This document shows, piece by piece, positions 1 through 64,000 of a stretch of 64,000 nucleotides of DNA (positions are counted from its first letter, which is position 1; each line of letters begins with the position of its first letter). The position numbers and the translations under genes are program-made. The stretch lies in contig CH464491.1 in NCBI GenBank assembly GCA_000002445.1, positions 2,240,001 through 2,304,000 of the forward strand, in the 5' to 3' direction. Source of the DNA: Trypanosoma brucei. Its lineage: Eukaryota. The notes under the pieces are model-generated. The model made no database searches and was not told the origin of the DNA. It worked only from the letters and a program-made list of their open reading frames with translations.

Positions 1-431
1 AGGGACCAGGTGCAGGTGATTGTGACAAATGGTTTGGACTTGGTCTGGGGAAACCCGTGCCGGTAGCCGAGATTGAACCGCTTAACATGCTGAGTCCTGT
101 GAAACCAAGGACTGTAGAGGTTCTCGATCACCATAGCCCCGTAAGAAAGCACTGCGTGAATCCTACCAAGCGCAGTAGTTGCGCAGCTAATGACCCCACT
201 GACGAGTGTGAGCCACACTCACGGCAGGGTAGCGTCTCCAACAACAAGCGGCGCACATTTAGTAAGAGGCCTCTCTTGTCCCAACAGCGGTCGCTGCCTA
301 ATATATCGTCAAGTTCAGTGGGGAAGGCCATTGTCGCAAGGTTCCCGGAGCCACAACGCTCCAGTATTGCGGAACCTCACTTAAAACTTCCTCGAGTCAA
401 TGAAGGACATTACAATGGCTCGAAGCGGTGA
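1..431 (+). CDS. 3' end of a gene that starts upstream of the window (hypothetical protein, C-terminal >=143 aa)
   Basis: The reading frame is open from position 3 with no upstream stop. The track's 'M' at 57 is a GTG, so the track start is an artefact. The stop is at 429-431. The product is Ser/Arg-rich and I recognise no motif. Confidence 0.35.
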   Translation, partial: GPGAGDCDKWFGLGLGKPVPVAEIEPLNMLSPVKPRTVEVLDHHSPVRKHCVNPTKRSSCAANDPTDECEPHSRQGSVSNNKRRTFSKRPLLSQQRSLPNISSSSVGKAIVARFPEPQRSSIAEPHLKLPRVNEGHYNGSKR

Positions 432-2593
432 CAAGAGTGGACTATACGGGCGGAAGGAGGCAACGACTTGAATGTTTTTGCTTGCTTTCTTCCACTCCCC
501 GTTTTTGTTTTTACCGGTCGGTATACCCATTGTTGTACCGGTGTTAAACTTTGCAGTGTCTTCTTATGACTGCAGAATCGAACGAAAAAGCGAAGCAATG
601 GAAGAAATAACTAAAGGAAAAGGGAACCCTGTTGTGATAAACATGAGCGCGCCTGTGGCGGAACACCGTTTCGTTTCCTCTTCATGGCTGGTTGACTTTT
701 CCGCTCCCCCCTCCGCCCATTTTTACCCCCTGATCGTGGACTCACCGAAAACAGGAAAGGAGAGTAAATCTCTTCCTCCTCTCTCAAATATGTTTATGTA
801 TATTTGTTGGTGTGCCGACTTCTGTTCTTATTTCGCTGTTGATTTCTTTCCTACGTAAGTAATATCTGATCTGTGCATGAGACAATAGCGTTTGATGGAT
901 TAAAGAGGCCACATTTTTTTTTTCGGTTTCGCAAGCCCACACATCTGATCCCAGCGCCTCTGTTCTTGAGGCACCTCCCCGCTGCATATATTCATTACAC
1001 GGGACAGTTGAACGCTACCTGGTTTGCGTGACATTTGTGATTTTAACGAAAATCTCCTCGTGTGCATTTCCATATTGTGCGGGGTGCGTGTGTGTGTTTG
1101 TGTGTTTGCTTCCCTTCTCGTGCAACCGTCGATTAAACTCGCATGATGGTTGTTAAAAGGAGGGAGCGAGAGAGAACGAAAGCAAGAAGTAGAAGTGGTT
1201 GCTTTTCTCTCGATCAACGCAACAGGACGGTCCTCTGCCTCTCCATAAAGCGGTACCCACTTGTTGTACCACATCCTTTATTTTTTTTTTTCCTTTCTCA
1301 AAGGGAAAGAACTCCAGCCTCCTACCTTTTTTTTTCTTTTTTCGCAACTGATATCCCTCTTTGGTGGATGCGGCCGTGCTAAAGCGATCCCCTCATTGGT
1401 TCGTTCTAGTGTGTATGCGCATACGAACGTGTATATGTCTCTTTTTTTTCCCCCTCTGCGTTTGCCATTTGTTCTGTTTGACTTCACCTCCATTACTCCA
1501 TCTATATTTTGGTTGAAATGCGTCCAACGATGGGTAAAAGAGGAGGGAAGGAAATGCTATTCTTTATGACAACCCCTATTTCTTCTTTTGGTGTTTCTGT
1601 TGTGTCATCTTTTTTTACCCCGTCCTACTTGCTCCACCCGGCAAGTCGGCAAGAAGTGTATGCGTTTTTGTGTGTTTGTGCTTAATGAGGCAGATCTGAT
1701 CTTTCTCTTCTACTTTGCCTTCACCTTTACTTTTGCTTTGTTTCGTTTTTGTTATTCTTGACTTTTATTCTTCCGTCTACACACCCCTCACACGTTGACA
1801 ATCGTCTTACCGCAAAATGTAGCCGGTAAAACAACAAGTAACATTTGTGTTACAGTCACTTTCCATTTTCTTTTCTTCCCGTTCTTTCATTTTTTCCTTT
1901 TTGTTGGCGTTTCTTTTTCTCCTTTACAAGCCCCTCCTTCTTCCCTGATTGGTGTTATATATTCACAAATATTGTTATTATTATTATCATCTTTTTAACC
2001 AATGTTTTTGTGGCTTCCCACTTCCATCATTGAGAAATTATATACCTTTAAGTTACTCGAAGCAGCTTCCTGTGTGGGATCTAGCGATGGTGAAAAGCCC
2101 AGAAGGGGGAAAAAGTGAAAGTAAGAAGAAAAGAGGAAAAAGCCGTATTTTAAAGGGTGTGACACAGGTATTCTTGACTTCCTGCTTCCATTTATTTAAG
2201 TGTTTGTGTCCCCAAAACTTCGGCTGGAAGGTGTTTGACAGTGGCGATACTTTCAGTCCATCCTCCCGATCTCACATATCGAAAGACATGTGGGGAAGGG
2301 GGGACTAATGATGAAAATGAAGGCGCTTGTCGAGACGTGGTCCAATGTGAAAACAGTCTGGTACACGTGACCCTGCTTCGCGTGGTTGTGTGCGTGACTC
2401 TGCTTCTTCTTTTTTTTCTTTTTTCTTTGTTTTACTCTTGCGTATTTGTTTTGTTCCGTACGTAACCAGCCCGTTACGCATCTACTATTGTAGAAAGAAA
2501 ATATAGTGTTAGGGACATTGAGGGGGAGTGAAACAGAAATTCTCTCTCCTTTTTATCCATACAATCGGGTACAACCCTCCGTCACCTTCCATT

Positions 2594-3442
2594 ATGTCAC
2601 ATTTGGGGGGTCACATCGATGCGTTGAGGGCTCGCTTTGGAAATGTTGAAATTGTCTGCCAGCGACCAGGAGAAACGTTACTTCAGGTGGAGCGTGAAGA
2701 ACTAACTCATGGATGCACTCTTACTCTATACGTTGCCCTTAGCGAAACATTCCCCAACTCGCCTCCAACGGTAGCCTACGCGGGAGGTCGAAAAGTGTCA
2801 ATTGCCCCTGAGGATCCTGCGGGAGTGGCCGCCATGTCGCAGGCGGTGTGGGTTCCCGGGAAGTCGCAGTTGGTGGATGCCGTGGGGAACGCTTTCAACA
2901 ACATTGCCAACTTGTGGGGGGATGTGGCACCACCATCATTGAAGGAAGTCGAAGGTGCGCTGGCGTCTAAATCGGACTCTGTGCTCGAGGACATTGCGTC
3001 AAACCCCAACTGTCTGGAGTCGTATTCGCATCAATTGTCATTTCTCAAAAAAGTTCGGGATGCGCGGTTGCGTGCCGCAGACGATGTTGAGAAGGCTTTG
3101 GAGGAGAATAGGAGGCTTCAAAAAGAGGTTATGAGAGTGAGGGGTGAGGTGGAAGAATTGCAACAACGCCTTGAGGCGCAGCTGGCAACTGTACAAGATG
3201 CGCGGAGGAGGATACCGTTGTTGGATGCCATAGGATCGCCAGAGGCTTTGGCAAAAACCTTTGCTGCTGACGTGAAGACCTTGGATACACAGTGTGAGAA
3301 AATAGCCAAGGATCTCCTCGCGGTGGATTATAGTAGTGATAAGCGTGATTTTGATACTCTAATCGAGGAGTACAAACAGAAGGCGAAGGAGCGCCACATC
3401 ATGGATTTAAAGCGCAGGGCCTATCATGCGTCGCTTGCATGA
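2594..3442 (+). CDS. hypothetical protein, 282 aa, with an N-terminal UEV/RWD-like motif and a central coiled coil
   Basis: The track ORF 2528..3442 begins at GTG, and the first in-frame ATG is 2594 (MSHLGG...). The N-terminus 'CTLTLYVALSETFPNSPPTVAY' resembles the UEV/UBC-like 'hhhhh..YP..PP' core. Residues ~150-230 are a heptad-rich coiled coil (RRLQKEVMRVRGEVEELQQRLEAQL). Confidence 0.55.
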   Translation: MSHLGGHIDALRARFGNVEIVCQRPGETLLQVEREELTHGCTLTLYVALSETFPNSPPTVAYAGGRKVSIAPEDPAGVAAMSQAVWVPGKSQLVDAVGNAFNNIANLWGDVAPPSLKEVEGALASKSDSVLEDIASNPNCLESYSHQLSFLKKVRDARLRAADDVEKALEENRRLQKEVMRVRGEVEELQQRLEAQLATVQDARRRIPLLDAIGSPEALAKTFAADVKTLDTQCEKIAKDLLAVDYSSDKRDFDTLIEEYKQKAKERHIMDLKRRAYHASLA

Positions 3443-3893
3443 AGGATTGGAAAGGCGGTAGTGTGACCGCAAATAGGTAATGCAATGGAGGTTCGAAAAC
3501 AGCCGCGAGGATGTCGGCGATGTAAGGTTTCGATTTAACATGCCACAATAAATTTTGCAATGCAACCGCCTGCGCACTTGTTCTTTCGCTCCTGCGCTTT
3601 TTTTTTGCTGCTTACTCACGGGGAGGCGGCGACGGTCGTTTGTTTCACTCTCGTGTGAATATACGTACGGATGCGTGTATTCGTTCGTGGTTAAGTTCTG
3701 TCGCTCGCTGTGCAACTTCTGTAAACCAGATGTGTTGTTGCCCCCGCTTAGTGATGCGGGAGCTGCAAACCCATTTGGTGTACGGTTACCTTATCCATGC
3801 ATTGTTCTTACCACCGGGGTTCCTTCTGGTAATACCAACGGAGGAAGTAATGCAGAAAGGGATAATATCAGTAGTGTAAACTCCGAAATTTTA

Positions 3894-3922
3894 TGTGTGT
3901 GTGTGTGTGTGTGTGTGTGTTG
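3894..3922. repeat. (TG)14 microsatellite
   Basis: An uninterrupted tgtgtg... run of 29 nt is seen directly. Confidence 0.9.
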
Positions 3923-4415
3923 GGGGTGGGATGTCGTTTTAGGGTGTGCCTTTTCTACAGCTCTGTGTCTGGAAAAGAAGTTCCCTCTTCCAACTGATCG
4001 CTTCGGGTTGCGACTTTGTCCTTTAGTTATTCAACTGACGAAGCTGTTATGTCGCTAAGCGTGTCCGACACGTAAGTTAGGCGACATTATTAGGTTATGA
4101 AGAGGTTAAACGAACAAACAGAAATAAGTACTGTTCTGTCTCGTTTTGGTGGTCAGAATATACTCTGCAGAGGGGCGTCACTTCTTCAACGAGGTGATTC
4201 GTTGTTTAGTTGCACACTGAAACAAGTCAAATTTGTATTTTATGTATTTCTGTTTACACAGCTCTACTTCTTGTCTTCTCACTATCCGTTGTTTTATACT
4301 TCTTTGCACTCAAGGACTGGTAGGGTAAAAACAGTGAAGGCAAATTAGTGCAAGATCTTATTTATTTTAGGGGTGCACGCACGTACATATACATACTCGT
4401 GTCATTCAAGAGATT

Positions 4416-4619
4416 ATGTCATCAGTAGGAAGTAACCGTAATTCCTCATCCCGTGAAGACAATAGTACGTGCATGAAGTGCCATAAGGAGCGCATCACAT
4501 ACTGCACGAATAGTTGTGGCCATGCTCTTTTCTGTGGAAAGTGTGCTATGAAAGTTGCCACAGGGGGTAAGTGCAAGCTGTGCGGCACACTCTATTCAGG
4601 CGTGAAGCGCATTAGCTAG
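4416..4619 (+). CDS. small (67 aa) RING-HC (C3HC4) zinc-finger protein, IAP/MGRN1-type RING
   Basis: The start is ATG at 4416. Spacing C19-x2-C22-x11-C34-x-H36-x3-C40-x2-C43-x9-C53-x2-C56 fits a RING-HC. 'CGHALFCGKCAMKVATGGKCKLCG' matches the C-terminal RING of IAP-like E3 ligases. Confidence 0.45.
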   Translation: MSSVGSNRNSSSREDNSTCMKCHKERITYCTNSCGHALFCGKCAMKVATGGKCKLCGTLYSGVKRIS

Positions 4620-5215
4620 TTGTTGTGATCTTTTTTTGTTGTTTCCGTTACCAAAATATGGGTGAAGTGCGGGGGCTTTGGAAATGTGCTGGTGGTTTGA
4701 ACCCCGTCATGTTTGCTCTCTCCGCCCCTTTTACCGGGACGTTGGCCCTCCAGGGGTATTTCAGTCGTATTCACTCACATCTACACGATTGGTGTTATTT
4801 GTGGGTGATGTGTTTCGACTAATGTACAAAAAGAAACATTCAGCAGTTCTTTCCGTGGGTTACCGATGCCGCTGCCGATTCTCCCACCCCGCTCTCGATG
4901 CGATTTGCAGAAAGGCAGTCAAAACATGTCCAATGTTTTCCTTTACGTCGTGGGCACAGTTAAATAAGTTTATATTTGTGCCCTCGTTTCTGCTACTCCA
5001 CCCTCCCCGTTGTTTATGGATTGTTGTTGTTTTTTTGTGTGTGGGTGGGTGAAAACGTCTCCAGTATGTTATAAGAATACAGTGGTATTGAAGTCGGTTT
5101 TTTACTTATTTCGTGGATGCTACACTACTGCTACCGAAGTGTGCCTTTTGTCAAGAAAAATGATGGCTTTTGACCCATTATTTGTTTCCTCTTTTCCAAA
5201 ACTCAAGTGCCAGAA

Positions 5216-5258
5216 ACTTCTTCTTCACTTTTCTTTCTTTCTCTCTCTCTTTGTCATT
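5216..5258 (+). promoter_or_regulatory. polypyrimidine tract, candidate trans-splice acceptor region for RAD51
   Basis: An uninterrupted C/T run (cttcttcttcacttttctttctttctctctctctttgtc) lies ~180 nt upstream of the RAD51 ATG and is followed by AG dinucleotides. Confidence 0.4.
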
Positions 5259-5436
5259 GAGCTGCTCTGCTGCTGTCTCATTGTTTCCTTTGTACCTTCA
5301 CGTTCAGCATTAGAAGTTCGGTGAGTCGTGGGGAATTCTTTGAGAGGTGGTGCGCGCTTTAAAGAGAAACCAGCAACAACACCGAAAGGGCTTCTCCAGA
5401 TTCCCCGTGAAGGTTTCTTAACGCGTATACCAGGGG

Positions 5437-6558
5437 ATGAACACTCGCACCAAAAATAAGAAACGCACTAAAGAGGTGATAGAAGATGAAGTTCACGACA
5501 TCGATGATACCGCGTTCGATGATGCCGCAGTGGATGCGGTCAACGACAACACGCAAGAGATGCAGCAGCAAGTTGGTGACGCTGCCGGTGGGCCTTCCTT
5601 TCGTGTCCTTCAGATAATGGAAAACTATGGAGTTGCTTCTGCTGATATCAAAAAGTTGATGGAGTGTGGCTTTCTCACCGTTGAGTCTGTCGCGTATGCA
5701 CCGAAGAAATCAATTTTAGCAGTGAAGGGCATAAGTGAGGCAAAGGCTGAGAAGATAATGGCGGAGTGTTGTAGACTCACTCCGATGGGCTTCACGCGCG
5801 CTACGGTTTTCCAAGAGCAACGGAAAGAAACTATTATGGTCACGACAGGCAGCCGTGAGGTGGACAAACTCCTTGGAGGTGGCATTGAAGTTGGTAGCAT
5901 CACGGAACTTTTCGGTGAGTTTCGCACAGGGAAGACGCAGCTCTGCCATACCCTTTGTGTTACATGCCAACTTCCACTTTCGCAAGGTGGTGGTGAGGGA
6001 ATGGCGCTTTATATTGACACTGAGGGAACATTCCGTCCTGAGCGCTTGGTAGCTGTGGCGGAACGGTACAGCCTGGACCCAGAGGCCGTTCTTGAAAATG
6101 TGGCTTGCGCTCGTGCTTACAACACGGACCATCAGCAGCAGTTGTTATTGCAAGCGTCCGCCACTATGGCTGAGCACCGTGTCGCAATAATCGTTGTTGA
6201 TTCCGCCACAGCTCTTTACCGTACTGATTACAATGGACGGGGTGAGTTGGCAGCACGGCAGATGCATCTTGGAAAGTTCCTCCGCTCTTTGCGCAATCTT
6301 GCTAATGAGTACAACGTGGCCGTCGTTGTTACCAATCAGGTTGTTGCCAATGTGGATGGTGCTGCCCCCACATTCCAAGCGGATTCTAAGAAACCCATTG
6401 GGGGCCACATCATGGCACATGCCTCCACTACACGGTTGAGCTTACGGAAGGGAAGGGGAGAACAGCGTATTATTAAGGTGTATGACTCACCTTGTCTCGC
6501 TGAAAGTGAGGCCATCTTCGGCATCTATGAGAACGGTGTGGGAGACGTTAGGGACTAG
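5437..6558 (+). CDS. RAD51: RAD51 recombinase (RecA/Rad51 family), 373 aa
   Basis: The start is ATG at 5437. An N-terminal HhH region is present ([13 protein letters not shown]). Walker A is '[14 protein letters not shown]' and Walker B is '[14 protein letters not shown]'. 'NQVVANVDG...[24 protein letters not shown]' is typical of eukaryotic Rad51/Dmc1. An N-terminal acidic/Gln-rich extension is present. Confidence 0.9.
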
Positions 6559-7637
6559 TGCCCCATCTTTTTTTTCCTCGTCATTTGTAGAAAAACATTC
6601 ACTCCGAAAGCGGAGAAGTGCATGCTGCAGTTCGAAGGCTTCGGTTTTGTCGTGTTTATGGTACACGTTATTCTGTCCTCCTTCCGGGCAGCAGGTCACT
6701 TTTCGATTTGCCTACGACTTCACTCTTTTTTTTTTCTCTTTCCTCCTGTTTAGTGCATCGGTGAGATTGACACCCGTATACCCGTTTCTGTGATTGTATG
6801 TCTGTCTGTGTGTGCGCATTTGAGTGTTGGCGGACCCTCCGTCTGTTCCGCTCTTTAGTGTTTCCCTGGCGGATCATCCCCGCTGTCGCTCCCCTTCCCT
6901 TCCCGATTTTTTTTAAAAAGAAAAACTTTCTCTTCTGATACTTGATCTGCCTTGCTCGGTTACAAACTGTTGCGCTGTACCGCGAGTTGGGAAGGTGGGG
7001 ATTAACGAATGTGGCGGCGAGGATTGCGAAGGCAATTGTAGGTAACTTAGAAAATGAAGCAAACAAACAACAAGAACGAGAATCACAGAAGTTTTTTTTT
7101 TGGTTGAGGGAGTTGCACAACGACGAAGCACAAAGAAAGACAGCAAAAAAAAAAAGGAAACAAACGAAAATAACAGTTCGAAGTGCTCTAGAAAAAGTGT
7201 GGGGGACAAAGGTGTGCGCTGTAGTTTGTTTCGGTTTCTTCCGTGCATTATACTCTTGCGACGGTGAAGTCAAGATTTATGGAAATGGGAGCGAAAATGG
7301 GTAGTAGTCTAATTCCATTGTTTTATATGATATTCCACTTCCATGTCCTGTGCGAACCGTCTTTCACTTTTGTATTGACGCTCAGCCTAAATCATAAACA
7401 CACGGACACACACAAAAAAAATACACATGTTTTTTTTTGTTACACTGACGTTTGCTTTGTTTTGTAGTAGTATTTTGTTGTCATCCTTGCTACTTTTTCT
7501 TTTTTCACTTTTCCCCATCTTTCCTATTTAAAAAAAAAATTTCACAACGCTCTCACCTCACTGACACACTAACTACGAACTTGAAGCTTAGGAGGCAACA
7601 CACACTTTAAAAGAACACCAGCAGCTCTACAAAAAAG

Positions 7638-7973
7638 ATGACGACGAAGCGCCGCAATCATGGTCGTGCCAAGCCTCCCTGCAGCCGTGGTCGTGTCCGG
7701 CCTGTGCACTGCTTTAACTGCAGCCGTCTCGTTCCCAAGGACAAATCTGTTGGCCGCTTTGTGGTCCGCCGTATGCTCGATCAGGCTTCCGCCCGTGACG
7801 TGGCTGAGGCATCCCTCATCTACGGTTCTGGTTTCCCTATGCCAAAGCTCTACATGAAGCAGCGCTACTGCATTGCCTGCGCTATTCACAGTCGAACTGT
7901 ACGCGCCCGCCCTGTGGAGGATCGCAAACGTCGCTACACGTCCAAGGTGCCCTTCCGTCCAACTGGCAAGTAA
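7638..7973 (+). CDS. RPS26: 40S ribosomal protein S26 (eS26), 111 aa
   Basis: The start is ATG at 7638. 'MTTKRRNHGRAKPPCSRGRVRPVHCFNCSRLVPKDK...YCIACAIHSRTVRAR' is near-collinear with eukaryotic eS26, including the CxxC...CxxC zinc-ribbon. Confidence 0.93.
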   Translation: MTTKRRNHGRAKPPCSRGRVRPVHCFNCSRLVPKDKSVGRFVVRRMLDQASARDVAEASLIYGSGFPMPKLYMKQRYCIACAIHSRTVRARPVEDRKRRYTSKVPFRPTGK

Positions 7974-8313
7974 TAACTCCACCCGCCACTGCGTGGCTGA
8001 AGGAGTAACCGGGGAGCATATAATAATAGTCGTGCTGGATGTGTGAAGTCGCTGAGCAAATCGCAGTCTGTTTACCTCTTTTGTGTTCTATATCTTAGAC
8101 ATCAGACATGTGATCTTGCATTGTACTAGCGCATTGCCTCCTTGCCGCAAATATGTTTTTATTTTTATTTTATTTGTTTATTTATTTCCTGACACTCCCC
8201 GTGTCTCGATATCTATAAATGTTCCCACGAAGCTAAAGAACAGTGGTGAAAGGAAAAAAGGACCGGAAGCACTGGAGCTTCGTGGTTTGGTCCTATTTCA
8301 TCACCCCCCCCCC

Positions 8314-8332
8314 AAAAAAAAATTAGAACACC
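8314..8332 (+). repeat. C10A9 homopolymer junction
   Basis: tcaccccccccccaaaaaaaaattag seen directly. Analogous C11A9 lies at 20564-20583 and C8A9 at 46889-46905. Confidence 0.85.
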
Positions 8333-8371
8333 ACTGTATGTCTTTGTAGAGCTGGGCGAAAAGTCACTACT

Positions 8372-8430
8372 ATTTACCTTTTCTCTCCTTTTGTTCTTAC
8401 TTTCATTTGCTTTGTTCCGTTTCCTCTCCG
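8372..8430 (+). promoter_or_regulatory. polypyrimidine tract, candidate trans-splice acceptor region for RAD50
   Basis: A C/T-rich run (ctatttaccttttctctccttttgttcttactttcatttgctttgttccgtttcctctcc) lies ~270 nt upstream of the RAD50 ATG. Confidence 0.4.
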
Positions 8431-8697
8431 AATGCTGCGCTCTTGTTGTGGCCGGATCCACTTTCATTGAATTTTGGAAGCGTGTTTCGGGAGAGGAAAG
8501 TAGGGGATAGGTGAACAAGTACGTATATAAAACACACGTAAGTTAACTTATATATACCTGCTTGTGTTTGTTTATTGTTGTACACTGGTTGTTCACTAAC
8601 GTTCGAACCTTGACGACGGTGTGTATCTGCATCACTTCAAAGGCTAACGACACGAACGAAAACACATACGTGTAGCGGCTGAACATACACCCTTTCA

Positions 8698-11600
8698 ATG
8701 ACGAGTATCGAACAGATTGAAATCAGCGGAGTGCGCAGCTTCGACCCTAATCCAAATAACCGTCAGCGCATTGTCTTTAAGAAGCCACTCACTGTTATTC
8801 TCGGAAAGAATGGTGCTGGAAAGACAACTATTATTGAGGCACTTCTGAACGCCTGCACGGGTCAAATGCCTCCTGGTGGTGGAACAGAAAAGAGTTCGTT
8901 TGTGTACGACCCAAAGGTTGTGGGTGAGAATGATGTGAAGGCTCAGATCCGCCTTCTTTTCACGGGAAGGGGTGGGAAAGTTATGCAGGTTATTCGCTCG
9001 TTTCAGGCTACACGGACGCGGAATAAAACCACCTTCGCGACGCTCGATAACATTGTCGCCTTCCAAGATTCTGCGACGGGGAAAATCATATCCAGCACAT
9101 ATCGCGCCAATGACGTGGACCGCGCGATTCCAGACATGCTTGGTGTATCTCCTGCGGTATTGGAGCACGTCATATTCTGCCACCAGGAGGATGGAAATTG
9201 GCCCCTCTCCCCCCCGAAGGAAGTGAAGAAGATATTTGACGATATATTTGCAGCCACGCGTTATGTTCTTGCCCTCGACCGTTTGCGGGAGAATAATAAG
9301 GAACTGCGCCGCCAGCAGAAGGAACATGAGGCGAGCTTAATGTCATTGTCAGAGCACAGAGAGCAGGCACGCCAAATATCGGCGGATATTACAGTTAAGG
9401 AGGAGACTGTCGCAGGTATTAAAGCAAAAACGGATGCGCTGGCACCCCAATTGCAGGAACTGCAAGCCATCGCTACTGCTCTAGATAACGTGGAGCATCG
9501 TGCTGAAGGTTTATCTCGAGAAGCAGCTGTCATTGAAGGTCGAATAGGCGAAAAGAGGGAGTCTCTCAGCCGGTTAAACGTTTCCCCGCCCGGATACTCA
9601 CTGGGGGAGTTACTGCAACGCAGGCAGAACTTCGGTGAAAAGTTGAGGGAACTGGAATCCACTGTTTCGACAAAGAAGGAGCTTATGGAACGGGCGGTGG
9701 CGGAGCTTCGCCGTTGTGAAGAAAGTGTTGTGAGCCTCCGCTCCGGTATTGAGTTTCGTGAGAAACAGGAACAGCAGCACAAGAGGGAATGCGAGGAACT
9801 CAAGGTAATAATGAGTGATTTGTCTATGAAATTTGTCATCGATGGGGAGATCAATGAGCATTGTTTGACAAAGATAACGGAATATGTTAATGAGGAACTT
9901 CACAACGAAGAGCAAAAGCGAAGTGGAGAGCTAAATTCCATAGATGCAGGAATTCGTGCTGTAGAGGATAGAAGGTCCACAACACTTCGTGCGATGGACA
10001 CCGAAGGTAAGGAGAAGGAAATGAAAGAGGAGCAGCTCCGTCATCTGATGAAGAGATGTGGCGACGCAAAGGAGGCACTCGGTAAGTTGGCTCCGTACGT
10101 TACCCCTACACGTCTGAAGAATGTGCAGGACACGATTACCGAGTTGGAAAAACGTGTTGAGGCAATGGAGCTGCTGCAAAAGGGTGACGCGAGGTACAGG
10201 CAGCGACAGGACATCTTACAGAGTGTTGAGGCACAAAATAAGGTTGTCGCTCAGTTGCGACAAGAACTGTCCCGACACAAGCAGCGCTCAGGTCGTGAGG
10301 CAGAGATGAATCTCCTTCGTACCCAGATTGCGGAAAAGGAGGAAATTATCAACAACCGACTGCAGGAAGAGCTAATTGCAGGACTCAATGACCTTGGCTG
10401 CAATACAGGCGGATCGCAGACCCTCACAACTGTAACGATGCAAATCGACAAACTGAGGCGCAAGATGGCAGACACGCTTTATAGCGTCGAAGCAGAGGCC
10501 AATGACCTTGATCGCCAGTTGATTGCACTGAAACAGAACCGGTCGCAGTTGGAGGGGAAAATTGTCAGCGAGAATATAGAGCTACAGAGGAAGAGGGTTC
10601 AATGTATCAGCAAACTTGGAAATGATGATGCCCTAACTAACTTTGAGGCGCTTCTAGTGGAGGCGCGTGACAGATATCACAAATTGAATGAGAAGCTTAG
10701 TGGATCTAAAGCATTGGCCGCATGTCACGCCCACTTTGTGGAGCAGGCTAAGGTTGAGGACAAGTGCCCACTCTGTGGTCGTGCTTTTGGCAGTGAGAAT
10801 GAGTTGAATGACTTCTTGGCATCCTTTAAGGTGGGTCAACAAACCTCTGGGAAGGATAGCATAAAAGAGGGTGACGTTGAGAAGGCTCTGCAACGCGTGC
10901 GCGGACTCGAGCAGTTGGAGTCTGATGTAATGGACGTGAGGCGGCTTGCCGATAATGCACCACAACTGGAGGAGTCACTTAAATCTACGATTAAGCAGAT
11001 TCGAGACAAAGAAATTCTCCTGGAGGATGTGCACAACAAACGAGACAAAGTGAAGGACGAAATGCAGCGTGCGCAAAAACTGGTTCAGGCTGCGATGGAG
11101 GTGAATGCCATGACATCTGAGAAGCAGGCACTACTGCAGCAGCTTAACAGACGAGAGGCAGCATGTGCAGAGGCGAGCACATCTTCCGCTAACATTGGGG
11201 GTGCAGGGGAGCCTTGCTGTGCGGGTGAATTAGCGTCACTTTCGTACGAGGAGCTGTCGGACAAGTACGAGTCCGCAAATGCTGAACTTCACCGGTTGAA
11301 TGTGCTTCTAAGTGAAATGCAGAGAGGGGAAGAGGGAGGCTCTGCCCAAGCACTTGTCAAGGAGCTTACAATGAAGCGGTCGGAACTCTGTGAATTGAAA
11401 ATGAAGCTTACTCGTCAAGCCGAGGTTGAGGCAACGATTGCTCAATATGCGGAGCAGGAGGAAGGTTACGTCAGCCGTATTGCTGAAATAGACGACCAAC
11501 GGGAAAAACTGGTGGCCCAACTTGAATCTTACAATAAGGAGTTGGAAGCACTGCATGCAAAGCGGAAGGAGCTTGAGTTGGCGTCTCAACAGGGATACAT

Positions 11601-12747
11601 TGGTCAGCTAAAAAGAACACTAGGACTTCTTTCGGCTGTGCTACCGAGGCTGCGGGATTACATCACTTCAAGGGTTGGCGAAGAGCTCTCAAGAGACAGA
11701 GAGAGCTTGTGTGTGAATGAAAAACGACGAGACACGCAAGCTGAAGAGGTCAAGCTTCTCCGCTTATCAATTGACGACACATTGCGTATAATCAATGAAG
11801 AGCAGCGGCTCAGAGTGGAAGTGGACAAGTACATTGAGTATCTCGAGAAAAAGGGTTCCATAGAGGAAGATGAAAAACGTTTGAGTGATGTTAGGTGCAC
11901 CCTTTCTGAGTTGAAAGTAAATGCTGTGCCCGCTGCAGAAGCCGTCCTCGGAAAGGATGTTGTGGAGAGGGAAAGTGTTGGCCGAATTCGTGAGCTTATT
12001 CGCGGGAAAATCAGTGCGTTGGAGTGCCTTCGTGCTCAGCAAGATGGTGTCGCCGAGGCGATGCGACAGGACATTGAGAGTCTCAAAGGTCAGCTTACTC
12101 GCGATAAGTACAAAGATATTGAAAAGCGCTACCGCACGACCTTCCTGAAGGTCCAGACTACTGAAATTGCGGTTTCGGATGTGGAAAAATATTATCGAGC
12201 GCTGGAAAAGGCAGTGCAGACCTACCACCAAGAGAAGATTGCGCAGATCAATCAAATCTTGGCTGACCTTTGGCGACACACCTACAAGGGAAGCGATATT
12301 GACACCATTGAACTCCGTTCCGAGGATGATGTCACGTCAACTACAGCGAGGCGGAGTTACAGCTATCGTGTGGTGATGAAACGGGGGAACAGTGAAATGG
12401 ACATGCGGGGCCGTTGCAGTGCGGGTCAAAAGGTACTTGCCTCTGTTCTCATCCGACTTGCGCTAAGTGAAGCCTTTTGTTGTGACTGCGGAATTCTTGC
12501 ATTAGATGAGCCGACAACGAATCTTGACGAAGATAACGCGCGTTCTCTTGCGGAGTCGCTACGCATGCTTATTGACAGTCATCGAGCAGTGAAACATTTT
12601 CAGCTTATTGTCATTACTCACGATGAGCACTTCGTCCGCGCGCTAGGAGGCCAGGCACTGGATACTTTTTATTACATTCATAAGGATAGAGAGGGCGCCT
12701 TTTCTGTGATTGAGGAGCGCACTTTCGATCAGTTGTTCGCGAGTTGA
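8698..12747 (+). CDS. RAD50: RAD50 DNA double-strand-break repair ATPase (SMC-like), 1349 aa
   Basis: The start is ATG at 8698. N-terminal Walker A is 'LGKNGAGKTTIIEAL'. A very long coiled coil carries a central zinc hook 'CPLCGRAF' (nt ~10765-10788). C-terminal signature is 'CSAGQKVLASVLIRLAL', Walker B is 'ILALDEPTTNLD', and the D-loop/H-loop is 'IVITHDEHF'. Confidence 0.93.
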   Translation: MTSIEQIEISGVRSFDPNPNNRQRIVFKKPLTVILGKNGAGKTTIIEALLNACTGQMPPGGGTEKSSFVYDPKVVGENDVKAQIRLLFTGRGGKVMQVIRSFQATRTRNKTTFATLDNIVAFQDSATGKIISSTYRANDVDRAIPDMLGVSPAVLEHVIFCHQEDGNWPLSPPKEVKKIFDDIFAATRYVLALDRLRENNKELRRQQKEHEASLMSLSEHREQARQISADITVKEETVAGIKAKTDALAPQLQELQAIATALDNVEHRAEGLSREAAVIEGRIGEKRESLSRLNVSPPGYSLGELLQRRQNFGEKLRELESTVSTKKELMERAVAELRRCEESVVSLRSGIEFREKQEQQHKRECEELKVIMSDLSMKFVIDGEINEHCLTKITEYVNEELHNEEQKRSGELNSIDAGIRAVEDRRSTTLRAMDTEGKEKEMKEEQLRHLMKRCGDAKEALGKLAPYVTPTRLKNVQDTITELEKRVEAMELLQKGDARYRQRQDILQSVEAQNKVVAQLRQELSRHKQRSGREAEMNLLRTQIAEKEEIINNRLQEELIAGLNDLGCNTGGSQTLTTVTMQIDKLRRKMADTLYSVEAEANDLDRQLIALKQNRSQLEGKIVSENIELQRKRVQCISKLGNDDALTNFEALLVEARDRYHKLNEKLSGSKALAACHAHFVEQAKVEDKCPLCGRAFGSENELNDFLASFKVGQQTSGKDSIKEGDVEKALQRVRGLEQLESDVMDVRRLADNAPQLEESLKSTIKQIRDKEILLEDVHNKRDKVKDEMQRAQKLVQAAMEVNAMTSEKQALLQQLNRREAACAEASTSSANIGGAGEPCCAGELASLSYEELSDKYESANAELHRLNVLLSEMQRGEEGGSAQALVKELTMKRSELCELKMKLTRQAEVEATIAQYAEQEEGYVSRIAEIDDQREKLVAQLESYNKELEALHAKRKELELASQQGYIGQLKRTLGLLSAVLPRLRDYITSRVGEELSRDRESLCVNEKRRDTQAEEVKLLRLSIDDTLRIINEEQRLRVEVDKYIEYLEKKGSIEEDEKRLSDVRCTLSELKVNAVPAAEAVLGKDVVERESVGRIRELIRGKISALECLRAQQDGVAEAMRQDIESLKGQLTRDKYKDIEKRYRTTFLKVQTTEIAVSDVEKYYRALEKAVQTYHQEKIAQINQILADLWRHTYKGSDIDTIELRSEDDVTSTTARRSYSYRVVMKRGNSEMDMRGRCSAGQKVLASVLIRLALSEAFCCDCGILALDEPTTNLDEDNARSLAESLRMLIDSHRAVKHFQLIVITHDEHFVRALGGQALDTFYYIHKDREGAFSVIEERTFDQLFAS

Positions 12748-13598
12748 GAGGTGTAAACCTCCTTGCTTACGACTGGATGTGGATGTGCTACCACGCGTGG
12801 TCGTGTGTTGAAAACAGAAAGATGTTTGAAGGGGGAAAAAATGAGAAATGGGCGCACTGTGGGGAGTGCGGGAAATAAAAATGGTAGTACGTGAAAGGAG
12901 GAGCACCTCAAGGTGGGCTGAGTTGTTTGTTTGTTTTTGTTTTATTGTATTTCACTCTTCAAGTTAGCCCTTTAAACATTGCTGTCTCCCTGTACGTGTA
13001 GGCCCTAACTTAGTTGCTGTGCGTCGCTTGCACACGAGTCAGAGGAGAGTAAATAAAAAGAACAGAGAAATGCTAAAAAAGCAAAAGGAAGAGGGATGAA
13101 TGGGTGACACCCGTGGTGATGGATAGTGGAGAGTTTGAAGATACTTTGTAATGCCCCATCGTTTCTTTATATACAAAAATATATAAACCTATATATCCAT
13201 CTGTACACAGAGATAAGTCTATATATATATATATATTTGTATTCATATATTCAAGATTATATACCTCAAAACTTTCTTCATCTCCCTGCGCATACATCTA
13301 CAAATACACATATATATGTATATCTATATATGCATGGGCTCATGCAAGCACATTACCTCACGTGCGTAGCACACAAATTGCGCTTATGAGGGTGGGCTCC
13401 CATGGTGGAGTGCTGCCAGAACTCCGGTTTCCTCATCGGCGCGACCCTTCTTTTTGTAGTTCCTTTTATTTAATATAAAGATGAAATATATATTTCTTCA
13501 CTGCGCATACATGTACACCTCTCCGTATATACCATACCTATCACCTTTCCTTTCTACACAATTCCACTGTTATATAAACGATTATACAAACACACGTG

Positions 13599-13624
13599 TA
13601 ATATATATATATATATATATATAT
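13599..13624. repeat. (TA)13 microsatellite
   Basis: Seen directly. A second shorter (AT)8 run lies at ~13220-13236. Confidence 0.9.
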
Positions 13625-13983
13625 GTTCACCACTTTTGTTATGTTTTTTCTTTTTTTTGTGTTTCAGAGTTTTTCGTTACACACATTTTTTTCCTGGTTT
13701 TGATGCCGGTCCTGATTCCTTCCTCCCACTCTTATAGTAAAAAAGATGAAGGGAAGGGAGTTTAAAATAAGATTTTTTTAAAAAAGACAAGCTGAGTCGG
13801 TAATGATCTGGAGGAGAGCCGTTCGTTTTTTTTTTTTCGTTTTTGTCTATAGAGATTTAAGTATAAGTAACTCTTTGAGTCCTTTAGGGGTCAACTTCCT
13901 GATTAAACTCCTTACATTTGTTCAGTCGCTGTGTCCTTCGCATCCGTGCGCATGAAAAAATTAATAAAGTGCTAATTTGCTTT

Positions 13984-14017
13984 TCTAATCCTCCCTTTTT
14001 TTTTTCTTTCTCCCCCC
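13984..14017 (+). promoter_or_regulatory. polypyrimidine tract upstream of the Aurora kinase gene
   Basis: The tract is cctcccttttttttttctttctcccccc, ~45 nt upstream of the ATG at 14058. Confidence 0.35.
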
Positions 14018-14057
14018 ACGCATGCTTTTGAAGTTTTGATTCTTTTTAGTAGAAACG

Positions 14058-14987
14058 ATGAGGTCAACTGAGGTCGGGCGTGTTGTGGAGGATTTTATTG
14101 TACTCCCTCCGACACCCAAGTCCAAGTGGAAGTTGTCTGATTTCGAGCTTTTGCACAAACTTGGCGGCGGCAATTACGGGGATGTACACCTCGCCTCCGT
14201 GAAGGATTGCAATTTTGTTTGCGCGCTGAAAAGGTTGTCCATTAAAAAACTTGCGGATTTTGACATTGCGACGCAACTCCGTCGTGAAATTGAGATCGCT
14301 TTTAACACGCGTCACAAGTACCTGCTGCGAACCTATGCATACTTCTTTGACGAAACTGATATTTATCTCATTATGGAGCCATGCAGCAACGGCATGCTTT
14401 ACACGGAACTCAACCGAGTGAAATGCTTTGCGCCACCGACAGCAGCCCGTTACGTGGCTCAGCTCGCTGAAGCCCTCCTCTACTTGCATCAACATCACAT
14501 CCTCCACCGCGACATTAAGCCGGAGAATATTTTACTAGATCACAACAATAACATCAAACTGGCGGATTTCGGTTGGTCAGTCCACGATCCGGATAACCGT
14601 CGCAAGACATCTTGCGGGACGCCAGAGTATTTTCCACCAGAAATTGTGGGACGACAAGCGTACGATACGAGTGCTGACCTTTGGTGCCTGGGCATCTTCT
14701 GTTATGAGCTTCTCGTTGGTAAAACACCGTTTGTTGGAAAGGATACAGACCAAATCTGCAAGAACATTCATTCCATGCACTTCAAAATACCGGAGAATAT
14801 ACCGTCAGAAGCGAAGGACCTCATCGCGAACTTGCTTCTGCGTGATGGGTCACGGAGGCTTGCACTTCACCGTGTCGTGAATCACCAGTTCCTTCTCAAG
14901 TATTATTATCTCCCAAACAATTTACAACCTCCCACTGGAAAGCGTCCGCGTCTCGATGCAGAGCCAACTGCAGGGAAAGAGAATTAA
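14058..14987 (+). CDS. AUK1: Aurora-family serine/threonine protein kinase, 309 aa
   Basis: The start is ATG at 14058. Kinase motifs are the Gly loop 'LGGGNYGDV', Lys 'CALKRL', catalytic loop 'HRDIKPENILLD', the Aurora-diagnostic 'ADFGWSVH' DFG motif, 'GTPEYFPPE', and subdomain IX 'DLWCLGIFCYELLVG'. The symbol is inferred from memory of the T. brucei RAD50-AUK1 neighbourhood. Confidence 0.85.
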   Translation: MRSTEVGRVVEDFIVLPPTPKSKWKLSDFELLHKLGGGNYGDVHLASVKDCNFVCALKRLSIKKLADFDIATQLRREIEIAFNTRHKYLLRTYAYFFDETDIYLIMEPCSNGMLYTELNRVKCFAPPTAARYVAQLAEALLYLHQHHILHRDIKPENILLDHNNNIKLADFGWSVHDPDNRRKTSCGTPEYFPPEIVGRQAYDTSADLWCLGIFCYELLVGKTPFVGKDTDQICKNIHSMHFKIPENIPSEAKDLIANLLLRDGSRRLALHRVVNHQFLLKYYYLPNNLQPPTGKRPRLDAEPTAGKEN

Positions 14988-16000
14988 AAATCACAACAGA
15001 AGCAAAAGTGAAGGAAGGGAGAAAAACACTTTTAGGCATTACCCCGCATGAGTTGTATTGTGCTTGTGTGTTCTCATACAAACACTCTCATAATTGATGG
15101 TGTATTTGTACTACTTGTTCACTGCTGTTTATTAGAGAGAGGAAGAATGGGGGCGGGGGAAACAACAACAACAACAACAACAGTGACAACCGAAAAGCCT
15201 TGCTTCCCTTTTGGTTTATTTCCGAGGGTAAGTCGTGTCTGTTTTTTTTTCTTTCTGTAATTTTAATCTCAAAGTTCCTTACCCAGTTTCTATTTGAATT
15301 TAATTATCACTTTTCTTTCGTTTGTTACGCTTGTTTTTCGCCACTTTGCCCGCTTGTAGGAGAGTGTCGGCTCATTTCCTTCACCTACGGAAGAAGTGAA
15401 GGGACGTGCGGTGATGATTATTGGATTCTTTGAAGCAGTAAAGGCGTGTAAATGTACACGCATGATGGAGTTGTACACCTGCTGGGCAGTGTTTTACTAG
15501 CGGCTAGTGGCAGTTTAGGATTGTGTTCGTGTTGAGTTTGTTTGTTTGTTTGTTTTTTTGCTTTTGCGCTATCATTATTATTGTTGTTGTTTTTTACGTC
15601 GCCATTACAATTGTACTGTTATATATTACCCTTCTTCTTGTTTTTGCGCTCGTTTTTCGGCTCGGTTGTTTGTACCCTTCCCATAATTTTTTAGAGGGAC
15701 AGAGGTGTGATGATGCAACTCATGACTCGTGTTGTTTGTGCTGGCAGACAAGTAAAGCGAGAATCAAAAAAAAATAATAATAAATAATAATATCGAGAGG
15801 AACCCATCAGGCACCTTGTGTGAGGCAATTTGCAAGCGAGGACCAAGAAAATAGAACCCCGCTAGAGGCGTAGATTTCGGAGAGGATTGTTCGATATAAC
15901 TCCCCCTTTTCTTCACTATTTTCTCACCCCTTCCATCATGTTGAAACCGCTTCTTCGCCAAGTCGCTAATTTCAGGCTCCTTCCTTCTTGCTGTGAATTG

Positions 16001-16071
16001 AAACACTGCTTTCCCTTTCCCTTTTCCTTTTCCTTTTCCCTTTTCCTTTTTTCTTCTTTTGCTCCCCCCTT
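16001..16071 (+). repeat. (CCTTTT)n-like pyrimidine repeat / polypyrimidine tract upstream of the ZMYND10-like gene
   Basis: The tract ttccctttcccttttccttttccttttcccttttccttttttcttcttttgctcccccc is tandem hexamer-like. Confidence 0.6.
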
Positions 16072-16202
16072 CCACTTCGCATGTAAGGGTCGCTTTTTTG
16101 TCTCTTTTTCTAAATCACCTTTTAAAAAAAATAATAAATAAATAAATTAAATCTGTAGGCCATTTTCTTGTCACAGAATACAAATTCATATACGTTTTAT
16201 AG

Positions 16203-17396
16203 ATGGAGTTCTCTGGATCTACATTATCCGTTGTGGAGGTCGAGCACACCGTTAGGCAACTGCGCCCATTTCCCCTTCAAGATATCGGAACGGCAGAGTG
16301 GAAGAATCAGCGGGAAGCCGTGGAGCGACTCAACATGTGCACTCATAGTAACGCCGTTCTGAAAAAAGACGATACAGTTAAGGCATTTCTCATAGAACAT
16401 GAAAAGCTTCCTGTGTTACTGCACGAGTTGTTGGTTATGGAAGTGTGGCGGCAGCGTGTGCTTCCATTGATAAAGGACCAAATAGTCCAGCATCCAGCTG
16501 GCATTTACATGTACGTGCAGTACGAGATGGTGTTGCTAAACCTCTTCGAGTGCATCGCATTTCACGAGGAAGTTGTGGTGGCTCTTGACGAGGATGTATT
16601 GGAGTTAATTGACTACTGTTGGCGACAGGCTTCGAGACTTTTCGCAGAGCAGAATGTCAACGAAGTGCAGAGCAAACCAACAGCCCGGGATGTTAGCAAC
16701 GCTGCGAATACGGTGGAGGAGGTCCTCAAAAGTGCGGACCGGCAGATGCTTCATGCCATTTATCAGCGTGCAATGGCTTCCCTTTCTATCCTGTGGTTTA
16801 TCATCGATCGGTTGAACCAACTTCCTCTCGCGGCGTCCAACTCGGTTCTCGTGAAGAACGATCTCATTCTTGGACTTACGGAGGTGATGTTGCTTCAGCC
16901 GTGGTTACGGCGCTCCTCAGAGGCAACACAGAAGTTTTTCAACGGTGAGTTCAAAGACATTCCGCGGGCTGATGTATTGCTTGTTTGTACGCCTGAGGCC
17001 CACACATGGTTTTCGCTCCATAAACTACTTTGTGACCCGGAGTGCCGGCGGCGGTACTCGTATACACAAAGCAAGAAGGAACTCATCCTGCGCATTCGAC
17101 ATTTTCTTAATGACACCCTCGTTGATCAAATACCAGCTCTTGCGAGCTTGCAGAGGGCGCTTGAGGAGCTTTCGTTTCTCCAACCGCCCAGCGGAACAGA
17201 AGAAAAGTTTAAAAGCACTCTTACGATTGAGCAGGTCCCACGTATCATGACGTTGGTGGAGGTGGAGAGAAAAGGGAGTTGGGACGATCTCGCGTCCACG
17301 TTACGTGCCATGCTGCAGGACCCGAGTGTTCGCAACGAGGACGCGATGAGGTTATCGAGAATATTTGACGAAATGTTTTCCGATCAGTTGAAGTAA
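16203..17396 (+). CDS. ZMYND10 (BLU)-like protein, a putative axonemal dynein assembly factor homologue, 397 aa and lacking the C-terminal MYND finger
   Basis: The start is ATG at 16203. N-terminus 'VEHTVRQLRPFPLQDIGTAEWKNQREAVERLN' aligns by eye with human ZMYND10 '[28 protein letters not shown]'. The ORF ends before any C-x2-C...H-x3-C MYND motif. Confidence 0.65.
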   Translation: MEFSGSTLSVVEVEHTVRQLRPFPLQDIGTAEWKNQREAVERLNMCTHSNAVLKKDDTVKAFLIEHEKLPVLLHELLVMEVWRQRVLPLIKDQIVQHPAGIYMYVQYEMVLLNLFECIAFHEEVVVALDEDVLELIDYCWRQASRLFAEQNVNEVQSKPTARDVSNAANTVEEVLKSADRQMLHAIYQRAMASLSILWFIIDRLNQLPLAASNSVLVKNDLILGLTEVMLLQPWLRRSSEATQKFFNGEFKDIPRADVLLVCTPEAHTWFSLHKLLCDPECRRRYSYTQSKKELILRIRHFLNDTLVDQIPALASLQRALEELSFLQPPSGTEEKFKSTLTIEQVPRIMTLVEVERKGSWDDLASTLRAMLQDPSVRNEDAMRLSRIFDEMFSDQLK

Positions 17397-17565
17397 CGAA
17401 CATCTGATATATCCACATGCGATGAAACCATCCGGGTCTGCGTGTCAAAATGGCTGAGGTAAGAAATTACAGACCTAGAAAGGAGGTACAGAGTTATAAT
17501 ATATACATATTGGGTGGATACTGAAGGATAGTGCGGCCCGTTTGTTTTACCCCATATTTTTTCAG

Positions 17566-17592
17566 CACACACACACACACACTCTCTCTCCC
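17566..17592. repeat. (CA)8(CT)5 compound microsatellite
   Basis: cacacacacacacactctctctc seen directly. Confidence 0.8.
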
Positions 17593-18113
17593 TCTTTCAT
17601 TTCTTACCTTTTCATTTTACTTAATTCTTATGGCAACGGCCACTGCTGCCTTTCCGTTGTGTGGAAAAAGTATGTCAGCATCTTTGATCTCCTGAAAGGG
17701 GAGTAGCAAGGGAGGAGTTGAATAATTGTAGACGATAGTTCACGGCACGGGTAAACGTACCGTAATAAGGACGCGCAACAAACTGTGTGTAGTTGTGTGT
17801 GTCTATCTTATAGTTTCGTGCGTGTGACGTTTTTTTTTTTAGATTCCAGTTCTTATAGAATAATAGAGCGGGGGGTTGGGCGAGGGGGTGTGCAAAAAGT
17901 TATATATATATATATATACCAGATCCTGCAGGCAGGTTCTTCGCACTGCAGCTCTGAAGTGAGAAAGCTAAGGCGGTTGGCGTAGGGGGAACTGATATAA
18001 GATATACAGTGAAAGTTGTTCTTTGAGAAAGTAAGAGGTGGACGGAGGTGAGGCGCTAGGACTAATAGTGGCGCCTGATATATTGTGCGACATTCGGTGT
18101 ATGTTAGAAGGGC

Positions 18114-20315
18114 ATGTCTGATGTTCCGGAGCTTCCGTCATTTGAGGCGGCGGACGTTGACGACCGTCCGCCACCTCCATCGATCAGTGACTACCCCATA
18201 GGCTGTGAGGTGGGTCTCGTGGATATCAACATTGCCAAGGTGGCACAGACGGAGGAGTTGTGGGAGCCTTTCATGGACCACTTCTTTACTCAAGGAAGAC
18301 GGACGGTGCGGGTGGTGAGACACCAGGGCGATTATACCTTTGTGGTAAGCGAGGAAGATTCCATGATTGTGGGTTGCACATTGTACCGTGCCTGTCTTTG
18401 TGAACCTAAGGTGCGCATCGGTAAGTACGGTGGCACCAATGCCATAGTTTTAGGGTGTGACAGCACACACTCCATTGAGAGACGCACTTCCGGTTTGTCT
18501 GTCGTGACGGATCGTGAAGGTGATGCGGTGTGGGGCCCTGACTCGCCATTTCCTGATGGCGCAGCTGCCGATGGGGCCCCGGTGCCTGAATTTACGCCCC
18601 CAAGAGAGTCTGAGATTCCTTCGGACTGCCTCGAACGTGGGGGCCCATGTGTGCAGGAGCAACCAACGAAAGGGCAGGCCACACTGGAGGAGCGACGGTA
18701 CAATTCTGCGTTAATGAAGGCCTACGATGCTAGGATGAGGAAGGATTATAGTGAAGCCGTGCGGTACTGCACCAAGGCGTTGAGGCATTGTCCCAGTGGC
18801 TGTGTGAGAGCATTAGCTAACCGTTCAGCTATGTACCTGAGCATGCGTGACCCGAAAGCGGCCCTTGCGGATGCTCTTAAGGTGATTGAGCTGATGCCCA
18901 GCAACTATGTAGGCTACGTTCGCGCGGGTAATGCCATGCGTGGATTGAAGCGGAATGGAGAGGCACGGAACTTTTACCAGGAGGCACTAAAGTTGGACCC
19001 AAACAACGAAACAATTAAGTATCTAGAAAAAGATAACGCGGTGCTGATGGTGTACGCCTCGAGGCGGCGCAGAGGGCAGCATGCCTACGTTAGTGTGGAT
19101 CGATCGACCCTTAATATCATTCTCGTATCGGGGAAGGATCAGTGTGCAGGTGACGTAGCCTGGGAAGAAATAACGTCTATTGTAGCTCCACTCGGTGAGA
19201 CTGCGGATCTTTGCGATGCATCAGCGTGTATTTGCCCCCCACACGTGTGTGGAAACTGTTACCGACCACTTACCAAAGTCGAGGATTTCTTCAACTCTCT
19301 TGTAGGTGTGGAGCTTAGTCTCTTGAATGAGCTGTACAGCGGATGCAATGCTGTAAGTTGTACTTACAGCTGTGGCACCGTGTTCTGCTCAGAGAATTGT
19401 CGTACGAAGGGTTGGGCTTCTCACCACTGGATAGAATGCCCTGTTATCGGCAAGTGGCGTGAAGCATTTAAGAATATACCTGCTGTTTACAGATCGTTCT
19501 ACGCTGATTGTGCGTCCCACATAAATATGGTGACACCTGCAAAGGAGCAGGCAAACGGCTCGACAGATGGCCGTGATGGTTCCAGCAATTATGACGGCCC
19601 GTTTGCTTCACTTGCCTTATCTGTGGAGGGTAACCTAACTCAGGCACTGATTGCGTGCTGTCGACTTGCTTGCCGTATGTTTGTGGATGCCGTTAGTCGT
19701 GGACAGGCACTGAAGGATGTGGTCCTGCCATACAATTGGTTGTTGCCAGAAGATTGTAGCTACGTTCGTGTGACTGACGAAGGGGCAGCCAATAACGTGT
19801 TCACCCTAATCGCTAACAAGATGCTTAGACCCGTTTACGTATCACTTGAGCGGTGCTTTGATAACGAAGAGGGGGAATATCTTTCATTTGAGCTCTTCCT
19901 TCGCTTTTTTGAGCGAGCCCGCTTCAACAGCATCAAGTTACGCACATCATTGTGGCCCACCGTGCAGAAGGAAGCAAGGTGCTACAAGGAGCGACCCGCA
20001 GGTTTCGGTACCACAGAAATCGTAGGAGGACGAAATGTAGGTGTCTCTCTGGACCGGCAGTTGGAACACATTCAGTCGGCCCAAGCGACCTCTGTTGCGG
20101 GTTATTACGAGTACCTTGCGCTTTTTACCGCCTTTCCGGCGGCTTTCTCTCCACAACCGACCCGAAGTAAGCGAAACTTGGAGTCGTCGCGTCACAACTT
20201 GAATTTGAGGTTGGATATCGAGTCCTCTGCGATGATTCGAGCGGATGCAATTGAATATATTGCCGAAGGCGAGCAAATGGCTGTGGATCGATTGACTACA
20301 ACATATTTTGTGTAG
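18114..20315 (+). CDS. TPR-repeat plus MYND-type zinc-finger protein, 733 aa
   Basis: The start is ATG at 18114. Three consecutive TPR-like units span aa ~215-320 (EAVRYCTKALRHCP...ALANRSAMYLSMRDPKAALADALKVIELMP...YVRAGNAMRGLKRNGEARNFYQEALKLDPNN). The second half of a MYND finger 'FCSENCRTKGWASHHWIEC' (C-x3-C-x7-H-x4-C) is preceded by CGNC...C-x4-C-x3-C. Confidence 0.6.
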   Translation: MSDVPELPSFEAADVDDRPPPPSISDYPIGCEVGLVDINIAKVAQTEELWEPFMDHFFTQGRRTVRVVRHQGDYTFVVSEEDSMIVGCTLYRACLCEPKVRIGKYGGTNAIVLGCDSTHSIERRTSGLSVVTDREGDAVWGPDSPFPDGAAADGAPVPEFTPPRESEIPSDCLERGGPCVQEQPTKGQATLEERRYNSALMKAYDARMRKDYSEAVRYCTKALRHCPSGCVRALANRSAMYLSMRDPKAALADALKVIELMPSNYVGYVRAGNAMRGLKRNGEARNFYQEALKLDPNNETIKYLEKDNAVLMVYASRRRRGQHAYVSVDRSTLNIILVSGKDQCAGDVAWEEITSIVAPLGETADLCDASACICPPHVCGNCYRPLTKVEDFFNSLVGVELSLLNELYSGCNAVSCTYSCGTVFCSENCRTKGWASHHWIECPVIGKWREAFKNIPAVYRSFYADCASHINMVTPAKEQANGSTDGRDGSSNYDGPFASLALSVEGNLTQALIACCRLACRMFVDAVSRGQALKDVVLPYNWLLPEDCSYVRVTDEGAANNVFTLIANKMLRPVYVSLERCFDNEEGEYLSFELFLRFFERARFNSIKLRTSLWPTVQKEARCYKERPAGFGTTEIVGGRNVGVSLDRQLEHIQSAQATSVAGYYEYLALFTAFPAAFSPQPTRSKRNLESSRHNLNLRLDIESSAMIRADAIEYIAEGEQMAVDRLTTTYFV

Positions 20316-21844
20316 TTGGTGAAAACAAACTGCGTTTAACTCCAGTGGGTGCCGGCACGTGCTTCGTGGGAACTTTGTTTTATGATGTGTTAAAGTTGCG
20401 GGGCGGGTTAGGAGTCATGAATGCGTGGGACGAAAAAAAAGCAACAAAGAAACTCGCGAGCACAAACAAGCATGCACAAACGCAATCAAAGACCAACAAC
20501 AAAGCGGAAGTGGCAGTGCAGAAGGCGGTGTGTGATGGCAGTTTCCCACCACCACCGCCACCACCCCCCCCCCCAAAAAAAAAGAAAAGGGAGACATTTG
20601 ATGTTTTATTGTTTTGTTTTGTTTTTTCGACCCAAGTAGCGACAACCCTAGTCATTAGCGGCACGAGTTGGAAGAGGAAAGTTAAGGTAATGCTGTCTAC
20701 TCCCGCTTCCCCGTCTGCTTTGTTATGCTTTTTGGAGAATAAAACTGTGACTGGGAAAACAAGAGGGATGGGAATACTGTTTTAGCTGGTATTGGTGCCA
20801 CTTGTAAACTTTTCTTTTCCCTTACTGGGTAGGTTCAATCGGACGGAAAATGTTTAACGTTAAGATGATCGTTTATTTGTTAACATATGCCAACGATAAA
20901 GTAAAGCGTATTATATGTTTGCGGTTGGTTGCGGTAGGAAAAGGGCTGATGCCTCGAATGGCGTGTCGTTCCTCAACGTGGAGTGTTTGGGGAGGAGGGG
21001 AAGATTCAGATGGAACGCTCCGGGCCAGTTGTTTTCTTCCGTGTTTTTCCTTTAGTTGGACATCCTTTTTCTACACCCCCATAAGTGCGAAAGGTTTTCT
21101 TTTTTGTGGTTGGCTACCCTCAACCACTTTTGTTCACATTGATTATGTTTTCTTACGCTTGGCTGTTGGATTACCCCCCTCGTTCATACCTAGGTTGGCT
21201 ACAGTGGAGGCCTTTATTTTTGTTTAATTTCTGTGAAACCTTCCCTTCCCTTACTTTCCTCCCCTGAATGTATTCTGGAAATGTTAGTGTTTTAGGACAT
21301 GGCGCCATGTTCACCTTGCGGGACCACTGGAGAAGAGGAGTGAAGGGTATGTGAAGGAAAAGGGAGTAAACAAAAAAAAGCGTGATAACGTTGATGGAAC
21401 CCAATTTCGTTTATTGTCCTCTCTTTTTGTCTTTTTTTTTTTGATCCGTGGGATATCGTCCGCTTGCCTTTTGCTCTGCCAATGGGTGACGCGGGTCTTT
21501 TTTTTTTTTTTGTGTGTGTGTGTGTGCGTGGATACTCTTTGTTTCCTCATGTAGCATGTGAATTTCCGGAGGTGAAAGGTGAGGACGGCACGTTGACTTG
21601 GATTCTATGTGATTGGGGATGATATTCCTCATTGTATTTGAGGTAGCGAGCAAATTGTACTGCGAGCACATATATATTTATGCGGCTTTCCAACTGAGGC
21701 TGATAGACCGGTTCCCACCTTTCTTTGCATAGCAATGTCTTTCTTTTCTCCATTCTCTTCTAAAGCCTTCTCACCTTTCTTTTCCGGGGACGACGCGCGA
21801 AACGGGGGCCGTTATTGAACAACAAGGTTCTCGAGTGTAAAGTT

Positions 21845-22399
21845 ATGAGCCACCCAGATGGTTCCGGCAAAGCGGGATCATCCATTACGCATGCTATGGC
21901 TTTGCACATGATAAGCAAGGCCTCTTTGCTTGCAGGGCACTCAACTCAACAGCAAAACAATGGAAGTGGGTCAGTAGGCAACTTCTCCGATACGCTATCA
22001 AACATTAGTGGGTTTGCTGCGAGCGCTGCCGACAATTCAGTGAGAAATGGAGCTACGGTGGCCGCCTCTGTCGGTAATCATGAGCGCCACGGCCCCGTGT
22101 GGATCGCTCTATTGATATGGCTAAGCTTCATCTTGGTGGTTATTTTTATCATCGCGCGCTTCGTGCTTTGGTGCCTGAGCTCGCGCCGAGCCGCCCGTGC
22201 GGGCTACAACGAAATTTGGGATGGGGTAGGTTACAGTGGCAATCGATCTGCCATGGCAGCGACGGATGGCGGAGCTCCTTCAAGCACGAGAACCAGCGTA
22301 GTAGGAAACGCTTCTCGGCAGCAGTTTCGTCATTCGCGGCAGAAGGCTGCGAGACGCTCGTACGGGACAGAAAACCCTTCAGCCGAGGTGGAGGTGTGA
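21845..22399 (+). CDS. hypothetical single-pass membrane protein, 184 aa
   Basis: The track ORF starts at TTG 21815, and the first ATG is 21845 (MSHPDGSG). One strongly hydrophobic segment is present (VWIALLIWLSFILVVIFIIARFVLWCL). The C-terminal tail is Arg-rich. Confidence 0.4.
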   Translation: MSHPDGSGKAGSSITHAMALHMISKASLLAGHSTQQQNNGSGSVGNFSDTLSNISGFAASAADNSVRNGATVAASVGNHERHGPVWIALLIWLSFILVVIFIIARFVLWCLSSRRAARAGYNEIWDGVGYSGNRSAMAATDGGAPSSTRTSVVGNASRQQFRHSRQKAARRSYGTENPSAEVEV

Positions 22400-22819
22400 G
22401 AGAGTCATAGAATCTTGTTCCGCATCCTGTGCATATGAGGAGGGAAAGAGTCAGTCGGTGATTCCTCCCATTTGGGGGACAATGTACGGGGGAAGGAGGG
22501 AAAAGGAGTGTGGGAGAAGGCAGAAGCTGGTACTTTTTACACAACTGAAAGTCCTCTGCGGTTTCGCGCACAACGTGTGGATTATTGTTATTGTAATTAT
22601 GTTGATGAATCGGTTTGAGCCTCTTTGCAAGTTTCGCCCTCTGAGTTTCTCTGTAGGGTCTCTTTCTTCCTCAACACTGCATCTTCCTTGTGAAATTAAA
22701 GGTTGAGAGTTTTATAATAGAGAGTATATTACGTCTATCGCAAGCGTTCGTAAAAGCAGATACACGCGCAGAAACGAACGGAGGAACCTCATTAGGTACG
22801 CAACTCTTCCGCCAGAGTT

Positions 22820-24088
22820 ATGAACACCATTTTCCGCCTTTTTCTGTTATTCGTGCAACTTTATGGCATCTCAGATCCCGCTACTGGGTCTAGCAGCTAC
22901 ACCACGGCAGGAATGGGGCGGGCGGAGGTACCAGAGCCCGAGTGGAGTTACTCCAACCTTGCGGCATGGCCACCGCTATGCCACACAGGGATGCACCAAA
23001 GCCCCATCTCCTTCAAGAATCTTACGCCGTCAGAGCTGCGGTGCACCAAGCCTCCGCAGCCATTGGAATTTTCTGAAGGATGTACCTTCAAGGCCGAAAG
23101 CACTTCCCTAAAAATCGACAACGGCGTTAACACGATCCGTGTTACGTTCCTTCCACTTGGTAAAACGGCTGGTGATCGAACCAACGTTTGTACTCTCCGC
23201 GATCCGTCCGGTGCTACTGGTGCCCAGAAGTATCAGCTTACTGCCATGCACTTTCACGCGCCACCAGAACATCTTTTCCCCCACGCGGCGCCCGATGCGG
23301 AGCTACACATTGTCTTCAAAGCAGAGGATGAACACAGTGTGGAACCCGCTGTTGTCGTCGCAGTGCAACTCGCTGCATCCGACGCAGCAAACACATCTGC
23401 GACGCGGGCACTTAACCACATTATGATCGACGGCCCGTTACCGCCGCGGCAGGCTTCCACCACATGCACCCTTGAAAGAAATTTGACTGTTGCCGAGATG
23501 TTGCCGCAGCGTCAGAGTTACGTAACATACAGTGGCTCCCTAACAACTCCACCATGCACGGAAGGGGTTCGCTTTGTAATAATGACAACCCCGCAGCTCA
23601 TATCGAAGGCGGCTTTCAACAAGTTGTCGCAGGTACTCCGCCAGACGTGGCCAGAGAATCGGCTGGGGAACCGGCGGCCGACTCAACCTCTGAACGGGCG
23701 GGAAGTTTGTCGGTACGTGGATGGCAGGCATCCGAAGACAAGCAATGGGCAAGGTGTATGGGGAGACTACCTTGACACCATTCCTGCCACTGGTGATTCA
23801 GTGAGTGAAGGTGGTAATCCATCTGGAAGTGAGGAGGGGGTAAAAGGCAACCTGAGTGGAGCTGATGTTGGTGCAAATCAAACGGAAGAAGAGAAAGATG
23901 GAAAGCAGCTGTGGCCTTACGTGCTTAAACCCCATGAAGCCATCCTTTTCACGGCTGCTGCAGTTATTCTCGTTGTTGCGGCACTCATTTTGTACTGGTG
24001 GTCAAACAATGCAAACGAAAAAGTTGATGCCAACGAGGCGGAATGGTTGGGCACCGCAGCTGAGGTGTACGGGACATCCTCCCTCTAA
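22820..24088 (+). CDS. alpha-carbonic anhydrase-like protein with an N-terminal signal peptide and a C-terminal transmembrane anchor, 422 aa
   Basis: The start is ATG at 22820. A signal-like N-terminus is present (MNTIFRLFLLFVQLYGISDP). Alpha-CA hallmarks are 'WSYSN...QSPISF', the zinc triad 'HFHAPPEH...AELHIVF' (His94, His96 and His119 equivalents), and 'SYVTYSGSLTTPPCTEGVRFVIM' (cf. CA2 '[22 protein letters not shown]'). A C-terminal TM helix is present (AILFTAAAVILVVAALILYWW). Confidence 0.8.
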   Translation: MNTIFRLFLLFVQLYGISDPATGSSSYTTAGMGRAEVPEPEWSYSNLAAWPPLCHTGMHQSPISFKNLTPSELRCTKPPQPLEFSEGCTFKAESTSLKIDNGVNTIRVTFLPLGKTAGDRTNVCTLRDPSGATGAQKYQLTAMHFHAPPEHLFPHAAPDAELHIVFKAEDEHSVEPAVVVAVQLAASDAANTSATRALNHIMIDGPLPPRQASTTCTLERNLTVAEMLPQRQSYVTYSGSLTTPPCTEGVRFVIMTTPQLISKAAFNKLSQVLRQTWPENRLGNRRPTQPLNGREVCRYVDGRHPKTSNGQGVWGDYLDTIPATGDSVSEGGNPSGSEEGVKGNLSGADVGANQTEEEKDGKQLWPYVLKPHEAILFTAAAVILVVAALILYWWSNNANEKVDANEAEWLGTAAEVYGTSSL

Positions 24089-24371
24089 ATTGTTCCTCTG
24101 TGCGTTTGCTTTTGTGCCGAATGTGACGACTGAGTGAGTCAGGAAGTTATGTGTGTATGTGCAGAGGGCGTTATAACTCTCTTCACACCAATGTCGGGTG
24201 GAGTGGGTTGTGTGATATCTTGCTTCTCTTCTTTGTTGTCTTTCTCCTTAATTGTGCGGAGAGGCGCGCGAAGAAATCGTTCCCCTGACATCTGTATCCC
24301 TACATCCTACACCATAAATACTGTCAAACGTGTATGGTGCCCAAACGCACTAACATTGTATTTAACGTCCC

Positions 24372-26789
24372 ATGTTCAGAAGGGCGTATCACACGAACCT
24401 TGGGAATGCCCACTTGTATCATCCTCTTCACCAACCTAAGTTTCACCGCAAGGATACAAATTTAAGGGTCCAGAGAAAACAGGGTCACACGGCCCATATG
24501 ACGTCACCTCACCTCCTTACGTTCAGCCAAGAAGCTGTGTGCGTTGCCGAGGAGTTTGGTGTGGCTTTCTATGCTCCGAAGAACTTGAAGAAATTTCAGG
24601 TTGAACGCTTCAACGGGGTGAGGATTGCAGGGATATACGCTACAAAGGCCTCTGACGGTGGGTCTCACCTCCATGTAGTGGATGTTGAGGCCAACTGGTT
24701 CCTTGTCTCCCTTTCTCGCGTTGAGGTAGTCTCCTCATCATCCATTGAACTTTCTGAAGAAAATTCTGTCAAGCAAAGTGAGTCCTCGCGCCACTCCGAG
24801 GAATGCGCGCGTCGACTACCGAACACTGAAGGGATTTTGGAGGCTCACTTTCATGAGGCCGGTGGCGTACTTCACTGCGTGGTTCTCACACGATGGGGTG
24901 CATATGAAACGGTGCTAACTAATACAAGCAGAATAGTGGCGAGGAACATTATATCTTTTCCGTTTGAGATGCGGAATTGTTTTATGTCCGTAGGGAGAAC
25001 AAGTGGTCTTGTTGTTGTTTGCCAGCGGAGTGAGAAGTGGCTGCGATACTCCCTTTTCGAGCAGCGTGATAACGAGCGTATCAGGATGTTTGATTCTCCA
25101 GTTAATGTTCAAAGCTTTGCTGTGAACCCCATTTCCAATTCAGTGGTTTTGGGCGGTACACGGGGTGAGATGGTACTTTACCCTTCTATTACTGAGAAGA
25201 ATTATTTTTCAGATCATTGGCATCATACGCCGTTAACGGCGCTCAGTTTTTCCATAGACGGGAAAGCATTTTACTCAGGGGCCCGTGAAGGGATGATATT
25301 GGTGTGGAATACCTCGTCATATACCTACAAGAAGGTAAGCTGTGGTTTGGGTTGTATCAACAGCATCGCAGTGCCAACGGGAAATGGTTCAAGAGTATTA
25401 CTGAGTTGCGCCGAATCCACCATTGCCGTGCTTGACCTCTTGCAAATGCAGGTAGAGAAGTTCGTTGAGGGCGTACAGTGGTCTACCGATGAGTCGTGTA
25501 GCGGGCTCGTGGTGAGTCAGTGGATGGGCCAGCCGGCAGTGATTCTTACGGGGTTGCCTAACGTGGTGCGTGTTTGTGATCCCTTCACTCAGCAGGCGAT
25601 CTACTCTCTTCACATATCTTCCCAGATGGAGACTATACCGAGCCCCCCGCGTCATGGCATTCAATACGTGGGGTTGCTAAACAACAACCGCACAATAGTA
25701 ACCTATGAGGAATTTAGTGGTGTTTCGTTGCCGTCGTTATTGCGCTTCTGGGCATACAGTTCTGATTCTAAACGGCATGAAGAATCGATGACAATTTGTT
25801 CACCCCATCGCAGTCAAGTACTGGCACTGACGACGGATGACACCCAGCAGCGAGTCTTTACCCTCAGTGGCGAGGCGATGAAATGCTGGGTGGAATGCAA
25901 AGAAGATCTTAACGATGCGCACGCAATCGGGAAGAAGACTTGGGGCAACCAATCGAGCTGCGTAACTCCGTCGCGCCTTGTGCAGGATTTAATTATTTCC
26001 CACGACGGCTCCTTATGTTTCATCTCCGATGATAATGTTCACGTCTATAACGTCAAAGCCTTACATCCGGGACAACCATGGCAGCGGGTTCTCACCTTAA
26101 CGCAACATTTTTCACTTTCTCCGCTGAAGAATCTGACGCTACTGCACGAGTGCCGTGCACTTGTGGCCACTGACGCCGAACGCGTGTACTTTTGGTCGTT
26201 AGCCAAGCCTCGCCGGCAGGCAACGATATGGAAGGACAAAGGAGTCGGAGGGAAGGCGGCTGGCATCACAGCCATGTGCGGGTTTTCAGTGAATTCTGTT
26301 CTTGTGGCAACAGAAAGATGCAACCTCTGGGAGCTGAGCGCTGCAGACGTGAACGAAATGGGAAAGGTTGTTGGTCAAGCAAATAGCGCCACGGAGCACC
26401 GTATTACATTCATGAAACCACTGTCCCTTCTTAAGCAGCCAGACCGAATTGCAGTAGTGGACAGCGTTTCTGGTTTTCGAGTCATGCACGTCTCACTGGA
26501 AGGGAAGGGAGGAGTTAATGTGCAGCAATTTGAGCGTACCACTGCGAGAGACGAATCTAATGAGACACTCTCGTCGCTAAAACAGTACTTTCAGGAGGCC
26601 CCTGTGAGAAGCAACAACTTTGACGGAGCGGACGAAAATGCCTCCACCATCCTGGACCGCGCATCTCAAGTGGCAGAGGCACAGAAATGGCTGGTGGGGG
26701 TCCTGGCGGACTCCGCCTACACCGCCCCACCTATGAGTGCCTTGCTTTCTTCATATTTGCAGAGACGTGCGGGTGTAGCAACGTTTTGA
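24372..26789 (+). CDS. WD40-repeat (beta-propeller) protein, hypothetical, 805 aa
   Basis: The start is ATG at 24372, with an alternative in-frame ATG at 24498 (MTSPHLL). Several WD-like units are present, e.g. 'LTALSFSIDGKAFYSGAREGMILVWNTSS' and 'VVLGGTRGEMVLYPS'. The upstream spacer is only ~280 bp. Confidence 0.65.
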   Translation: MFRRAYHTNLGNAHLYHPLHQPKFHRKDTNLRVQRKQGHTAHMTSPHLLTFSQEAVCVAEEFGVAFYAPKNLKKFQVERFNGVRIAGIYATKASDGGSHLHVVDVEANWFLVSLSRVEVVSSSSIELSEENSVKQSESSRHSEECARRLPNTEGILEAHFHEAGGVLHCVVLTRWGAYETVLTNTSRIVARNIISFPFEMRNCFMSVGRTSGLVVVCQRSEKWLRYSLFEQRDNERIRMFDSPVNVQSFAVNPISNSVVLGGTRGEMVLYPSITEKNYFSDHWHHTPLTALSFSIDGKAFYSGAREGMILVWNTSSYTYKKVSCGLGCINSIAVPTGNGSRVLLSCAESTIAVLDLLQMQVEKFVEGVQWSTDESCSGLVVSQWMGQPAVILTGLPNVVRVCDPFTQQAIYSLHISSQMETIPSPPRHGIQYVGLLNNNRTIVTYEEFSGVSLPSLLRFWAYSSDSKRHEESMTICSPHRSQVLALTTDDTQQRVFTLSGEAMKCWVECKEDLNDAHAIGKKTWGNQSSCVTPSRLVQDLIISHDGSLCFISDDNVHVYNVKALHPGQPWQRVLTLTQHFSLSPLKNLTLLHECRALVATDAERVYFWSLAKPRRQATIWKDKGVGGKAAGITAMCGFSVNSVLVATERCNLWELSAADVNEMGKVVGQANSATEHRITFMKPLSLLKQPDRIAVVDSVSGFRVMHVSLEGKGGVNVQQFERTTARDESNETLSSLKQYFQEAPVRSNNFDGADENASTILDRASQVAEAQKWLVGVLADSAYTAPPMSALLSSYLQRRAGVATF

Positions 26790-27904
26790 TTGCCATTATC
26801 TGGTCTACAGTGCTAAGTATCTCAGTTGTAATGGTGGTTGTTCTGTGCATTGGGGAGCAAGTGACGGCGGGAAACCACCGGGAAGGGCAATCAATTGTTG
26901 ACGTCCAAATGTGCGAGTTGTTAACCATACACGAGGGTTGCGATGTATGTGGTGTGGTAAACTAATCATTTAAGAGCCGTAAGTATCACTGTGCAGAACA
27001 TGCTGTGGATGCGTAGGGGAAAAGAAAGGAGGAGGAGGGAAAGAGTGTGTGGCCTAGGTGGCGCTTTTTCTCATTCTTTTTGTTCTTTAAAATCACAGTG
27101 TCTCGTTATAAACGTTTAACCTCCCCCATTATTTTGCCCAAGAAGACACGAGCAGCGGGCGTCCTTAAATGTTAACTCATTGCATGAATTCTTTCACTCT
27201 ATCGTTACCGGCCCCTTGAAAATGTGCTGTGTATTTTCTCTGTTGGGCTTATAATAGGAAAGTGACCGTCCAGAGGATATCCAATGCATGGATTAATTCG
27301 TTGTTAGGTGCTATTAAAGTGTATGACCCTTCCGTGGTGGCCCATGGCGACACGTTACTCCTACGATTCGCCGCCTGTCCGGACAGTGGTTCGTAACATT
27401 TACACCTATCAATCATGTTTTCTCTCCTCTTGCTCCTTGTAGGGGCTAGGGTGTACGGCATGCTCGCCTCCAAAAGGTATTTGAGTGATCTCACACACAC
27501 CATGTTGTTGCATTGTGTGATGTCAGCATGTAAAGGCATGGCTGCAAATGTATGCGTATACGTGAGGAATGTAGGAACGGTATATACCGCTACCGTGTTA
27601 TGACAACTTGAGACGGAGTGGGCCAAAATAGGTGTGATAAGGCGGGATGGAAGGAAATGACCTCAGGGGGCTATATTGTGTGATGCCGTCTCTATGGAGG
27701 CTTAACGTAACCGCGTGTGACTCAAATACCCTTTAGGTTACAGGTTTTTTTTTTTGCATCCGTGAGGAATTCAAAAAATAAAGACGAACGTAACTCTTCG
27801 CCTTTCTTTGTTTCGTTAGTGGTAGGTTACTTGACACTTAGATCCCTACACATACTTCCTTTTTAGGCTTCAATATAGTAAGCATTCTACAACAGTGTTG
27901 TTAC

Positions 27905-28738
27905 ATGGATGATGTTGGTGACGAAGAGGTGGTGGGCATGCATGCAGACAAAGATGACTTAAACAGCTTGCTCATGTCAACGAAAACGGCGTCGGAGTAT
28001 GGTGTTGAGGCTAGCGGGCGGTGGGTTTCACGCCCGAAGAAACGTGCCAGCAGGAAACCAATGGACGCTGGGGTGAGTACTTATGACGTTCAAAAGAAAT
28101 CACGCGCAGAACATAGCACAAATGGCGTGTCACAGGCGGGTGTTGACGGCAACACTGGTGGGACAATTGATGGAACGAGCGAGCCTTTTCTATCATCTGA
28201 TAGGGTCTTGGCCCCGTGCCCACGTGAGGTAATGGTTAATCGTGTCATGGAGTACGTAATGATGAGGGAGTTGGGTGGCCGTCACAACACCACGCAATGT
28301 GGCGAGGAAGGATTCGCTCCCTTTCGTGCGGCGCTGCTTGCCGAAACTGCTTCAATGAGACCAGTGGCGGAATACGATGTCATTCACTCAGTACGCGGCA
28401 TGTCTAGTGTTCCTTGCCACGAAAAGGCACCGGATGCTGTTGTGCAATACCGCAGGCGGTTGTACTGTTGCTCCTACGATAGGGACCTGGTGGGTGGCCA
28501 CTCGTCAGGCAAACCGCCCCATACGCGGGAACACCTGCGCGCGCTTGTAGGCTCGGGGCTTAGAGGTAAAGGATCAGGTGAGACCGTGCCTGTGCGCACC
28601 ACTTCCCAAGCAATTTGTGAAGCAGGTAAACCAGATGTGAAAGCTGGCACAAATACGGTCCTGTTCGATGACACTAGATTGAAGCCGGCGAGTAGTTTCC
28701 TGCAAGACTCTTCCTCGGGTGACGACGAGAGTGTGTAG
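27905..28738 (+). CDS. hypothetical protein, 277 aa
   Basis: The start is ATG at 27905. The ORF is uninterrupted and co-directional, with an acidic N-terminus. I recognise no motif. Confidence 0.4.
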   Translation: MDDVGDEEVVGMHADKDDLNSLLMSTKTASEYGVEASGRWVSRPKKRASRKPMDAGVSTYDVQKKSRAEHSTNGVSQAGVDGNTGGTIDGTSEPFLSSDRVLAPCPREVMVNRVMEYVMMRELGGRHNTTQCGEEGFAPFRAALLAETASMRPVAEYDVIHSVRGMSSVPCHEKAPDAVVQYRRRLYCCSYDRDLVGGHSSGKPPHTREHLRALVGSGLRGKGSGETVPVRTTSQAICEAGKPDVKAGTNTVLFDDTRLKPASSFLQDSSSGDDESV

Positions 28739-29084
28739 GTTAATACTTGGTGTTTTGATGCCTTCCCCATTGTGTATGTTTTGTTTGAGTTTCAGGTGAA
28801 GTCCGACTGCACATAACGTCTCCCATACCCCTGTTTAATTATGCCACTGCATAGCAAGAGTGAACCCTGTTCTTTTGCCCAGTTTGCTCTGTGAACGCAT
28901 GCATTTTTTGTCCATGTTTTGTTGCAACAATCGCCCCACATGTCTTTGACACGCTCTCATTTGTGTAACCGCAGAGTTTACGGCACTAGCTTTGCAGTGC
29001 GGTGACACACGCATAGATTTATTTTGTTATATCTTTTACATATATTTCCCCCCGTCGGAGTATACCTCGCATTTGATCAACACG

Positions 29085-31772
29085 ATGGATGAAACACCGA
29101 ATGCTGTAAAGCAGCTATATACGGATGTGGAGTACACCATAGGGTCCAACCCAGAAATGGAGAAGCAGGTGAAGCACGGCTGTGTGGTTATCGGACGGCT
29201 GCGTGTGTACTCAAGCTATAACTCGGGCCTTGCATTTGTGCGTAGTGGTGCTTTCCCAGCGGATGTTGTTGTGAAGGGATACGGAAGTATTAATCGTTTT
29301 TTGCATAATGATGTGGTTGCGGTGCAACTTCTTCCCATGGAGCAATGGGAAGACGTGGTTTCGGGTGAGTTGGAACCGGATGGCGACGATAAGGATGAGT
29401 TTCGCACGATGAGACCGGATTCAGAGAGACTCCCCGATGGGCGGCGCATCACACGGTGGATACGAGACACCACGATGAATAACAGAAAAAACCGAGAGAT
29501 GTGGCTGGCGGAGATGATGTCCGCCCCAACCCAGCACAACTGGCATGGCAAGAAGCCGTCGGGAAGTGTGATAGCCGTCCTCGAGCGTAAGCACCCACTG
29601 CTTTTTGTGGCCCGCTTGGCCGACGACGCGCTCTCCTCTCAGGAGGTTATACAGGACAGACGCTTCTACCGTTTCAAAGTATTTGATCAATTACTTCCTC
29701 ATATCGCCGTTTTTGGCCGTGATATTCCTTTTAGCCTGCGTGAGAGTATCAGGGAACGGTTTTACTTGTTACGTCTGGAAACGACAACTGGTGGGGACAT
29801 AGTGTGGGTGGAATCTCGTTTTCCCACTGCAAGGATAATATCCACGTTTGGTAGTGTGCACTCGTTGCGTGCAAACACTTTCGCGATTTGCTCTGCGCAC
29901 CACATTGTCACGGACGACTTCTCAGAAGAGGCGTGCAACTGTATACCCGACCGGCTAATAATTCCGAACTCAGAGGAAATGAAACGAACCGGTCGCCGTG
30001 ATCTGCGCAGAGAAGAGTTCGTGTGTAGTATCGACCCTGCCACGGCCCGTGATCTGGATGACGCCCTTAGCATAACCTTATTGCCAGGAGGGTACCGTGT
30101 TGGGGTTCATATCGCCGATGTATCACATTTCGTTTCCCCGGGGTCGGCACTTGATGAGGAGGGTCGTGCGCGGGCGACGAGTGTGTACCTTGTGGACCGA
30201 GTTTATCACATGCTTCCACGAAAACTGAGCGAGGAGTACTGCAGTTTGCACCCAGGGTCCGATAAACTTGCTTTCTCTGCCATCTTTCAGTTGGACCTCA
30301 ACGGCAAGCTGAAAGGGGAATGGTTTGGAAAGAGCGTTATCCGCAATCGTTGCCGCCTCTCATATGATGATGCTCAACGAATTATCGATGGTAACCTAAC
30401 TACCCTTGATGCATTAGATTACGGTGGCGTAACGGATCGCCGAGAGCTTTCGCAGCTGAAGGAACGTGTTGCGACGTCGGTGAAACACCTTTTCGATCTG
30501 GCATCCAAACTCCGCGCTGCAAGTTTTGAACGGGGTCGTCTAGCGTTTTCCACTCCTGAGATCGGTTTTCACTTTGAGGACATATCGAATCCCACGCACC
30601 CAATTGGGTTCAATGTCCATAGGCAGATAGAGGCAAATTGGCTGGTAGAGGAGTTTATGCTGCTTGCCAACTTACGAGTCGCCCAAAAGATTGTGCAATA
30701 CCTTCCTGACCAAGCAATACTGCGTGTGCACCCACCACCGAAGAGGGTTCTGTTTGAACAGCTGAAGCTGTCTCTTGCAAGAGTGAACATTGAGCTGAAA
30801 GGACGATCCAACAAGTCGCTCGAGCAACTTCTTAATAGCGTGAGGGATCATCCGTTGCGGGACGAAATTTCTATCATGGTGAAGAACACTCTGTCTCTAG
30901 CGAAGTATTGTACAAACGGTGAAAATTTTACTAACAAAGTTCCCCTCGGGCACTACGCTCTAGGGTTAGAGTGGTATACGCACTTCACCTCACCCATTCG
31001 CCGCTACGCTGATATCATCGTCCACCGGCAGCTACTATGCGCTTTGGAGATCGAATCAATTGTAAAGGGGAAGCACCGCACCGGCAAGACATGTGCGGGT
31101 GCTGTTGGAATGGAGGTGGAATGTCTTGACTCAGCGGAGTTTTTTACTTCCACTTATGAAGTCATGAATATTGCAGATGAATGCAATGAGAATAAGAGGG
31201 CTGCGGACAGTGTGAGCGAAGCTTCACTAAAACTATTCTTCTGTCACTATCTCAAGTCCTTGCGGTCTCTGTGGGTTTCGAGCAACAAAGAAGATCCCTT
31301 TATTCCACGCGTGGATGCCGTCGTCATAAGCGTGGCTCCTGAAAAAAAGGTGTTGATGCTATACGCAAGAGTGGTAGGGATCAGTGTTGAGATTAGTTTA
31401 AAAAGTAAGACACAAAAATTTGTTGCGGAAAGCGGTAATAATGAGAATAGGGATGAGTCCAACAAGGAGGAAACTGCGTCGCTTCACAGTGAGATAAGAA
31501 GAAAAAGAGGGAGCGCCACTGGGGGAAATCACAGGGGTGGGGAGAGACAAAAGAGCCCTCCACGTGCGCAAGAGGCGAAGATAACCATCAACTGGGGGTT
31601 ACACCCCCAAACTAATGAAAAGGTTGAAGAGGAGATTAAAGAACTCATGATGGTTTCCGCCGTCCTAACAATAAAACGAAACGTGAAAGGCTATGAGGAA
31701 CCGGATATGATTATGGACCCACCGTGGTTGCGGGACGAAAAACGGATGGCAATACCCACAAGTCTCGTTTGA
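29085..31772 (+). CDS. RNB-domain 3'-5' exoribonuclease (RNase II/R/DIS3 family; DIS3L2-like architecture without a PIN domain), 895 aa
   Basis: The track ORF begins at TTG 28992, and the first ATG is 29085 (MDETPNAV). RNB motifs are 'CSIDPATARDLDDALS' (motif I), 'VYLVDRVYHMLPRKL', and 'HYALGLEWYTHFTSPIRRYADIIVHRQL' (motif IV). A cold-shock-like N-terminus is present (GCVVIGRLRVYSSYNSGLAFVRSG...VVAVQLLP). The C-terminal tail is RG-rich. Confidence 0.85.
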   Translation: MDETPNAVKQLYTDVEYTIGSNPEMEKQVKHGCVVIGRLRVYSSYNSGLAFVRSGAFPADVVVKGYGSINRFLHNDVVAVQLLPMEQWEDVVSGELEPDGDDKDEFRTMRPDSERLPDGRRITRWIRDTTMNNRKNREMWLAEMMSAPTQHNWHGKKPSGSVIAVLERKHPLLFVARLADDALSSQEVIQDRRFYRFKVFDQLLPHIAVFGRDIPFSLRESIRERFYLLRLETTTGGDIVWVESRFPTARIISTFGSVHSLRANTFAICSAHHIVTDDFSEEACNCIPDRLIIPNSEEMKRTGRRDLRREEFVCSIDPATARDLDDALSITLLPGGYRVGVHIADVSHFVSPGSALDEEGRARATSVYLVDRVYHMLPRKLSEEYCSLHPGSDKLAFSAIFQLDLNGKLKGEWFGKSVIRNRCRLSYDDAQRIIDGNLTTLDALDYGGVTDRRELSQLKERVATSVKHLFDLASKLRAASFERGRLAFSTPEIGFHFEDISNPTHPIGFNVHRQIEANWLVEEFMLLANLRVAQKIVQYLPDQAILRVHPPPKRVLFEQLKLSLARVNIELKGRSNKSLEQLLNSVRDHPLRDEISIMVKNTLSLAKYCTNGENFTNKVPLGHYALGLEWYTHFTSPIRRYADIIVHRQLLCALEIESIVKGKHRTGKTCAGAVGMEVECLDSAEFFTSTYEVMNIADECNENKRAADSVSEASLKLFFCHYLKSLRSLWVSSNKEDPFIPRVDAVVISVAPEKKVLMLYARVVGISVEISLKSKTQKFVAESGNNENRDESNKEETASLHSEIRRKRGSATGGNHRGGERQKSPPRAQEAKITINWGLHPQTNEKVEEEIKELMMVSAVLTIKRNVKGYEEPDMIMDPPWLRDEKRMAIPTSLV

Positions 31773-31949
31773 TCAAAGTGCCCTCCGTTATTTTTTCCTT
31801 TTTCGTTTTTTACTTGTTACGTTGTGTTGTACTTTAACTTCTTTGACGTCATAGTCTCGGGTAATTACAGCGTCTTTCTTCCTTTTATTTATTTATTTCT
31901 TGGAGTGGATCTTAGCGAATTGTTTTTATTTTTCGACAGACACGCCCGC

Positions 31950-31952
<3 letters not shown>

Positions 31953-31981
<29 letters not shown>
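31953..31981. repeat. (TA)14 microsatellite
   Basis: Seen directly in the 3' flank of the RNB gene. Confidence 0.9.
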
Positions 31982-31984
<3 letters not shown>

Positions 31985-32476
31985 TTGATATATTAGTCTG
32001 GGAGCAATAACTTCAAGCACTCCGTTACATCTTTTTTTTCTCTTTGGAAGAGGAAGGAGTAGTAGTAAGTTGTTCCCCCTCCAATATCTGGATAAACTGT
32101 GTGTGTGTGTACATCGTTTCTCCACAGTTCCGTTTCTTATAACCCTCGGAGCGATGGGGTACTTTAAATTTTTTTCTGTTTCCCCCTTTTTTAATCACAC
32201 TTTTCACTGCTAAATCTTCTCCTTTTTCTTTTTTCATAGTATCTGCAGAAATCGCTTGAATCTAACTGTTTAGACGTAAAATTTTGAGTGTCAACAAAAC
32301 TATACTGCCATCTGGAGGGAGCACTGCAAAGAAGGGTGTTTGTAAGGAAAGCATTTTTCTCCACCTCCCTGATTGTGCCCACTGAGAGGAAAACAAAAGA
32401 AAAAACAAAGAGGAGGGCTCCTGCCTCGTTGTTAGCGGTACGCCAGAACGGACACTCGGACTTACAGTTGTAACTT

Positions 32477-34465
32477 ATGTCGTCAAAGAAGAAGGGCTCG
32501 AAGTTAAATGCGGCAGCCAATTCTACAACTGACATAAAGGGTCTGAACTTTTGTTCGGTTAAGGAGTACGGACAATTTAATAGCAACGAGTACAAAATAT
32601 TCGTAGCTCCCAACCGACCTCTTCAAAGTCGTTTAGTCAACCTCAACTCCCTTCGCCCACACGGCGCTGTTGGCTCTGCGGAACTGAGATCCCGTTTCCA
32701 CAGCCATCCCGTCCCCGAAAACGTAGTAAAAGATATTTTGACGTTGGTAAATGATGCGCAGAGTAGGGTGCACCGTTGCCCTGATTTCACTTTAGTAACT
32801 AGCGTGCGAGAAGCGATGGAGTCGCTACATTCTACTGCTTATGAGCAATGGTGGATGGATCACATAGCCAAAGGGTGTTTGAGTACCAACGCATACCCCT
32901 TTTCGTCTCTTCGCTTTGCGGCACCACATGAAAACTCGCAGGGTTGCTCAATGAATAGTAACTCTTCGGTACCTGATTCCTTGTCAGGGATTGCTGAAGC
33001 TATACAACGCATCCTCTTCGTATGCACACAATCCTCAAACAATGGTGACCAAGCAACTGAAAAGTTGTTGTTTCATTCCATTCGCAATGAAAAGGCATCA
33101 TTGAAAGAGTTGGTGTTGACAAGTTATAACAGCAACCACATTCTCGTTTGCTGTGGTCTGTACTTTTATCGACTGAATGTGCTTGATGAAAATGGTGTGG
33201 CTATTAATGTGGGTGACATCACGTCGTTGCTGCGTGCCGTGAAGGAGCATGCGGAAGCCACAGAAAAGGCACTCCGTGAGCAGTTGCTGCTCCCTGATGT
33301 CATGAATGACTTGGTTCAATTCCATCACATGTTAGGTTACATGAGCGAAATTGCCAATCCCGAGTGTGCGGCTCTGATGGATCGGTTGAGACGTGCAAAC
33401 TCTGTTAATGCAGCCGCTCTTGACATCATGGACTCCAGCATTTTTACTGTGGTGCTGCGAAACCCCTGTGAAGCTGGCTCCCCTCGTGCTAGATGGTACC
33501 GAACCGGCATGTTACTGGAGGAAGATGATGATGGAAGACTTCTTACTCTGCGGGCGCACACAATAATTACAGATCACACATCTCTTGTGGATTTCCTCAC
33601 GCAAGTGATAAATTGGAGGGATGAGCACGAACGACTTGGCAGGTCCAGTTGCTTATTGGGTAAAACAAAGGATGAATACTTTGTTTCCACTCCCAACGAG
33701 CCGGCTATGATTGAGCACTTGAACCTCTGGCTCCCATGGAAACATCGCAAACCCATGTGGCCATACCCACAAAAGAATGCCATGCCCAGCGTATTTCCTC
33801 TTGAGTTTACAACCCTGGGAGAGGGAGTAGTTACCTTTTCGTGCCTTTGCCTAGCCGCTGTGCTAGCAGTGCAGGAGGTGCTCACACCAAGCCACGGTTT
33901 CCCCACTGTTTTGGTTGCATTTCCCCACAAGCGAGGTGGCGTCTCTTCGGCGTTGCTTTATTCTAAAGTTGTGGAGGCTTTCATTCAATCTCTACGTAGT
34001 GAATCAGCTCTGGTTGAAGCGGTTACCGTGCGACACATGGCGCGTGCAGCGTTGCAAGCTCTGAATACTATAATAAATGCCTGTTTCAGTGAGCAATATC
34101 CCCTGTACACGATGGCGCAACTTCTTCTTTCTGAGGGAAAGGCGGAAGCAAAGGATGCCACTCATGATGGTGGTATGTTAGGTGCTGTGGATCTTGTACT
34201 ATCAATAGACCCTTTGAGTTGTGGCGGAGATATCCTCCACTCCGAGACTCAACTTGTAATGCCGACGCCATTTGCAATCCGCAGCGTGGGGAGGTGTACT
34301 CCCGGCGCAGCTCGGCAGCAAACGAATGTAAAACTGCCTTCCGCTCTTGAAGTGACCGATGCAGCACTTCTGCAGATGCCGGGAGCAGGGGAGTCATCCA
34401 CAGGCAGACGGCTCTCGGCGTGCATTTTAGAGAGAAGTCAGGTGTTGTTAACGCTGCTGAAATAG
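32477..34465 (+). CDS. hypothetical protein with weak similarity to the choline/carnitine O-acyltransferase family, 662 aa
   Basis: The start is ATG at 32477. 'RARWYRTGMLLEEDDDGRLLTLRAHTIITDHTSLVDF' resembles the 'RWFDKS...DG..G...EHSxxDG' catalytic-histidine region of carnitine/choline acyltransferases. 'LSIDPLSCGGD' sits near the position of the C-terminal STS/G-rich motif. The similarity is weak, so the function is uncertain. Confidence 0.5.
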   Translation: MSSKKKGSKLNAAANSTTDIKGLNFCSVKEYGQFNSNEYKIFVAPNRPLQSRLVNLNSLRPHGAVGSAELRSRFHSHPVPENVVKDILTLVNDAQSRVHRCPDFTLVTSVREAMESLHSTAYEQWWMDHIAKGCLSTNAYPFSSLRFAAPHENSQGCSMNSNSSVPDSLSGIAEAIQRILFVCTQSSNNGDQATEKLLFHSIRNEKASLKELVLTSYNSNHILVCCGLYFYRLNVLDENGVAINVGDITSLLRAVKEHAEATEKALREQLLLPDVMNDLVQFHHMLGYMSEIANPECAALMDRLRRANSVNAAALDIMDSSIFTVVLRNPCEAGSPRARWYRTGMLLEEDDDGRLLTLRAHTIITDHTSLVDFLTQVINWRDEHERLGRSSCLLGKTKDEYFVSTPNEPAMIEHLNLWLPWKHRKPMWPYPQKNAMPSVFPLEFTTLGEGVVTFSCLCLAAVLAVQEVLTPSHGFPTVLVAFPHKRGGVSSALLYSKVVEAFIQSLRSESALVEAVTVRHMARAALQALNTIINACFSEQYPLYTMAQLLLSEGKAEAKDATHDGGMLGAVDLVLSIDPLSCGGDILHSETQLVMPTPFAIRSVGRCTPGAARQQTNVKLPSALEVTDAALLQMPGAGESSTGRRLSACILERSQVLLTLLK

Positions 34466-34811
34466 TAACAATTTTGTGTCTTTCTTGTCTGGGTTTTGCG
34501 TGTAATGTGTGTGTTGGGGGATAGATAAAATGTGCAAGTGTGGTAGTGAGGGGTAATTCTTTCTCCAGTCCCTCACACTTTAACCATCACGGCCAGCTAC
34601 TCTCTGTGGAACGTTTGGTTTCACCTGTACGTAGAGTTGTATTTTTATGTATAATAATATATTGTTGATGTACACAAGGTGATGGCCGTATTGAAGAATA
34701 ATGGAGACCCTTTCTAACATTTCCTTTCACACTTTCCCAGTATTTGGCATTTGTTTTGGTGGATAAAAAGAGCCCACCTCCATGCGGAAATTGTGCTCGT
34801 GATGTGTGTGC

Positions 34812-34833
34812 ATATATATATATATATATATAT
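34812..34833. repeat. (AT)11 microsatellite
   Basis: Seen directly. Confidence 0.85.
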
Positions 34834-35427
34834 GCTCTCTACCGTCCACACTATTTTGTGTGTCATGTGATGTGTCTGTATGTGTGATTGTGATCGTAGT
34901 GAGTGGAGAATAGATTATGATGAAACAGATACGGCATGAGCGCTTCTCTTTTCCGCACCGTTTCCCTCCTATACATTTACTGTTATTTCATTCATTTTCA
35001 CACTTAGTGGGAGTACGCGTTCTCACTTTTTATTTTTTTGTTCACTGTGCTTGGCGTCAACATTGCCTCTGCGTCTTTGAACCTCGGTCTACGTCCTCTT
35101 CTGTCATTTCTCATACATTCTTTGATTTTTTTTTGTTGGTGTGTGTACTCTTACACTTCCTTATTGACTTGTCGGTTCATATATGAACGTACACGCACAT
35201 ATATATATGTATATATATTCATTTACTTAGCAGTGATCTGTCATTGGTGAAGTTCAATAGCTTTCCCATTAGTACGTGGAGGGATCCGGAAGAAGGGAGG
35301 GAACCCGAACGTATTTATTACCATTACATCAACCAACTAACAAGGTAGTGCAGCGTCTGAAGCTTCCATTCTTTATTATTATTGTTATTTGCTCGAAGGT
35401 TGTGATACGGTAAACTTTTTTCCTCAT

Positions 35428-36594
35428 ATGTCGACGCTAGCTTCTGCTTTGCCACTTCTGGCAACAAAAAACGTTCTTTGCGGCGTGACTGGCAGCACCA
35501 TACAATTCTTTTGTGATCTGACTAGAGATTACGGCCCCACTTCGACAAAAAAGAGTGTGATTATTGCATCATCGTGCGGCAATAGACCAATAGGCACTAC
35601 AGGAGCCCACATTGTTCTCAACGTATTCTTTGCAAAGGAAACGAAACCACAATTAGATGAAGATACTTTGGCTCCACTGCGAACGAGGGAAGTTTTTGGA
35701 CTGTATTGCTACCGGAGTGTGGTTGGGGAGAAAATACTTTGCATTGAGGTTGATTTCAACGATGTGGGTACCAAAAAGGTTGGTAAGGGCCGAGGCACTG
35801 TGCTTGCCACTAGCAGAGGATGCAGACCATTGGGAAACACAGGGATTTATTGTAGCTTCAACTGCTTACGGTCCCTTGGAGCACCATCAAACCTTTCGGA
35901 ATTATCTTCCGTCTTTCAGCCCTCCACCCATCCTGTTGGCGAGAAGGTTGATTTAGGGAATGGTTTCATAATGAACGTGGAGAGCTCAACACAGATAACC
36001 ATCGTATACGAGTGCGGTCGCGACGAGATGTGTGACACGGTGCGGCTCAGGCCGTATTTACTCAATGGAGTAATTAACCTCAACATGTGTATTCGGTGCG
36101 GGGTGAAACGAAACGCAGCATATGAGAATGAGAGCAGTAAAAAAAGAACTCTCCTTTTGAGTAATTCCTCCGTCTTTGCCAAACCATCTCTAACTGCACG
36201 AAATGCCAAGGCACGATATACTGTGACACCAGGGGTAAATACTGAGCGAATCCGTCTCGAGGTGCGGTTTGATCCGACATATATTCATTACAATGGAGGT
36301 TGGAATGAACCAATCATTGTGTCCAATACGGGCGGTTGGGTCACTCTGGAAGATGGCGTTATGTTTACTTTTTGTGCGCATAGGTCGCCAGTATCACTTG
36401 CATCCGATACCGTAGTAGATGCTGTTAGGGAGGTGCTTGGAGGGTTTTCACCGGAAGAGCTGGCGTACCTACGCTTTAAAGAGGTTTATCGGAAGGTTTT
36501 TGAAAAAGTTGGGACTGCCAATGCGGAGGAAGATGATATGAAGGAGGAAGTGAGGTTGGCGATAATTAGTCATTTTCATAGGAGGGCGTTTTGA
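35428..36594 (+). CDS. hypothetical protein with an internal duplication, 388 aa
   Basis: The track ORF starts at TTG 35389, and the first ATG is 35428 (MSTLASA). Two similar segments are present ('SCGNRPIGTTGAHIVLNVFF' and 'SRGCRPLGNTGIYCSFNCL'), suggesting an internal repeat. No known family is recognised. Confidence 0.5.
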   Translation: MSTLASALPLLATKNVLCGVTGSTIQFFCDLTRDYGPTSTKKSVIIASSCGNRPIGTTGAHIVLNVFFAKETKPQLDEDTLAPLRTREVFGLYCYRSVVGEKILCIEVDFNDVGTKKVGKGRGTVLATSRGCRPLGNTGIYCSFNCLRSLGAPSNLSELSSVFQPSTHPVGEKVDLGNGFIMNVESSTQITIVYECGRDEMCDTVRLRPYLLNGVINLNMCIRCGVKRNAAYENESSKKRTLLLSNSSVFAKPSLTARNAKARYTVTPGVNTERIRLEVRFDPTYIHYNGGWNEPIIVSNTGGWVTLEDGVMFTFCAHRSPVSLASDTVVDAVREVLGGFSPEELAYLRFKEVYRKVFEKVGTANAEEDDMKEEVRLAIISHFHRRAF

Positions 36595-37080
36595 CTTCCC
36601 TTTGCATTCCAGCGACGGTAACTGTCGGCATGCATACAAACGCAAACGCAAACGTGCTCACACAAATGAGTCTCCGTATATGTGTACGTTAATGCTTGTG
36701 TTGAAATGGGGAGAGCAAAAGCAAAAGGGAAAAGAAGAGAAGGTGTGGGTTTTCTCAGAGGGAAATTAGGTTAAAATTTTTTTTTAAAAAGGGAGAGGAA
36801 AAGGGGGAGAGGGAGGTGTAATAAAAGGTAATGCGAGTCTAGCAAGTATCATATATTCGAACGTTGGCGTCCGTAAGCTCATTGGTTAACCCACAGGACC
36901 GGGGCGGCGTACCTCATTGTTCCATAATTCTGTTGGGCTGCCTTTCTTCTTTTTCATTTGTATGCGTTTTCGATTTTCTTCTCTGTTTATTCTTTTAAAA
37001 GTTTCGTTAGTTTATTCCTCCATTATTTTTCTAGTTCAAATGGTGCTCTTTGTAACGTTGTTTGTGTCTCAGTCCTTCAG

Positions 37081-37103
37081 ATATATATATATATATATAT
37101 TAT
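37081..37103. repeat. (AT)11 microsatellite
   Basis: Seen directly. Confidence 0.85.
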
Positions 37104-38321
37104 GTACTTGATCCCCTTCCACCACAACATGCTCGTGTATTCGGCGGGAGAAATAAGTTAGAGTAAAAGAGGAGAACCAGAGGAAACGGTCGGCGACAAC
37201 ACTGTTTTTTTTTGTTGCTTGCTTTGAGTAAAAATGATAATAATAATATAATAATAATAAGTAAAAAAAATGAAGGGAGAAGGGAGGGAAACCGTAAATG
37301 CGTTTATACATTTAAGTTTGTCCTTCACTGCAGCAAGCATCCAATGGTCACTGTTCCTGCTCTTTGCTTAAACATTTATTTATTTATTTCTCCATTACTA
37401 TCGTTGTGGGAAGGGAAAGAAAAAGGTGGAAAATGATATTAAAGGTAGACAGTGAGTGAAACTGGGAACTTCTACGACTTTGAGTGAAAACTTAGCGTAA
37501 TGCCCCACTGAACTGATACCGTTTATTATGTCCACCTAGTGGAGAAGAGAATGAAAGGCATTAATTACTGCTGCAACTGGGGTAAGTTTTGCTCTTTTTT
37601 GAATGATGTATGGGATGAATTAGTGGGTTGATGAGCATTGCTTTCGTTAAATTAAAAAAAAAAATGCTGCAATTCCTTTAAGATCCCACCCACCAAATGA
37701 ATTAGTTGTTAGCATGACTTGACGAGTGCGTGCGATCAAAATAACGATACGATATTCCAGCATGCGTATTTGTACAATTGATCAGTGGTTTGCCACCGCC
37801 AGTTACTTTTTTCCCCCTCTGCGCGTGTGGCCGGTGGGGAAAGGCATGAGATTTCTGCGGTGATGCAGTTGGATAATGCGGCGTGCCAAACTTTTTCTAT
37901 CAAATTTATATTTAAGTATTGCGTACATCTTTACCAAAAGTGGCTCAGGTACCCGAGAGGCATACGCGTATTTGTAATCTAAAATGACTTGTTTATCCTT
38001 TTATTTTTTTTTTTTGGTGCTTCACGCATTTTATCAGGGGTGCACTGTAATCACTGGCATTTTACTTTTTTTTTAAAAAAAAAACATAAACAGATGGGAC
38101 AAACATTGCCTTCTTGCTCCCATAAGTTTTAGTTTGTGACTAAGTTGGGCGTGGAAAAAAAAAAACAACTGAGGATTTACGATAGAATCGGATAGAAATA
38201 CAACAGGAGGAGGGAAATAGAGGGAAGGGGATAACATTACATAACAGGTACAGATATCAAAAGTAAATAAGGCATAACAAATAGGCGAGTGTGACGGAAA
38301 CACATTTGAGGTATTGATAAA

Positions 38322-39626
38322 ATGATGATGCGAGTGGTAGGTAAGGGGAAAAAAACAAAAGAGGTGAAAAAGAGCCGTGAGGCGTCTTCGGAGAAAAAAA
38401 TCCCGTCTCCTTTGGAAGTGGAGGGAGCTCAAGACGTGCCAAACGCCAACAATGTCCGTTACATCCTTCACAACCAATGGTCATTGACGTTGCTTGTGGA
38501 TATCTATGAGACGGAACGGCTTACGCAAATAGCTGTTGCCAATGGCGCAGCAATAGGGGACCTTCCTGTTCAGTTAAATCTGTCCGTATGGGCCCTCAAG
38601 AAAATGGGTGTGGGGAAATCCAGTCAGTCCCTTAGTGGATTATCAACGGAGTTGGTTGATGCCGGAAAAAATGTAAAGTGGATGTTGGGCGGGAGACTGC
38701 TGAAAATGGTTATTGATTTATCCGAGGGGCCCGAGTGCAGTGCATCAGCGGAACCGGGAAGATACACTTCACTTGCATCGATGAAACAGAGTTCGAAGTT
38801 GGGTGAGTCAAACTACAGAGTGACCGTAGACCTGTTGTGTGAAGGTGGTAATAAGTGGCCCGTATTTGGCACACCCGAGTCAACATGCAACACATCAGGG
38901 GACTCATCGCCAACAAGTATAGTCCCCCGTGCGTTAAAATTTAGCCTGTCTCCCGTCACCACGAGAGAAGCTAGTGCTTCATTAGACCAATCTGTCCTCA
39001 TGCAGCTGAATGAGTTTACCACGTTGGATACCAGTAGGTTTCCTGTTGTGAAATTATGCCTCAGCATGGAAGGGGAGAAGGGCCGAATTGTACATTTTGC
39101 GGAGCGCATATTTTCAGGGATAGGCGTAAGTGTGGACGTGCGGTGCTTGAGTGATGAGGAATTATCTCCTGAGGCCCGCAGAGAGCCAGGGACTGGAGTG
39201 AACATAACTGCTTTTGAAGAGCACGACAGTGAGGGGAGAGAATACCTTTTTATCGAGTTAGACTCTAGCAAGGATTACGGTGCAGTGGGCGACGACGAAC
39301 GGATAATTAGTAATGCAAATCACGTGCGCGTCGGGTCTCGTTACCTGCTGAACTTCACAGCTACGCGCCCAGCACCGCGACTGCCGGATTTTGCAGAGGT
39401 GTATAGAAGTGTTCGCGACCACCTTCACCAGTTGCCCAATGCATTGAACAACCTCAACATGCCGAGCGTGCGGGCTGCTGTAGTGAAAGATTTGGTCCAA
39501 CATGTGGCTTCGCGGGAGTTGAAAAACATGATTTGGGAGGCTGTTCGTTTGTATATTATTAGGGACTACCTGGAAGCTGATCAACGGAGTATCTCAACAT
39601 CTCCTATAGTGATTCGAACCCTTTGA
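38322..39626 (+). CDS. hypothetical protein, 434 aa
   Basis: The start is ATG at 38322. The ORF is long and co-directional with a Lys-rich N-terminus. I recognise no motif. Confidence 0.5.
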   Translation: MMMRVVGKGKKTKEVKKSREASSEKKIPSPLEVEGAQDVPNANNVRYILHNQWSLTLLVDIYETERLTQIAVANGAAIGDLPVQLNLSVWALKKMGVGKSSQSLSGLSTELVDAGKNVKWMLGGRLLKMVIDLSEGPECSASAEPGRYTSLASMKQSSKLGESNYRVTVDLLCEGGNKWPVFGTPESTCNTSGDSSPTSIVPRALKFSLSPVTTREASASLDQSVLMQLNEFTTLDTSRFPVVKLCLSMEGEKGRIVHFAERIFSGIGVSVDVRCLSDEELSPEARREPGTGVNITAFEEHDSEGREYLFIELDSSKDYGAVGDDERIISNANHVRVGSRYLLNFTATRPAPRLPDFAEVYRSVRDHLHQLPNALNNLNMPSVRAAVVKDLVQHVASRELKNMIWEAVRLYIIRDYLEADQRSISTSPIVIRTL

Positions 39627-40690
39627 GTAACGTTTCTCTTCACCACAAGCACTTATGTTGTCGTTTTTATTTGTGGTTGTACGTGTTTGTTAGAAGAAAT
39701 TATATCTGTGCGAGGGATTTAGTTATTGCTCGCAGCCGAGCGTTTGTACGTTTTGACGTGCGTCGCAGCGGTGCTCAGAGGTGGGGTCCCTCCTACACTT
39801 TCCTCTAAAAAGGAAAATTATCCACTGAAACTTTGACTTGTATATTAGCTGCGAATATCCACGTGGCTATTCTCGGAAGGAGGAGAGTGGGGGAGCAAAT
39901 GCACCGTATCATTTTCCGTCCCATTTTTTTTTTTCAATCTTCTTCACCTTCCCTTTTGTTTGTTGTGATGCTGCTGCAGGGATGTCTGTGTGACACTGAT
40001 GTGTTGTGCTTCTTCAAACAGACTTTAAGAAAATGAGCAAGCAGATAAATTTACATTCATTTATGCACCCGTGGTTACACTTGTACATTTATTTATTTCC
40101 AAAAAATATAAATACATGAATCGCATACAAGTGTGTTTGTATGCACCTGCAGGCTTTGGGAGGAAGAAGGGAGGAGGGGAAAGTTGGCAGCGACTGTTGC
40201 TGCTGTTGGCTCTGCCTTTCTATTTTTTCAAAGTTCCTTCGGTTTGGCGGTGGAACTCCGCCGTTCTCCATTGTTTTTCCCTTTACTTTCCAATTGTTTT
40301 CGAATCATAGTCCTCGTTTCTTTCTTCCCGCTCCTCCCACCTGTGACGTTTCTTTTTGAGAGCCGTGACAAGGCCGAATCTACCGGGAAAACTTCTTCTT
40401 TTCTTTGTTTCTTTCTTTTGCGACTTCAGCACCTGCGACACCCCCAAATATATATATATATATACACAATTGGAGTAAATTAAAACTATTTTTAACACCC
40501 TCAGGAAAAAAGAAGAAACGGGATCAGCAAACGGAGGATCAACTTTACGCTGTGTTTCTGAGATCGGAGGTCAGTTACAAGACCAAAAAAGTAAGAGGGG
40601 AAGGAAAAGTACATTTCGCACGCACACATCATCTTATATATTTATATTCATTTATATATAAAGCACTGAAGGATACTGTTGAGAACGTAT

Positions 40691-41995
40691 ATGCGTGTAG
40701 GAGGATATATGGGTACTTCCGAAGAGGATGGAAATACGGAGCTTTCCGTGAACGGCTCTTTGGATGGTGAAAAATCCATGGGCTTTCGCTGCCTAAAATG
40801 CGTCGGTGAAATTAGTACGTGGACGAAACTGACGAAACACCTGGACACGAGCTGGCACTACTCTGCTGCATGCGTTGAGTGCGGGAAGAAACACAGTTAC
40901 TTTGGTTCGTCACAGCCACACCGACACGAGATGAGCACCAAACATCGCGGATTCCTTGGCATATTCCATGAAAGAAACGACTACAAGATCGACCATCCGA
41001 TGGTACTTACGCGGGATCAGTATCGCTGCCATTGTGGCACATCATTCTTGTGTGTCCTGCATCTTGCCATTCATCTTCGCGACGAGCATCATAACCAATA
41101 CATCCCAAAGACGGTGAAATGTCTCACTTGCCAGGAGGAAGGCATGCTGGATGAGATGGCGGAACACTGGACGACAAAAAAAAGTGAAAACCGGAAAGGG
41201 CGGGGCTTACGATCGAAAAGGGGAACAGGTCCATGCGATGAAGGAGGGGTGCCGAAGGATTGTGAATTCGAAGTTGAAGGTTTCGGAGTGGATCAATTCC
41301 TCGTCCCATTCCCCAAGCGCCCACCTCGCAGCCCAAACGGGAGTCAATATGTCATTTTGTATCAGTGCCCGACTTGTCGACTTTTGTTTGATGAGTGGGC
41401 GGACATCCGGCAACATATTGAGGAATCAAACCACGTCCACGGACTTCCACCGGCACTTCTCCGTCGCCGAATAGAAAGAAGGGTTGGTTTAATAGAGCAG
41501 GGCTCGACCGGATATGGGCAGGTGGACTATCGGACAGCGGGAAATCGCTCGGCGGTTCGATACCTTAAAGAATTACTTGAAGTGTTTGCTGATATCAATA
41601 ACCCTGCCGTGAGGGAGCTTTTGTACAGATATGCCCCCACCAACAAAAATGTCGATCCGGATGATGAAGAAGTATTTGGTTACCAATGCCCCCTCGAGGA
41701 GTGCTCACAAGCCTTTCTAACCTATGGCGAGTTTCGAAGTCACATGAAAAGTACAAAACACCAAACGGAATGTAATATCGACCCGGTAACGGGAAAGCCG
41801 TGGCTCCCTTCGTGGGAGTCAAATCCGTACGCCTTTGAGGTGACCTTCACCATGAGACAATTGGTTGAAGTGTTTGGCTACCGCAAATGCGGGGAGTGCA
41901 ACCGCCCTTACAGGCCAGGAGAGGAACATTATCACTACCAAATGCACCACTTCACCGAAAAAATTGATTTCCGAATCCTGGAATCCACTCTGTAA
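40691..41995 (+). CDS. multi-C2H2 (U1/matrin-like) zinc-finger protein, ~434 aa with about 7 fingers
   Basis: The track ORF starts at TTG 40679, and the first ATG is 40691 (second at 40709). Fingers include FRCLKCVGEISTWTKLTKHLDTSWH, CVECGKKHSYFGSSQPHRHEMSTKH, YRCHCGTSFLCVLHLAIHLRDEHH, VKCLTCQEE...EHW, YQCPTCRLLFDEWADIRQHIEESNHVH, YQCPLEECSQAFLTYGEFRSHMKSTKH and CGECNRPYRPGEEHYHYQMHH. Confidence 0.75.
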   Translation: MRVGGYMGTSEEDGNTELSVNGSLDGEKSMGFRCLKCVGEISTWTKLTKHLDTSWHYSAACVECGKKHSYFGSSQPHRHEMSTKHRGFLGIFHERNDYKIDHPMVLTRDQYRCHCGTSFLCVLHLAIHLRDEHHNQYIPKTVKCLTCQEEGMLDEMAEHWTTKKSENRKGRGLRSKRGTGPCDEGGVPKDCEFEVEGFGVDQFLVPFPKRPPRSPNGSQYVILYQCPTCRLLFDEWADIRQHIEESNHVHGLPPALLRRRIERRVGLIEQGSTGYGQVDYRTAGNRSAVRYLKELLEVFADINNPAVRELLYRYAPTNKNVDPDDEEVFGYQCPLEECSQAFLTYGEFRSHMKSTKHQTECNIDPVTGKPWLPSWESNPYAFEVTFTMRQLVEVFGYRKCGECNRPYRPGEEHYHYQMHHFTEKIDFRILESTL

Positions 41996-42370
41996 AGAAA
42001 CATTTCTTTATGCCACGAAGAGTTTAACATGTACTGGAAAGAGGAGAAGAACGAAGATGAACGAGACGTTGAAATTTACGAGGATTATCATAATCAATAA
42101 TATTTTGCGCCTTTCTTTTTAAGGAAGAAAAGAAAAAGAAGGCAGAGTCCGTCGCATTAAGTATCTGACGTGGATAGATTGTACGAGCACACATAAAGGA
42201 GATGAGACTACGCCGATTTAACTTTTTTTAATCTTCAACGACCCCGGGAAGGTAAGTGAAACAGATAGTTTTTCACCCCTTTTTTCTTTTTTTTTCTTCT
42301 TGTTGCTTTGTTTTGTCTAGAGAGGAATGATATAAAAGGAAGGATAGAGGGGAACAGGAGAGCGTGTATT

Positions 42371-42405
42371 TGTATGTGTGTGTATGTGTGTGTGTGTGTG
42401 TGTGT
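42371..42405. repeat. imperfect (TG)n microsatellite
   Basis: tgtatgtgtgtgtatgtgtgtgtgtgtgtgtgtg seen directly. Confidence 0.85.
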
Positions 42406-42967
42406 TAAATGTATGCGGAGAAGGAATGAGTAGCTGAAATGCGGAGATTATTCCGTGGGAATTTTTATCCGAAACGAAGATAAATGCAAAACACCCCGCC
42501 CTTACCTGCTCCCCTCTTTTGAATTTTTCCTCTCTTTTTTTTTTCCTTCTTTCTACAATATGTTACATTCCTTTTTTTTTTTCTTTTAGGCCCTGCGCTG
42601 CCAAACCCGTATTTCATTTTATGTATGTGTTGTGTGTTTCTCACTGTGACGTGGCCGGGAAGGACTAAAGTAACTGCGAGAAGGAACTAATAATAAAAGA
42701 GCCTAAAAAAGGCTTCGGAAATCGGACCTCGCCAGGCGCTGAGGCCGCGTTTTTCTTTCTTTTTTTTCCTTTTATATTTTTGTTTTTGGTTTTGTTCGGT
42801 CGGACTCGATGGCCAAAACTCAAGCGGACAATACGCCGAGGGCCGCGTCCTCCCTCTTCCATTCCCTTTGGCAGTCGGGCGTTCAAACCGTCACTTGACA
42901 CTGTTTCGACAATTAAACATAGCCTTCAGTTTCTTTTTCTAAGTTTGTAACCTCCTGTTGTAACTTC

Positions 42968-43050
42968 ATTTTCTTTTTTCTTTTTTCTTTTTTCTTTTTG
43001 TTCCCTTCCCTTCCCTTTTCTTCCCTTTTCTCTTCCTTTTCCTTTTCTTC
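42968..43050 (+). repeat. pyrimidine repeat block: (TTTTTTC)n followed by (TTCCC)n
   Basis: ttttcttttttcttttttcttttttctttttg is followed by ttcccttcccttcccttttcttcccttttctcttccttttccttttcttc. Confidence 0.6.
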
Positions 43051-44358
43051 TTACTTTTACACTTTTTTTTGTTTTATCCTTCTCGCCCCTTCCGCCACTT
43101 AACTGCGTTCACACCACTTGCTAAATAATTTTTTTTTCTTTTCTCCTTTCCTTTCCTTTCCTTTTTTTTTTTGAAAGTTGTTTGCTTAAATTTTTCCGTT
43201 CAGTAACTTGACAGGTTGTTTATATTCTTATATTTAACTATATATTCAAATGCAGAATGCACACGAATGTATAAATGCATAAATATATATAAATATATAT
43301 ATGTATTAATAATATTTATTTGGTTTCCACCCCTTTTCTTAAGGGTACAATGGAACTTTCTCTTATTCATTATTATTTATGCAGAAAGACAGCAATACAT
43401 GCCCGTGCATATATTTATATATTTAATTTGGTATGTTGGATTACTTTACCAACACAGAATTTGGATAAATATCCTAACTGCCACATGAAGATGCGGAAAC
43501 CGAGTTGTTTCTCCTCTCATATATTCCAATCTTACTGTTTATTGTCTCTGTTTTAAATTGTTAACGGCTTCAGTCTTCTATCTTTTTCGTGTTTTTTTTT
43601 TCGTCTGTATCCTCTCGTGTGATGTCTCCTCTCGTTCTCTTCATCGATAAAGATTTAAAAAGGAAAAAAAATAATATGATATTATATATTTATATTTATA
43701 ATGTTGTTGTTATGATTGCTATGATTGTCTGTCGTTTGTGGTTCCCTTTCCATGTGTCCGGGTCCCGTTCTTATTGCCACGTGGCGCGATTTGCTTTTTT
43801 GTTTTGTTTTGTTTTCTTCCCTCACTTCTTAATTATATTTTTCTTTCACCCTTTTCTTTGTCAAATCGTTGATGTATTAATGACGTCTTTTTGTCGTTGT
43901 GTTGTCCTTCCTTTTTTTTTTGTTTTTTTTTTCAATGTATCATCCCTTTTTTTGTCTCGCTTTGTTTCCCCTTCTCCCCCCCCGTATTTCACTTCCTCAT
44001 TGCTTGCGTTACCGTTTCGCGTCCTTCCATCGGGGAAGCGTTCGTATGAATTATCAGTGATCAGCAAGAACTGTGAGCAAAAAAAAAAAAAAGAATTCTA
44101 CGGCCCTTCCATCAAGTGAAAAGAAAAGAAAAATGTAATATGTATTTATACTTATATATGCGCCGGGGAGCGAAAGCAAATGTGGGAGTTTTTTTTTTCA
44201 TTTTGTCTTTGCGTTTTTTTTTGTGTGTGTGCTTTGGTTAGGAGGAGGGAGTCTGGGGAAACAATGTTTGTGGTTCATTCAATTACAGAGGAAAGGGTAG
44301 ATTACCGAGCGTAACCTGAAGTAACTGAACCAAAAGTCGTTTGAGTCATCCGATTAGA

Positions 44359-44363
<5 letters not shown>

Positions 44364-44393
<30 letters not shown>
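44364..44393. repeat. (AT)15 microsatellite
   Basis: Seen directly, ~275 nt upstream of the katanin ATG. Confidence 0.9.
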
Positions 44394-44396
<3 letters not shown>

Positions 44397-44667
44397 TAAA
44401 TGGATCGGCTTTCCCGCCTGCAATACGATGTTGTTTCCGTCACATGAGGCTTTCCAACTCTAAAAAGAAAGAAATCCGTTATTTATTTATCCGTTATAAA
44501 ATTTGAGAAAGCTACGTTATTTAAGGTGCGCATGCACACTCCACCCATCTCTTTAGCGCTCGTGTCATTCAATTATATATCTCTTCTTTAATGTGTTTTT
44601 TATCTTCTTTCTTAACTTCTCAATTTTTGCTATTTACTGCTAACCCTCAAAGTGTAGAAGGAGTGAT

Positions 44668-46332
44668 ATGAGCACATCTAATGACGTGCTGGTGAATAGC
44701 AAGAACTCGGTCAGTGTAGCGCGTCGATACGCTCTATACTCCAACTATGAGTTGGCCCTCGCTATTTACAACAGCCTTGACAAGGACTTTGACGCATATC
44801 TTGATTCGTGCAAAGATAAGCAGGAACATAAAAAATGGAAGCAAGTTAAGGAAAGGATAGCTGAGGAGGGGGCACTTGTACGCGCAATTCAGGACGAGTT
44901 ACGAGCATTCGTGAACCCAAGCGAGGCGGCACGAATCGATCGGCAACAATGGAGGAAACAGCAGGAGGAGTTCAAACCGATTTGTGGCGGGGAAGAAAAT
45001 GGACAGAGTGACCGGGGTGCAGGCAAGGCGGCCCGTCTGACGACTCTTCACATCACAAAATCCGTCCCACCGAATTTAAGTAGGTTAGCTTCCCAATCGT
45101 TGTTCGAAAGCAACCCCTCTACTCGTAATCAACTGCTGTATGGCGATAAGGATCGATTTGGCCCACCAGAGGGACCCGTAATCCGAAAAAGCAAAGCGGT
45201 AAATCCACAACCGGCTCAAAGGTTTGCATCACCCGTAGTCCGGCGTCGCCCGGTCATCACATCGAGCAACACAGCAAGTCTTACCAATGGCTCTCAAACG
45301 GTTCCACCCAAGGCAAAGATAGCTCCACGACGTGTTGAACGTCCGAAGGAAAATGCCACGCGGGGACAAATGCCACGTTCTTCAGTTCCACGATTTGTAC
45401 CGCGTAGTGGGGAGGAAGAGCTTGTGGCACTCATAGAAGCTGACATGCATGTAGGATCGCTTAGTGTTGGTTGGGAGGATGTTGCTGGTTTGCAGGACGC
45501 CAAGGGACTGCTGGAGGAAGCCGTGGTGTACCCCGTGCTGATGCCGGAGTATTATCAAGGCATTCGACGGCCTTGGAAGGGTGTTCTGTTGTATGGTCCA
45601 CCGGGTACGGGCAAGACGATGCTTGCGAAGGCAGTAGCGGCGGAATGTAACACAACGTTCTTCAATATTTCACCCGCCACACTGACGAGTAAATGGCGCG
45701 GGGACAGCGAGAAACTTATCCGCGTGCTCTTCGAAATGGCGCGGCACTACGCGCCTAGCACAATCTTTGTGGACGAAATTGACGCCGTGTGTAGCCAACG
45801 TGGCGAGAGCAGTGAGCATGAGGCTTCACGGCGTGCAAAGGGGACACTCTTGGCACAAATGGATGGGTTAAGCGTGGATCCTGGAAAAACTGTTATGGTA
45901 CTCGGGGCCACGAACCATCCGTGGTCGATCGATGAAGCGATGCGCCGGCGCCTGGAGAAGCGTATTTATATACCCCTTCCCGACTATAAGGATCGTCTGG
46001 AGCTGTTCCGTATCAACACGAAGACTTTAAAACTGTCCCCGGATGTTGACTTTGATAAGTTGTCCAAGATGCTTGAAGGGCGCTACTACAGCTGTGCGGA
46101 TCTAACGAATTTAGTTCGTGATGCAGCCATGATGACGATGCGGCGTTTCATGGAGGAGATGGACAAGACAGAAGTGAAAAGGCGTGCGGCGGAGATTGGG
46201 AAGTTGGTTGCTGAACAACCCATCACAATGGATGATTTCTTAAATGCTGTCAGAAATGTTCCCAGTAGTATTAACGTAGAGCAAATTAAAAAATTTGAGA
46301 AGTGGAAGAAGGAGTTCGAGGTAAATGTTTAG
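44668..46332 (+). CDS. KAT60: katanin p60 catalytic subunit (meiotic-clade AAA ATPase), 554 aa
   Basis: The start is ATG at 44668. The N-terminus is MIT-like and helical. The AAA core 'LLYGPPGTGKTMLAKAVAAECNTTFFNISPATLTSKWRGDSEKLIRVLFEMARHY' is near-identical in pattern to katanin p60 ('...[35 protein letters not shown]'). Walker B is 'IFVDEIDAV', and 'LGATNHPWSIDEAMRRRLEKRIYIPLP' follows. Confidence 0.88.
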   Translation: MSTSNDVLVNSKNSVSVARRYALYSNYELALAIYNSLDKDFDAYLDSCKDKQEHKKWKQVKERIAEEGALVRAIQDELRAFVNPSEAARIDRQQWRKQQEEFKPICGGEENGQSDRGAGKAARLTTLHITKSVPPNLSRLASQSLFESNPSTRNQLLYGDKDRFGPPEGPVIRKSKAVNPQPAQRFASPVVRRRPVITSSNTASLTNGSQTVPPKAKIAPRRVERPKENATRGQMPRSSVPRFVPRSGEEELVALIEADMHVGSLSVGWEDVAGLQDAKGLLEEAVVYPVLMPEYYQGIRRPWKGVLLYGPPGTGKTMLAKAVAAECNTTFFNISPATLTSKWRGDSEKLIRVLFEMARHYAPSTIFVDEIDAVCSQRGESSEHEASRRAKGTLLAQMDGLSVDPGKTVMVLGATNHPWSIDEAMRRRLEKRIYIPLPDYKDRLELFRINTKTLKLSPDVDFDKLSKMLEGRYYSCADLTNLVRDAAMMTMRRFMEEMDKTEVKRRAAEIGKLVAEQPITMDDFLNAVRNVPSSINVEQIKKFEKWKKEFEVNV

Positions 46333-47190
46333 AGCACTCATTGGTGCATTGTAGTTATATCATTGCTTACTCGTATTATTATTATTATATCATTACAACG
46401 ACCACTACGACTACGGCTGCTGTTATTTGTTCTCCCTCAGGGCGAAATGGAAGCCAATGGATTTCCCCAGTGGTTTGCTGCATGGAAACGGATTAGGAAG
46501 GCGAAAGAAGCAAGCGTTTGTGTATTTAAAAAAAAAGGTGGCGAAGGCCACGAGGAGGGAAATAAAGACGGCAATCGAGCACTTCACCACAGGGATACTG
46601 TAAACTGTGGCTTTGCAGACGTCGATCTGCATATAACGCGATGCGGAGAGTGTCGTTTCTTTTTTGTTTTTTTTTTAGTTTTTTATTGGTATTGTTATCT
46701 TTTTTCTTTTGTACGTAGGTATGTGAAGATGCCGAGATGGAGAGCCAGAAACGTTCCGTGTTTGTCGTCCTGCAATTCATTTCCTCGTTTTGGTAGTGAT
46801 TTATATTTAGTCGAAGAGCAAATAAATAAAAACAATATATTGTTGCTCCCGTATGTTTAGGTGTTTCCTTCCCCTTCTATCTCCCCCTCCCCCCCCAAAA
46901 AAAAACAGCCAACTACAACAACAGGAAAGCGTGTATCGTTGTGAATTTTCCAATGACTTGAATTGTCATGTACGTGATATATTTTGCTGGTAACTGTTTC
47001 AGCCTCTGCTGTTGTCGTTGTTGTGTTGTCACAATAATCCCCACCGACTTTAAAAAAAAAAGCACAAACAAACTTACCAATTAATTGCTTTTACATTTTT
47101 GTCTTTAACAGGACACATTGGAGTCTCACTATACAAAACACTGCAGTGTGAGCCGGGGAAAGTAAAAGATATAAGCGGGCCGTGATCGGC

Positions 47191-49869
47191 ATGTCTGATT
47201 CGCACCACAGCGGGTATGATGAGAACAGTGGGAGAGGAAACGCCCAGAAACGCCCTAGAAGTGAATCAACTCATGGAAGTTCAAACAGTTGGCAAATTGT
47301 ATCGAGCAGTCGTTGCATCGCTTGCGGACGTTTGCGGTCCTTGTGTGAGTGCCGCAGCCTTCGAGTGGACCCGGAACTGAGGCGGAAGAACCTTGACACC
47401 TTATTGCTTAACACTCCTTATGTTCGCTGCAAACAACTGAAAGCATTAGATGAGGCTGGCCGTGAAGAGGAAAGACACCGCCGGTGTATCGCTGAGGAAT
47501 GGTACTCGAAGATGCGTATCATCAAAAGGGCTGCGCATACTGACAAGTATCTTCTTCGTGTGACCCTCGATGAGGTGAGGGGACGCGAGAACCTTTCAGC
47601 GTTGGAGCGGAAGGAATGGGTGGAGGGTATGGCTCTTAGTGACAAGTATATGGTTCTGCTTGCTCTAGTTCAGCGTGAGCGGGAGGAGCGGCTGAAGTTC
47701 TACGCTTCAGCAGAACGTGCGACAAGGATGTTAGGAACATGGCATAACACAGTATTCCACCTACTCGGTTTGCAGAGCCGTGAGGTGGCATTCCGGAGAA
47801 CTCTTGTTAACAACGAAGCGGCAGCGCGGGCGTCACTATTGAGCATTGAGTTAGAAGCCTTGAAGGTTATGGAAAACAATGAGAAGAGCAGGCTCGAATT
47901 CTTTGAGTTATTCTGGGCTAGCCGCGAGTCGGTTGCAGATGCGTGGATGCAAGGTGTAGAGGCGCTGGAGTGTGCCATGGCGGAGACCGTTCAAAATCTC
48001 GAAAAATGTTTTCAAGAGCGCACTCGCTGTTTCGAAATCGTGTTGAAGCGAAGAGATGAGCTGCTACTGGAGGAAGAGAATGCCAGACAACGTTTGCACA
48101 GTCTTTTTGAGGAGGAAAACGACTTTTTGGAAGAAAACATGCGATTCTTCCAACAGCGACGCGCTGCTGTGATGCAACAGGAAGCGTCAGCAAGGGGTGT
48201 AATATGCCAAGAGGCCACGGATGCTTACAGTGCTCTCTTCCTCGAATGTAGGCGTGACAGAGAAAAGGCTTGCGAGGCAGAGTCCTTTAAGCGACGACGG
48301 CGTGAGGAAGAATTTCATGCTGCCGTTGCTTCTCTGCAAGATATAATGAAAGAGGAGGAGGCAGCCCTCGCACTCCTGAAAACTCAGGAACACCACGAAA
48401 GAGAACTCCGCTACCAATGGATGTTGGAGAGGGAAAAGGCGATCATTAGCGCAGAAAATACACTTCTTCAACATGTACAACTGCTCTTCTCCGAGGAAGA
48501 GAAGGCGCGCGGCGCAATCGTGCATCTTATGCAGCAGCAGGAGGCTGAAACTGCTTCATGGCTTCGGCACAAGGAACGGAAGCTGCGCGAGATCATTGAG
48601 ACTGCATTAGAGGAGAAAAGTCAGATGCTGCTACTCGAACACGAGGAGCGCTTTTCCCTAGTCTCTCAGAAGGCGGAACATGAAGACGCTGTGCGGCGGT
48701 GGGTTGATCACAAGGAAAGCGCAAGGCAGAGCCTAGCTACGGCCGAAACCACTCACCGCAACCGTTGGGTGGATATGGAGCGCAACGCACGGGAGGAGCT
48801 CTCCTGGCGCTTTGGTGAGGGGCTGGAGACCTGTTACTCGCAAGTTCAGCAGCGAATGGAGGCACTGACGAAGCTCCAGCAGCGAGCTTTCCATGCAAAG
48901 GAGGGTATCGTGAAGCAGGAAGAGGAGGCGCTGCGCCTTCTGTTAGGAACATTGCGGGATGATGAGGAACGGTCCCTTAGGGAAGAGATTCACCGCAGGG
49001 TAGTTGATATTCTTAACACCGAGACAGAGCACCGCAGCCATTTAACTCAGCAGGAGGTTGGAAACAGGGAAAGTATTACAACGATGTTCTTGATGCAGGA
49101 GCGGTTCTTTAAGAAGGAGGCCCAGGAACTGCTGAAGGCGCAATTATATGAAATTGTCGCAGCTGAGGAGAGCCACCGCCGCGTGCTGTTGCAGGATGCC
49201 GATGACTCGGTAGAGCGCCTATATCACAGCTATAAAAAGTTATTAGAAGAAGCCCGGCGAAGGGAGGAGGAGCGTGTACGTGAGGAACGTCGCCAGCGTG
49301 AAGTTGCCCTCTTGGAGGATCCGCGCTTGTACCGCGAAGAGGAGGATTGCGACCTTTGTGTCGATGGCGCCTCACCTCCTACCGGACTCGATGATGGCTG
49401 CTACAATGATATGAAGATGGGGCCACTCGGGGAAACATGGATGCTCCAGCGGCAACACGTTGTTGAGGATTTGGGTGGAGAGAGTGCGGACGTCGTGCTG
49501 CTCACTCATGAGACGACTGCGTTTCTCTTCAGCATTGTTAATGCCATCACTGAGAGGGAGGCGATCCTAGCGGCCGAGAGAACCAAAGCCGAATCGACAA
49601 TGAAGAACATACAAAAGAAAATTGAACGACAGAAGTCAGTTTTTGCCAACGTCAAAGAACAGTTGGAGGAATCACAGGAAAAGTTGAAGCGCGATGCTGA
49701 GAACCACAGCAAGCGTTTAGCGACACAGCGTGAAGCCCAACAGAAGTTGGAGGCACAGCTGGCTCGGGAGCGGACGCGCTTAAAGGAGAAGACTGAAGAA
49801 CTGCAACGAACGAAAAACAGTGTCTCGGAGATGCGAGACTCTATTCACAGCCAGTACAAGAAAAGGTGA
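47191..49869 (+). CDS. large Glu/Arg-rich coiled-coil protein, hypothetical, 892 aa
   Basis: The track ORF starts at GTG 47182, and the first ATG is 47191 (MSDSHHSGY). An N-terminal Cys cluster is present (CIACGRLRSLCEC). The remainder is almost entirely heptad-like E/R/L-rich sequence. Confidence 0.55.
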   Translation: MSDSHHSGYDENSGRGNAQKRPRSESTHGSSNSWQIVSSSRCIACGRLRSLCECRSLRVDPELRRKNLDTLLLNTPYVRCKQLKALDEAGREEERHRRCIAEEWYSKMRIIKRAAHTDKYLLRVTLDEVRGRENLSALERKEWVEGMALSDKYMVLLALVQREREERLKFYASAERATRMLGTWHNTVFHLLGLQSREVAFRRTLVNNEAAARASLLSIELEALKVMENNEKSRLEFFELFWASRESVADAWMQGVEALECAMAETVQNLEKCFQERTRCFEIVLKRRDELLLEEENARQRLHSLFEEENDFLEENMRFFQQRRAAVMQQEASARGVICQEATDAYSALFLECRRDREKACEAESFKRRRREEEFHAAVASLQDIMKEEEAALALLKTQEHHERELRYQWMLEREKAIISAENTLLQHVQLLFSEEEKARGAIVHLMQQQEAETASWLRHKERKLREIIETALEEKSQMLLLEHEERFSLVSQKAEHEDAVRRWVDHKESARQSLATAETTHRNRWVDMERNAREELSWRFGEGLETCYSQVQQRMEALTKLQQRAFHAKEGIVKQEEEALRLLLGTLRDDEERSLREEIHRRVVDILNTETEHRSHLTQQEVGNRESITTMFLMQERFFKKEAQELLKAQLYEIVAAEESHRRVLLQDADDSVERLYHSYKKLLEEARRREEERVREERRQREVALLEDPRLYREEEDCDLCVDGASPPTGLDDGCYNDMKMGPLGETWMLQRQHVVEDLGGESADVVLLTHETTAFLFSIVNAITEREAILAAERTKAESTMKNIQKKIERQKSVFANVKEQLEESQEKLKRDAENHSKRLATQREAQQKLEAQLARERTRLKEKTEELQRTKNSVSEMRDSIHSQYKKR

Positions 49870-50576
49870 GAAGAAAGTATAATAAAGTGAAGAAAGGTGG
49901 GAAAAGGCAAGGGTCACAGAGGAGGAGGAGACACATAATTTACCAGTGGCTATATGACAAAAAGGACAACAAGCATACCATCGGTATCGTCAAGATGCGC
50001 GTGTGTATTTGCAACACGCGCACCTGCCCGAGTACGAATGGGCGCCGGGCAAGCATAGGCTTGTTTTTCTTTTAATTTTCCGTGTGGGTGCGGTGGGAGC
50101 CTCCTTCATTGTTGTTAGAGTTGTTTATTCAGTAGATGCGTAGACTGTTCCTTGACGTTTTTTAACCTTTTCGTTTGGGTAAAGGGGGCGGTTTGGGTGG
50201 CCAGGAGCCCGTCGTCCAACTGGAACTGATCCGTCGCATGCTCGGCAGGTCATTGTTCTCCACGGAAAAGAAATATGGGACTAATGAAGATGGTGGCTAC
50301 TCTCATGTTATGCTGATTCTGCTGGATTAAAGTTGAGCGCTGATAGGGGTTGATGCCATCATCAATTGTATCTGTATCGCACGGTGGGGGTTTCCTGTGC
50401 CCCGCAGCTATTCGTGTAGTTTCTAGATGTTTCTCTTTATTCCTAATATCGTGTATATGTGTGATTACCGGTGAGGTAAGTGGCTATCGGCTTTTAACTT
50501 TCTGCCGAGCAGTTTTCTTCTGTTCATTTGTTGTCTAGCATAAACGTTTTGTCATCTTTTTTAAATTTTTTATATC

Positions 50577-52484
50577 ATGGAGACCAAAGCAATAATGCTA
50601 TTAGTGGTGTCGGCCATCGGTGTCGTGATGCTCACGTGGTTGTTTGTGAGCATTTGCACCCGTAAGTCTAAAGACGATGATATGCACAACGAACCATTGT
50701 TGTCAAAGCATGCAAACTCAAAGCTTATGGAAGTGGATGGAAGGGTCTTGGTCCTTTATGGCTCACAAACTGGCACTGCTGAAATGTTTGCGAGGAACCT
50801 TACACGAGAAGGTTCACGACGTGGCTTTCCCTTGAAAGTACTTGATATTGAGAAGTATCAGGCTTCCAATCTTGTCAAGGAGAAGCGTGTAATTATCGTA
50901 TGTGCCACCTATGGTGATGGTGAGCCCACAGACCCTATGGTTGAGTTCCACGATTGGTTAATGAGTGATTCTCGCGTGATGGGAGAGGAATTGAGTGGGG
51001 TGAGGTACACGGTGTTCGGCCTTGGCGACAGGCAATACGTCAATTTCTGCCGTGAAGGCATCACAGTGGACCGCCGCATGTCTGAGTTAGGCGCTCAGCG
51101 TTTCTATCCCCTTGGTCGCGGCGATTACAGTGATGACATTGAAGAAGATTTCGACAAATGGCGTTCCGGACTTTGGCCAGCACTGAGCACTGAGCTTGCA
51201 CTTGATGTAAAATCGGGCGAAGAGGGGCCGGTAGCTCCGGAATGCTGCATGAAAGCATTGGAATCTTCGGATGAAGCCCCGTTGCCGTTTCCGAAAGCGG
51301 ACCCGGGACTGGAACCAACACAACGATTGCCTTCTTGGGCACCAGTGAAGGTGAACAAGGAGCTGCTGAGCAATGCTACCGGAAGAAGTACAAGGTTGAT
51401 TGAGTTTGATACATCAGAAACTGTTATCTCCTACCAGGCTGGTGACCACCTCGGTGTTCTTCCTAGTAACCCCAGCGAAATGGTGAACACTTATCTGCGG
51501 GTGTTGGGCGTGAGCGAGCAAGAATCAAGTCAGGTCATCTCGTTAGAAAATAAAAATACTGGCGAGTGTGTTTTTCCTTGTCGCGCGTCGATTCGCACCG
51601 CACTCACGTGGTACATCGATCTTGCCGGGCCCCCCAAGAAGTCTACTTTGCGTGCTTTCGCCCACTATTGCACTGATCCCGTTGAAAAGGACACCTTGTT
51701 AAAACTGCTGAGTACTGAACCCGAGTCGGTGGAGGCGTATGGCAAGCTTGTTTTGGAGTTAAGGACTGTCCTTGGCTTTTTGCAGCGATTCAAGTCGATG
51801 TCTCCCCCGCTGAGTTTCTTCTTGGAGATGATGCCGCGGATTGCCCCACGGTATTTTTCCATTTCGTCTGATTCTCTGACCCACCCGACGAGTGTGGCCA
51901 TTACTGTTGCTGTGGTCGAGGGTGGCCTCTGCACAAATTTGCTTCAGCAGGCAGCCGTGGGTCAAAACATTCCCGTATTTGTGCGAAAATCGAACTTCCA
52001 CCTTCCGCTTCAAGCCGAGGATCGACCAATCATCATGATTGGCCCGGGCACGGGTGTAGCGCCTTTTATTGGATTTCTCCACCGCCGTAGCGCGTGGCTG
52101 GAAAAGGGTAACAAAGTTGGTGATGCACTTTTGTTTTTTGGTTGCAGGAGGCGTGAGGAGGATCATATATATGCCGACTTTATGGAGAAGTGTCTATCGA
52201 ATGGGGCACTCTCCGTGCGGGATGTTGCTTACAGCAGAGAACAAGCGGATAAAGTTTATGTGCAGCACCGCTTAGCGGCACGCGGGAAGGAAGTATGGGA
52301 AATAATCAGCAGAGGAGGAAATGTTTACGTATGCGGGGATGCAAAGAATATGGCGAGGGATGTCGAGAGGCAGCTACTGGACATCGCGCAGAAATATGGT
52401 GCAATGAAGGAGGATGAGGCGACGGCATTGCTTGAGAAACTCGCAACTGATGAACGGTATTTGAAGGATGTCTGGACGGCGTGA
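50577..52484 (+). CDS. CPR: NADPH-cytochrome P450 reductase (diflavin reductase) with an N-terminal membrane anchor, 635 aa
   Basis: The start is ATG at 50577. A TM anchor is present (AIMLLVVSAIGVVMLTWLFVSI). Flavodoxin motifs are 'VLVLYGSQTGTAE' and 'VFGLGDRQY'. FAD binding is 'RYFSISSD', NADPH binding is 'IIMIGPGTGVAPFIGFL', and the C-terminus is 'YVCGDAKNMARDV...DVWTA'. Confidence 0.9.
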   Translation: METKAIMLLVVSAIGVVMLTWLFVSICTRKSKDDDMHNEPLLSKHANSKLMEVDGRVLVLYGSQTGTAEMFARNLTREGSRRGFPLKVLDIEKYQASNLVKEKRVIIVCATYGDGEPTDPMVEFHDWLMSDSRVMGEELSGVRYTVFGLGDRQYVNFCREGITVDRRMSELGAQRFYPLGRGDYSDDIEEDFDKWRSGLWPALSTELALDVKSGEEGPVAPECCMKALESSDEAPLPFPKADPGLEPTQRLPSWAPVKVNKELLSNATGRSTRLIEFDTSETVISYQAGDHLGVLPSNPSEMVNTYLRVLGVSEQESSQVISLENKNTGECVFPCRASIRTALTWYIDLAGPPKKSTLRAFAHYCTDPVEKDTLLKLLSTEPESVEAYGKLVLELRTVLGFLQRFKSMSPPLSFFLEMMPRIAPRYFSISSDSLTHPTSVAITVAVVEGGLCTNLLQQAAVGQNIPVFVRKSNFHLPLQAEDRPIIMIGPGTGVAPFIGFLHRRSAWLEKGNKVGDALLFFGCRRREEDHIYADFMEKCLSNGALSVRDVAYSREQADKVYVQHRLAARGKEVWEIISRGGNVYVCGDAKNMARDVERQLLDIAQKYGAMKEDEATALLEKLATDERYLKDVWTA

Positions 52485-53570
52485 GTGTTATGTGGTTTGG
52501 GCCCGATGATGGTGGAGGACGTCGACCCATCGGTAATTGTGCATATCCACACCCACTTTCTCATGCGTTGCCAGTGCTTTGGAATAACGCACGCTCACAG
52601 TTTTACTTCCGTAAATTTCCTATCGGTTCCTGCCGGTTTATATTTGTTTGTCGCAACGGTTTCGATGCCAATGGTAGTATGTGCTGACGGCGTGCACGTT
52701 TGTACCCTTTCTCGGGGCAACCGGATGGTTTCTCAGTTCTAACTCTGCTGCCGCTTGGTGTGTTTAAGGTGTTGGGGCGGTGTTGGAGAATTGATTGATT
52801 GTGAAATCATTTTAGTTTGTTCGGCGAAAAGGGACGGAGGAGGTAAGAAATGCTCGTGGCCCGGTGGGGACGCCTTGGGTGTTTTAATCCTTGCACGTTT
52901 GGCTACGTCATTAAACTGATAGGCGCATTTTCTGGGTTTAATGAATGAACTGCGATGTTGGAAGTGAAGGGAGAACGGGTGCTTACTGCCACGCGTGCGT
53001 AAGTGCTTTCTCTTCTTTTAATTTTCATCGTTGGTATTGACCATTGTTGCAACAAGAGGGGGAAAGGTAAATAGAGGGCCCGTCGATGATTTTCCTTTTT
53101 TTTCTTTTTGCGGGACGTGTTGGTAAATGTTTTTCCGTTGGGAGTTGGTTGACCCGCCTATCAACATGCTTCTAACTGTGCGAGGGGGCGGCGAGTGCTG
53201 CTACCTTTCCTTGCATTACTGCTTGTAACCAAACTTGCTGCTTTCAGCAAGTTGAACTCAATGCCAAAAATGAGCATATCGGTTGTTGTAGTAACTACAA
53301 TTAAGGAAGTAAACAGCGTCGAAGTGAGGTCAATAATCTTTTTTTTTCTGACAAAAGAAAATGCGGGTGTATTCAATTACGCGAATGATAATATTTGGTT
53401 AGTCACTGGTTGAAGGTTTAATTGGTTTTAATTCAGAGGGAAATATATACATACAAAAGTATATGTAATATTTCTATCATGTATTAACTGGGCTTCTCTT
53501 TCTCATAGGGTGTAAAAAGGAAAAAGGGGAAGACATCGTGCAGAAATAGTTGAAGTGACGGAAAAGAAAC

Positions 53571-53634
53571 TCACATACACACATATATATACACACACAC
53601 ACAAACACACATATATACATATATATATATATAT
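53571..53634. repeat. compound (CA)n/(TA)n microsatellite
   Basis: acatacacacatatatatacacacacacacaaacacacatatatacatatatatatatatata seen directly. Confidence 0.85.
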
Positions 53635-53766
53635 AAGACAGCCAACCCCTTGTGAAACATACGCAACTTCACAATTTTTTTTAAAAAAAAAGTGAAGAAG
53701 AGCATTGAACCCACAAACTGATAGAACTGGCCTCCTATCGACGGGAGGTTCCCGTTAGGCAGCGGA

Positions 53767-55032
53767 ATGGTGTTCATCCTCTTGGCATGCAGTGATATAT
53801 GCGGGAAGAAGGTAAATGTAACGTTGCCCTTCGAGAGGCCTCCCGAGTCACTCGATGAGCTTTACCGCGTCGTGGAGCAGTTGTTTCGTGGGGAGGAAAC
53901 GGATATAAAACGTACGGTCGACGGTGGCGAATACCGGACGCGCCCCTCTGAACCCTTTACCTGCCGTCGCATCCAGCGCTTCGATGATGAAACGAGAACT
54001 TGGGTGGAAGTAACAAGTGAGAAGCAGTTGGCCCCGTATGATCAATTGTATGTCTTTCGAAAGAACGCGACGCGAGCTGATATTTCCACTGAGCGGGAGC
54101 TACCGGAACCTCGCAGCAGCATTCACTTCCCCCAGACGGATGGCAGACTCAATGGGTTATACACTTCCAATGCCAACCGACGTGCCAGCACGGCAACGGT
54201 GAGTCATTTGACAAGCTCGCCGCACACGCCCACGACACAACAACAAACGGCCTCTTCGTCCCGCCGCGGTGGGGAGAGCCGCAGGTATAGTCTCTCCCGA
54301 GAGAGGGAAAAGAGTCGCGTTACAAGCAGCAGCTGCGTTCCTGAATGTATTGGTGGAAATGGTTCTCCGCAGGGGTTTGATATTAATGCGCGTGCTGATA
54401 AAGTGGTGAGGAAGCACGTAGAGGCTGTTTACTCCATTGGAGACGCATGCAAGAAAGGTTATCTAACCGCACGAGAGTTTCAGGGCATTTTTCGGTCCTG
54501 CCATATAGACTTCCCCTTCGATGCTATTGATGATATATATCGGGTGTTCGCTGATGACCGCGACGGGGATCGGGCCATGACAATTCGGAACTTCTACGAG
54601 TTCGCGCATAGTTTCAACCAAACTGTTAATATTGCTTATGCGCGCTTCAGCAACGAAAGGAGACAGCAAGTTGTGGAGCAGGAACAGCGTGGGGCGGAGT
54701 CTGCGCTTGAAGAACTGCAAAAGCAGAAACGAATACTTGAAGAGCGGTTGGAGGAAATGCAGAAGCAAATAGTTAAGGAGCAGGAGAGGCGGGCGCGTTT
54801 GCAGAATGAAGCAGATGAATTACGTATGTCCAGGGATCCGTCTTTGCGGGAAGAAGAACAACGATTACTCGAGAAGGAAGTGAGTGTGTTCCAATACAGG
54901 AAGAAACTTCTGCAAGAAGAAGTGGATTATGAGAAACTGGTAGCAGAGCGTCGTCGCCGGTCGGCGGCTGTAATGGGTCACACTAAAATGCTTCCCCAAA
55001 CATTCAAATATGGGTACGACATTCATGACTGA
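53767..55032 (+). CDS. hypothetical protein with a ubiquitin-like/DCX-like N-terminal segment, a Ser/Thr-rich linker, an EF-hand-like region and a C-terminal coiled coil, 421 aa
   Basis: The start is ATG at 53767. 'KKVNVTLPFERPPESLDELYRVVEQLF...RRIQRFDDETRTWVEVTSEKQLAPYDQLYVFRK' has the beta-grasp-like pattern seen in doublecortin/ubiquitin-like domains. 'DAIDDIYRVFADDRDGDRAMTIRNFYEF' is EF-hand-like. The C-terminus is a coiled coil (LEELQKQKRILEERLEEMQKQIVKEQERRARL). Confidence 0.5.
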   Translation: MVFILLACSDICGKKVNVTLPFERPPESLDELYRVVEQLFRGEETDIKRTVDGGEYRTRPSEPFTCRRIQRFDDETRTWVEVTSEKQLAPYDQLYVFRKNATRADISTERELPEPRSSIHFPQTDGRLNGLYTSNANRRASTATVSHLTSSPHTPTTQQQTASSSRRGGESRRYSLSREREKSRVTSSSCVPECIGGNGSPQGFDINARADKVVRKHVEAVYSIGDACKKGYLTAREFQGIFRSCHIDFPFDAIDDIYRVFADDRDGDRAMTIRNFYEFAHSFNQTVNIAYARFSNERRQQVVEQEQRGAESALEELQKQKRILEERLEEMQKQIVKEQERRARLQNEADELRMSRDPSLREEEQRLLEKEVSVFQYRKKLLQEEVDYEKLVAERRRRSAAVMGHTKMLPQTFKYGYDIHD

Positions 55033-55523
55033 ATGAAATCAAGTTCCTAAAGTAGGAGCGCTACCGTTGATAGCGTCGTTTGTTGTAACCCGATCTGGGC
55101 GAAGCTGGGTGCGCCTCATTATCGATACGAGAGAAATATCGGGAAGGAAGGCTTTCTTTTTTTTTTGTTTTTTGCCTCTCCTCTGTTACTGTTGGGCAGC
55201 AGCCCGTACCCATTTATGCGGTTTTGCGTCTCGTATTTTGTTTCTTTCTTTTGAGTCTCCTTTGGCATCATCGAGACCGCCAGAGATGAGGGTTACATGC
55301 AGCGCTTAGACTTTATTATGTGCCAACTGATTGTGCATATCAATTTTGCTGTGGCGTGCCCATGCGGTATTTCGGCCTATTTACACTTATATAGAAAGGG
55401 TTCCTCTTTGCTTCGTTTTTGTTTGTTTGTTTTTTGGGGGGTGATAGTGGTGCCAGTGTTGGTTCCACTTTCCGTGAAAATTTTTTTGTTGATAGATCGA
55501 AGTCTACTCGCAATTTACAAAAG

Positions 55524-55550
55524 TATATATATATATATATATATATATAT
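55524..55550. repeat. (TA)13 microsatellite
   Basis: Seen directly. Confidence 0.9.
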
Positions 55551-56186
55551 CCATTTTTCTGACCCATAAATGCATTTATATGCTGTTCTTTCCGCCTCCT
55601 AAAATTTACCCTCGTGTAATTGTGCAACAACAGAATTCATGTGATGGTCTTAAACATCTTTCCCTTGCCTGGAACTCTGTTTTCGTCTTTTTTTTTCCTT
55701 GCGAGTATTGTCATATCGATATATGCCCACATCGGTGTGCACACTTCACAAAACGAGTGAGGGAGTGGTACTAAACTAACAACAATACTAACAAAAGGAA
55801 TAAATAGGAGTGCTAACAAGGGGGACGAGCCGCTTCTTGTGTGTGTGTGTGTTGTGGTTGTTTCGGAAGCTTCCGAAAGCAACAGTGGCATGCAGGTGTG
55901 TGGGCTCACTTGTGTTCGGCGTCCACCTCATTTTTTAAAAAAAACGAGGCAATTTTAGCGGTAAGGGGCTTCTGAAAATAAATAAACAATAATAGTAAAA
56001 GTACGTAGTTGTGCTTGAAAGTACATACCATAAGGTGTCCATATCCTTACTTTGGATAGTATTCGCTTCCATGATTGGTTCGCTGCGCACAGTGGCACGC
56101 ACAAACACACGCCTCGCAGAGTGTAATCCGGGCAGTGCACTAAAAATACACTCATTTGTTTATTCATTTGTTTCGGCCGTTGGCAC

Positions 56187-57647
56187 ATGATTCGCTTGAG
56201 CGAAGTTGTGCGCCGCGTGTTGCTTCACGCTTCAGGTGGACGTTCGTGTAGATCATTCAGAAATGGATGTGGTGTCGAGAACGACCACGAAAACGGCAAC
56301 GCGGACCTTTTATCGTTGCGCTCCACCCTGCCCAATCAAAATGACTTTTTCTTTTCACGTTCTTCAGCCTCAAACTGTTGTCGCCTTTGCGGGGAGGTGT
56401 CTCAAACAATTCTTTCACACACTGGTTCACAGGCACATGTTACGGTAGAGGCACTCATGTGGCTGTTGTTTCAGAGAGCGAGACAATATAAGGATGGAGC
56501 TGTTGGTGTTTCTCCAACTGCAGCACGAAATTTTTTTGTTGAGGAGGCCAGAAGGTGGGAGGGAATACTGCAGTGTTCCTTAGTTAACCAGCGCTCGTCA
56601 TCACTTCATGCCATTACTGAGGATGGGTCACCTTGTCTTGAAGAATCTGCCGTGTATCATGGGGATCCCGCAACACTTTGGAAAGAGGTTGCTGAAAAAA
56701 GTGCGTTACGGCTGCAGAGTCAAATCCGCGTCTTGGGTAAACTTGGTGTGCTGAACGTTGTAGATTCCCTCTTTACAACGGCAAGCTCTGGTGGCTTGCA
56801 GCGTGACGCTGCTTTTCAGCGGATGGAGTGCATTGGTGATCACAATTGGGGGCATTCTGTTTGTCGTCGTATCGTGCTTCTTTTTCCAGAGGTTAACTGG
56901 CGGGCAAATTCAAATGTTTTGGTGATGGATGCATTACGGACGGTTCTTGAGTGTAATCAGCACCTGGTTCATGTTTTCACCTTGCTGCAGCTTAGCGACA
57001 AGCTAGGAGGCAGAGATGTGAAGGAAAAATCAGTGAAATTTAAAGCTGATATTGTTGAGGCGATTATTGGTGAATTGCACGTGGCATTATGGTCTTTGCA
57101 GTCTAGCACTAACGACGGTTTCACATCTATACCCTCAATTCACGGGGCTCCTTATACCATTCCTTTAGTTTCTATGGTGGAAGAGTGTTTAGATGGCATC
57201 GTGGGTCTTGTTATTCTTGCATTGATGGCGCGGTATGCCGCGTCCCTCGTGCCTGCCGTTGTGGATCTTGTCCGACGTGAGAAGTATCTGCTGGATGTGT
57301 CGTGCCCCTTTTATACGTTACGTAAGCGGCGGGAACGGTTCCGACAGGACGAACACGCCATGCGATGGTTATTGCCCCCGCACCCACCACTGCAGCAGCA
57401 GAGGCAGGAGTTGTTGAAGGGACCGCGGAGTTCTGTTGACACGTGCGTGAACGAGTGGAACCTTTCGAATACCAATCCTGTTGGTGATGTACTAGCCAAT
57501 GCCTCAGGTGGAGAAAATATGGCTCTAACAAATGCAATGGAGAAGCGGACCCCGACTGGGGTGGTTTGTTGGACGAAAAAGATTTTTTTCTCTGAAATGG
57601 CAGATTTCTATGGTTTGCTTCGCCTTCCGGGTGGGCAGCCGCCCTGA
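56187..57647 (+). CDS. RNase III-domain protein with a mitochondrial-presequence-like N-terminus, 486 aa
   Basis: The start is ATG at 56187. The N-terminus 'MIRLSEVVRRVLLHASGGRSCRSF' is Arg-rich and amphipathic. The RNase III signature is 'FQRMECIGDHNWGHSV' (ExxExxGD), with downstream 'FKADIVEAIIGELHVAL' (cf. 'KxxADxxEAxxGAxxLD'). Confidence 0.7.
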   Translation: MIRLSEVVRRVLLHASGGRSCRSFRNGCGVENDHENGNADLLSLRSTLPNQNDFFFSRSSASNCCRLCGEVSQTILSHTGSQAHVTVEALMWLLFQRARQYKDGAVGVSPTAARNFFVEEARRWEGILQCSLVNQRSSSLHAITEDGSPCLEESAVYHGDPATLWKEVAEKSALRLQSQIRVLGKLGVLNVVDSLFTTASSGGLQRDAAFQRMECIGDHNWGHSVCRRIVLLFPEVNWRANSNVLVMDALRTVLECNQHLVHVFTLLQLSDKLGGRDVKEKSVKFKADIVEAIIGELHVALWSLQSSTNDGFTSIPSIHGAPYTIPLVSMVEECLDGIVGLVILALMARYAASLVPAVVDLVRREKYLLDVSCPFYTLRKRRERFRQDEHAMRWLLPPHPPLQQQRQELLKGPRSSVDTCVNEWNLSNTNPVGDVLANASGGENMALTNAMEKRTPTGVVCWTKKIFFSEMADFYGLLRLPGGQPP

Positions 57648-58013
57648 AGTGTACATTGTGTTGTTGTTTTTTCTTCTTTTCCGAGCGAGGGAACAAAATA
57701 TTATGGGGGAAGATCTGTCTAAAGGTAGAGAGGTCGGCGGGGCTGGTGTGCTAACTGAAAATTTTTTCTTTATTTTTCGCTTTCTCTTGTTGGCTTTCTT
57801 CCTCATTTATACGTATTTGCGAGGCCGTCAGGGATTAAAGTACGGGCGTCCTTTCACATCCCCAAAACAAAGGAGAGAGTGTACAAGGAGAATTCATCTG
57901 TGGGACCAAAGCTGAGCGCTCCCAACGACTGCGAAGTTGAACCGCAACAACGTGGAGGAAAGGAGTGAATCCAACCTGTGGTGAGGGAAAGCAGCACAAG
58001 AAGAAACAACACA

Positions 58014-60050
58014 ATGTCACAACTGCCGTTAATTCATACGCAACAAAAAAGTACGACACGCTACTGTCCATCGGGGGATGAAAACTCGGTTGCAGTGTTC
58101 CGCCCCAAGCTTCCTTTCTTGTCTGAGGTAAACTCATGCGCTTTAGTGGTTGCATCCTCTCGTTCGCAAGGCCGCAGTGTGTCACGATCGACTTCGGAGG
58201 GTGGTCAGTTAACTTCCGCGTCACGCCTTTCTTGGTTGTTGGAGCGACGCGCTACAGCACGACCTGCCACGGGGCGGTCATTGCAATGGGTAGAACTCAT
58301 GGAGAGACAGGGGCGCCAGCTCATAAAGGCCATAGCTTACTCAACTTCACCTGTTCGTTGTTATTTTATGGCCGGAGACGACGAGGGTTGCTTTCTGCCT
58401 TCATTGTGCGAACCGTGGCCTCCTACACTAACCACAGAAGATGAGCTCAATCAAATGATCAAAAGAGCTTCCGTCAAGGCTAAGGAGCACATTTTTGCTG
58501 ATCGTTGGTTTGGCGAGGGAAAGCAATGTGCTAAAGAACCCCTAGCAAATACAGACGCCTTCAAGAGCGTGGAGGAGAGTCAGATGGATATAATGAGGGA
58601 ATTCGTGGATTTGAGGAGTAGTGTGTGTAGTGAGTTCTTGAAACAAGTAGAGATACGGCGCTCTCTAATAGATCTGGTAAAAAAAGAGAAAGAAGCGAGG
58701 GTTGCCATGCTCGGTGAATTTATCTCATGCTGTCCTCCACATCCGTGTCGCTGCCTTTTATTGGACATGGAGGTTTTAGAGGAATCCGCCATCCCACTTG
58801 AGCCTGCAGTCGGTATTACCTGTCTGTACACTTCCATTGTGATTGGGGGACACGAAACCCTGGAGGAGACGTTGCTACAACAGCGGGAGGTGGAACTTCA
58901 AGTGCTTTATGATCAACACCGTTTTTTTATTGATGCTCAGAAGGTTCTCACCGACGTCCGGAATCGGGAGCACGAACGCTTTGAATCCATGATGGCCTAT
59001 TTTGCATTCGCCCTCAGGTTACTTCGGGAACGTGAGGCGCTCTCAGTGGAAACAACAACTCCACCCGGATGTGACGAAGGCCCACGTGAAACGAAAACAA
59101 GGGGCAAACGTTTTCATATGAACTATTACAAATACCTGCATGTACTTGGCACCATAGAGGTGGAGGAAGGGGCACGCGGGCGGATTTGTGCGGGAGAGTT
59201 CACAGAAATTCGTCATATCTTGTATCATTTTGAGAGAAAATGCCGCAGTAGTATTGTTTCGACTGAGGAACTGGAACGGCAGCGCTTGCTCCTCAATACC
59301 GAGATGCAGCAGCGGTTATCTATTCAGAATGCCGAAGAATTGGCACTCAATGAGACAGTATGTCCTCGTAGCTTCCAGGAACTAATCGAGACACTCATGA
59401 AGAAAGAACGTGAGGAGTGGCAGCGAGCCCTCGAAGAGGCGCGCATCACACGGTCCATTGAGTTGGTTTGTGAATACGAGGTGTATCGGCGGCGTGAAAT
59501 TGGTTTGTTTGAACAACAGCTGCGGGCGTGTGCTCGATTCTTATTTCTGAATACCACCGATGGTGCTGGTAGGATTACTGTAGAGCGATGGATGCGCGAA
59601 CATGAGGTTCTAGTAGTGCAGCGGGAGGAGGCCGCCTTGAGGAAACGTATCGTGGAGTCGGAGGATCAGGCGCTCACCACATGGATCACAGCGCATAGGT
59701 GGATGGTGGATCATGACCGCCACCTTCAGAGTATAGCAAAAGAGAAGGAGGATAGGCGCGCAGTGGACCGTGTCATTGCGGAGGAGTGTGCTGCACGTGG
59801 CGTCGTGGAGTCTCTTTGGGCAGGTGAGCATTACGTGCTCTTCGGGGAAGTGATTCGCGTTCCTGAGGGCATTTATAAGTTTCCAGAGGGTAGACAAAGT
59901 GGTGAGGGGAGAGAGAGCAGCTGCGGTGACGGGGAAAGCACCTCTCGTGGGTTAGACATTCGTCAAGTTGTTATCGCCAACCTCGGGGAATTTTTTAACG
60001 ATCGAGCACTCTTGGGCTTTTTCGATAGGCGCCCCGTTTCACCTATTTGA
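58014..60050 (+). CDS. hypothetical protein, 678 aa
   Basis: The track ORF starts at GTG 57978, and the first ATG is 58014 (MSQLPLIH). The ORF is long, co-directional and helical/charged in the C-terminal half. I recognise no motif. Confidence 0.5.
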   Translation: MSQLPLIHTQQKSTTRYCPSGDENSVAVFRPKLPFLSEVNSCALVVASSRSQGRSVSRSTSEGGQLTSASRLSWLLERRATARPATGRSLQWVELMERQGRQLIKAIAYSTSPVRCYFMAGDDEGCFLPSLCEPWPPTLTTEDELNQMIKRASVKAKEHIFADRWFGEGKQCAKEPLANTDAFKSVEESQMDIMREFVDLRSSVCSEFLKQVEIRRSLIDLVKKEKEARVAMLGEFISCCPPHPCRCLLLDMEVLEESAIPLEPAVGITCLYTSIVIGGHETLEETLLQQREVELQVLYDQHRFFIDAQKVLTDVRNREHERFESMMAYFAFALRLLREREALSVETTTPPGCDEGPRETKTRGKRFHMNYYKYLHVLGTIEVEEGARGRICAGEFTEIRHILYHFERKCRSSIVSTEELERQRLLLNTEMQQRLSIQNAEELALNETVCPRSFQELIETLMKKEREEWQRALEEARITRSIELVCEYEVYRRREIGLFEQQLRACARFLFLNTTDGAGRITVERWMREHEVLVVQREEAALRKRIVESEDQALTTWITAHRWMVDHDRHLQSIAKEKEDRRAVDRVIAEECAARGVVESLWAGEHYVLFGEVIRVPEGIYKFPEGRQSGEGRESSCGDGESTSRGLDIRQVVIANLGEFFNDRALLGFFDRRPVSPI

Positions 60051-60382
60051 TGTAACGGTGTAACCGCGCGGTGTTGCTGACTACGCCGTGACTCAATGGA
60101 TTGAAGGCGGTTGCAGCGGTTCTTTCGTTCACGTGCAATGCAACTGACGGCTAAGGGAGACTCTCACGCTATAAGTTCGGCAAGGAACTTGTGCCTCCTG
60201 TTTACGGTTGACTGTGGCGCTACGCGTGCGGTGTGGCAGCAGTGGATGCCCTCGTGGGATCAGCGCAGGGTCTGGCACAGACTTTATTTTTTGCTTAAGA
60301 TCCTTCTTTGTGTGCGCTTGAAGTGCCACCTCTTTGCTTCGGAACAAGACAGGGACACTAATAGCTTTGCTGACACACACAT

Positions 60383-60417
60383 ACCCCCCCCCCATATACA
60401 TATATATATATATATAT
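60383..60417. repeat. C11 homopolymer fused to an (AT)n microsatellite
   Basis: ccccccccccc atatacatatatatatatatatat seen directly. Confidence 0.85.
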
Positions 60418-61087
60418 GCGTGCCGGGGAGTGGGCGGTTTACATGTGAAGGGAAGGTGCACTTCCCTTCACAAGTACCTTGCAACGAACGTTAGTTGGTC
60501 TATATAAAGGAGAGCAGGATGTGGTTCATTCGTATTTTACTTCCTTTCGAAGCTGCCTGGATGCTGCTTGTTTGGTGCCGCGCGGGCCGTGAGGCATGTA
60601 TCGCAGGGGCGACCTCGCCAGTTCCAGCGTGACTTTGTTTTTTGTAGGTGATTGTTCACTTTTACGTAATGTATATTCTCTTTGTTTCTTGTTGTTTTTT
60701 TTACTCCTTCGCTCTAGTAATAGGGAGGAGCTGGTGAAACAACTTAACAAACATGTTGTACAAACCGAACTGCGTGACCAAGCCTGACATGTTAACCCCA
60801 GCTCCATCTCCCAAATAAACTCTCGAATGTGTGACGCTGGCGTACCACTTTATGACTTTTCTTCCTCCGTATCTCTTCTATTTATATTTTTTGGTTTGAT
60901 TTTGATGTGCGATCGTTCGGTAAACAGGCGGAAGGCAAGTGGATTACGAGCCGAGCGCTTGTCAACTGCTTATTTCCCCTATCCCCACATTTATTAGTTA
61001 GTCTCAGTTTATTTGTTTGCGTGGTAAAGTACACGGGGCACCAGTAGGAGGGGGGAGAGTTGTGAAGCAGCAGGCGAGAAGTGGGAT

Positions 61088-61486
61088 ATGGCTGGCATAA
61101 ACACGGTTGTATCAGCTACACCATCCCTTTACGCCGTGTTGGGCGTTGCCCCCACTGTTAGCCAAGCGGAGTTGACGCGTCAATTTAAGCGGCTCTCCCT
61201 TCAGCTGCACCCCGATCGCGCGGCTTACCGCACTGGAGAAAATGAAACTGAGGTGCAGCGGCAGTACCAGAGTATTGTGGAAGCTTATGAGGTGTTGTCC
61301 AATCCGGACCACCGCAGGTCGTACGACACGAAATGTGGCGTGAACTTTTCTGCAAGGGTGGCTGCTCTTCGCCAAACGCTGGCACAGAATGAAGTTATGC
61401 CTGTGGTCAACTGTCCCACGGAACCCACCTCTGCAGAAACTGTACAAGTTACTGAAGATGAAGATGACGAAGAATACACACCCTAA
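61088..61486 (+). CDS. J-domain (DnaJ-like) protein, 132 aa, J-domain only
   Basis: The start is ATG at 61088. The J-domain 'LYAVLGVAPTVSQAELTRQFKRLSLQLHPDR...YQSIVEAYEVLSNPDHRRSYD' carries the diagnostic HPD tripeptide. The C-terminal tail is acidic. Confidence 0.7.
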   Translation: MAGINTVVSATPSLYAVLGVAPTVSQAELTRQFKRLSLQLHPDRAAYRTGENETEVQRQYQSIVEAYEVLSNPDHRRSYDTKCGVNFSARVAALRQTLAQNEVMPVVNCPTEPTSAETVQVTEDEDDEEYTP

Positions 61487-61557
61487 CCGGGGTGGAACAT
61501 GCTTTTGTGTGTTTGAAGAAGCGGGCCGTCATCGAAAGGAGGTGCGTGGGTGTGTGT

Positions 61558-61571
61558 GGGGGGGGGGGGGG
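61558..61571 (+). repeat. G14 homopolymer tract (mRNA-sense strand) in the 3' flank of the J-domain gene
   Basis: gtgtgtg + 14 G + atggaccc seen directly. Confidence 0.85.
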
Positions 61572-62245
61572 ATGGACCCGTTGTCGAGGATAACATGACC
61601 GTTGTTTCCAAAGAGAGAGAGTGTGTGAAAGGGGATTGATAGAAGCCAATTCACAGCAGACGTAGCTTCAGTGTGCTATTGCTTTTATCTATGGGAAGCT
61701 GTTGGGCGGTCGTGAAGGACGTTGAATGGCGACTCTTTGGATTTGTCCCATGTTTTGCTTGCGTACATTGTCGGGAAAGCTGTGAAAGGGATTCTTGTAG
61801 GTTCAATGCTTCAGGAAACTCTCCCCGTGGAGGATTCGGTGGCGTCGCACAATTTTTCTACTGGTGAACTGAAAAGTATTTCATCCTGCCGTGGCACCAT
61901 CGGCTTCCATCAAACCACTGATATGCCGTGTGGACTGTAGTTTTCGCAACCACCGCAAGTTCAAATTGACTTTGCTGTCCATTTGTTCCCTTTTTCCTTA
62001 CTCATCTTCTGAGTTGCATGTTCTCCACTCGACTGTTACAATTTGATTCCGTATTTTCCCCCCCTTCACATTCAATACACATTTTGGAGTTAAACAACGA
62101 CCTTGTGCGCAGTGCTTTTAAAGTGAACTAAGCACAGTGACTCGATAGTGCACGGGGCACATAACCTGTGTAAGTAGTAGACGCGACACACACACATATA
62201 TATACATATATATATATTAAAATTTTCAACGAAGCATCCGCAACC

Positions 62246-63031
62246 ATGTTTTGTGGCTCTAGGATGTTCCTCTCGAGGGCGGCCACCGTCATGTCCTTTA
62301 CGCTCAGTGAGTATGTCGGATACCCCAAATCAGCACTATGGGCAACACTCACCCTCAATCGTGAGTCTGCACGCCACCCGTGGGAAATAGAAATGCACAA
62401 AAGTAAGGCGAAGATTTACCTTAATGCCCTTCCCAAAACTCTTCTTGAAGAATCGGTGTTGGCACGGGAGTTGCTATGCGATAATATCTCACGACCCGGT
62501 TTGCACACTGCACAGATCTTATCCGTGAACGGTGTGGCTGCAGACACCATTCACTTGGTGCGACGCGCGATGAATTCTTCCAATGTGCTTGAGCTACAGT
62601 TGCTGATTCGTTCCAGGGATCTCTCCAAGTCTCAGAAATTCATGAAGGGAAAAGTGAGGAAAGGGAGCAGGATTTTGGCAGAGGGTCACAAGGCAGGCGT
62701 TGAAACTGATGGTGCGACTGAAGAAAAAGTTGCAGGTGGTGCCCGAAGGGGAAGAGGGAGGCCGAGATCTGATTCGAGGGTAAGGATGGCTGAGCCACCG
62801 CTTGTTTCCCCACCCGTCTCTTCAGCAAATATCACAGGAGCGCCCTTATTGGCGCGGTGGCCTGCAGACGTCACGGATCAAAAGAGTCGAAGAGGAAAGA
62901 AACCATCAGACCTAACTAAAGTCAGTCCTCTCTTTTCACCTGCCGTTTCCCCCGGTGTCAGCATTGTGCCAGATAAAGAGGTCGCTCCACCGCCTGCTGA
63001 ATCAGATGAAGTGGAGCAGTATCACCTTTAA
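62246..63031 (+). CDS. hypothetical protein with an AT-hook-like 'RRGRGRPRS' motif, 261 aa
   Basis: The start is ATG at 62246. 'GARRGRGRPRSDS' matches the AT-hook core (R-G-R-P). The C-terminal half is Ser/Pro-rich. Confidence 0.45.
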   Translation: MFCGSRMFLSRAATVMSFTLSEYVGYPKSALWATLTLNRESARHPWEIEMHKSKAKIYLNALPKTLLEESVLARELLCDNISRPGLHTAQILSVNGVAADTIHLVRRAMNSSNVLELQLLIRSRDLSKSQKFMKGKVRKGSRILAEGHKAGVETDGATEEKVAGGARRGRGRPRSDSRVRMAEPPLVSPPVSSANITGAPLLARWPADVTDQKSRRGKKPSDLTKVSPLFSPAVSPGVSIVPDKEVAPPPAESDEVEQYHL

Positions 63032-64000
63032 AGCATATTTCGTGGGGCTAGCCTCATGGTTTGCTACGTTTTTTTTTATATTTGTGTTTTCCCCACCTTC
63101 TTAGTTCGTGCAAGTGAGAGTAAGTGCTTTGTGTAAGCATGAGTGGGAAGCGCACCTGCTTTTTCTTTCCTGTTTTCTTTTTTGCTTTTGTACATTTATT
63201 CACGTTCTGTCTTGGTCATATTTTTCATCTATTCTTGTACCGTAGATATTATGCACTACTTCGATTTCCAAAACTTTTGTTTTTTTTCTTTGAATCTATT
63301 TTTATGTGTGTGTGTGTGTGTGCTCATGGGTTCATGGGTTTTGTTGTTTCTTGCAAAACTACTTGGCGGAACTTCAGTTACCCACTTGTGCGACGGCACG
63401 ACGCCTGAAAGTGTGGGTATAAAAGGGAATAGGGGGGGGGAAGTAGTTCAACCGAAAGAAGTTCAACACCACGAGCAAAGTGTCATTATTATTATTATTA
63501 CTTTACCCTTTTTTTTTCCTTTTATTTCCCTTATTTTATTACCTTTTTAAAAAAATTCTCAATTCCTTCATTATGCAGTAGATGATTCCTCCGTCGTGTT
63601 GTGTGTTTTTATGAAGGCGGTTGAAAGAAAAGAAGTCAGTCAAGGGAAATAATGGAAATAAAAGGAAAGGAAATGAAGCGCACGTCACAACACTGGAGGG
63701 ATAGGTTACTGAATGAAATAGTGAGTATATCTACGTACGTGCATGTATTAGTATATATTTATTTATTTCAACGTATGTTATTAGTACCTCACAACTCGAC
63801 CGCACTGCTCCTTCAGACAAGCACTCCTTTGCGAATTTTTTTTCTGAAAGTTTGATGTATGCGTGTTTGTGTGCGTGCGTGGGTGGGAACGTGTTGTTAA
63901 TTCGTTCGGTTGCGCGTTGGTGGTTGGGCGACGCGACTATTACTTTTGCGCGTTTACTTTTTTTTTGTTTTTTGTAAGCTCCTCTCGCCTTCCACAGCTT

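Follow-up and report, generated by a model that had tools for sequence, protein, structure and literature searches.

Two genes stand next to each other on chromosome 11 of Trypanosoma brucei, one resembling ZMYND10 but ending without a MYND zinc finger and the other encoding a divergent MYND-type finger together with TPR repeats, and the question they raise is whether this pairing of MYND-family genes is meaningful. Both are present in the list of open reading frames of the 64 kb window (the whole stretch of DNA analysed, 64,000 nucleotides) and lie on its forward strand, as do all features given below: ORF1 at 16203..17396 (397 aa; probably Tb927.11.8230, judging from the identifiers of its neighbours) and ORF2 at 18114..20315 (733 aa; Tb927.11.8240, or Tb11.01.0310). 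We think it quite probable that these are two unrelated genes, a short ZMYND10/DNAAF7 and a divergent SMYD-type protein, which lie side by side because both are part of a polycistronic block conserved among trypanosomatids.

ZMYND10/DNAAF7, described in human, mouse, Drosophila and Paramecium, helps to assemble axonemal dyneins. Searched exhaustively with HMMER, the ORF1 family profile matched 1,979 representatives at E≤1e-3. At E≤1e-30 there were 440, matched over profile positions ~5-390, among them the source-named ZMYND10 proteins of Macrostomum, Gryllus and Sergentomyia, with named animal ZMYND10 reached at about E 1e-66. The exhaustive search was needed here, a word-indexed search with alignment A1 having added nothing to the first search of that kind. 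The likeness to ZMYND10 that a sequence-only reading had seen at the N-terminus is therefore real, but it extends over the whole protein: ORF1 has the entire ~390-residue helical body of the family (the ~380-390-residue body specific to ZMYND10/DNAAF7, with profile positions 1-394 covered) and keeps the near-invariant positions W82, E108, P233-W234, W269 and D308-Q309-x-P311. A literature search by Trypanosoma, Leishmania and gene IDs found no trypanosome-specific study of ORF1/ZMYND10.

The absence of the finger from ORF1 was confirmed. A Pfam scan gave no match to ORF1, and hence none to zf-MYND (PF01753), and in alignment A1 its C-terminal end coincides exactly with the start of the canonical MYND of P0066; ORF1 differs from canonical ZMYND10 in stopping where the finger would start, and we file it as a MYND-less form of the ZMYND10/DNAAF7 family. 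We looked for an unannotated finger downstream, which the same reading had named as grounds for abandoning its claim, and found none: the 717-base spacer (17397..18113) consists of UTRs, pyrimidine tracts and CA, TC and TA microsatellites and could not encode a zinc finger, since its three-frame translation contains many stops, no CxxC in any forward frame, no half-MYND motif and no coding remnants. We accordingly rejected a frameshift, or an exon concealed further downstream, as the source of an ORF1 finger. Work in mammals reports that DNAI1 stabilisation and FKBP8 binding require the C-terminal region of ZMYND10 that contains the MYND (PMC5895051; PMC6044906). MYND-less ORF1 must therefore work somewhat differently or with another partner, such a contact being either missing or achieved in some other way. 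ORF1 may serve as a cytoplasmic helical scaffold or co-chaperone for dynein-arm folding and pre-assembly, using its conserved body and C-terminal helix ('EDAMRLSRIFDEMF') and dispensing with the MYND-dependent contacts described in mammals.

We then asked how widely the short form is spread, scoring MYND in a 150-member alignment by regular expression and local HMM with spot checks by Pfam. Neither a full nor a half MYND motif occurs in any of the 65 kinetoplastid ORF1 homologues, while 59 of 145 other representatives carry the full motif and the remainder include 20 of the 145 that are short and 43 that are long-tailed, with some other C-terminal extension. MYND-less short forms are found in Papus (a prokinetoplastid), Flectonema (a diplonemid), Ploeotia and Petalomonas (euglenids), and, within Heterolobosea, in Pharyngomonas (from an ORF marked complete) and Willaertia; Pfam found the finger absent in 4 of six non-kinetoplastid short forms and present in the glaucophyte control P0097. 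A loss specific to the kinetoplastid lineage, one of the explanations first offered, is contradicted by this distribution. Because it is common to the sampled Euglenozoa and Heterolobosea, the short ZMYND10 appears, on these sequences, to date at least to their common ancestor, in which the finger could have been lost once, or before which it may never have been gained.

The second of these options has a stronger version, in which the finger-less short protein is primitive and MYND was fused later, in an ancestor of the other eukaryotic groups. We regard this as possible, though distinctly the less likely course. MYND is missing from every sampled euglenozoan and both sampled heteroloboseans, the 20 short and 43 long-tailed forms among the 145 other representatives mean that the C-terminus of the family is evolutionarily plastic, and Mali et al. 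(PMC6044906) refer to medaka deletion mutants able to rescue function. However, MYND-bearing forms occur in groups as distant as animals, a glaucophyte and Rhodelphis, which agrees with a finger acquired early and lost several times, and the comparison is an unrooted one whose MYND-less members mostly come with no taxon name.

ORF2 combines TPR repeats and a divergent MYND-type finger, as had been proposed, within a larger architecture. A small beta-rich N-terminal domain (aa 22-100, 18177..18413) is dense in invariant residues in alignment A2 and is predicted to form strands and helices at pLDDT 60-80; it has no Pfam match. Three TPR motifs and a capping helix follow (aa 190-317, 18681..19064), with strong Pfam support (TPR_1, TPR_2 and TPR_8 at aa ~200-300, TPR_2 at E 6e-14). 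By fold this domain is of the Hsp70/Hsp90 co-chaperone type, nearest the TPRs of HOP (TPR1), SGT, PP5, RPAP3, SPAG1 and FKBP8. It differs from them in having mostly lost the two-carboxylate clamp, which comprises K, N, N, K and R on helices A1-A3 (HOP numbering): alignment with HOP TPR1 places L200, Y204, N236, V266 and R270 at these positions in the T. brucei protein. With 2/5 clamp positions kept, binding of EEVD peptides by ORF2 is doubtful.

The putative MYND-type finger occupies aa 379-442 (19248..19439), with the ligand pattern C379-x2-C382-x33-C416-x3-C420-x4-C425-x3-C429-x8-H438-x3-C442, to which the motif singled out earlier ('FCSENCRTKGWASHHWIEC') belongs; it is the sole MYND-like ligand pattern in the window. 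All eight ligand positions are invariant in 17 ORF2 orthologues, and their order is right for MYND (C4-C2HC); the spacing is non-canonical, with C-x3-C and a family-specific 33-residue insert that separates the first Cys pair from the second (aa 383-415, 19260..19358). This insert, for which the model predicts a pair of short helices (residues 72-78 and 84-90 of the model), is found in all orthologues and is longer in the metagenomic relative L003. Against a Pfam zf-MYND cut-off of 22.7 bits, the T. brucei protein scores 9.8 bits intact and 17.3 with the insert removed, remaining under the cut-off, but orthologue P0077 without its insert passes at 24.6 bits over the full profile (1-39). The ORF2 profile also gave sub-threshold matches to the MYND of ANKMY1 and SMYD3 among PDB sequences, and hhalign against an SMYD3 sequence, which we treat as a lead only, aligned the MYND alone (probability 54%, E 1.3e-4). 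The finger was modelled at pLDDT above 90.

In the predicted structure of the C-terminal part of ORF2 (pLDDT 77.8, pTM 0.79), the finger splits a putative SET fold, lying between an S-sequence that contributes the N-terminal strands (aa 323-360, 19080..19193) and a helical I-SET-like region followed by the core SET strands (aa 443-733, 19440..20312). MYND likewise splits SET in SMYD proteins, of which SMYD4 is the one that begins with TPR repeats (PMC4307310); ORF2, with its TPR domain N-terminal to the SET/MYND lobe, has the SMYD4 order. The SET assignment comes from the model and was undetected by sequence, whether by Pfam at E≤10, by the profile against PDB sequences or by hhalign against SMYD3. 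ORF2 departs from SMYD proteins further in the spacing of its finger, in its extra conserved N-terminal beta domain and in its C-terminus, which ends about 20 residues past the last SET strand and has neither the post-SET Cys cluster nor the TPR-like C-terminal lobe of SMYD1-4. The cofactor and catalytic motifs of SET (GxG, NHxC and the catalytic Tyr after GEEL) are not conserved, and the core has no invariant His or Tyr; the positions expected to hold NH and the catalytic Tyr are [TEK][AVL] and R/N in a register set by eye. Catalysis has probably been lost, as judged from this by-eye register of motifs and not from structural superposition, and ORF2 would most likely be a non-catalytic cytoplasmic adaptor for protein-protein interactions. 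TrypTag localises it to the cytoplasm (points, weak) and not to the flagellum, which counts against the suggestion that ORF2 is flagellum-related.

An active lysine methyltransferase of SMYD type with unusually divergent motifs, comparable to apicomplexan AKMT and PCKMT, is the other way to read ORF2. The predicted SET fold is retained at high model confidence, core positions N605, S612, W614, F671 and N695 are conserved, and one of the best structural matches is Toxoplasma PCKMT (PCR12, TGME49_292170), a TPR-ankyrin-SET enzyme of the preconoidal rings that, like AKMT, is a cytoskeleton-associated methyltransferase. Its catalytic His is needed for function, however, and ORF2 has no such His, carries a MYND and is cytoplasmic in TrypTag; together with the missing Pfam SET match, the altered core and the truncated C-terminus, this makes an active enzyme unlikely in our judgement.

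What keeps the two genes together can be read from their surroundings. The window has 23 ORFs of ≥200 aa, all but two of them (21) in forward orientation, and the real genes all lie on one strand; this layout is typical of a trypanosomatid polycistron, in which gene order is not organised by function. Chromosome 28 of Leishmania major has a RAD50-like gene, a kinase, a ZMYND10-like gene and then the ORF2 orthologue (E 3e-89), and L003 has a RAD50-like gene, a ZMYND10-like gene and then an ORF2 homologue (E 2e-33), so that the adjacency is conserved only within a larger block of RAD50-like, AUK1, ZMYND10-like and ORF2 genes. On L002, a deeper kinetoplastid-like contig, the ZMYND10-like gene has no ORF2-like neighbour. 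None is found at the other 80 metagenomic ZMYND10-like loci (0/80), a weak negative on adjacency in that these are mostly short contigs from unrelated eukaryotes, most too short to tell. Because the upstream RAD50-like gene travels with the pair as a block, what the two genes share looks like the usual synteny of a block within a single polycistron and not like a functional unit; the proposal that two MYND genes are paired here for a reason, and beyond chance, is not borne out. As far as the adjacency can be traced, loss of the ZMYND10 finger likely preceded the arrival of ORF2 as its neighbour. This order is short of proof because, outside trypanosomatids, ORF2 was traced by a word-indexed search that TPR proteins swamped to the point of overlooking even the L003 homologue.

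The sequence-only reading had also suggested that ORF2 supplies the missing module to its neighbour. In its full form, ORF2 would provide both a MYND and a co-chaperone-like TPR to trypanosomatid ZMYND10 in trans, the ORF1-ORF2 complex linking dynein clients to Hsp70/Hsp90 in place of the mammalian ZMYND10-MYND/FKBP8 link. Such a partnership would be in keeping with an adjacency shared by T. brucei, Leishmania and L003, with a TPR fold nearest co-chaperone TPRs that include the dynein assembly factors SPAG1 and RPAP3 as well as FKBP8, with the placement of ORF2 in the cytoplasm, where dynein assembly factors act, and with the known work of SMYD proteins with Hsp90 (PMC4307310). Yet the adjacency is that of generic block synteny, MYND-less ZMYND10 occurs in diplonemids, euglenids and heteroloboseans and, on L002, beside no ORF2-like gene, the clamp that would contact the chaperones is mostly gone, and a PxLxP MYND-ligand motif is absent from ORF1 and present in only 3 of 65 homologues. 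The suggestion thus found no support here, and we consider it very improbable. More improbable still is its most specific form, in which ORF2, a co-chaperone adaptor derived from SMYD and devoid of catalytic activity, helps the finger-less ZMYND10 to fold axonemal dynein heavy chains. If true, trypanosomatids would have a counterpart of what SMYD1-Hsp90-UNC45 does for myosin, and the two genes would be one of the few adjacent pairs in a trypanosomatid polycistron to be linked by function, ORF2 providing in trans what MYND and TPR contribute to the ZMYND10-FKBP8 module of animals.

An ancient fission or rearrangement, by which an ancestral full-length ZMYND10 broke in two and left its MYND to the gene downstream, has in its favour only adjacency, same-strand order and a shared domain name. 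A fission product would carry the finger at its N-terminus, but the finger of ORF2 starts 378 residues in and lies between the S-sequence and the rest of the SET fold, exactly as in SMYD1-3; the spacer holds no coding remnants, and short ZMYND10 occurs in lineages far beyond those in which ORF2 stands next to it. We give this account almost no credence. The two genes are thus best seen, at the strength given at the outset, as a short ZMYND10/DNAAF7 and a divergent SMYD-type protein kept side by side by their polycistron. In this picture the homologies, domain boundaries, fold, taxonomic spread and synteny come from the analysis itself, and the cellular roles and the loss of catalysis are inferred from them.

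These data indicate that Euglenozoa and Heterolobosea, a deep flagellated branch of eukaryotes, build motile axonemes with a MYND-less ZMYND10/DNAAF7, which argues that the finger and its mammalian contact with FKBP8 lie outside the universal core of dynein pre-assembly and suggests that the conserved, functional part of ZMYND10 is its helical body together with the stretch immediately preceding the finger. For Tb927.11.8240 and its orthologues, whose present labels say only 'TPR repeat' or hypothetical, a fuller description is that of divergent, probably non-catalytic SMYD4-like proteins, and trypanosomes would offer a convenient system for testing whether the ZMYND10 finger is dispensable.

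ORF1 (16203..17396, plus strand, 397 aa) gave no match to Pfam or to PDB sequences. A word-indexed search returned 65 homologues from kinetoplastids, 367-484 aa long and all lacking the MYND zinc finger (PF01753), and one distant homologue, P0066 (451 aa, E 1e-32), which has it. In the ORF1-family alignment, the kinetoplastid sequences all end at the start of P0066's canonical finger, CACCGSKAEKRCSRCKKTWYCSKECQVKDFKAGHKAIC. We found that the profile of this alignment, in an exhaustive HMMER search, reached 1,979 representatives at E<=1e-3, 440 of them at E<=1e-30; finger-bearing matches of about 440 aa included the named ZMYND10 of Macrostomum lignano, Gryllus bimaculatus and Sergentomyia, confirming that ORF1 is ZMYND10-like. 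A sequence-only reading had noted this likeness over the N-terminus, a restriction that does not hold, as homology covers the full protein (profile positions ~5-390). Its observation that ORF1 stops before any finger is borne out by Pfam and by where the alignment ends. The spacer to the next gene (17397..18113) is UTR-like, with (CA)n, (TC)n and (TA)n microsatellites at 17560-17600 and 17900-17920 that are ordinary for trypanosome intergenic regions. Stops are abundant and CxxC is absent from its three forward frames, so no finger is hidden 3' of ORF1, and the gene is truly finger-less.

Lineage-specific loss of the finger had been suggested as one possibility. A regular expression for the MYND ligands matched 0 of the 65 kinetoplastid sequences, as did its second half-motif, and 59 of 145 other best representatives. 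The absence is thus upheld but a restriction to kinetoplastids is not, since short finger-less forms are ancient and occur in six other taxa: cluster look-ups placed them in the prokinetoplastid Papus ankaliazontas (P0091), the diplonemid Flectonema neradi (P0090) and the euglenids Ploeotia vitrea (P0094) and Petalomonas cantuscygni (P0096), and they are also present in the heteroloboseans Pharyngomonas kirbyi (P0095, ORF marked complete) and Willaertia magna (P0112, genome-derived). Pfam detected no finger in four of these six, and a clear one in the glaucophyte control P0097 (E 5e-11). Among the 145 non-kinetoplastid ZMYND10-family representatives, 20 are short without a finger, and 43 show a third architecture in which the body is followed by a C-terminal extension of 150-280 aa with neither finger nor Pfam match (P0099, P0102, P0107, P0109 and P0126 among them; one extension-bearing member is named ZMYND10 by JGI). 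The C-terminal match is incomplete in 23 of the 145, and some members of these three groups may be fragmentary or come from wrongly predicted genes. The C-terminus of the family is evolutionarily plastic. Alternatively to dating from the ancestor of Euglenozoa and Heterolobosea, the finger-less form could be the primitive state. Its presence in both groups indicates that finger-less ZMYND10 is at least as old as their common ancestor; finger-less ZMYND10/DNAAF7 is far older than the kinetoplastids and extends across Euglenozoa and Heterolobosea.

We then consider the next gene, ORF2 (18114..20315, plus strand, 733 aa), previously described as combining TPR repeats with a divergent MYND finger. 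Both ORFs lie at precisely the coordinates first noted. Pfam supports the TPR part, its only match (~aa 200-300, TPR_2 E 6e-14). In an alignment of 17 sequences from Trypanosoma and more distant trypanosomatid-like sources, all eight ligands are invariant (C379-x2-C382-x33-C416-x3-C420-x4-C425-x3-C429-x8-H438-x3-C442), as are W434 and E441, and their order is that of a MYND finger whose first loop carries a long insert. Scored in isolation with Pfam zf-MYND (gathering cut-off 22.7 bits), the intact T. brucei segment reached 9.8 bits (E 1.1, second profile half only) and the segment without the insert 17.3 bits (E 0.005, profile 4-39), both under the cut-off, and the P0077 orthologous segment without the insert reached 24.6 bits (E 2.7e-5, full profile 1-39); the deletion boundaries were picked by us, and these scores are supportive, not decisive. 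A small, beta-rich N-terminal domain (aa 22-100, 18177-18413) with no Pfam match is very strongly conserved, with DRP, GC, AQT, WE, RH.G.Y.FV and TLYRACL invariant. The first TPR helix of the orthologue P0078 keeps the canonical 'K..GN..F' of a clamp helix, with L200 and Y204 in T. brucei, which suggests from sequence that the ancestor of the family had a genuine Hsp70/Hsp90-binding TPR, since decayed.

The full-length AF2 model of ORF2 (pLDDT 70.8) gave TPR fold matches only. A model of residues 318-733 (pLDDT 77.8, pTM 0.79, from a 15-sequence alignment) matched SMYD1 (score 13.7, 224 residues aligned), SMYD3 (12.5), Toxoplasma PCR12/PCKMT (11.1), SMYD2 (9.0), PTAC14 (8.7), SETD6 (8.7) and AKMT (7.5). 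Its order of strands, MYND, helices and strands is shared with the SMYD family, in which MYND divides SET into S-sequence and core, and an additional N-terminal TPR domain, as in ORF2, marks SMYD4 among SMYDs (PMC4307310). Together these features suggest that ORF2 is, as modelled, a cryptic SMYD4-like TPR and SET/MYND protein. SET was not detected by Pfam at E<=10 or by profile against PDB sequences, and hhalign to a SMYD3 sequence aligned MYND alone. By column-wise alignment, the SET-like core keeps N605, S612, W614, G663, F671 and N695, and no His or Tyr in it is invariant. With register assigned by eye, the 'NH' of NHSCxPN is [TEK][AVL] (aa 672-673), followed by a variable low-confidence insert and '[YP]N[VIL]', and the catalytic Tyr place after 'GE[EQ]L' is R or N (aa 726). 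ORF2 ends ~20 residues beyond the last SET strand and therefore, in contrast to SMYD proteins, lacks a post-SET cluster and C-terminal lobe. ORF2 is probably non-catalytic; TrypTag describes its C-terminally tagged product as 'cytoplasm[points,weak]'.

Database entries at 99% identity exist for both genes (P0001, and, from T. b. equiperdum, P0067). The two lie in a part of T. brucei chromosome 11 where 21 of the 23 ORFs that reach 200 aa, including every long one, are on the plus strand, as expected of one polycistronic unit. The C-terminal tagging primer that TrypTag gives for Tb927.11.8240 (Tb11.01.0310) matches 20241-20312 with zero mismatches, identifying ORF2; the Aurora kinase AUK1 upstream of ORF1 (14058..14987) is Tb927.11.8220, and by inference from these flanking identifiers only, ORF1 is Tb927.11.8230. 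Neighbouring genes also encode a RAD50-like SMC ATPase (Tb927.11.8210, 8698-12747, 'telomere-like' in TrypTag) and a carbonic-anhydrase-like protein of eukaryotic type that has a hydrophobic segment at its C-terminus (22820-24088). Unlike the rest of the window, 42001-44000 is markedly AT-rich (GC 0.36, AT skew -0.29), within the 2.6 kb that separate ORFs 40679-41995 and 44668-46332.

The adjacency had been judged unlikely to arise by chance, with a partnership in which the neighbour supplies the MYND module, or an ancient split, as possible causes. The T. congolense orthologues (TCIL3000_11_8770 and TCIL3000_11_8780) adjoin, and L. major chromosome 28 has the order RAD50-like, kinase, ZMYND10-like, ORF2 orthologue (31% identity, E 3e-89, ligands retained). 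One metagenomic contig (L003) has RAD50-like, ZMYND10-like (49% identical to ORF1) and ORF2 homologue (E 2e-33) genes in order. At a more distant kinetoplastid-like locus (L002, 42% identity) the downstream genes are unrelated ones, and an ORF2-like neighbour was absent from all 80 additional metagenomic loci with a ZMYND10-like gene, most of which are too short to inform. An intron-bearing eukaryote (L071 2106-3402, L032 10001-11292) carries a ZMYND10-like gene of three exons, again ending without MYND and flanked by hybrid histidine-kinase genes. Trypanosomatid genomes generally show block synteny, and their polycistrons are not organised by function. The RAD50-like gene is kept wherever the pair is kept, indicating that the adjacency reflects this general synteny. 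No evidence supports a trans-complementing pair: besides the co-conserved RAD50-like gene, finger-less ZMYND10 predates the lineages in which ORF2 adjacency could be traced, and PxLxP, the classical MYND ligand, is absent from ORF1 and present in only 3 of 65 homologues. Fission of ZMYND10 as the source of the ORF2 finger, and with it the proposed split or rearrangement, is strongly opposed by the internal, SMYD-type position of that finger. What looks like a 'MYND pair' is two genes of one syntenic block that share a domain name by coincidence.

Mammalian ZMYND10 is a cytoplasmic co-chaperone whose clients are dynein heavy and intermediate chains. Our literature search found no trypanosome experiment on ZMYND10 or ORF1. 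The p.Gln366* protein, missing the C-terminal part including MYND, does not stabilise DNAI1 (PMC5895051), and FKBP8 binding is abolished by W423A in the finger and also by T379C just N-terminal to it (PMC6044906). Mali et al. noted medaka deletion mutants able to rescue (PMC6044906), and the C-terminal fragment is the LRRC6-binding part (PMC6940843). Discoban proteins share the body with mammalian ZMYND10 but lack the finger, and retain a conserved C-terminal helix. These proteins, including ORF1, would retain a scaffold role in dynein pre-assembly, with an FKBP8-type contact that may be either absent or made through the pre-finger segment.

Follow-up and report, generated by a model that had tools for sequence, protein, structure and literature searches.

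The window analysed here, a stretch of 64,000 nucleotides from Trypanosoma brucei, carries on its forward strand, to which all coordinates below refer, a complete coding sequence (22820..24088, 422 codons and a stop) for an α-class carbonic anhydrase (CA), whose product is very probably a type I single-pass membrane glycoprotein with an extracytoplasmic catalytic domain, standard zinc-hydroxide catalysis and a role linked to bicarbonate. More precisely, the open reading frame extends from ATG to stop exactly between these bounds, the ATG being the earliest start possible in frame, and its 422-aa product matches end to end, with 100% identity, the deposited protein of T. brucei TREU927 (XP_828900.1, UniProt Q384J3), which is named "carbonic anhydrase(-like protein)" in the public databases. 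As the gene is already annotated, the finding is correct but ordinary, and its value is confirmatory: T. brucei has one intact, probably active and outward-facing α-CA.

The assignment to the α-CA family is firmly established. A profile search of the 422-aa protein, run as a check on the first-pass annotation of this DNA, matched Pfam PF00194 (Carb_anhydrase) with 108.5 bits and an E-value of 5.7e-31, the gathering cutoff of this profile being 27 bits. The match covers residues 50-298 (22967..23713) and profile positions 6-252 of 254, hence nearly the whole profile, in agreement with the full α-CA domain that had been claimed. The sequence matches in the PDB are all α-CAs, with 4g7a as the best one (E 5e-21) and CA IX chains among them. 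In the AlphaFold2 model, the folded domain spans approximately residues 40-305, with a pLDDT of about 90 there, and the top 50 PDB matches listed by Foldseek with this model are all carbonic anhydrases (E of about 1e-19, target-normalised TM-scores of 0.68-0.80). The Pfam match lies far beyond what chance would give. A search of NCBIfam with the same protein returned a sole match, sub-threshold and meaningless (an anti-sigma factor, E 0.15), which is no surprise with a eukaryotic protein.

Outside the trypanosomatids, the closest sequence relatives are bacterial α-CAs, the periplasmic enzymes SspCA/SazCA of Sulfurihydrogenibium (4g7a, 4x5s) and those of Neisseria (1kop) and Photobacterium (5hpj) being the best matches in terms of both sequence and structure, with target-normalised TM-scores of 0.78-0.80 for the bacterial structures. 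The bacterial and the trypanosome proteins have in common a compact domain and the cysteine pair equivalent to Cys23-Cys203. However, the bacterial enzymes are soluble, have neither a stalk nor a transmembrane (TM) segment nor a tail, and in most cases retain His64 and Gln92, whereas the trypanosome domain contains an insertion around residues 110-135. With regard to the mammalian CAs, the identity in structure alignments amounts to 21-26%.

Residue equivalences were drawn from an alignment with human CA II (hCA II), bacterial α-CAs and 18 other trypanosomatid homologues. The zinc triad is complete, H144, H146 and H163 being aligned with the corresponding histidines of hCA II and of the bacterial enzymes: the first two (His94 and His96) belong to A142-M-H144-F-H146 (23243..23257), in which Ala occupies the Gln92 position, and the third (His119) to E161-L-H163 (23300..23308), in which E161 stands for Glu117. 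The gatekeeper set (E150, T242, E161, H151, T243) is retained as well, since E150-H151 (23267..23272) corresponds to Glu106, the gatekeeper partner of Thr199, and His107, and L241-T242-T243-P244-P245-C246 (23540..23557) to Leu198-Thr199-Thr200-Pro201-Pro202-Cys203, which makes up the substrate pocket and gatekeeper loop. All the motifs quoted by the first-pass annotation, namely HFH (here as MHFH), ELH, PEH and SLTTPP (with L241-T242-T243-P244-P245), could be found, and careful alignment removed none of the three histidines that it had described as intact. A CA-related protein (CARP), a catalytically dead homologue, is recognised by one or more missing zinc-binding histidines, and this class was rejected, the three histidines being present. 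In the six Trypanosoma species aligned, all the catalytic and pocket residues, both first-shell and gatekeeper, are retained. Besides, Cys54 (22979..22981), which is invariant in the alignment, corresponds to hCA II position 23 and would form a disulfide with its partner Cys246, as predicted from positions 23/203 of hCA II. Such a Cys23-Cys203 disulfide is typical of extracellular and periplasmic α-CAs. An extra cysteine pair, C75/C297, is otherwise present, within the aligned set, only in T. congolense.

Several positions around the active site are nonetheless substituted. The position of the proton-shuttle residue His64 in hCA II is occupied by Asn104 (23129..23131), and an Asn is found there in six out of six Trypanosoma species aligned. 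The second-shell Gln92 is replaced by Ala142, position 67 is Arg107, position 209 is Phe instead of Trp, and position 62 is Gly. The substitutions at positions 64, 92 and 67 had been overlooked in the first-pass annotation. The His64 shuttle is typical of fast α-CA isoforms, while membership of the family does not require it. Arg67 is also found in the slow human CA III, and because of this shared residue the kinetics of the T. brucei enzyme could be poorer than those of TcCA, the Trypanosoma cruzi protein. Asn104, for its part, does not speak against membership or activity, given that the active TcCA shows the same substitution of His64 by Asn (PMC6779130; PMC6807911).

TcCA (XP_806287.1 / Q4CVY4) is of particular weight for the reading of the T. 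brucei protein. The latter is 43-51% identical to T. cruzi proteins, at query coverages of 71-100%, and TcCA sits in the 90%-identity cluster of one of these matches (P0008). Synteny was judged from the T. cruzi and L. infantum loci: the order of a small TM ORF, the CA gene and a WDR75-like β-propeller gene is common to the window and to both loci, while the upstream TPR gene is also encountered in T. cruzi and the downstream RNB gene in L. infantum. TcCA is therefore the positional orthologue of the T. brucei CA. The two proteins have the same succession of leader, CA domain, stalk, TM segment and tail, and in each of them the zinc triad is retained together with Glu106, Thr199 and Thr200, while His64 is replaced by Asn and Trp209 by Phe. 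They differ at positions 92 (Ala in T. brucei, Ser in TcCA), 62 (Gly versus Glu) and 67 (Arg versus Ser), in the C75/C297 pair, which TcCA lacks, and in the stalk, which in some T. cruzi alleles contains a His/Met/Cys-rich tandem repeat that T. brucei does not have. In contrast to the T. brucei protein, TcCA is kinetically characterised, with a kcat of 1.21e6 s-1, a kcat/Km of 1.49e8 M-1 s-1 and an acetazolamide KI of 61.6 nM according to PMC11163988; for TcCA, PMC10304105 and PMC11163988 cite Pan et al. 2013. In a published tree, TcCA groups with bacterial enzymes (PMC11163988). The first-pass view that the enzyme would be active, and not a pseudo-enzyme, thus finds support in the residues of the T. 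brucei protein and, by analogy, in its active orthologue.

The layout of the protein consists of an N-terminal hydrophobic leader, the CA domain, a disordered stalk, one TM helix and a 28-residue tail. The leader (residues 1 to about 25, 22820..22894), MNTIFRLFLLFVQLYGI, combines a single basic residue (R6), the hydrophobic core LFLLFVQLYGI and the small-residue stretch SDPATGSSS. A helix is modelled by AlphaFold at residues 2-17, and an equivalent hydrophobic N-terminus exists in all aligned orthologues. On heuristic grounds, the leader is probably a cleavable signal peptide, in line with the earlier claim of such a peptide. The stalk (residues 307-365, 23738..23914; pLDDT below 50), which is acidic and rich in Gly and Ser, carries two of the five N-X-S/T sequons, N344 and N353, all five being located on the N-terminal side of the TM segment. 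The latter, already recognised by the first-pass annotation as a C-terminal TM helix, is the one strong hydrophobic segment at residues 374-394 (23939..24001), AILFTAAAVILVVAALILYWW, with a mean Kyte-Doolittle value of 2.78 and a modelled helix at 371-397. It is followed by the hydrophilic tail (residues 395-422, 24002..24085). Taken from these features, the topology would be of type I, with the catalytic domain outside the cytosol. Since the tail of the T. brucei protein has a net negative charge, it is only through the orthologues, which have basic residues right after the TM segment, that the positive-inside rule backs this topology.

According to the proposed mechanism, the leader would send the protein into the secretory pathway, so that the catalytic domain would face the extracytoplasmic side, whether at the cell surface or flagellar pocket, in the lumen of endocytic compartments, or both. 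The flexible stalk and the single TM helix would hold this domain at the membrane, with the short conserved tail in the cytosol. Zn2+ would be held by H144, H146 and H163, and the zinc-bound hydroxide, oriented by the hydrogen-bonded pair T242-E150, would attack CO2 in a hydrophobic pocket lined by V165, V179, L241, V250 and F252, thereby producing bicarbonate. Because Asn104 occupies the His64 position, the rate-limiting export of the proton would have to proceed without that route, as it does in TcCA, with buffer, water or a different residue taking over. At the physiological level, the enzyme would convert CO2 and bicarbonate into each other on the outer side of the membrane and thereby support pH and bicarbonate homeostasis. 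This role is considered likely by analogy, both with the Leishmania protein LmCA2 and an SLC26-type transporter, and with the mammalian CA IV, IX, XII and XIV. The mammalian CA IX, XII and XIV follow the design that is predicted here, with a signal peptide, an extracellular CA domain containing Cys23-Cys203, one TM segment and a short tail, and the role proposed here, that of an extracellular partner of bicarbonate transport, is common to them; the likeness is one of architecture and not of orthology. Unlike the T. brucei protein, CA IX, XII and XIV keep His64. The flagellar-pocket location and the link from bicarbonate to adenylate cyclase, both raised at first pass, are speculation that goes beyond what sequence can test.

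As for LmCA2, bioRxiv 10.1101/2025.07.16.665125 places it at the Leishmania plasma membrane, where it co-precipitates with LmSLC26A. The L. infantum locus comprises a small TM ORF, the CA gene, the β-propeller gene, a 311-aa gene and the RNB gene, and the CA in question, a "carbonic anhydrase-like protein" (P0192) of 628 aa, is encoded by a gene of 1887 bp, which is the length reported for LmCA2. Judging by this gene length, the L. infantum positional orthologue apparently corresponds to LmCA2. It has the same architecture as the T. brucei CA and the same tail residues E, L, Y and G; the Leishmania protein is, however, only about 32% identical to that of T. brucei, and the Leishmaniinae stalk is Thr-rich and about 250 residues long, compared to residues 307-365 in T. 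brucei. In addition, L. infantum, L. mexicana and L. tarentolae have Val, Ala or Met for Glu106, with Val in the case of L. infantum, and in the Leishmaniinae sequences examined, a set without L. major, Leu198 becomes Gln, Arg or Glu and Thr200 becomes His. Zinc ligands are changed as well: Porcisia hertigi has N for H94 and Q for H119, and L. tarentolae has Q for H119, so that, among the sequences examined, the proteins of these two species would qualify as CARPs. Due to this partial erosion of catalytic residues in the Leishmania orthologues, the LmCA2 analogy for the physiological role is weakened.

The most probable alternative, though less likely than not, keeps the same enzyme and topology and has the protein reside and work mostly within the cell, in the interior of endosomes, the lysosome or further acidic compartments. 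There, it would have a buffering function or furnish protons and bicarbonate, instead of being a true ecto-enzyme. In the tail, E406-x-x-x-L410 resembles the acidic-dileucine sorting signal [DE]xxxL[LI], and T. conorhini and T. rangeli possess a full version of it, E-V-E-S-L-L; nevertheless, the T. brucei counterpart, E-A-E-W-L-G, is not a canonical dileucine. In the same line, PMC5042520 lists the T. cruzi orthologue among tomato-lectin-bound glycoproteins assigned to the endocytic pathway, and its authors suggest an endocytic location, but the same paper cites the detection of a carbonic anhydrase-like protein in the plasma-membrane proteome of bloodstream-form T. brucei. In trypanosomes, a pool at the surface does not preclude one in endosomes. 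Against a mainly intracellular enzyme also stands the Leishmania orthologue, which stains on non-permeabilised cells (bioRxiv 10.1101/2025.07.16.665125).

The tail itself gives rise to another, rather unlikely, proposal. E406, L410, Y417 and G418 (E-x-x-x-L ... Y-G) are conserved in 19 of the 19 trypanosomatid sequences aligned, and the motif could be the real invariant of the family, docking a sorting adaptor or an SLC26-type bicarbonate transporter, in which case a role in scaffolding, or one independent of catalysis, would be conserved and would outlast catalytic erosion in the Leishmaniinae while the Trypanosoma enzymes would stay fully active. The syntenic small membrane protein encoded upstream also has a tail ending in ..SYGT.., and it could be a partner using the same motif.

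An α-CA fold that binds zinc but is slow, or mainly non-catalytic, for instance as a transporter scaffold, appears quite unlikely. Asn104, Ala142 and Arg107 would be compatible with it, and so would the Leishmaniinae, in which catalytic residues drift while the tail motif stays, thereby suggesting a conserved function independent of catalysis. However, TcCA, with Asn64 and Ser92, and hence the same lack of His64, is as fast as hCA II (PMC11163988 and PMC6779130), and the first-shell and gatekeeper residues are kept in every Trypanosoma sequence, which argues for selection on catalysis.

It is very improbable that the C-terminal hydrophobic segment of the T. brucei protein is a GPI-attachment signal, which would make the mature protein GPI-anchored, like the mammalian CA IV, or shed. 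Although a preparation enriched for GPI-anchored proteins contained the T. cruzi orthologue (PMC5042520), GPI signals stop at the hydrophobic stretch, and a peptide that is cleaved off is not expected to keep motifs, whereas here a hydrophilic tail of 28 residues, some of them conserved in all the trypanosomatids aligned, extends past the segment. The GPI-anchored CA IV type was rejected on the basis of this tail. Finally, a chance ORF or a pseudogene without functional product, in favour of which nothing was found, is refuted by conservation, in view of the Pfam E-value of 5.7e-31, the full-length syntenic orthologues across Trypanosoma and Leishmaniinae, and the T. brucei subspecies, whose proteins are 99% identical with zero catalytic changes.

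Concerning the literature, a search of the accessible papers found no study of the T. brucei CA protein, the mentions retrieved being reference-list coincidences and the one second-hand plasma-membrane-proteome mention. The description of trypanosomatid α-CAs as sparsely characterised in the first-pass annotation is overstated with respect to TcCA, for which a sizeable body of work on kinetics and inhibitors exists, and LmCA2, for which localisation and genetics are, but it holds for the T. brucei protein, for which no paper of its own was found. Work on TcCA as a drug target is already under way, and LmCA2 is tied to acid tolerance. The practical weight of the location question in T. brucei arises from the fact that membrane-impermeant sulfonamides would have access to an ectodomain in contact with host plasma.

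Within the window, Tandem Repeats Finder detected no repeat at a score of at least 80. In trypanosome trans-splicing, the general rule is that of a pyrimidine tract followed by an AG acceptor. A script scan of the intergenic DNA upstream of the CA gene found a pyrimidine-rich tract at 22632..22700, including TCTCTTTCTTCCTC (22659-22672) and TCTTCCTT (22682-22689), the first AG after it being at 22700, and by this rule the tract and its AG are a candidate splice acceptor for the CA mRNA.

An open reading frame of 422 codons, starting with ATG, occupies exactly positions 22820..24088 (+) in the ORF scan, as the first-pass annotation had claimed, and its product is 100% identical to the deposited T. 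brucei brucei TREU927 protein XP_828900.1 (= EAN79788.1 = UniProt Q384J3), so that the gene is real and already annotated. Identical entries bear the name 'carbonic anhydrase-like protein', Q384J3 being called 'carbonic anhydrase'; a T. equiperdum entry is also 100% identical, and T. b. gambiense and other brucei-group variants show 99% identity with all catalytic positions unchanged. All gene-like ORFs of at least 180 aa in the 64-kb window lie on the + strand, and this layout, together with a G+C of ~0.45-0.52, fits a trypanosomatid polycistronic unit. The carbonic anhydrase (CA) gene is preceded by a TPR protein (18114-20315, +) and a 194-aa single-TM ORF (21815-22399, +), and is followed by a WDR75-like beta-propeller of 805 aa (24372-26789, +), a 277-aa ORF (+) and an RNB exoribonuclease (28992-31772, +). 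The gap between the CA stop codon and the first ATG of the beta-propeller ORF is just 283 bp long (24089-24371) and contains a pyrimidine-rich run CTTGCTTCTCTTCTTTGTTGTCTTTCTCCTT: either the CA gene has a very short 3'UTR, or a later ATG starts the downstream gene.

The proposed placement in the alpha-CA family is borne out by Pfam PF00194 (Carb_anhydrase), residues 50-298 matching profile positions 6-252 of 254 with 108.5 bits (E 5.7e-31; cutoff 27 bits). In the same line, phmmer against PDB sequences retrieved 236 chains at E <= 0.001, the 60 matches listed being alpha-CA family proteins with bacterial enzymes on top (4g7a at 5e-21, 4x5s, 5hpj). In an AlphaFold2 model built from an input alignment of 51 sequences, residues 40-305 have a pLDDT of ~90, and the best 50 Foldseek matches listed in the PDB are carbonic anhydrases only (E ~1e-19), with target-normalised TM-scores up to 0.78-0.80 for compact bacterial alpha-CAs.

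Catalytic residues were evaluated in two alignments, one with bacterial alpha-CAs and human CA II (hCA II, P00918), the other with 18 other trypanosomatid homologues, from which a script extracted the key columns. The zinc ligands His94, His96 and His119 correspond to H144, H146 and H163, Glu106 and His107 to E150 and H151, Glu117 to E161, Leu198-Thr199-Thr200-Pro201-Pro202 to L241-T242-T243-P244-P245, Tyr7 to Y44, Val121, Val143 and Val207 to V165, V179 and V250, and Cys23 and Cys203 to C54 and C246. Since these residues are kept in all six aligned Trypanosoma species, the sole exception being T. grayi with Leu in place of Val121, the earlier reading of an intact zinc triad, of the Glu106/His107 pair and of the Thr199-Thr200 loop was correct. 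Five differences from hCA II had escaped it: His64 is replaced by Asn104 (Asn in every Trypanosoma sequence), Gln92 by Ala142 (Ser in T. cruzi), Trp209 by Phe252, Asn62 by Gly and, in T. brucei and T. congolense only, Asn67 by Arg. Besides, C75 (23042-23044) and C297 (23708-23710) are present as a pair only in these two species, being missing from the aligned T. cruzi, T. rangeli, T. conorhini, T. grayi and T. theileri sequences, and may form an extra disulfide specific to salivarian trypanosomes.

The T. cruzi enzyme TcCA (XP_806287.1 / Q4CVY4) also lacks His64 (PMC6807911, PMC6779130), one of these two papers specifying Asn as the replacement, as in T. brucei. Its kinetics are nevertheless comparable to those of hCA II (kcat 1.21e6 s-1, Km 8.1 mM, kcat/Km 1.49e8 M-1 s-1), with an acetazolamide KI of 61.6 nM (PMC11163988). 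TcCA belongs to the 90%-identity cluster of P0008, a T. cruzi CL Brener allele of 522 aa that shares 51% identity with the T. brucei protein over 71% of the latter, identity with a full-length T. cruzi allele being 43%. The gene order in T. cruzi (TPR, 192-aa gene, CA, beta-propeller) is that of the window, which makes the T. brucei gene a positional orthologue of TcCA, an enzyme shown to be fast while also carrying Asn64. Taking the kept catalytic residues and this orthologue together, the T. brucei protein is very likely an active CA, as had been predicted, Asn64 notwithstanding. The chief remaining doubt concerns the salivarian-specific Arg at position 67, a residue also found at this position in the slow human CA III. 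Some T. cruzi alleles, P0008 among them, also carry ~4 tandem 29-residue His/Met/Cys-rich units in the stalk, MHHMNCSMCMRNMENHHKNSSQMEGMSGA, missing from T. brucei and from the 420-aa T. cruzi allele P0006; this repeat accounts for the 408-638 aa length spread among T. cruzi entries.

In terms of topology, the N-terminus combines one basic residue (R6) with the hydrophobic core LFLLFVQLYGI and a small-residue-rich stretch; residues 2-17 are modelled as a helix, and a hydrophobic N-terminus of this kind is seen in every orthologue. The CA domain is followed by a predicted disordered stretch (residues 307-362), which would be a stalk in this model, then by one strong hydrophobic segment (residues 374-394, mean Kyte-Doolittle 2.78) and a 28-residue hydrophilic tail, in agreement with the layout of signal peptide, CA domain and C-terminal TM helix proposed earlier. 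This leader and TM, the five N-X-S/T sequons (N67, N191, N221, N344, N353), each N-terminal to the TM, the Cys23/Cys203 pair, invariant in the alignment and typical of secreted, periplasmic and extracellular alpha-CAs, and the Arg or Lys directly after the TM in orthologues indicate a type I membrane protein whose CA domain would be extracytoplasmic, although we infer both leader cleavage and orientation. The long, hydrophilic and conserved C-terminal tail makes a GPI anchor unlikely.

The sequence does not discriminate between a location at the cell surface or flagellar pocket and one in the lumen of endosomes. One study recovered the T. cruzi orthologue in a tomato-lectin-bound set of endocytic-pathway glycoproteins, and notes that the protein had also been detected in the plasma-membrane proteome of bloodstream-form T. 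brucei and, separately, in a fraction enriched for GPI-anchored proteins (PMC5042520). In Leishmania, LmCA2 is described as the plasma-membrane CA, said to hydrate exiting CO2 and, when cells are acid-stressed, to associate with the bicarbonate transporter LmSLC26A, whose loss reduces bicarbonate uptake, intracellular pH and cAMP (bioRxiv 10.1101/2025.07.16.665125). The 628-aa L. infantum protein P0192, named 'carbonic anhydrase-like protein' (locus L002, 7001-8887), shares the gene order of the window, and its 1887-bp gene has the published length of LmCA2; the T. brucei protein is thus very probably the LmCA2 orthologue. As a working model, an outward-facing CA would support pH and bicarbonate homeostasis. 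The earlier idea of a bicarbonate-adenylate cyclase link finds only a loose parallel in the LmSLC26A cAMP result. A search of the literature found no study devoted to the T. brucei protein. The gene is annotated, the T. cruzi orthologue kinetically characterised and the Leishmania counterpart localised and genetically studied, and measuring T. brucei CA activity and location would be incremental.

The Leishmaniinae orthologues (P0135, P0192, P0194, P0195, P0196, P0197, P0201, P0202, P0206-P0209) differ from the Trypanosoma proteins, which are fully canonical, in that their catalytic site is eroding. Glu106 is replaced by Val (L. infantum), Ala (L. mexicana) or Met (L. tarentolae), Leu198 by Gln, Arg, Glu, Asn or Ser, and Thr200 by His, Ser, Tyr, Val, Arg or Phe. 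L. tarentolae also has Gln instead of His119, and in Porcisia hertigi (P0135) two zinc ligands are gone, His94 being Asn and His119 Gln. Given the length match between P0192 and LmCA2, the catalytic competence of LmCA2-type proteins therefore looks questionable from sequence alone. The cytoplasmic tail (residues 395-422; 24002-24085, +) keeps E406, L410, Y417 and G418 (E-x-x-x-L ... Y-G) in 19/19 trypanosomatid sequences, eroded-site ones included, which points to a conserved cytosolic interaction and suggests a sorting or partner-binding motif. Its E-x-x-x-L resembles an acidic-dileucine signal, the T. conorhini and T. rangeli tails having a full E-V-E-S-L-L. W394 is also kept; the exceptions are T. 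cruzi marinkellei-type alignments, in which its position is shifted.

The single-TM ORF (~190-230 aa) adjoins the CA gene upstream in T. brucei (21815-22399), T. cruzi (locus L001, 5910-6488) and L. infantum (locus L002, 4700-5383), with 25-33% identity across the three species and no match in a Pfam search. Its C-terminal tail, GNASRQQF..SR....RSYGT.., has the YGT tripeptide in common with the CA tail, and the TTG start listed for it is probably not the real one. Elsewhere, Tandem Repeats Finder reported zero arrays at a score of at least 80 in the 64-kb window. Some 2.7 kb (41996-44667) are devoid of any ORF of at least 180 aa, and 42001-44000 has the lowest G+C of the window (0.36) with a strong T-over-A bias (AT skew -0.29). 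Finally, the ORFs at 8698-12747 (+, 1349 aa) and 47182-49869 (+, 895 aa) sit at the strongest purine skews of the window (GC ~0.17-0.20, AT ~0.19-0.22), which suggests compositionally biased or low-complexity coding sequence.

What the first reader, a model, noticed from the sequence alone, without database searches (positions are those of the whole stretch)
40691..41995. Seven tandem U1/matrin-type C2H2 zinc fingers in one protein
Kinetoplastid RNA-binding proteins are dominated by CCCH and RRM types, and multi-C2H2 proteins are uncommon. Here seven C2H2 fingers with long inter-Cys/His spacers (the dsRNA-binding U1-type) are spread through a 434-aa protein. Such fingers in trypanosomes are associated with RNA-editing and helicase-associated complexes, so this is a candidate dsRNA-binding scaffold.
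Basis: partly seen in the sequence, partly recalled or inferred. Interest (0 to 1): 0.5.

Follow-up and report, generated by a model that had tools for sequence, protein, structure and literature searches.

The report
Kinetoplastid seven-zinc-finger protein, function unknown
The seven zinc fingers are real and conserved across kinetoplastids, but they are ordinary, divergent C2H2 fingers packed into one compact protein of unknown function, and nothing ties them to double-stranded RNA or mitochondrial RNA editing.

Summary
The ORF 40691-41995 (+) is Trypanosoma brucei TREU927 protein Q384I6 / XP_828907. By gene order it is most likely Tb927.11.8330, formerly Tb11.01.0220.

**Observation.** It has six canonical C2H2 motifs. 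A seventh site (C144/C147/H159) gets its fourth ligand, C191, after a 31-residue loop. Shuffled sequences give 0.12 motifs on average, and the ligands are invariant or nearly so in 24 homologues across Kinetoplastea.

**Subtype.**
- No finger reaches a Pfam cut-off.
- None hits zf-met, zf-C2H2_jaz or zf-U1, even at E<=10.
- The fingers are not tandem: there are two abutting pairs plus three singles.
- The Cys-His spacers are the standard 11-14 residues.

**New here.**
- The ancestral protein had about 10-11 fingers, built by internal duplication of a four-finger module. Trypanosoma kept seven.
- The protein is near neutral (pI 6.5) with few conserved basic residues.
- It has no presequence-like N-terminus, no detectable T. 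brucei paralogue, and is absent from every solved T. brucei complex.
- Its mRNA is 2.7-fold higher in bloodstream forms.

**Verdict.** I read it as a zinc-stabilised adaptor with an unknown partner. It is a real but modest finding.

The parts
40691..41995 (+). Coding sequence, 434 aa plus stop. It is T. brucei TREU927 Q384I6 / XP_828907.1 / EAN79795.1, most likely Tb927.11.8330 (old Tb11.01.0220). Alternative in-frame starts are 40709 (M7) and 40778 (M30, the start used in the T. b. gambiense model).
   Evidence: ORF and translation. Exact sequence match to the named records. Gene ID from gene order. The RAD51 and AUK1 anchor IDs are from memory, so the ID is inferred.
40790..40858 (+). Finger 1: C34-x2-C37-x12-H50-x5-H56. 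It is the first finger of pair 1 and carries the family's most conserved helix motif (T43 W44 T45 .. T48 K49 H50).
   Evidence: (CCHH in 24/24); beta-beta-alpha.
40871..40945 (+). Finger 2: C61-x2-C64-x14-H79-x5-H85. It starts 4 residues after the last His of finger 1 and is followed by the conserved HRG..G motif.
   Evidence: (CCHH in 23/24). H77 is not conserved; H79 is invariant.
41027..41089 (+). Finger 3: C113-x1-C115-x12-H128-x4-H133. It is the first finger of pair 2.
   Evidence: 24/24. Together with finger 4 it aligns with CTCF fingers 10-11 in the profile search.
41120..41263 (+). Finger 4: C144-x2-C147-x11-H159, then a variable basic loop (residues 160-190), then C191 as the inferred fourth ligand directly before the conserved strand EFEVEGF.
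   Evidence: the first three ligands are present in 24/24. His or Cys lies at or next to the C191 column, or 3-4 residues after the His, in all members. pLDDT is 58-66 in the loop and 94 at 191-200. The ligand role of C191 is inferred, not measured.
41366..41434 (+). Finger 5: C226-x2-C229-x12-H242-x5-H248. It is homologous to finger 1 through the internal duplication.
   Evidence: Its best Pfam hits are all sub-threshold.
41450..41548 (+). Low-confidence linker (residues 254-286). It occupies the place where deeper-branching orthologues carry a further finger (F5b), which has been lost in Trypanosoma.
   Evidence: pLDDT below 50 at 254-261 and 270-286. The alignments show C-x2-C...H-x5-H here in non-Trypanosoma members.
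41687..41761 (+). Finger 6: C333-x4-C338-x12-H351-x5-H357. The last ligand is Cys in T. congolense.
41888..41950 (+). Finger 7: C400-x2-C403-x11-H415-x3/4-H419/H420. It is CCHC in most homologues and CCHH in T. brucei.
40290..40430 (+). Pyrimidine-rich tract followed by AG dinucleotides upstream of the ORF. This is a candidate trans-splice acceptor region.
   Evidence: Read directly from the sequence. It was not tested against RNA data.

Best explanation
This gene encodes a member of an uncharacterised, Kinetoplastea-wide family of divergent C2H2 zinc-finger proteins.

**Architecture.** The ancestral protein had about 10-11 fingers. A four-finger module, made of two pairs of fingers that abut with only about 4 residues between them, was duplicated internally. 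It is flanked by an N-terminal finger pair and a C-terminal single finger. The genus Trypanosoma lost the N-terminal pair and the second finger of each pair in the second module, which leaves seven zinc sites in T. brucei.

**Proposed mechanism.** Each site should hold one zinc ion. The fingers, together with the equally conserved linker strands, pack into one rigid body. I think this body most likely works as a zinc-stabilised adaptor in the cytosol or nucleus. It would hold a conserved partner, either a protein or a structured RNA within an RNP, through the invariant surface of the F1-F2 pair. I do not think it reads a nucleic acid finger by finger.

**Shown:** the motifs, their conservation, the duplication, the predicted compactness, and the absence of detectable relatives.

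**Inferred:** zinc binding, C191 as a ligand, the cell compartment, and the kind of partner.

The confidence of 0.4 refers to the adaptor mechanism. The identity and anatomy (a conserved seven-site C2H2 family member) I hold at about 0.9.
For: **The sites are real.**
- Six strict motifs against 0.12 expected by chance.
- Ligands invariant or nearly so across 24 homologues that include T. congolense, T. vivax, T. melophagium, Phytomonas, Angomonas and the prokinetoplastid Papus.

**Internal duplication.** Module 1 aligns colinearly with module 2 at 49-70 bits, E 1e-12 to 1e-20, in six deep-branching members. The start-to-start spacing is regular: 27/52/27 - 66 - 27/72/27 - 58.

**Paired fingers.** The linker between last His and next Cys is 4 residues in 37 cases. 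The canonical DNA-reading linker is 7.

**Compact fold.**
- T. brucei model: pTM 0.75, mean pLDDT 77.
- A 740-aa deep-branching orthologue is confidently modelled over residues about 54-578.
- The linkers form strands and are as conserved as the fingers.

**No solved relative of the whole.**
- Foldseek finds only generic finger arrays at E>0.01.

**Charge.** pI is 6.5, the family median is about 6.5, and only six columns carry conserved Lys/Arg, four of them in the F1-F2 region.

**Expression.** The mRNA signal is high and 2.7-fold greater in cultured bloodstream forms than in procyclics (Jensen et al. 2009, PMC2771046, Table 3).
Against: - There is no localisation, interaction or phenotype data for this gene in any text I could reach.
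- Low pI and few conserved basic residues argue only weakly against nucleic-acid binding. The four conserved basic columns at F1-F2 could form an RNA- or DNA-binding patch.
- Deep-branching orthologues carry long Pro/Gln-rich tails of the kind common in RNP-granule and transcription proteins.
- The compactness rests on AlphaFold models built from 24-26 sequences. I could not inspect coordinates, so the zinc-site geometry, including C191, is unchecked.
- Fragments of the gene gave no activation in a tethering screen, but that is the default outcome for most genes.
Confidence: 0.4

Rival explanations
1. One reading: a U1/matrin-type, dsRNA-binding multi-finger scaffold that acts in mitochondrial RNA editing or in helicase-associated complexes, as KH2F1, MRB6070 and KREPA1-3 do.
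For: - Four fingers (F1, F2, F5, F6) have the H-x5-H spacing typical of U1-like fingers.
- One of 24 homologues hits Pfam zf-met at E 1e-5.
- Trypanosome editing complexes do use C2H2 fingers. This is established knowledge and is reflected in the titles found.
Against: - No zf-met, zf-C2H2_jaz or zf-U1 hit for the protein or for any single finger, even at E<=10.
- The N-terminus is acidic, unconserved and disordered from any of the three possible starts.
- No match to any solved T. brucei chain, which now includes the editing catalytic complexes.
- No T. brucei paralogue among the 30 family hits of an exhaustive search.
- The protein is near neutral.
- An editing-type RNase III paralogue lies 14 kb downstream, but gene neighbourhood carries no functional meaning in trypanosome polycistronic units.
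Confidence: 0.06
2. A cytosolic or nuclear RNA-binding protein of mRNPs. It would bind RNA through the conserved basic patch on the F1-F2 pair and take part in post-transcriptional control, possibly in a stage-dependent way.
For: - Conserved Lys/Arg at columns 49, 69, 78 and 95, all within the F1-F2 region.
- Pro/Gln-rich tails in deep-branching orthologues.
- Stage-regulated mRNA, 2.7-fold up in bloodstream forms.
- Gene control in trypanosomes is mostly post-transcriptional (established knowledge).
Against: - No enrichment at high blasticidin in the tethering screen: 3.2 reads per million against 96-196 in the controls in experiment A, and 0 in experiment B.
- No recognised RNA-binding finger subtype.
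- Overall neutral charge.
- I could not consult the mRNA-bound proteome data.
Confidence: 0.25
3. A DNA-binding or chromatin-associated factor that uses classical C2H2 fingers.
For: - The family profile's best solved matches are DNA-binding arrays: CTCF fingers 10-11 at E 2.6e-7 and 2e-6, then Zif268 and Kaiso.
- hhalign against CTCF fingers 3-11 gives 96% probability.
- The basic loop in finger 4 of African trypanosomes (KKSENRKGRGLRSKR) looks like a nuclear localisation signal (read from the sequence).
Against: - These matches are the generic C2H2 signal; any finger array gives them.
- Linkers inside the pairs are 4 residues, not the 7-residue TGEKP type, and the pairs are 50-110 residues apart.
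- The predicted body is compact.
- The basic loop is not conserved outside African trypanosomes.
- The gene was not found in the held part of the nuclear proteome table, although that file is truncated.
Confidence: 0.12
4. A distant relative of the ZNF277 / ZNF622-Rei1-Reh1 group. It would act as a dedicated partner of a ribosomal protein or of the pre-60S particle.
For: - The T. melophagium orthologue passes Pfam zf-C2H2_2 (31.1 bits against a cut-off of 26.9) over F4-linker-F5. NCBI names it 'ZN622/Rei1/Reh1'.
- Four of 24 members hit that model.
- hhalign against a ZNF277 alignment gives 89% probability, E 2e-6, over three colinear fingers.
Against: - The control is stronger than the test. 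The same profile scores higher against CTCF, which is unrelated: 96%, E 2.6e-9, score 73 against 58.
- Rei1 and ZNF622 have solved structures (my own knowledge), yet neither appears in the profile search of the PDB at E<=1.
- The T. brucei protein is below the zf-C2H2_2 cut-off, at 14.5-16.7 bits.
Confidence: 0.08

Closest known systems
Classical C2H2 (beta-beta-alpha) zinc fingers, e.g. CTCF fingers 10-11 and Zif268
   Same: - The ligand pattern, the conserved aromatic and hydrophobic positions, and the predicted hairpin-plus-helix at each site.
- The family profile matches CTCF at E 2.6e-7.
   Different: - There are no TGEKP-type linkers.
- Fingers come as abutting pairs with 4-residue linkers, and the pairs are far apart.
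- The whole is predicted to be one compact body.
- The protein is near neutral.
- The T. brucei fingers all fall below the Pfam cut-offs.
U1-like / matrin-type fingers (Pfam zf-met, zf-C2H2_jaz, zf-U1; e.g. JAZ/ZNF346)
   Same: C-x2-C-x12-H-x5-H spacing in F1 and F5, and H-x5-H also in F2 and F6.
   Different: - No profile hit for the protein or for any single finger.
- Only 1 of 24 homologues hits zf-met.
- The helix ends in [S/T]-x-H rather than the Lys-rich G-K-K-H-type motif of these fingers (the motif comparison is from my own knowledge).
- The protein is not basic.
Trypanosome editing zinc-finger proteins (KREPA1-3, KREPB4-10, KH2F1, MRB6070)
   Same: The same organism and the same general finger class. 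KH2F1 also carries many fingers (from memory).
   Different: - No detectable sequence relation.
- No presequence-like N-terminus.
- Not a chain of any solved T. brucei complex.
ZNF277 and ZNF622/Rei1/Reh1 (Pfam zf-C2H2_2 double finger)
   Same: - Fingers are dispersed through a protein of about 450 aa.
- F4-linker-F5 resembles the two-finger zf-C2H2_2 unit in some orthologues.
- hhalign against ZNF277 gives 89% probability.
   Different: - The similarity is no better than to an unrelated finger array.
- The T. brucei protein is below the family cut-off.
- Rei1 and ZNF622 are not recovered from the PDB by the family profile.

Membership tests
C2H2 beta-beta-alpha zinc finger (generic) | C-x2-4-C-x12-H-x3-5-H ligand pattern, present more often than chance allows | tested here: met
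   Six strict sites against a mean of 0.12 and a maximum of 3 in 20,000 shuffles. The seventh site has a displaced fourth ligand.
C2H2 beta-beta-alpha zinc finger (generic) | Beta-hairpin followed by a helix at each site | tested here: met
   The DSSP assignment on the AlphaFold2 model shows strand-strand-helix at all seven sites, with pLDDT mostly 80-97 there. This is a prediction only.
C2H2 beta-beta-alpha zinc finger (generic) | Score above the Pfam gathering cut-off for a C2H2 model | tested here: not met
   - In T. brucei the best hit is zf-C2H2_4 at 20 bits against a cut-off of 27. No single finger passes.
- Some orthologues do pass: P0004 scores 36.2 on zf-C2H2_4 and 31.1 on zf-C2H2_2.
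- The family profile matches CTCF at E 2.6e-7.
C2H2 beta-beta-alpha zinc finger (generic) | Binds one zinc ion per finger | not testable with these tools
   This needs metal analysis of the purified protein.
U1-like / matrin-type finger (zf-met, zf-C2H2_jaz, zf-U1) | C-x2-C-x12-H-x5/6-H spacing | tested here: inconclusive
   - F1 and F5 fit exactly.
- F6 has x4 between the Cys residues, and F2 has x14.
- F3 (H-x4-H), F4 and F7 do not fit.
U1-like / matrin-type finger (zf-met, zf-C2H2_jaz, zf-U1) | Match to the family profile models | tested here: not met
   Zero hits at E<=10 for the whole protein and for each of the seven fingers. Among the 24 homologues, zf-met is hit by 1 and jaz by 0.
U1-like / matrin-type finger (zf-met, zf-C2H2_jaz, zf-U1) | Binds double-stranded RNA | not testable with these tools
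   Indirect evidence only: pI 6.5 and six conserved basic columns.
Mitochondrial editing / REH2C-type zinc-finger proteins | Mitochondrial targeting | tested here: not met
   - The first 30 residues hold 6 Asp/Glu and 2 Lys/Arg.
- The N-termini are unconserved among seven Trypanosoma sequences and are modelled as disordered.
- No dedicated predictor and no localisation data were available.
Mitochondrial editing / REH2C-type zinc-finger proteins | Sequence relation to, or presence in, known editing complexes | tested here: not met
   No T. brucei paralogue in the exhaustive search. No match to any solved chain.
ZN622/Rei1/Reh1/ZNF277 double finger (Pfam PF12756) | Score above the PF12756 cut-off | tested here: not met
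   T. brucei scores 14.5-16.7 bits against 26.9. Four of 24 homologues hit the model; the best is 31.1 bits.
ZN622/Rei1/Reh1/ZNF277 double finger (PF12756) | Profile-profile similarity above what unrelated finger arrays give | tested here: not met
   Score 58 against ZNF277 compared with 73 against CTCF.
TFIIIA | Nine contiguous fingers with short canonical linkers, and a match to TFIIIA models | tested here: not met
   PF22110 scores 16.5-17.1 bits against 27. PDB TFIIIA matches at E 0.014 only. The fingers are dispersed.

The most novel reading that the evidence does not exclude
The family would be a previously undescribed kind of multi-zinc domain. A duplicated four-finger module, made of tightly abutting finger pairs, folds with its linkers into a single rigid body that has no solved structural relative. 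The family is restricted to kinetoplastids, and possibly to wider Euglenozoa. It would serve a lineage-specific process by holding a specific RNP or protein partner.
Probability: 0.25. Interest if true: 0.55.

Novelty: new variant of a known kind. Interest (0 to 1): 0.3.

Why it matters
If the compact multi-finger body is real, it shows C2H2 fingers used as building blocks of a globular scaffold rather than as a reading array. It would also add a well-expressed, stage-regulated protein, conserved across kinetoplastids, to the list of lineage-specific factors worth tagging.

As it stands, the practical value is mostly corrective:
- The gene should not be filed as a U1-type dsRNA binder or as an editing factor.
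- Its annotation can be sharpened to seven zinc sites, one of them split by a loop, in a reduced form of an ancestral 10-11-finger protein.

Tried and rejected
1. **ZNF277 / Rei1 homology.**
   - I fetched real ZNF277 sequences, aligned them and ran hhalign. The result was 89% probability, E 2e-6.
   - I rejected it because the control against CTCF fingers 3-11 scored higher.
   - Rei1 and ZNF622 were also absent from the profile search of the PDB.
2. **Structural relatives of the whole protein.**
   - Foldseek against the PDB found only generic arrays, with query-normalised TM at or below 0.11.
   - The AlphaFold database library was unavailable.
3. **Word-indexed protein search.**
   - With the single protein it found only T. 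brucei and T. congolense.
   - With the family alignment it was swamped by generic finger proteins.
4. **Literature.**
   - No main text mentions Tb927.11.8320, 8330 or 8340, Q384I6, XP_828907, EAN79795 or the T. congolense ID.
   - The gene is absent from the held (truncated) supplements of TrypTag, the spatial proteome and the nuclear proteome.
   - The mRNA-bound-proteome paper and the first CITFA paper are not held.
   - The katanin and RRP44 papers did not give IDs.
   - The cap on papers stopped any reading of the TbZFP3 paper.
5. **Tethering screen.** There was no enrichment, which is uninformative.
6. **TFIIIA.** I considered it and rejected it on architecture and scores.
7. **Gene neighbourhood.** All ORFs lie on one strand of a polycistronic unit, so I did not use the neighbours as functional evidence.
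Full report
**What is at the coordinates**

The window is a one-strand gene array, as in a trypanosomatid polycistronic unit. The ORF from the ATG at 40691 to the stop at 41995 encodes 434 aa, and a second ATG lies at 40709. The exact sequence is T. brucei brucei TREU927 Q384I6 / XP_828907.1 / EAN79795.1, named 'hypothetical protein, conserved' by NCBI and 'C2H2-type domain-containing protein' by UniProt. The T. b. gambiense model starts at M30, and a third model starts at M7.

**Gene identity**

The upstream genes are RAD51, ribosomal protein S26, RAD50 and an Aurora-type kinase. From memory these are Tb927.11.8190 to 8220. Three IDs in the region are fixed by papers:
[quoted passage not shown] 2017 supplement).
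- Tb927.11.8350 behaves as a microtubule-structure protein and was formerly called a serine peptidase. That fits the katanin p60 gene at 44668.
- Tb927.11.8340 is a non-conserved 'hypothetical protein', and Tb927.11.8330 is a 1304-nt, plus-strand 'hypothetical protein, conserved' (Erben et al. 2014 supplement).

The finger gene is the last conserved gene before katanin, so it is most likely Tb927.11.8330. Its old-style neighbour count gives Tb11.01.0220. Jensen et al. 2009 list that gene as 'hypothetical conserved, zinc finger', 2.7-fold up in cultured bloodstream forms over procyclics, with a high signal (PMC2771046, Table 3). The ID is an inference from gene order.

**Check of the observation**

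A strict motif scan finds six C2H2 sites. Shuffles of the same protein give a mean of 0.12 and never more than 3 in 20,000 trials. The other 20 large ORFs of the window contain one such motif in total.

A seventh site has C144, C147 and H159 but no nearby fourth ligand. In the family alignment, most members carry His or Cys directly before a conserved strand (x-F-x-h), or a Cys 3-4 residues after the His. In T. brucei, T. congolense and T. vivax the residue before the strand is a Cys (C191 in T. brucei), and it is reached after a variable loop. AlphaFold2 models the loop poorly and the C191 region well (pLDDT 94), and it puts a hairpin plus helix at all seven sites. So seven zinc sites is a fair count, with one of them inferred.

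The words 'tandem' and 'long spacers' do not hold. The fingers form two abutting pairs plus three singles, and the Cys-to-His spacers are 11-14 residues.

**Finger type**

- The whole protein has only sub-threshold Pfam hits; the best is zf-C2H2_4 at 20 bits against a cut-off of 27.
- Each finger scanned alone gives nothing above a cut-off, and no zf-met, zf-C2H2_jaz or zf-U1 hit even at E<=10.
- Across 24 homologues the commonest hits are generic: zf-C2H2_4 in 8, zf-C2H2 in 6 and zf-C2H2_2 in 4. zf-met is hit once and jaz never.
- A profile of the family does match solved C2H2 proteins. The best is CTCF fingers 10-11, at E 2.6e-7 and 2e-6.

These are therefore genuine but divergent generic C2H2 fingers. 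The U1/matrin label rests only on the H-x5-H spacing in four of them.

**The family**

The word-indexed search found only T. brucei and T. congolense, at 53% identity. The exhaustive HMM search of 1.84 billion cluster representatives found 30 proteins, 24 of them at E<=1e-10. The named ones are T. vivax, T. melophagium, Phytomonas, Angomonas and the prokinetoplastid Papus. The rest come from unnamed assemblies, and one of those lies on a metagenome contig with same-strand neighbours. No second T. brucei protein appears, so there is no detectable paralogue.

Members outside Trypanosoma are longer, at 500-970 aa. They carry an extra N-terminal finger pair and a second finger after F5 and after F6. 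Their finger starts follow a regular plan: 27/52/27, then 66, then 27/72/27, then 58. The first four-finger block aligns colinearly with the second at 49-70 bits. This is an ancient internal duplication, and in T. brucei it has eroded to E 0.04. Trypanosoma species keep seven of the roughly 10-11 ancestral fingers.

**Structure**

- The T. brucei model has mean pLDDT 77 and pTM 0.75. Disorder is confined to residues 1-26, 254-286 and the last three residues.
- A deep-branching orthologue is confidently modelled over about 525 residues, between disordered tails.
- The linkers form strands and are as conserved as the fingers.
- Foldseek against the PDB returns only generic finger arrays, at E>0.01 with very low TM.

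I could not read the coordinates, so the geometry of the metal sites is untested.

**Against the editing and dsRNA reading**

- The first 30 residues hold six acidic and two basic residues.
- N-termini differ freely in length and sequence among seven Trypanosoma sequences.
- The protein matches no solved chain. The PDB copy does contain T. brucei editing complexes, as shown when a neighbouring ORF matched MP90 and MP61.
- The pI is 6.5 and the family values centre near 6.5.
- Only six alignment columns keep Lys/Arg. Four of them cluster in the F1-F2 region, which remains the best candidate for a binding surface.

**A lead that failed**

One orthologue passes Pfam zf-C2H2_2 and is named 'ZN622/Rei1/Reh1'. 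That suggested a link to ZNF277 or Rei1, which are partners of ribosomal components. I retrieved real ZNF277 sequences and compared profiles. The result was 89% probability, E 2e-6, over three colinear fingers. The same family profile scores higher against CTCF, which is unrelated: 96%, E 2.6e-9. The signal is therefore generic, and I dropped the lead.

**Most likely mechanism**

I favour a zinc-stabilised adaptor. Seven zinc ions would lock fingers and linkers into one body that presents the invariant F1-F2 surface to a conserved partner in the cytosol or nucleus.
- The motifs, their conservation, the duplication and the predicted compactness are shown.
- Zinc binding, the role of C191, the compartment and the partner are inferred.

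An RNA-binding role in mRNPs is the main rival, followed by DNA binding. The editing reading is the least likely. No localisation, interaction or phenotype data could be reached. The tethering screen shows no activation, which says little.

**Verdict**

The family-level anatomy is new detail on a known kind of protein. Interest is modest.

Noticed in passing
window 35389-36594 (+): By gene order this ORF (388-401 aa, no Pfam hit) is probably Tb927.11.8310. [quoted passage not shown]
   Followed up: partly
window 56187-57647 (+): This 486-aa protein has an RNase III domain below the Pfam cut-off (22 bits against 27). It is a clear paralogue of the editosome endonucleases MP90 (E 1e-26) and MP61. 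From memory it is possibly the mitochondrial guide-RNA processing nuclease mRPN1.
   Followed up: partly
window 28992-31772 (+): This RNB-domain exoribonuclease best matches DIS3-like exonuclease 2 (E 6e-88). It is not RRP44, which has a different gene ID (Tb11.02.5380, PMC8311971).
   Followed up: partly
window 5437-14987 (+): RAD51, ribosomal protein S26 (7638-7973), RAD50 and an Aurora-type kinase lie in a row. This cluster served as the anchor for the gene numbering.
   Followed up: partly
window 41996-44667: The 2.7-kb gap after the finger gene is T-rich (GC 36%, AT skew -0.29) and holds (TG)n, (AT)n and T/C-rich repeats. The only sizeable ORF in it (43622-44119) looks non-coding and probably corresponds to the non-conserved 'hypothetical protein' Tb927.11.8340. 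The gap may be a long 3' UTR of the stage-regulated finger mRNA.
   Followed up: no
window 40871-40945 (finger 2): A Cys in the finger-2 loop is conserved in 21 of 24 homologues (motif L-K-C-Y-G-P). It is Tyr70 in T. brucei and also Tyr in T. congolense, and both of these species have gained His77. This may be a change of ligand set.
   Followed up: no
window 38322-39626 (+): The upstream neighbour is also exactly 434 aa, has no Pfam hit, and is probably Tb927.11.8320. The equal length made the ID assignment ambiguous until gene order resolved it.
   Followed up: no
orthologues P0010, P0017-P0021, P0025, P0029, P0030 (C-termini): Deep-branching family members carry long Pro/Gln-rich, low-complexity C-terminal tails that are absent from trypanosomatid members. 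In the model of P0019 the tail is disordered.
   Followed up: no

Follow-up and report, generated by a model that had tools for sequence, protein, structure and literature searches.

The open reading frame at positions 56187..57647 (+ strand) of the window, the whole 64,000-nucleotide stretch of Trypanosoma brucei DNA analysed here, is by sequence identity the published T. brucei nuclear gene mRPN1 (also KRPN1; Tb927.11.8400) on chromosome 11. Its product is very probably a mitochondrial zinc finger–RNase III–RAM homodimer that acts as an active dsRNA endonuclease and whose proposed role in gRNA maturation is dispensable in bloodstream forms. The ORF listing places the ATG at 56187 and the end of the stop codon at 57647 on the + strand, giving a complete CDS of 486 aa plus stop. 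A protein search returned XP_828914.1/EAN79802.1 of T. brucei brucei TREU927 (UniProt Q384H9) as 100% identical over the full length; SCU71187.1 of T. equiperdum is also 100% identical and carries the annotation 'Mitochondrial RNA processing endonuclease 1 (mRPN1)'. Carnes et al. 2015 equate mRPN1 with Tb927.11.8400 and give genomic primers (PMC4274635), and all 12 of these matched the window with zero mismatches at the published offsets. The ORF primers 5orf-8171 and 3orf-8173 fall at 56187-56205 and 57608-57628, the first beginning at the ATG. Relative to the ATG, FOR-8217 starts at -38 and FOR-8260 at +362, while REV-8261 ends at +437 and REV-8218 at +1526. A 13th, mutagenic oligonucleotide (FOR-8174) matches the window apart from its two designed changes. 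A 2026 review that catalogues editing factors (PMC12936278) includes this gene under the name KRPN1 and describes it as 'Endonuclease, RNase III'. Protein identity and primer matches together make this a named, known gene, without any sequence difference from the published mRPN1 (2011; Carnes et al. 2015). The finding is therefore correct and already known, the gene having been described in 2011 and knocked out in 2015. The first-pass annotation had proposed a mitochondrial RNase III-fold protein of one of three kinetoplastid classes and had named mRPN1 among the candidates; both the general proposal and this particular candidate held up. A minus-strand ORF overlapping the gene (57211..57696, 161 aa, TTG start) was treated as a chance ORF. 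A 39-codon uORF lies at 56071-56190 and, if it is part of the mRNA, may account for weak translation of mRPN1.

The RNase III catalytic core of mRPN1 spans aa 206-304 (56802..57098, + strand), as defined by a PF00636 match, an hhalign alignment to E. coli RNase III and AF2 pLDDT values >90. It contains QRMECIGD at aa 211-218 (nt 56817-56840), followed at aa 284-297 (nt 57036-57077) by a second acidic motif, KFKADIVEAIIGEL, which includes the downstream KADIVEAIIGE exactly as the first-pass annotation had quoted it. Pfam PF00636 matched aa 211-297 at E 3e-4, although the score of 22 bits is below the gathering score of 27. The validated enzyme KREN1 likewise falls under this cut-off (24.1 bits), so the profile is insensitive to the kinetoplastid branch to which mRPN1 belongs. 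When the mRPN1 sequence was searched against the PDB with phmmer, the matches were KREN1/MP90 (9dei_C; E 1e-26), KREN2/MP61 (E 1e-5) and Giardia Dicer (E 0.15); an orthologue profile returned KREN1/MP90 (9dei_C) at E 4.5e-38 and MP61/KREN2 at E 1.6e-7. No mitoribosomal chain was among the PDB sequence matches of either search. An AF2 model built with 47 homologues (mean pLDDT 74, pTM 0.69) is confident for aa 50-370, with pLDDT >90 in the core. Foldseek comparison of this model with the PDB gave 9dei_C as the best match (E 4.9e-8), followed by other RECC1 RNase III-like chains and then by Entamoeba RNase III, K. polysporus Dcr1, Campylobacter and Thermotoga RNase III and the RNase IIIb domain of human Dicer. 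Thus, PF00636, the phmmer search of the PDB and Foldseek all bear out an RNase III catalytic domain, and the assignment is no chance motif match. A Dicer-like protein was considered and rejected: mRPN1 has one RNase III domain, with one signature and one D/E motif, and Giardia Dicer matched at E 0.15.

Catalytic competence was judged against E. coli RNase III, whose sequence was confirmed against 7r97_A and then aligned with the orthologue profile by hhalign. In this alignment E214, D218, D288 and E291 of mRPN1 correspond to E41, D45, D114 and E117 of the bacterial enzyme, and Q211 and W238 to E38 and E65. mRPN1 retains each of the four RNase III carboxylates that bind metal, including those of the second acidic site (D288 and E291), which the first-pass annotation had singled out for inspection; the only replacements are at the two auxiliary acids, E38 to Q211 and E65 to W238. 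The QRMECIGD sequence is therefore present as quoted, but its reading as ExxExxGD does not hold at the first position, where the acid is a glutamine. Among nine Trypanosoma orthologues Q211, E214, D218, W238 and E291 are invariant and D288 is retained in eight, the T. vivax orthologue of a draft assembly carrying D288V at the catalytic site, where its codon 298 reads GTT. E38 and E65 of E. coli RNase III are not essential for catalysis. An E38A/E65A variant of that enzyme exists as a solved protein (7r97_A).

These residues bear directly on whether mRPN1 is instead a catalytically dead structural RNase III paralogue of the KREPB4-10 kind. Glutamine at the first signature acid, tryptophan at the E65 equivalent and the T. 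vivax D288V substitution would all suit such a protein. Yet the four metal-binding residues are present in T. brucei and in eight of the nine orthologues, and the bacterial variant was altered at the very two auxiliary positions that differ in mRPN1. Moreover, in vitro activity has been published: the parts of PMC4274635 and PMC3867540 that summarise Madina 2011 describe an mRPN1 homodimer that cleaves dsRNA in a Mg2+-dependent manner and leaves 2-nt 3' overhangs, a catalytic-residue mutant that is dead, and an enzyme that is not associated with editosome proteins. A dead paralogue is accordingly very improbable. Because all four metal-binding carboxylates are retained, mRPN1 is assigned from its sequence to the active class, and the intact site agrees with the published loss of activity upon mutation of a catalytic residue.

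The segment at aa 1-25 (56187..56261, + strand) is basic, acid-poor and presequence-like, as indicated by its composition, the orthologues and the published mitochondrial assignment. The quoted N-terminus, MIRLSEVVRRVLLHASGGRSCRSF, is present in the product. The first 30 aa contain six R/K and one D/E residue against a balanced composition over the whole protein (10.7% versus 10.3%), and the same stretch has 4-8 basic and 0-1 acidic residues in all orthologues despite an identity of ~27%. AF2 pLDDT is <50 at aa 1-4 and 14-36. A shuffle test on the hydrophobic moment of the N-terminus gave no significant amphipathicity (592/2000). The grounds for calling a presequence are therefore the composition, which is consistent with a matrix-targeting signal, and the assignment of mRPN1 to the mitochondrion in PMC4274635, which cites Madina 2011.

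Downstream of this segment, a U1-like C2H2 zinc finger with the spacing C65-x2-C68-x9-H78-x5-H84 (CRLCGEVSQTILSHTGSQAH; 56379..56438, + strand) is supported by conservation, the KREN1 alignment and AF2. Every full-length orthologue has C65, C68, H78 and H84, as do many relatives of the KREN type; the CRLC half of the finger aligns with the KREN1 zinc finger, and AF2 predicts strand and helix elements here with pLDDT 84-92. A Pfam search of the N-terminal 201 aa at E<=10 returned nothing, zinc finger families included. On the other side of the core, aa 325-368 (57159..57290, + strand) are predicted to form a long RAM-like helix with pLDDT ~95, in a stretch aligning with KREN1 360-421. RAM was defined in 2022 for the editosome KREN/KREPB RNase III proteins, where it superseded the annotations 'dsRBM' and then 'PUF' (PMC9508840), and we infer that the mRPN1 helix is its equivalent. 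A zinc finger, an RNase III domain and a long post-core helix, the architecture of the KREN1-3/KREPB4-10 family, are all found in mRPN1.

The remaining C-terminal tail, aa 401-486 (57387..57644, + strand), is predicted to be disordered on the grounds of low identity, low pLDDT and the lack of a Pfam match. Its mean identity among orthologues is 15%, against 70% for the core, and AF2 pLDDT is ~40-57. No Pfam family, dsrm included, matched the C-terminal 115 aa at E<=10, and the tail profile aligned to the E. coli dsRBD with an hhalign probability of 0.1%. Taken together with the disorder and the 15% identity, these two results lend no support to the 'identifiable dsRBM' reported in the literature for mRPN1, and suggest that a RAM-like helix followed by a disordered tail occupies this part of the protein.

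Such an architecture raises the question of whether mRPN1 could be a KREN1-3-type editing endonuclease, that is, a RECC subunit that pairs with a dead partner in a heterodimer and nicks mRNA at editing sites. The zinc finger–RNase III–RAM plan is common to both, and KREN1 is the protein to which mRPN1 shows the strongest similarity. Nevertheless, mRPN1 is not identical to any RECC chain of 9dei or 9z0h. In a neighbour-joining tree of the core, in which KREN2 labels denote motif similarity to the MP61 alignment, it falls in the KREN1-like half defined by the FPxxxW insertion type, where it forms a clade of its own, separate from KREN1 and from the KREN2/KREN3 half. At 486 aa against 818 aa it lacks the C-terminal extension of KREN1, and the published summaries describe homodimers outside the editosome. 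Membership of RECC therefore has hardly any probability left, and the homodimeric dsRNA endonuclease remains our reading of the gene.

Searched exhaustively with HMMER, a set of 1.84 billion representative proteins yielded 80 relatives. Seven of them score at E<=1e-30; besides the cluster of the query itself, these are five further clusters of Trypanosoma orthologues and P0014. No obvious Leishmaniinae orthologue was present among the strong matches of this search. The only named proteins among the distant relatives are KREN1 (P0017) and Strigomonas MP67/KREN3 (P0066), most of the others being metagenome or SRA-assembly proteins. Two metagenome proteins, P0014 and P0015, carry the mRPN1-specific motif QRLECIGD. 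The genes on the P0014 contig lie on the same strand, and the first listed upstream gene encodes a 637-aa flavodoxin/FAD/NAD reductase that mirrors the 635-aa reductase at 50577-52484, upstream of mRPN1 in the window. On this ground P0014 is probably a syntenic mRPN1 orthologue from an uncultured kinetoplastid, with synteny of the environmental contigs (P0014 and P0016) being judged only by the order of the genes and their Pfam content. In T. vivax, the gene that lies downstream of the orthologue showed no detectable similarity to the downstream ORF of the window and so lends no support to synteny there.

The window itself has the layout of a trypanosomatid polycistronic unit, and mRPN1 lies inside this long same-strand unit. 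All 21 ORFs of at least 250 aa are on the + strand, and the GC content is ~46%. RAD51 (5437-6558) and RAD50 (8698-12747) are among the + strand neighbours, a neighbourhood that presumably corresponds to the chromosome 11 region around Tb927.11.8190-8210. An RNB exonuclease at 28992-31772 was considered as DSS1, the gRNA-trimming enzyme, and rejected as DIS3L2/RRP44-like. Rfam and tRNA scans over the whole window found nothing.

Conservation also speaks to the view that mRPN1 is a functionless relic, dispensable, drifting and expressed at noise level. Its ribosome footprints are very low, placing it in the bottom 10-18% of translated mRNAs according to ribosome profiling quoted in PMC4274635, and the null is almost free of phenotype (PMC4274635). 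The gene was not detected in Perkinsela (PMC4669381), and T. vivax may carry D288V. Against drift, the ORF is intact and of conserved length (485-497 aa) across the genus, and its core shows 70% identity, the residues of the active site being invariant. Variants within the T. brucei group differ by 6-8 substitutions, five of them in the tail and the others at aa 40, 369 and 393; all thus fall at aa 40 or at positions >=369, and none lies in aa 41-368. The syntenic QRLECIGD orthologue in an uncultured kinetoplastid likewise argues against a relic. We consider a relic quite improbable; a core so strongly conserved speaks for some function of the enzyme.

What it does has been framed by the 2011 model, in which gRNAs are freed from polycistronic minicircle transcripts by mRPN1, acting as a dedicated endonuclease. 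The catalytic site required for such cutting is intact. PMC4274635 and PMC3867540 relate that procyclic RNAi led to fewer gRNAs, more precursors and less edited mRNA, and that mRPN1 was found together with components of MRB1, TbRGG2 among them. The model nevertheless derives from one procyclic RNAi study. In independent procyclic RNAi lines growth was not impaired, and mRPN1 is translated at a very low level (PMC4274635). Furthermore, a complete bloodstream-form mRPN1 null has almost no phenotype, with gRNA maturation and editing unchanged (PMC4274635). The model has also been superseded by one in which the MPsome (RET1/DSS1) forms the 3' ends of gRNAs and mRNAs by 3'-5' trimming, with antisense transcripts setting the limit (PMC6789859). 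The literature itself disputes the label 'gRNA-processing endonuclease' for mRPN1 (PMC4274635), and we regard a dedicated gRNA-freeing function as improbable.

A mechanism can be proposed on this basis. The mRPN1 product would be imported into the mitochondrion, as the literature holds and as its N-terminal composition fits. It is a single-domain RNase III made up of zinc finger, core and RAM-like helix, on the plan of the editosome endonucleases, and homodimerisation would put two active sites on one RNA duplex. Because these two sites would face the same duplex, both dsRNA strands would be cut in a Mg2+-dependent reaction that leaves 2-nt 3' overhangs; KREN/KREPB heterodimers, in contrast, have one active site and nick the mRNA strand only. 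[quoted passage not shown] Cutting of gRNA precursors would not be required in bloodstream forms, and the most plausible remaining role may be a non-essential cleavage of mitochondrial sense/antisense RNA duplexes.

These elements can be combined into one tentative and, taken as a whole, rather doubtful proposal. According to it, mRPN1 has no dsRBD of any kind and is a minimal zinc finger–RNase III–RAM homodimer that stands as a 'symmetrical' sister beside the asymmetric KREN1/KREPB8 pair, and it clears or trims the sense/antisense duplexes that would arise from bidirectional kinetoplast transcription. As part of the same proposal, this activity would be non-essential and the enzyme patchily distributed over lineages: it occurs in Trypanosoma and in a number of uncultured kinetoplastids, was not detected in Perkinsela, is possibly inactivated in T. 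vivax and has no obvious Leishmaniinae orthologue among the strong matches. The lack of a dsRBD, the editosome-nuclease architecture, the contrast between a constrained core and a free tail, and a syntenic orthologue outside the genus may aid the search for the substrate, in an incremental way. The additions of this analysis to the published account are similarly incremental, comprising the unsupported dsRBM, a RAM-like helix, a syntenic orthologue of environmental origin and D288V in T. vivax.

Among known RNase III systems, E. coli Rnc (bacterial class 1; 7r97) resembles mRPN1 in having one RNase III domain, in sharing its four metal ligands and in carrying out homodimeric, Mg2+-requiring dsRNA cleavage with 2-nt 3' overhangs, the latter known for mRPN1 from the literature summaries cited above. 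Unlike Rnc, mRPN1 has no detectable C-terminal dsRBD, is extended at the N-terminus by a segment that includes a zinc finger, and carries Q and W in place of E38 and E65; overall similarity is weak (hhalign E 5.6e-4). With neither a dsRBD nor a mitoribosome match, mRPN1 was found to be neither a dsRBD-bearing class 1 RNase III nor an mL44-like protein.

Entamoeba histolytica RNase III and K. polysporus Dcr1 have a role in RNAi. In the fold comparison they rank next after the RECC chains and, like mRPN1, possess a single RNase III domain, the Entamoeba enzyme being a non-canonical Dicer (5f3o/5f3p/5f3q). Both differ from mRPN1 in sequence (~16-18% identity), in having no U1-like zinc finger and in not being mitochondrial RNA-processing enzymes.

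The closest paralogue is KREN1 (MP90/KREPB1; 9dei chain C), the U-deletion editing endonuclease of RECC1, which is 37% identical over aa 193-361 and is also the best structural match by Foldseek. The two proteins have in common the CRLC zinc finger, the ExIGD...KADxVEAxxGE motifs, the FPxxxW insertion type and the long post-core helix. Where the signature begins, KREN1 keeps the glutamate (ERLEYIGD) whereas mRPN1 has Q211, and the large C-terminal extension that brings KREN1 to 818 aa is missing from the 486 aa of mRPN1. Inside RECC, KREN1 pairs with a dead partner to form a heterodimer that nicks one strand, whereas mRPN1, in the summarised reports, is a homodimer outside RECC that cuts both strands.

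The T. vivax orthologue of the mitochondrial RNase III mRPN1 (P0008, Y486 contig CAEX01000363.1) departs from the T. brucei protein at a catalytic position. Within its motif KAVVVEAIAGE, residue 298 is a valine where T. brucei mRPN1 has Asp-288, the metal-binding residue aligned to Asp-114 of E. coli RNase III. The Val-298 codon, GTT at positions 1755-1757 of the T. vivax DNA locus L001, differs from GAT by a single base. The substitution reflects either an assembly error or natural inactivation of the enzyme in T. vivax. The T. congolense IL3000 relative (P0004, TCIL3000_11_8920, 411 aa) begins at the residue aligned with T. brucei Met-91 and is devoid of both the presequence and the zinc finger; its shortness is probably an artefact of a truncated gene model, not a biological feature.

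Two further mRPN1/KREN1-like proteins, P0014 (471 aa) and P0016 (502 aa), come from metagenome sample 3300059473. All genes on their contigs lie on the same strand, and their source is an uncultured kinetoplastid-like organism. P0014 carries the motif QRLECIGD and has a flavodoxin/FAD/NAD reductase gene upstream, as in the T. brucei window, and is therefore likely a syntenic orthologue of mRPN1. P0016 carries ERVECIGD and clusters closer to proteins resembling the editing endonuclease KREN1.

Immediately 5′ of T. brucei mRPN1, a 39-codon ORF on the forward strand (56071-56190) encodes MIGSLRTVARTNTRLAECNPGSALKIHSFVYSFVSAVGT; its TGA stop and the ATG of mRPN1 share bases, reading ATGA. Should this ORF lie 3′ of the spliced-leader acceptor site, it could be one reason why translation of mRPN1 is reported to be very low. 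Farther 5′, at about 55525-55550, there is an (AT)n/(TA)n run.

Searching Pfam at E ≤ 0.001 found no family for several long forward-strand ORFs around mRPN1. Two are its immediate neighbours: a 421-aa, coiled-coil-like protein with a C-terminus rich in Glu, Arg and Gln (53767-55032), and, downstream, a 690-aa protein (57978-60050) with no detectable similarity to the product of the gene 3′ of the T. vivax mRPN1 orthologue. The others span 47182-49869 and 35389-41995. Relative to the remainder of the window, the intergenic segment 42001-44000 stands out for its unusually low GC content (0.36) and strongly negative AT skew (-0.29).

Elsewhere on the forward strand, RAD51 (5437-6558; Pfam Rad51, E = 6.5e-131) adjoins a zinc-hook SMC ATPase resembling RAD50 (8698-12747), the two sharing one transcription unit. 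The window also encodes a 926-aa RNB-domain 3′-5′ exoribonuclease (28992-31772, forward strand). The listed ORF begins with TTG, and thus the true start is probably an ATG further downstream. Assignment of this protein as DSS1, the mitochondrial 3′-5′ exonuclease that trims gRNAs, was rejected, as its closest relatives in the PDB are DIS3L2 (E = 6e-88) and RRP44/DIS3.
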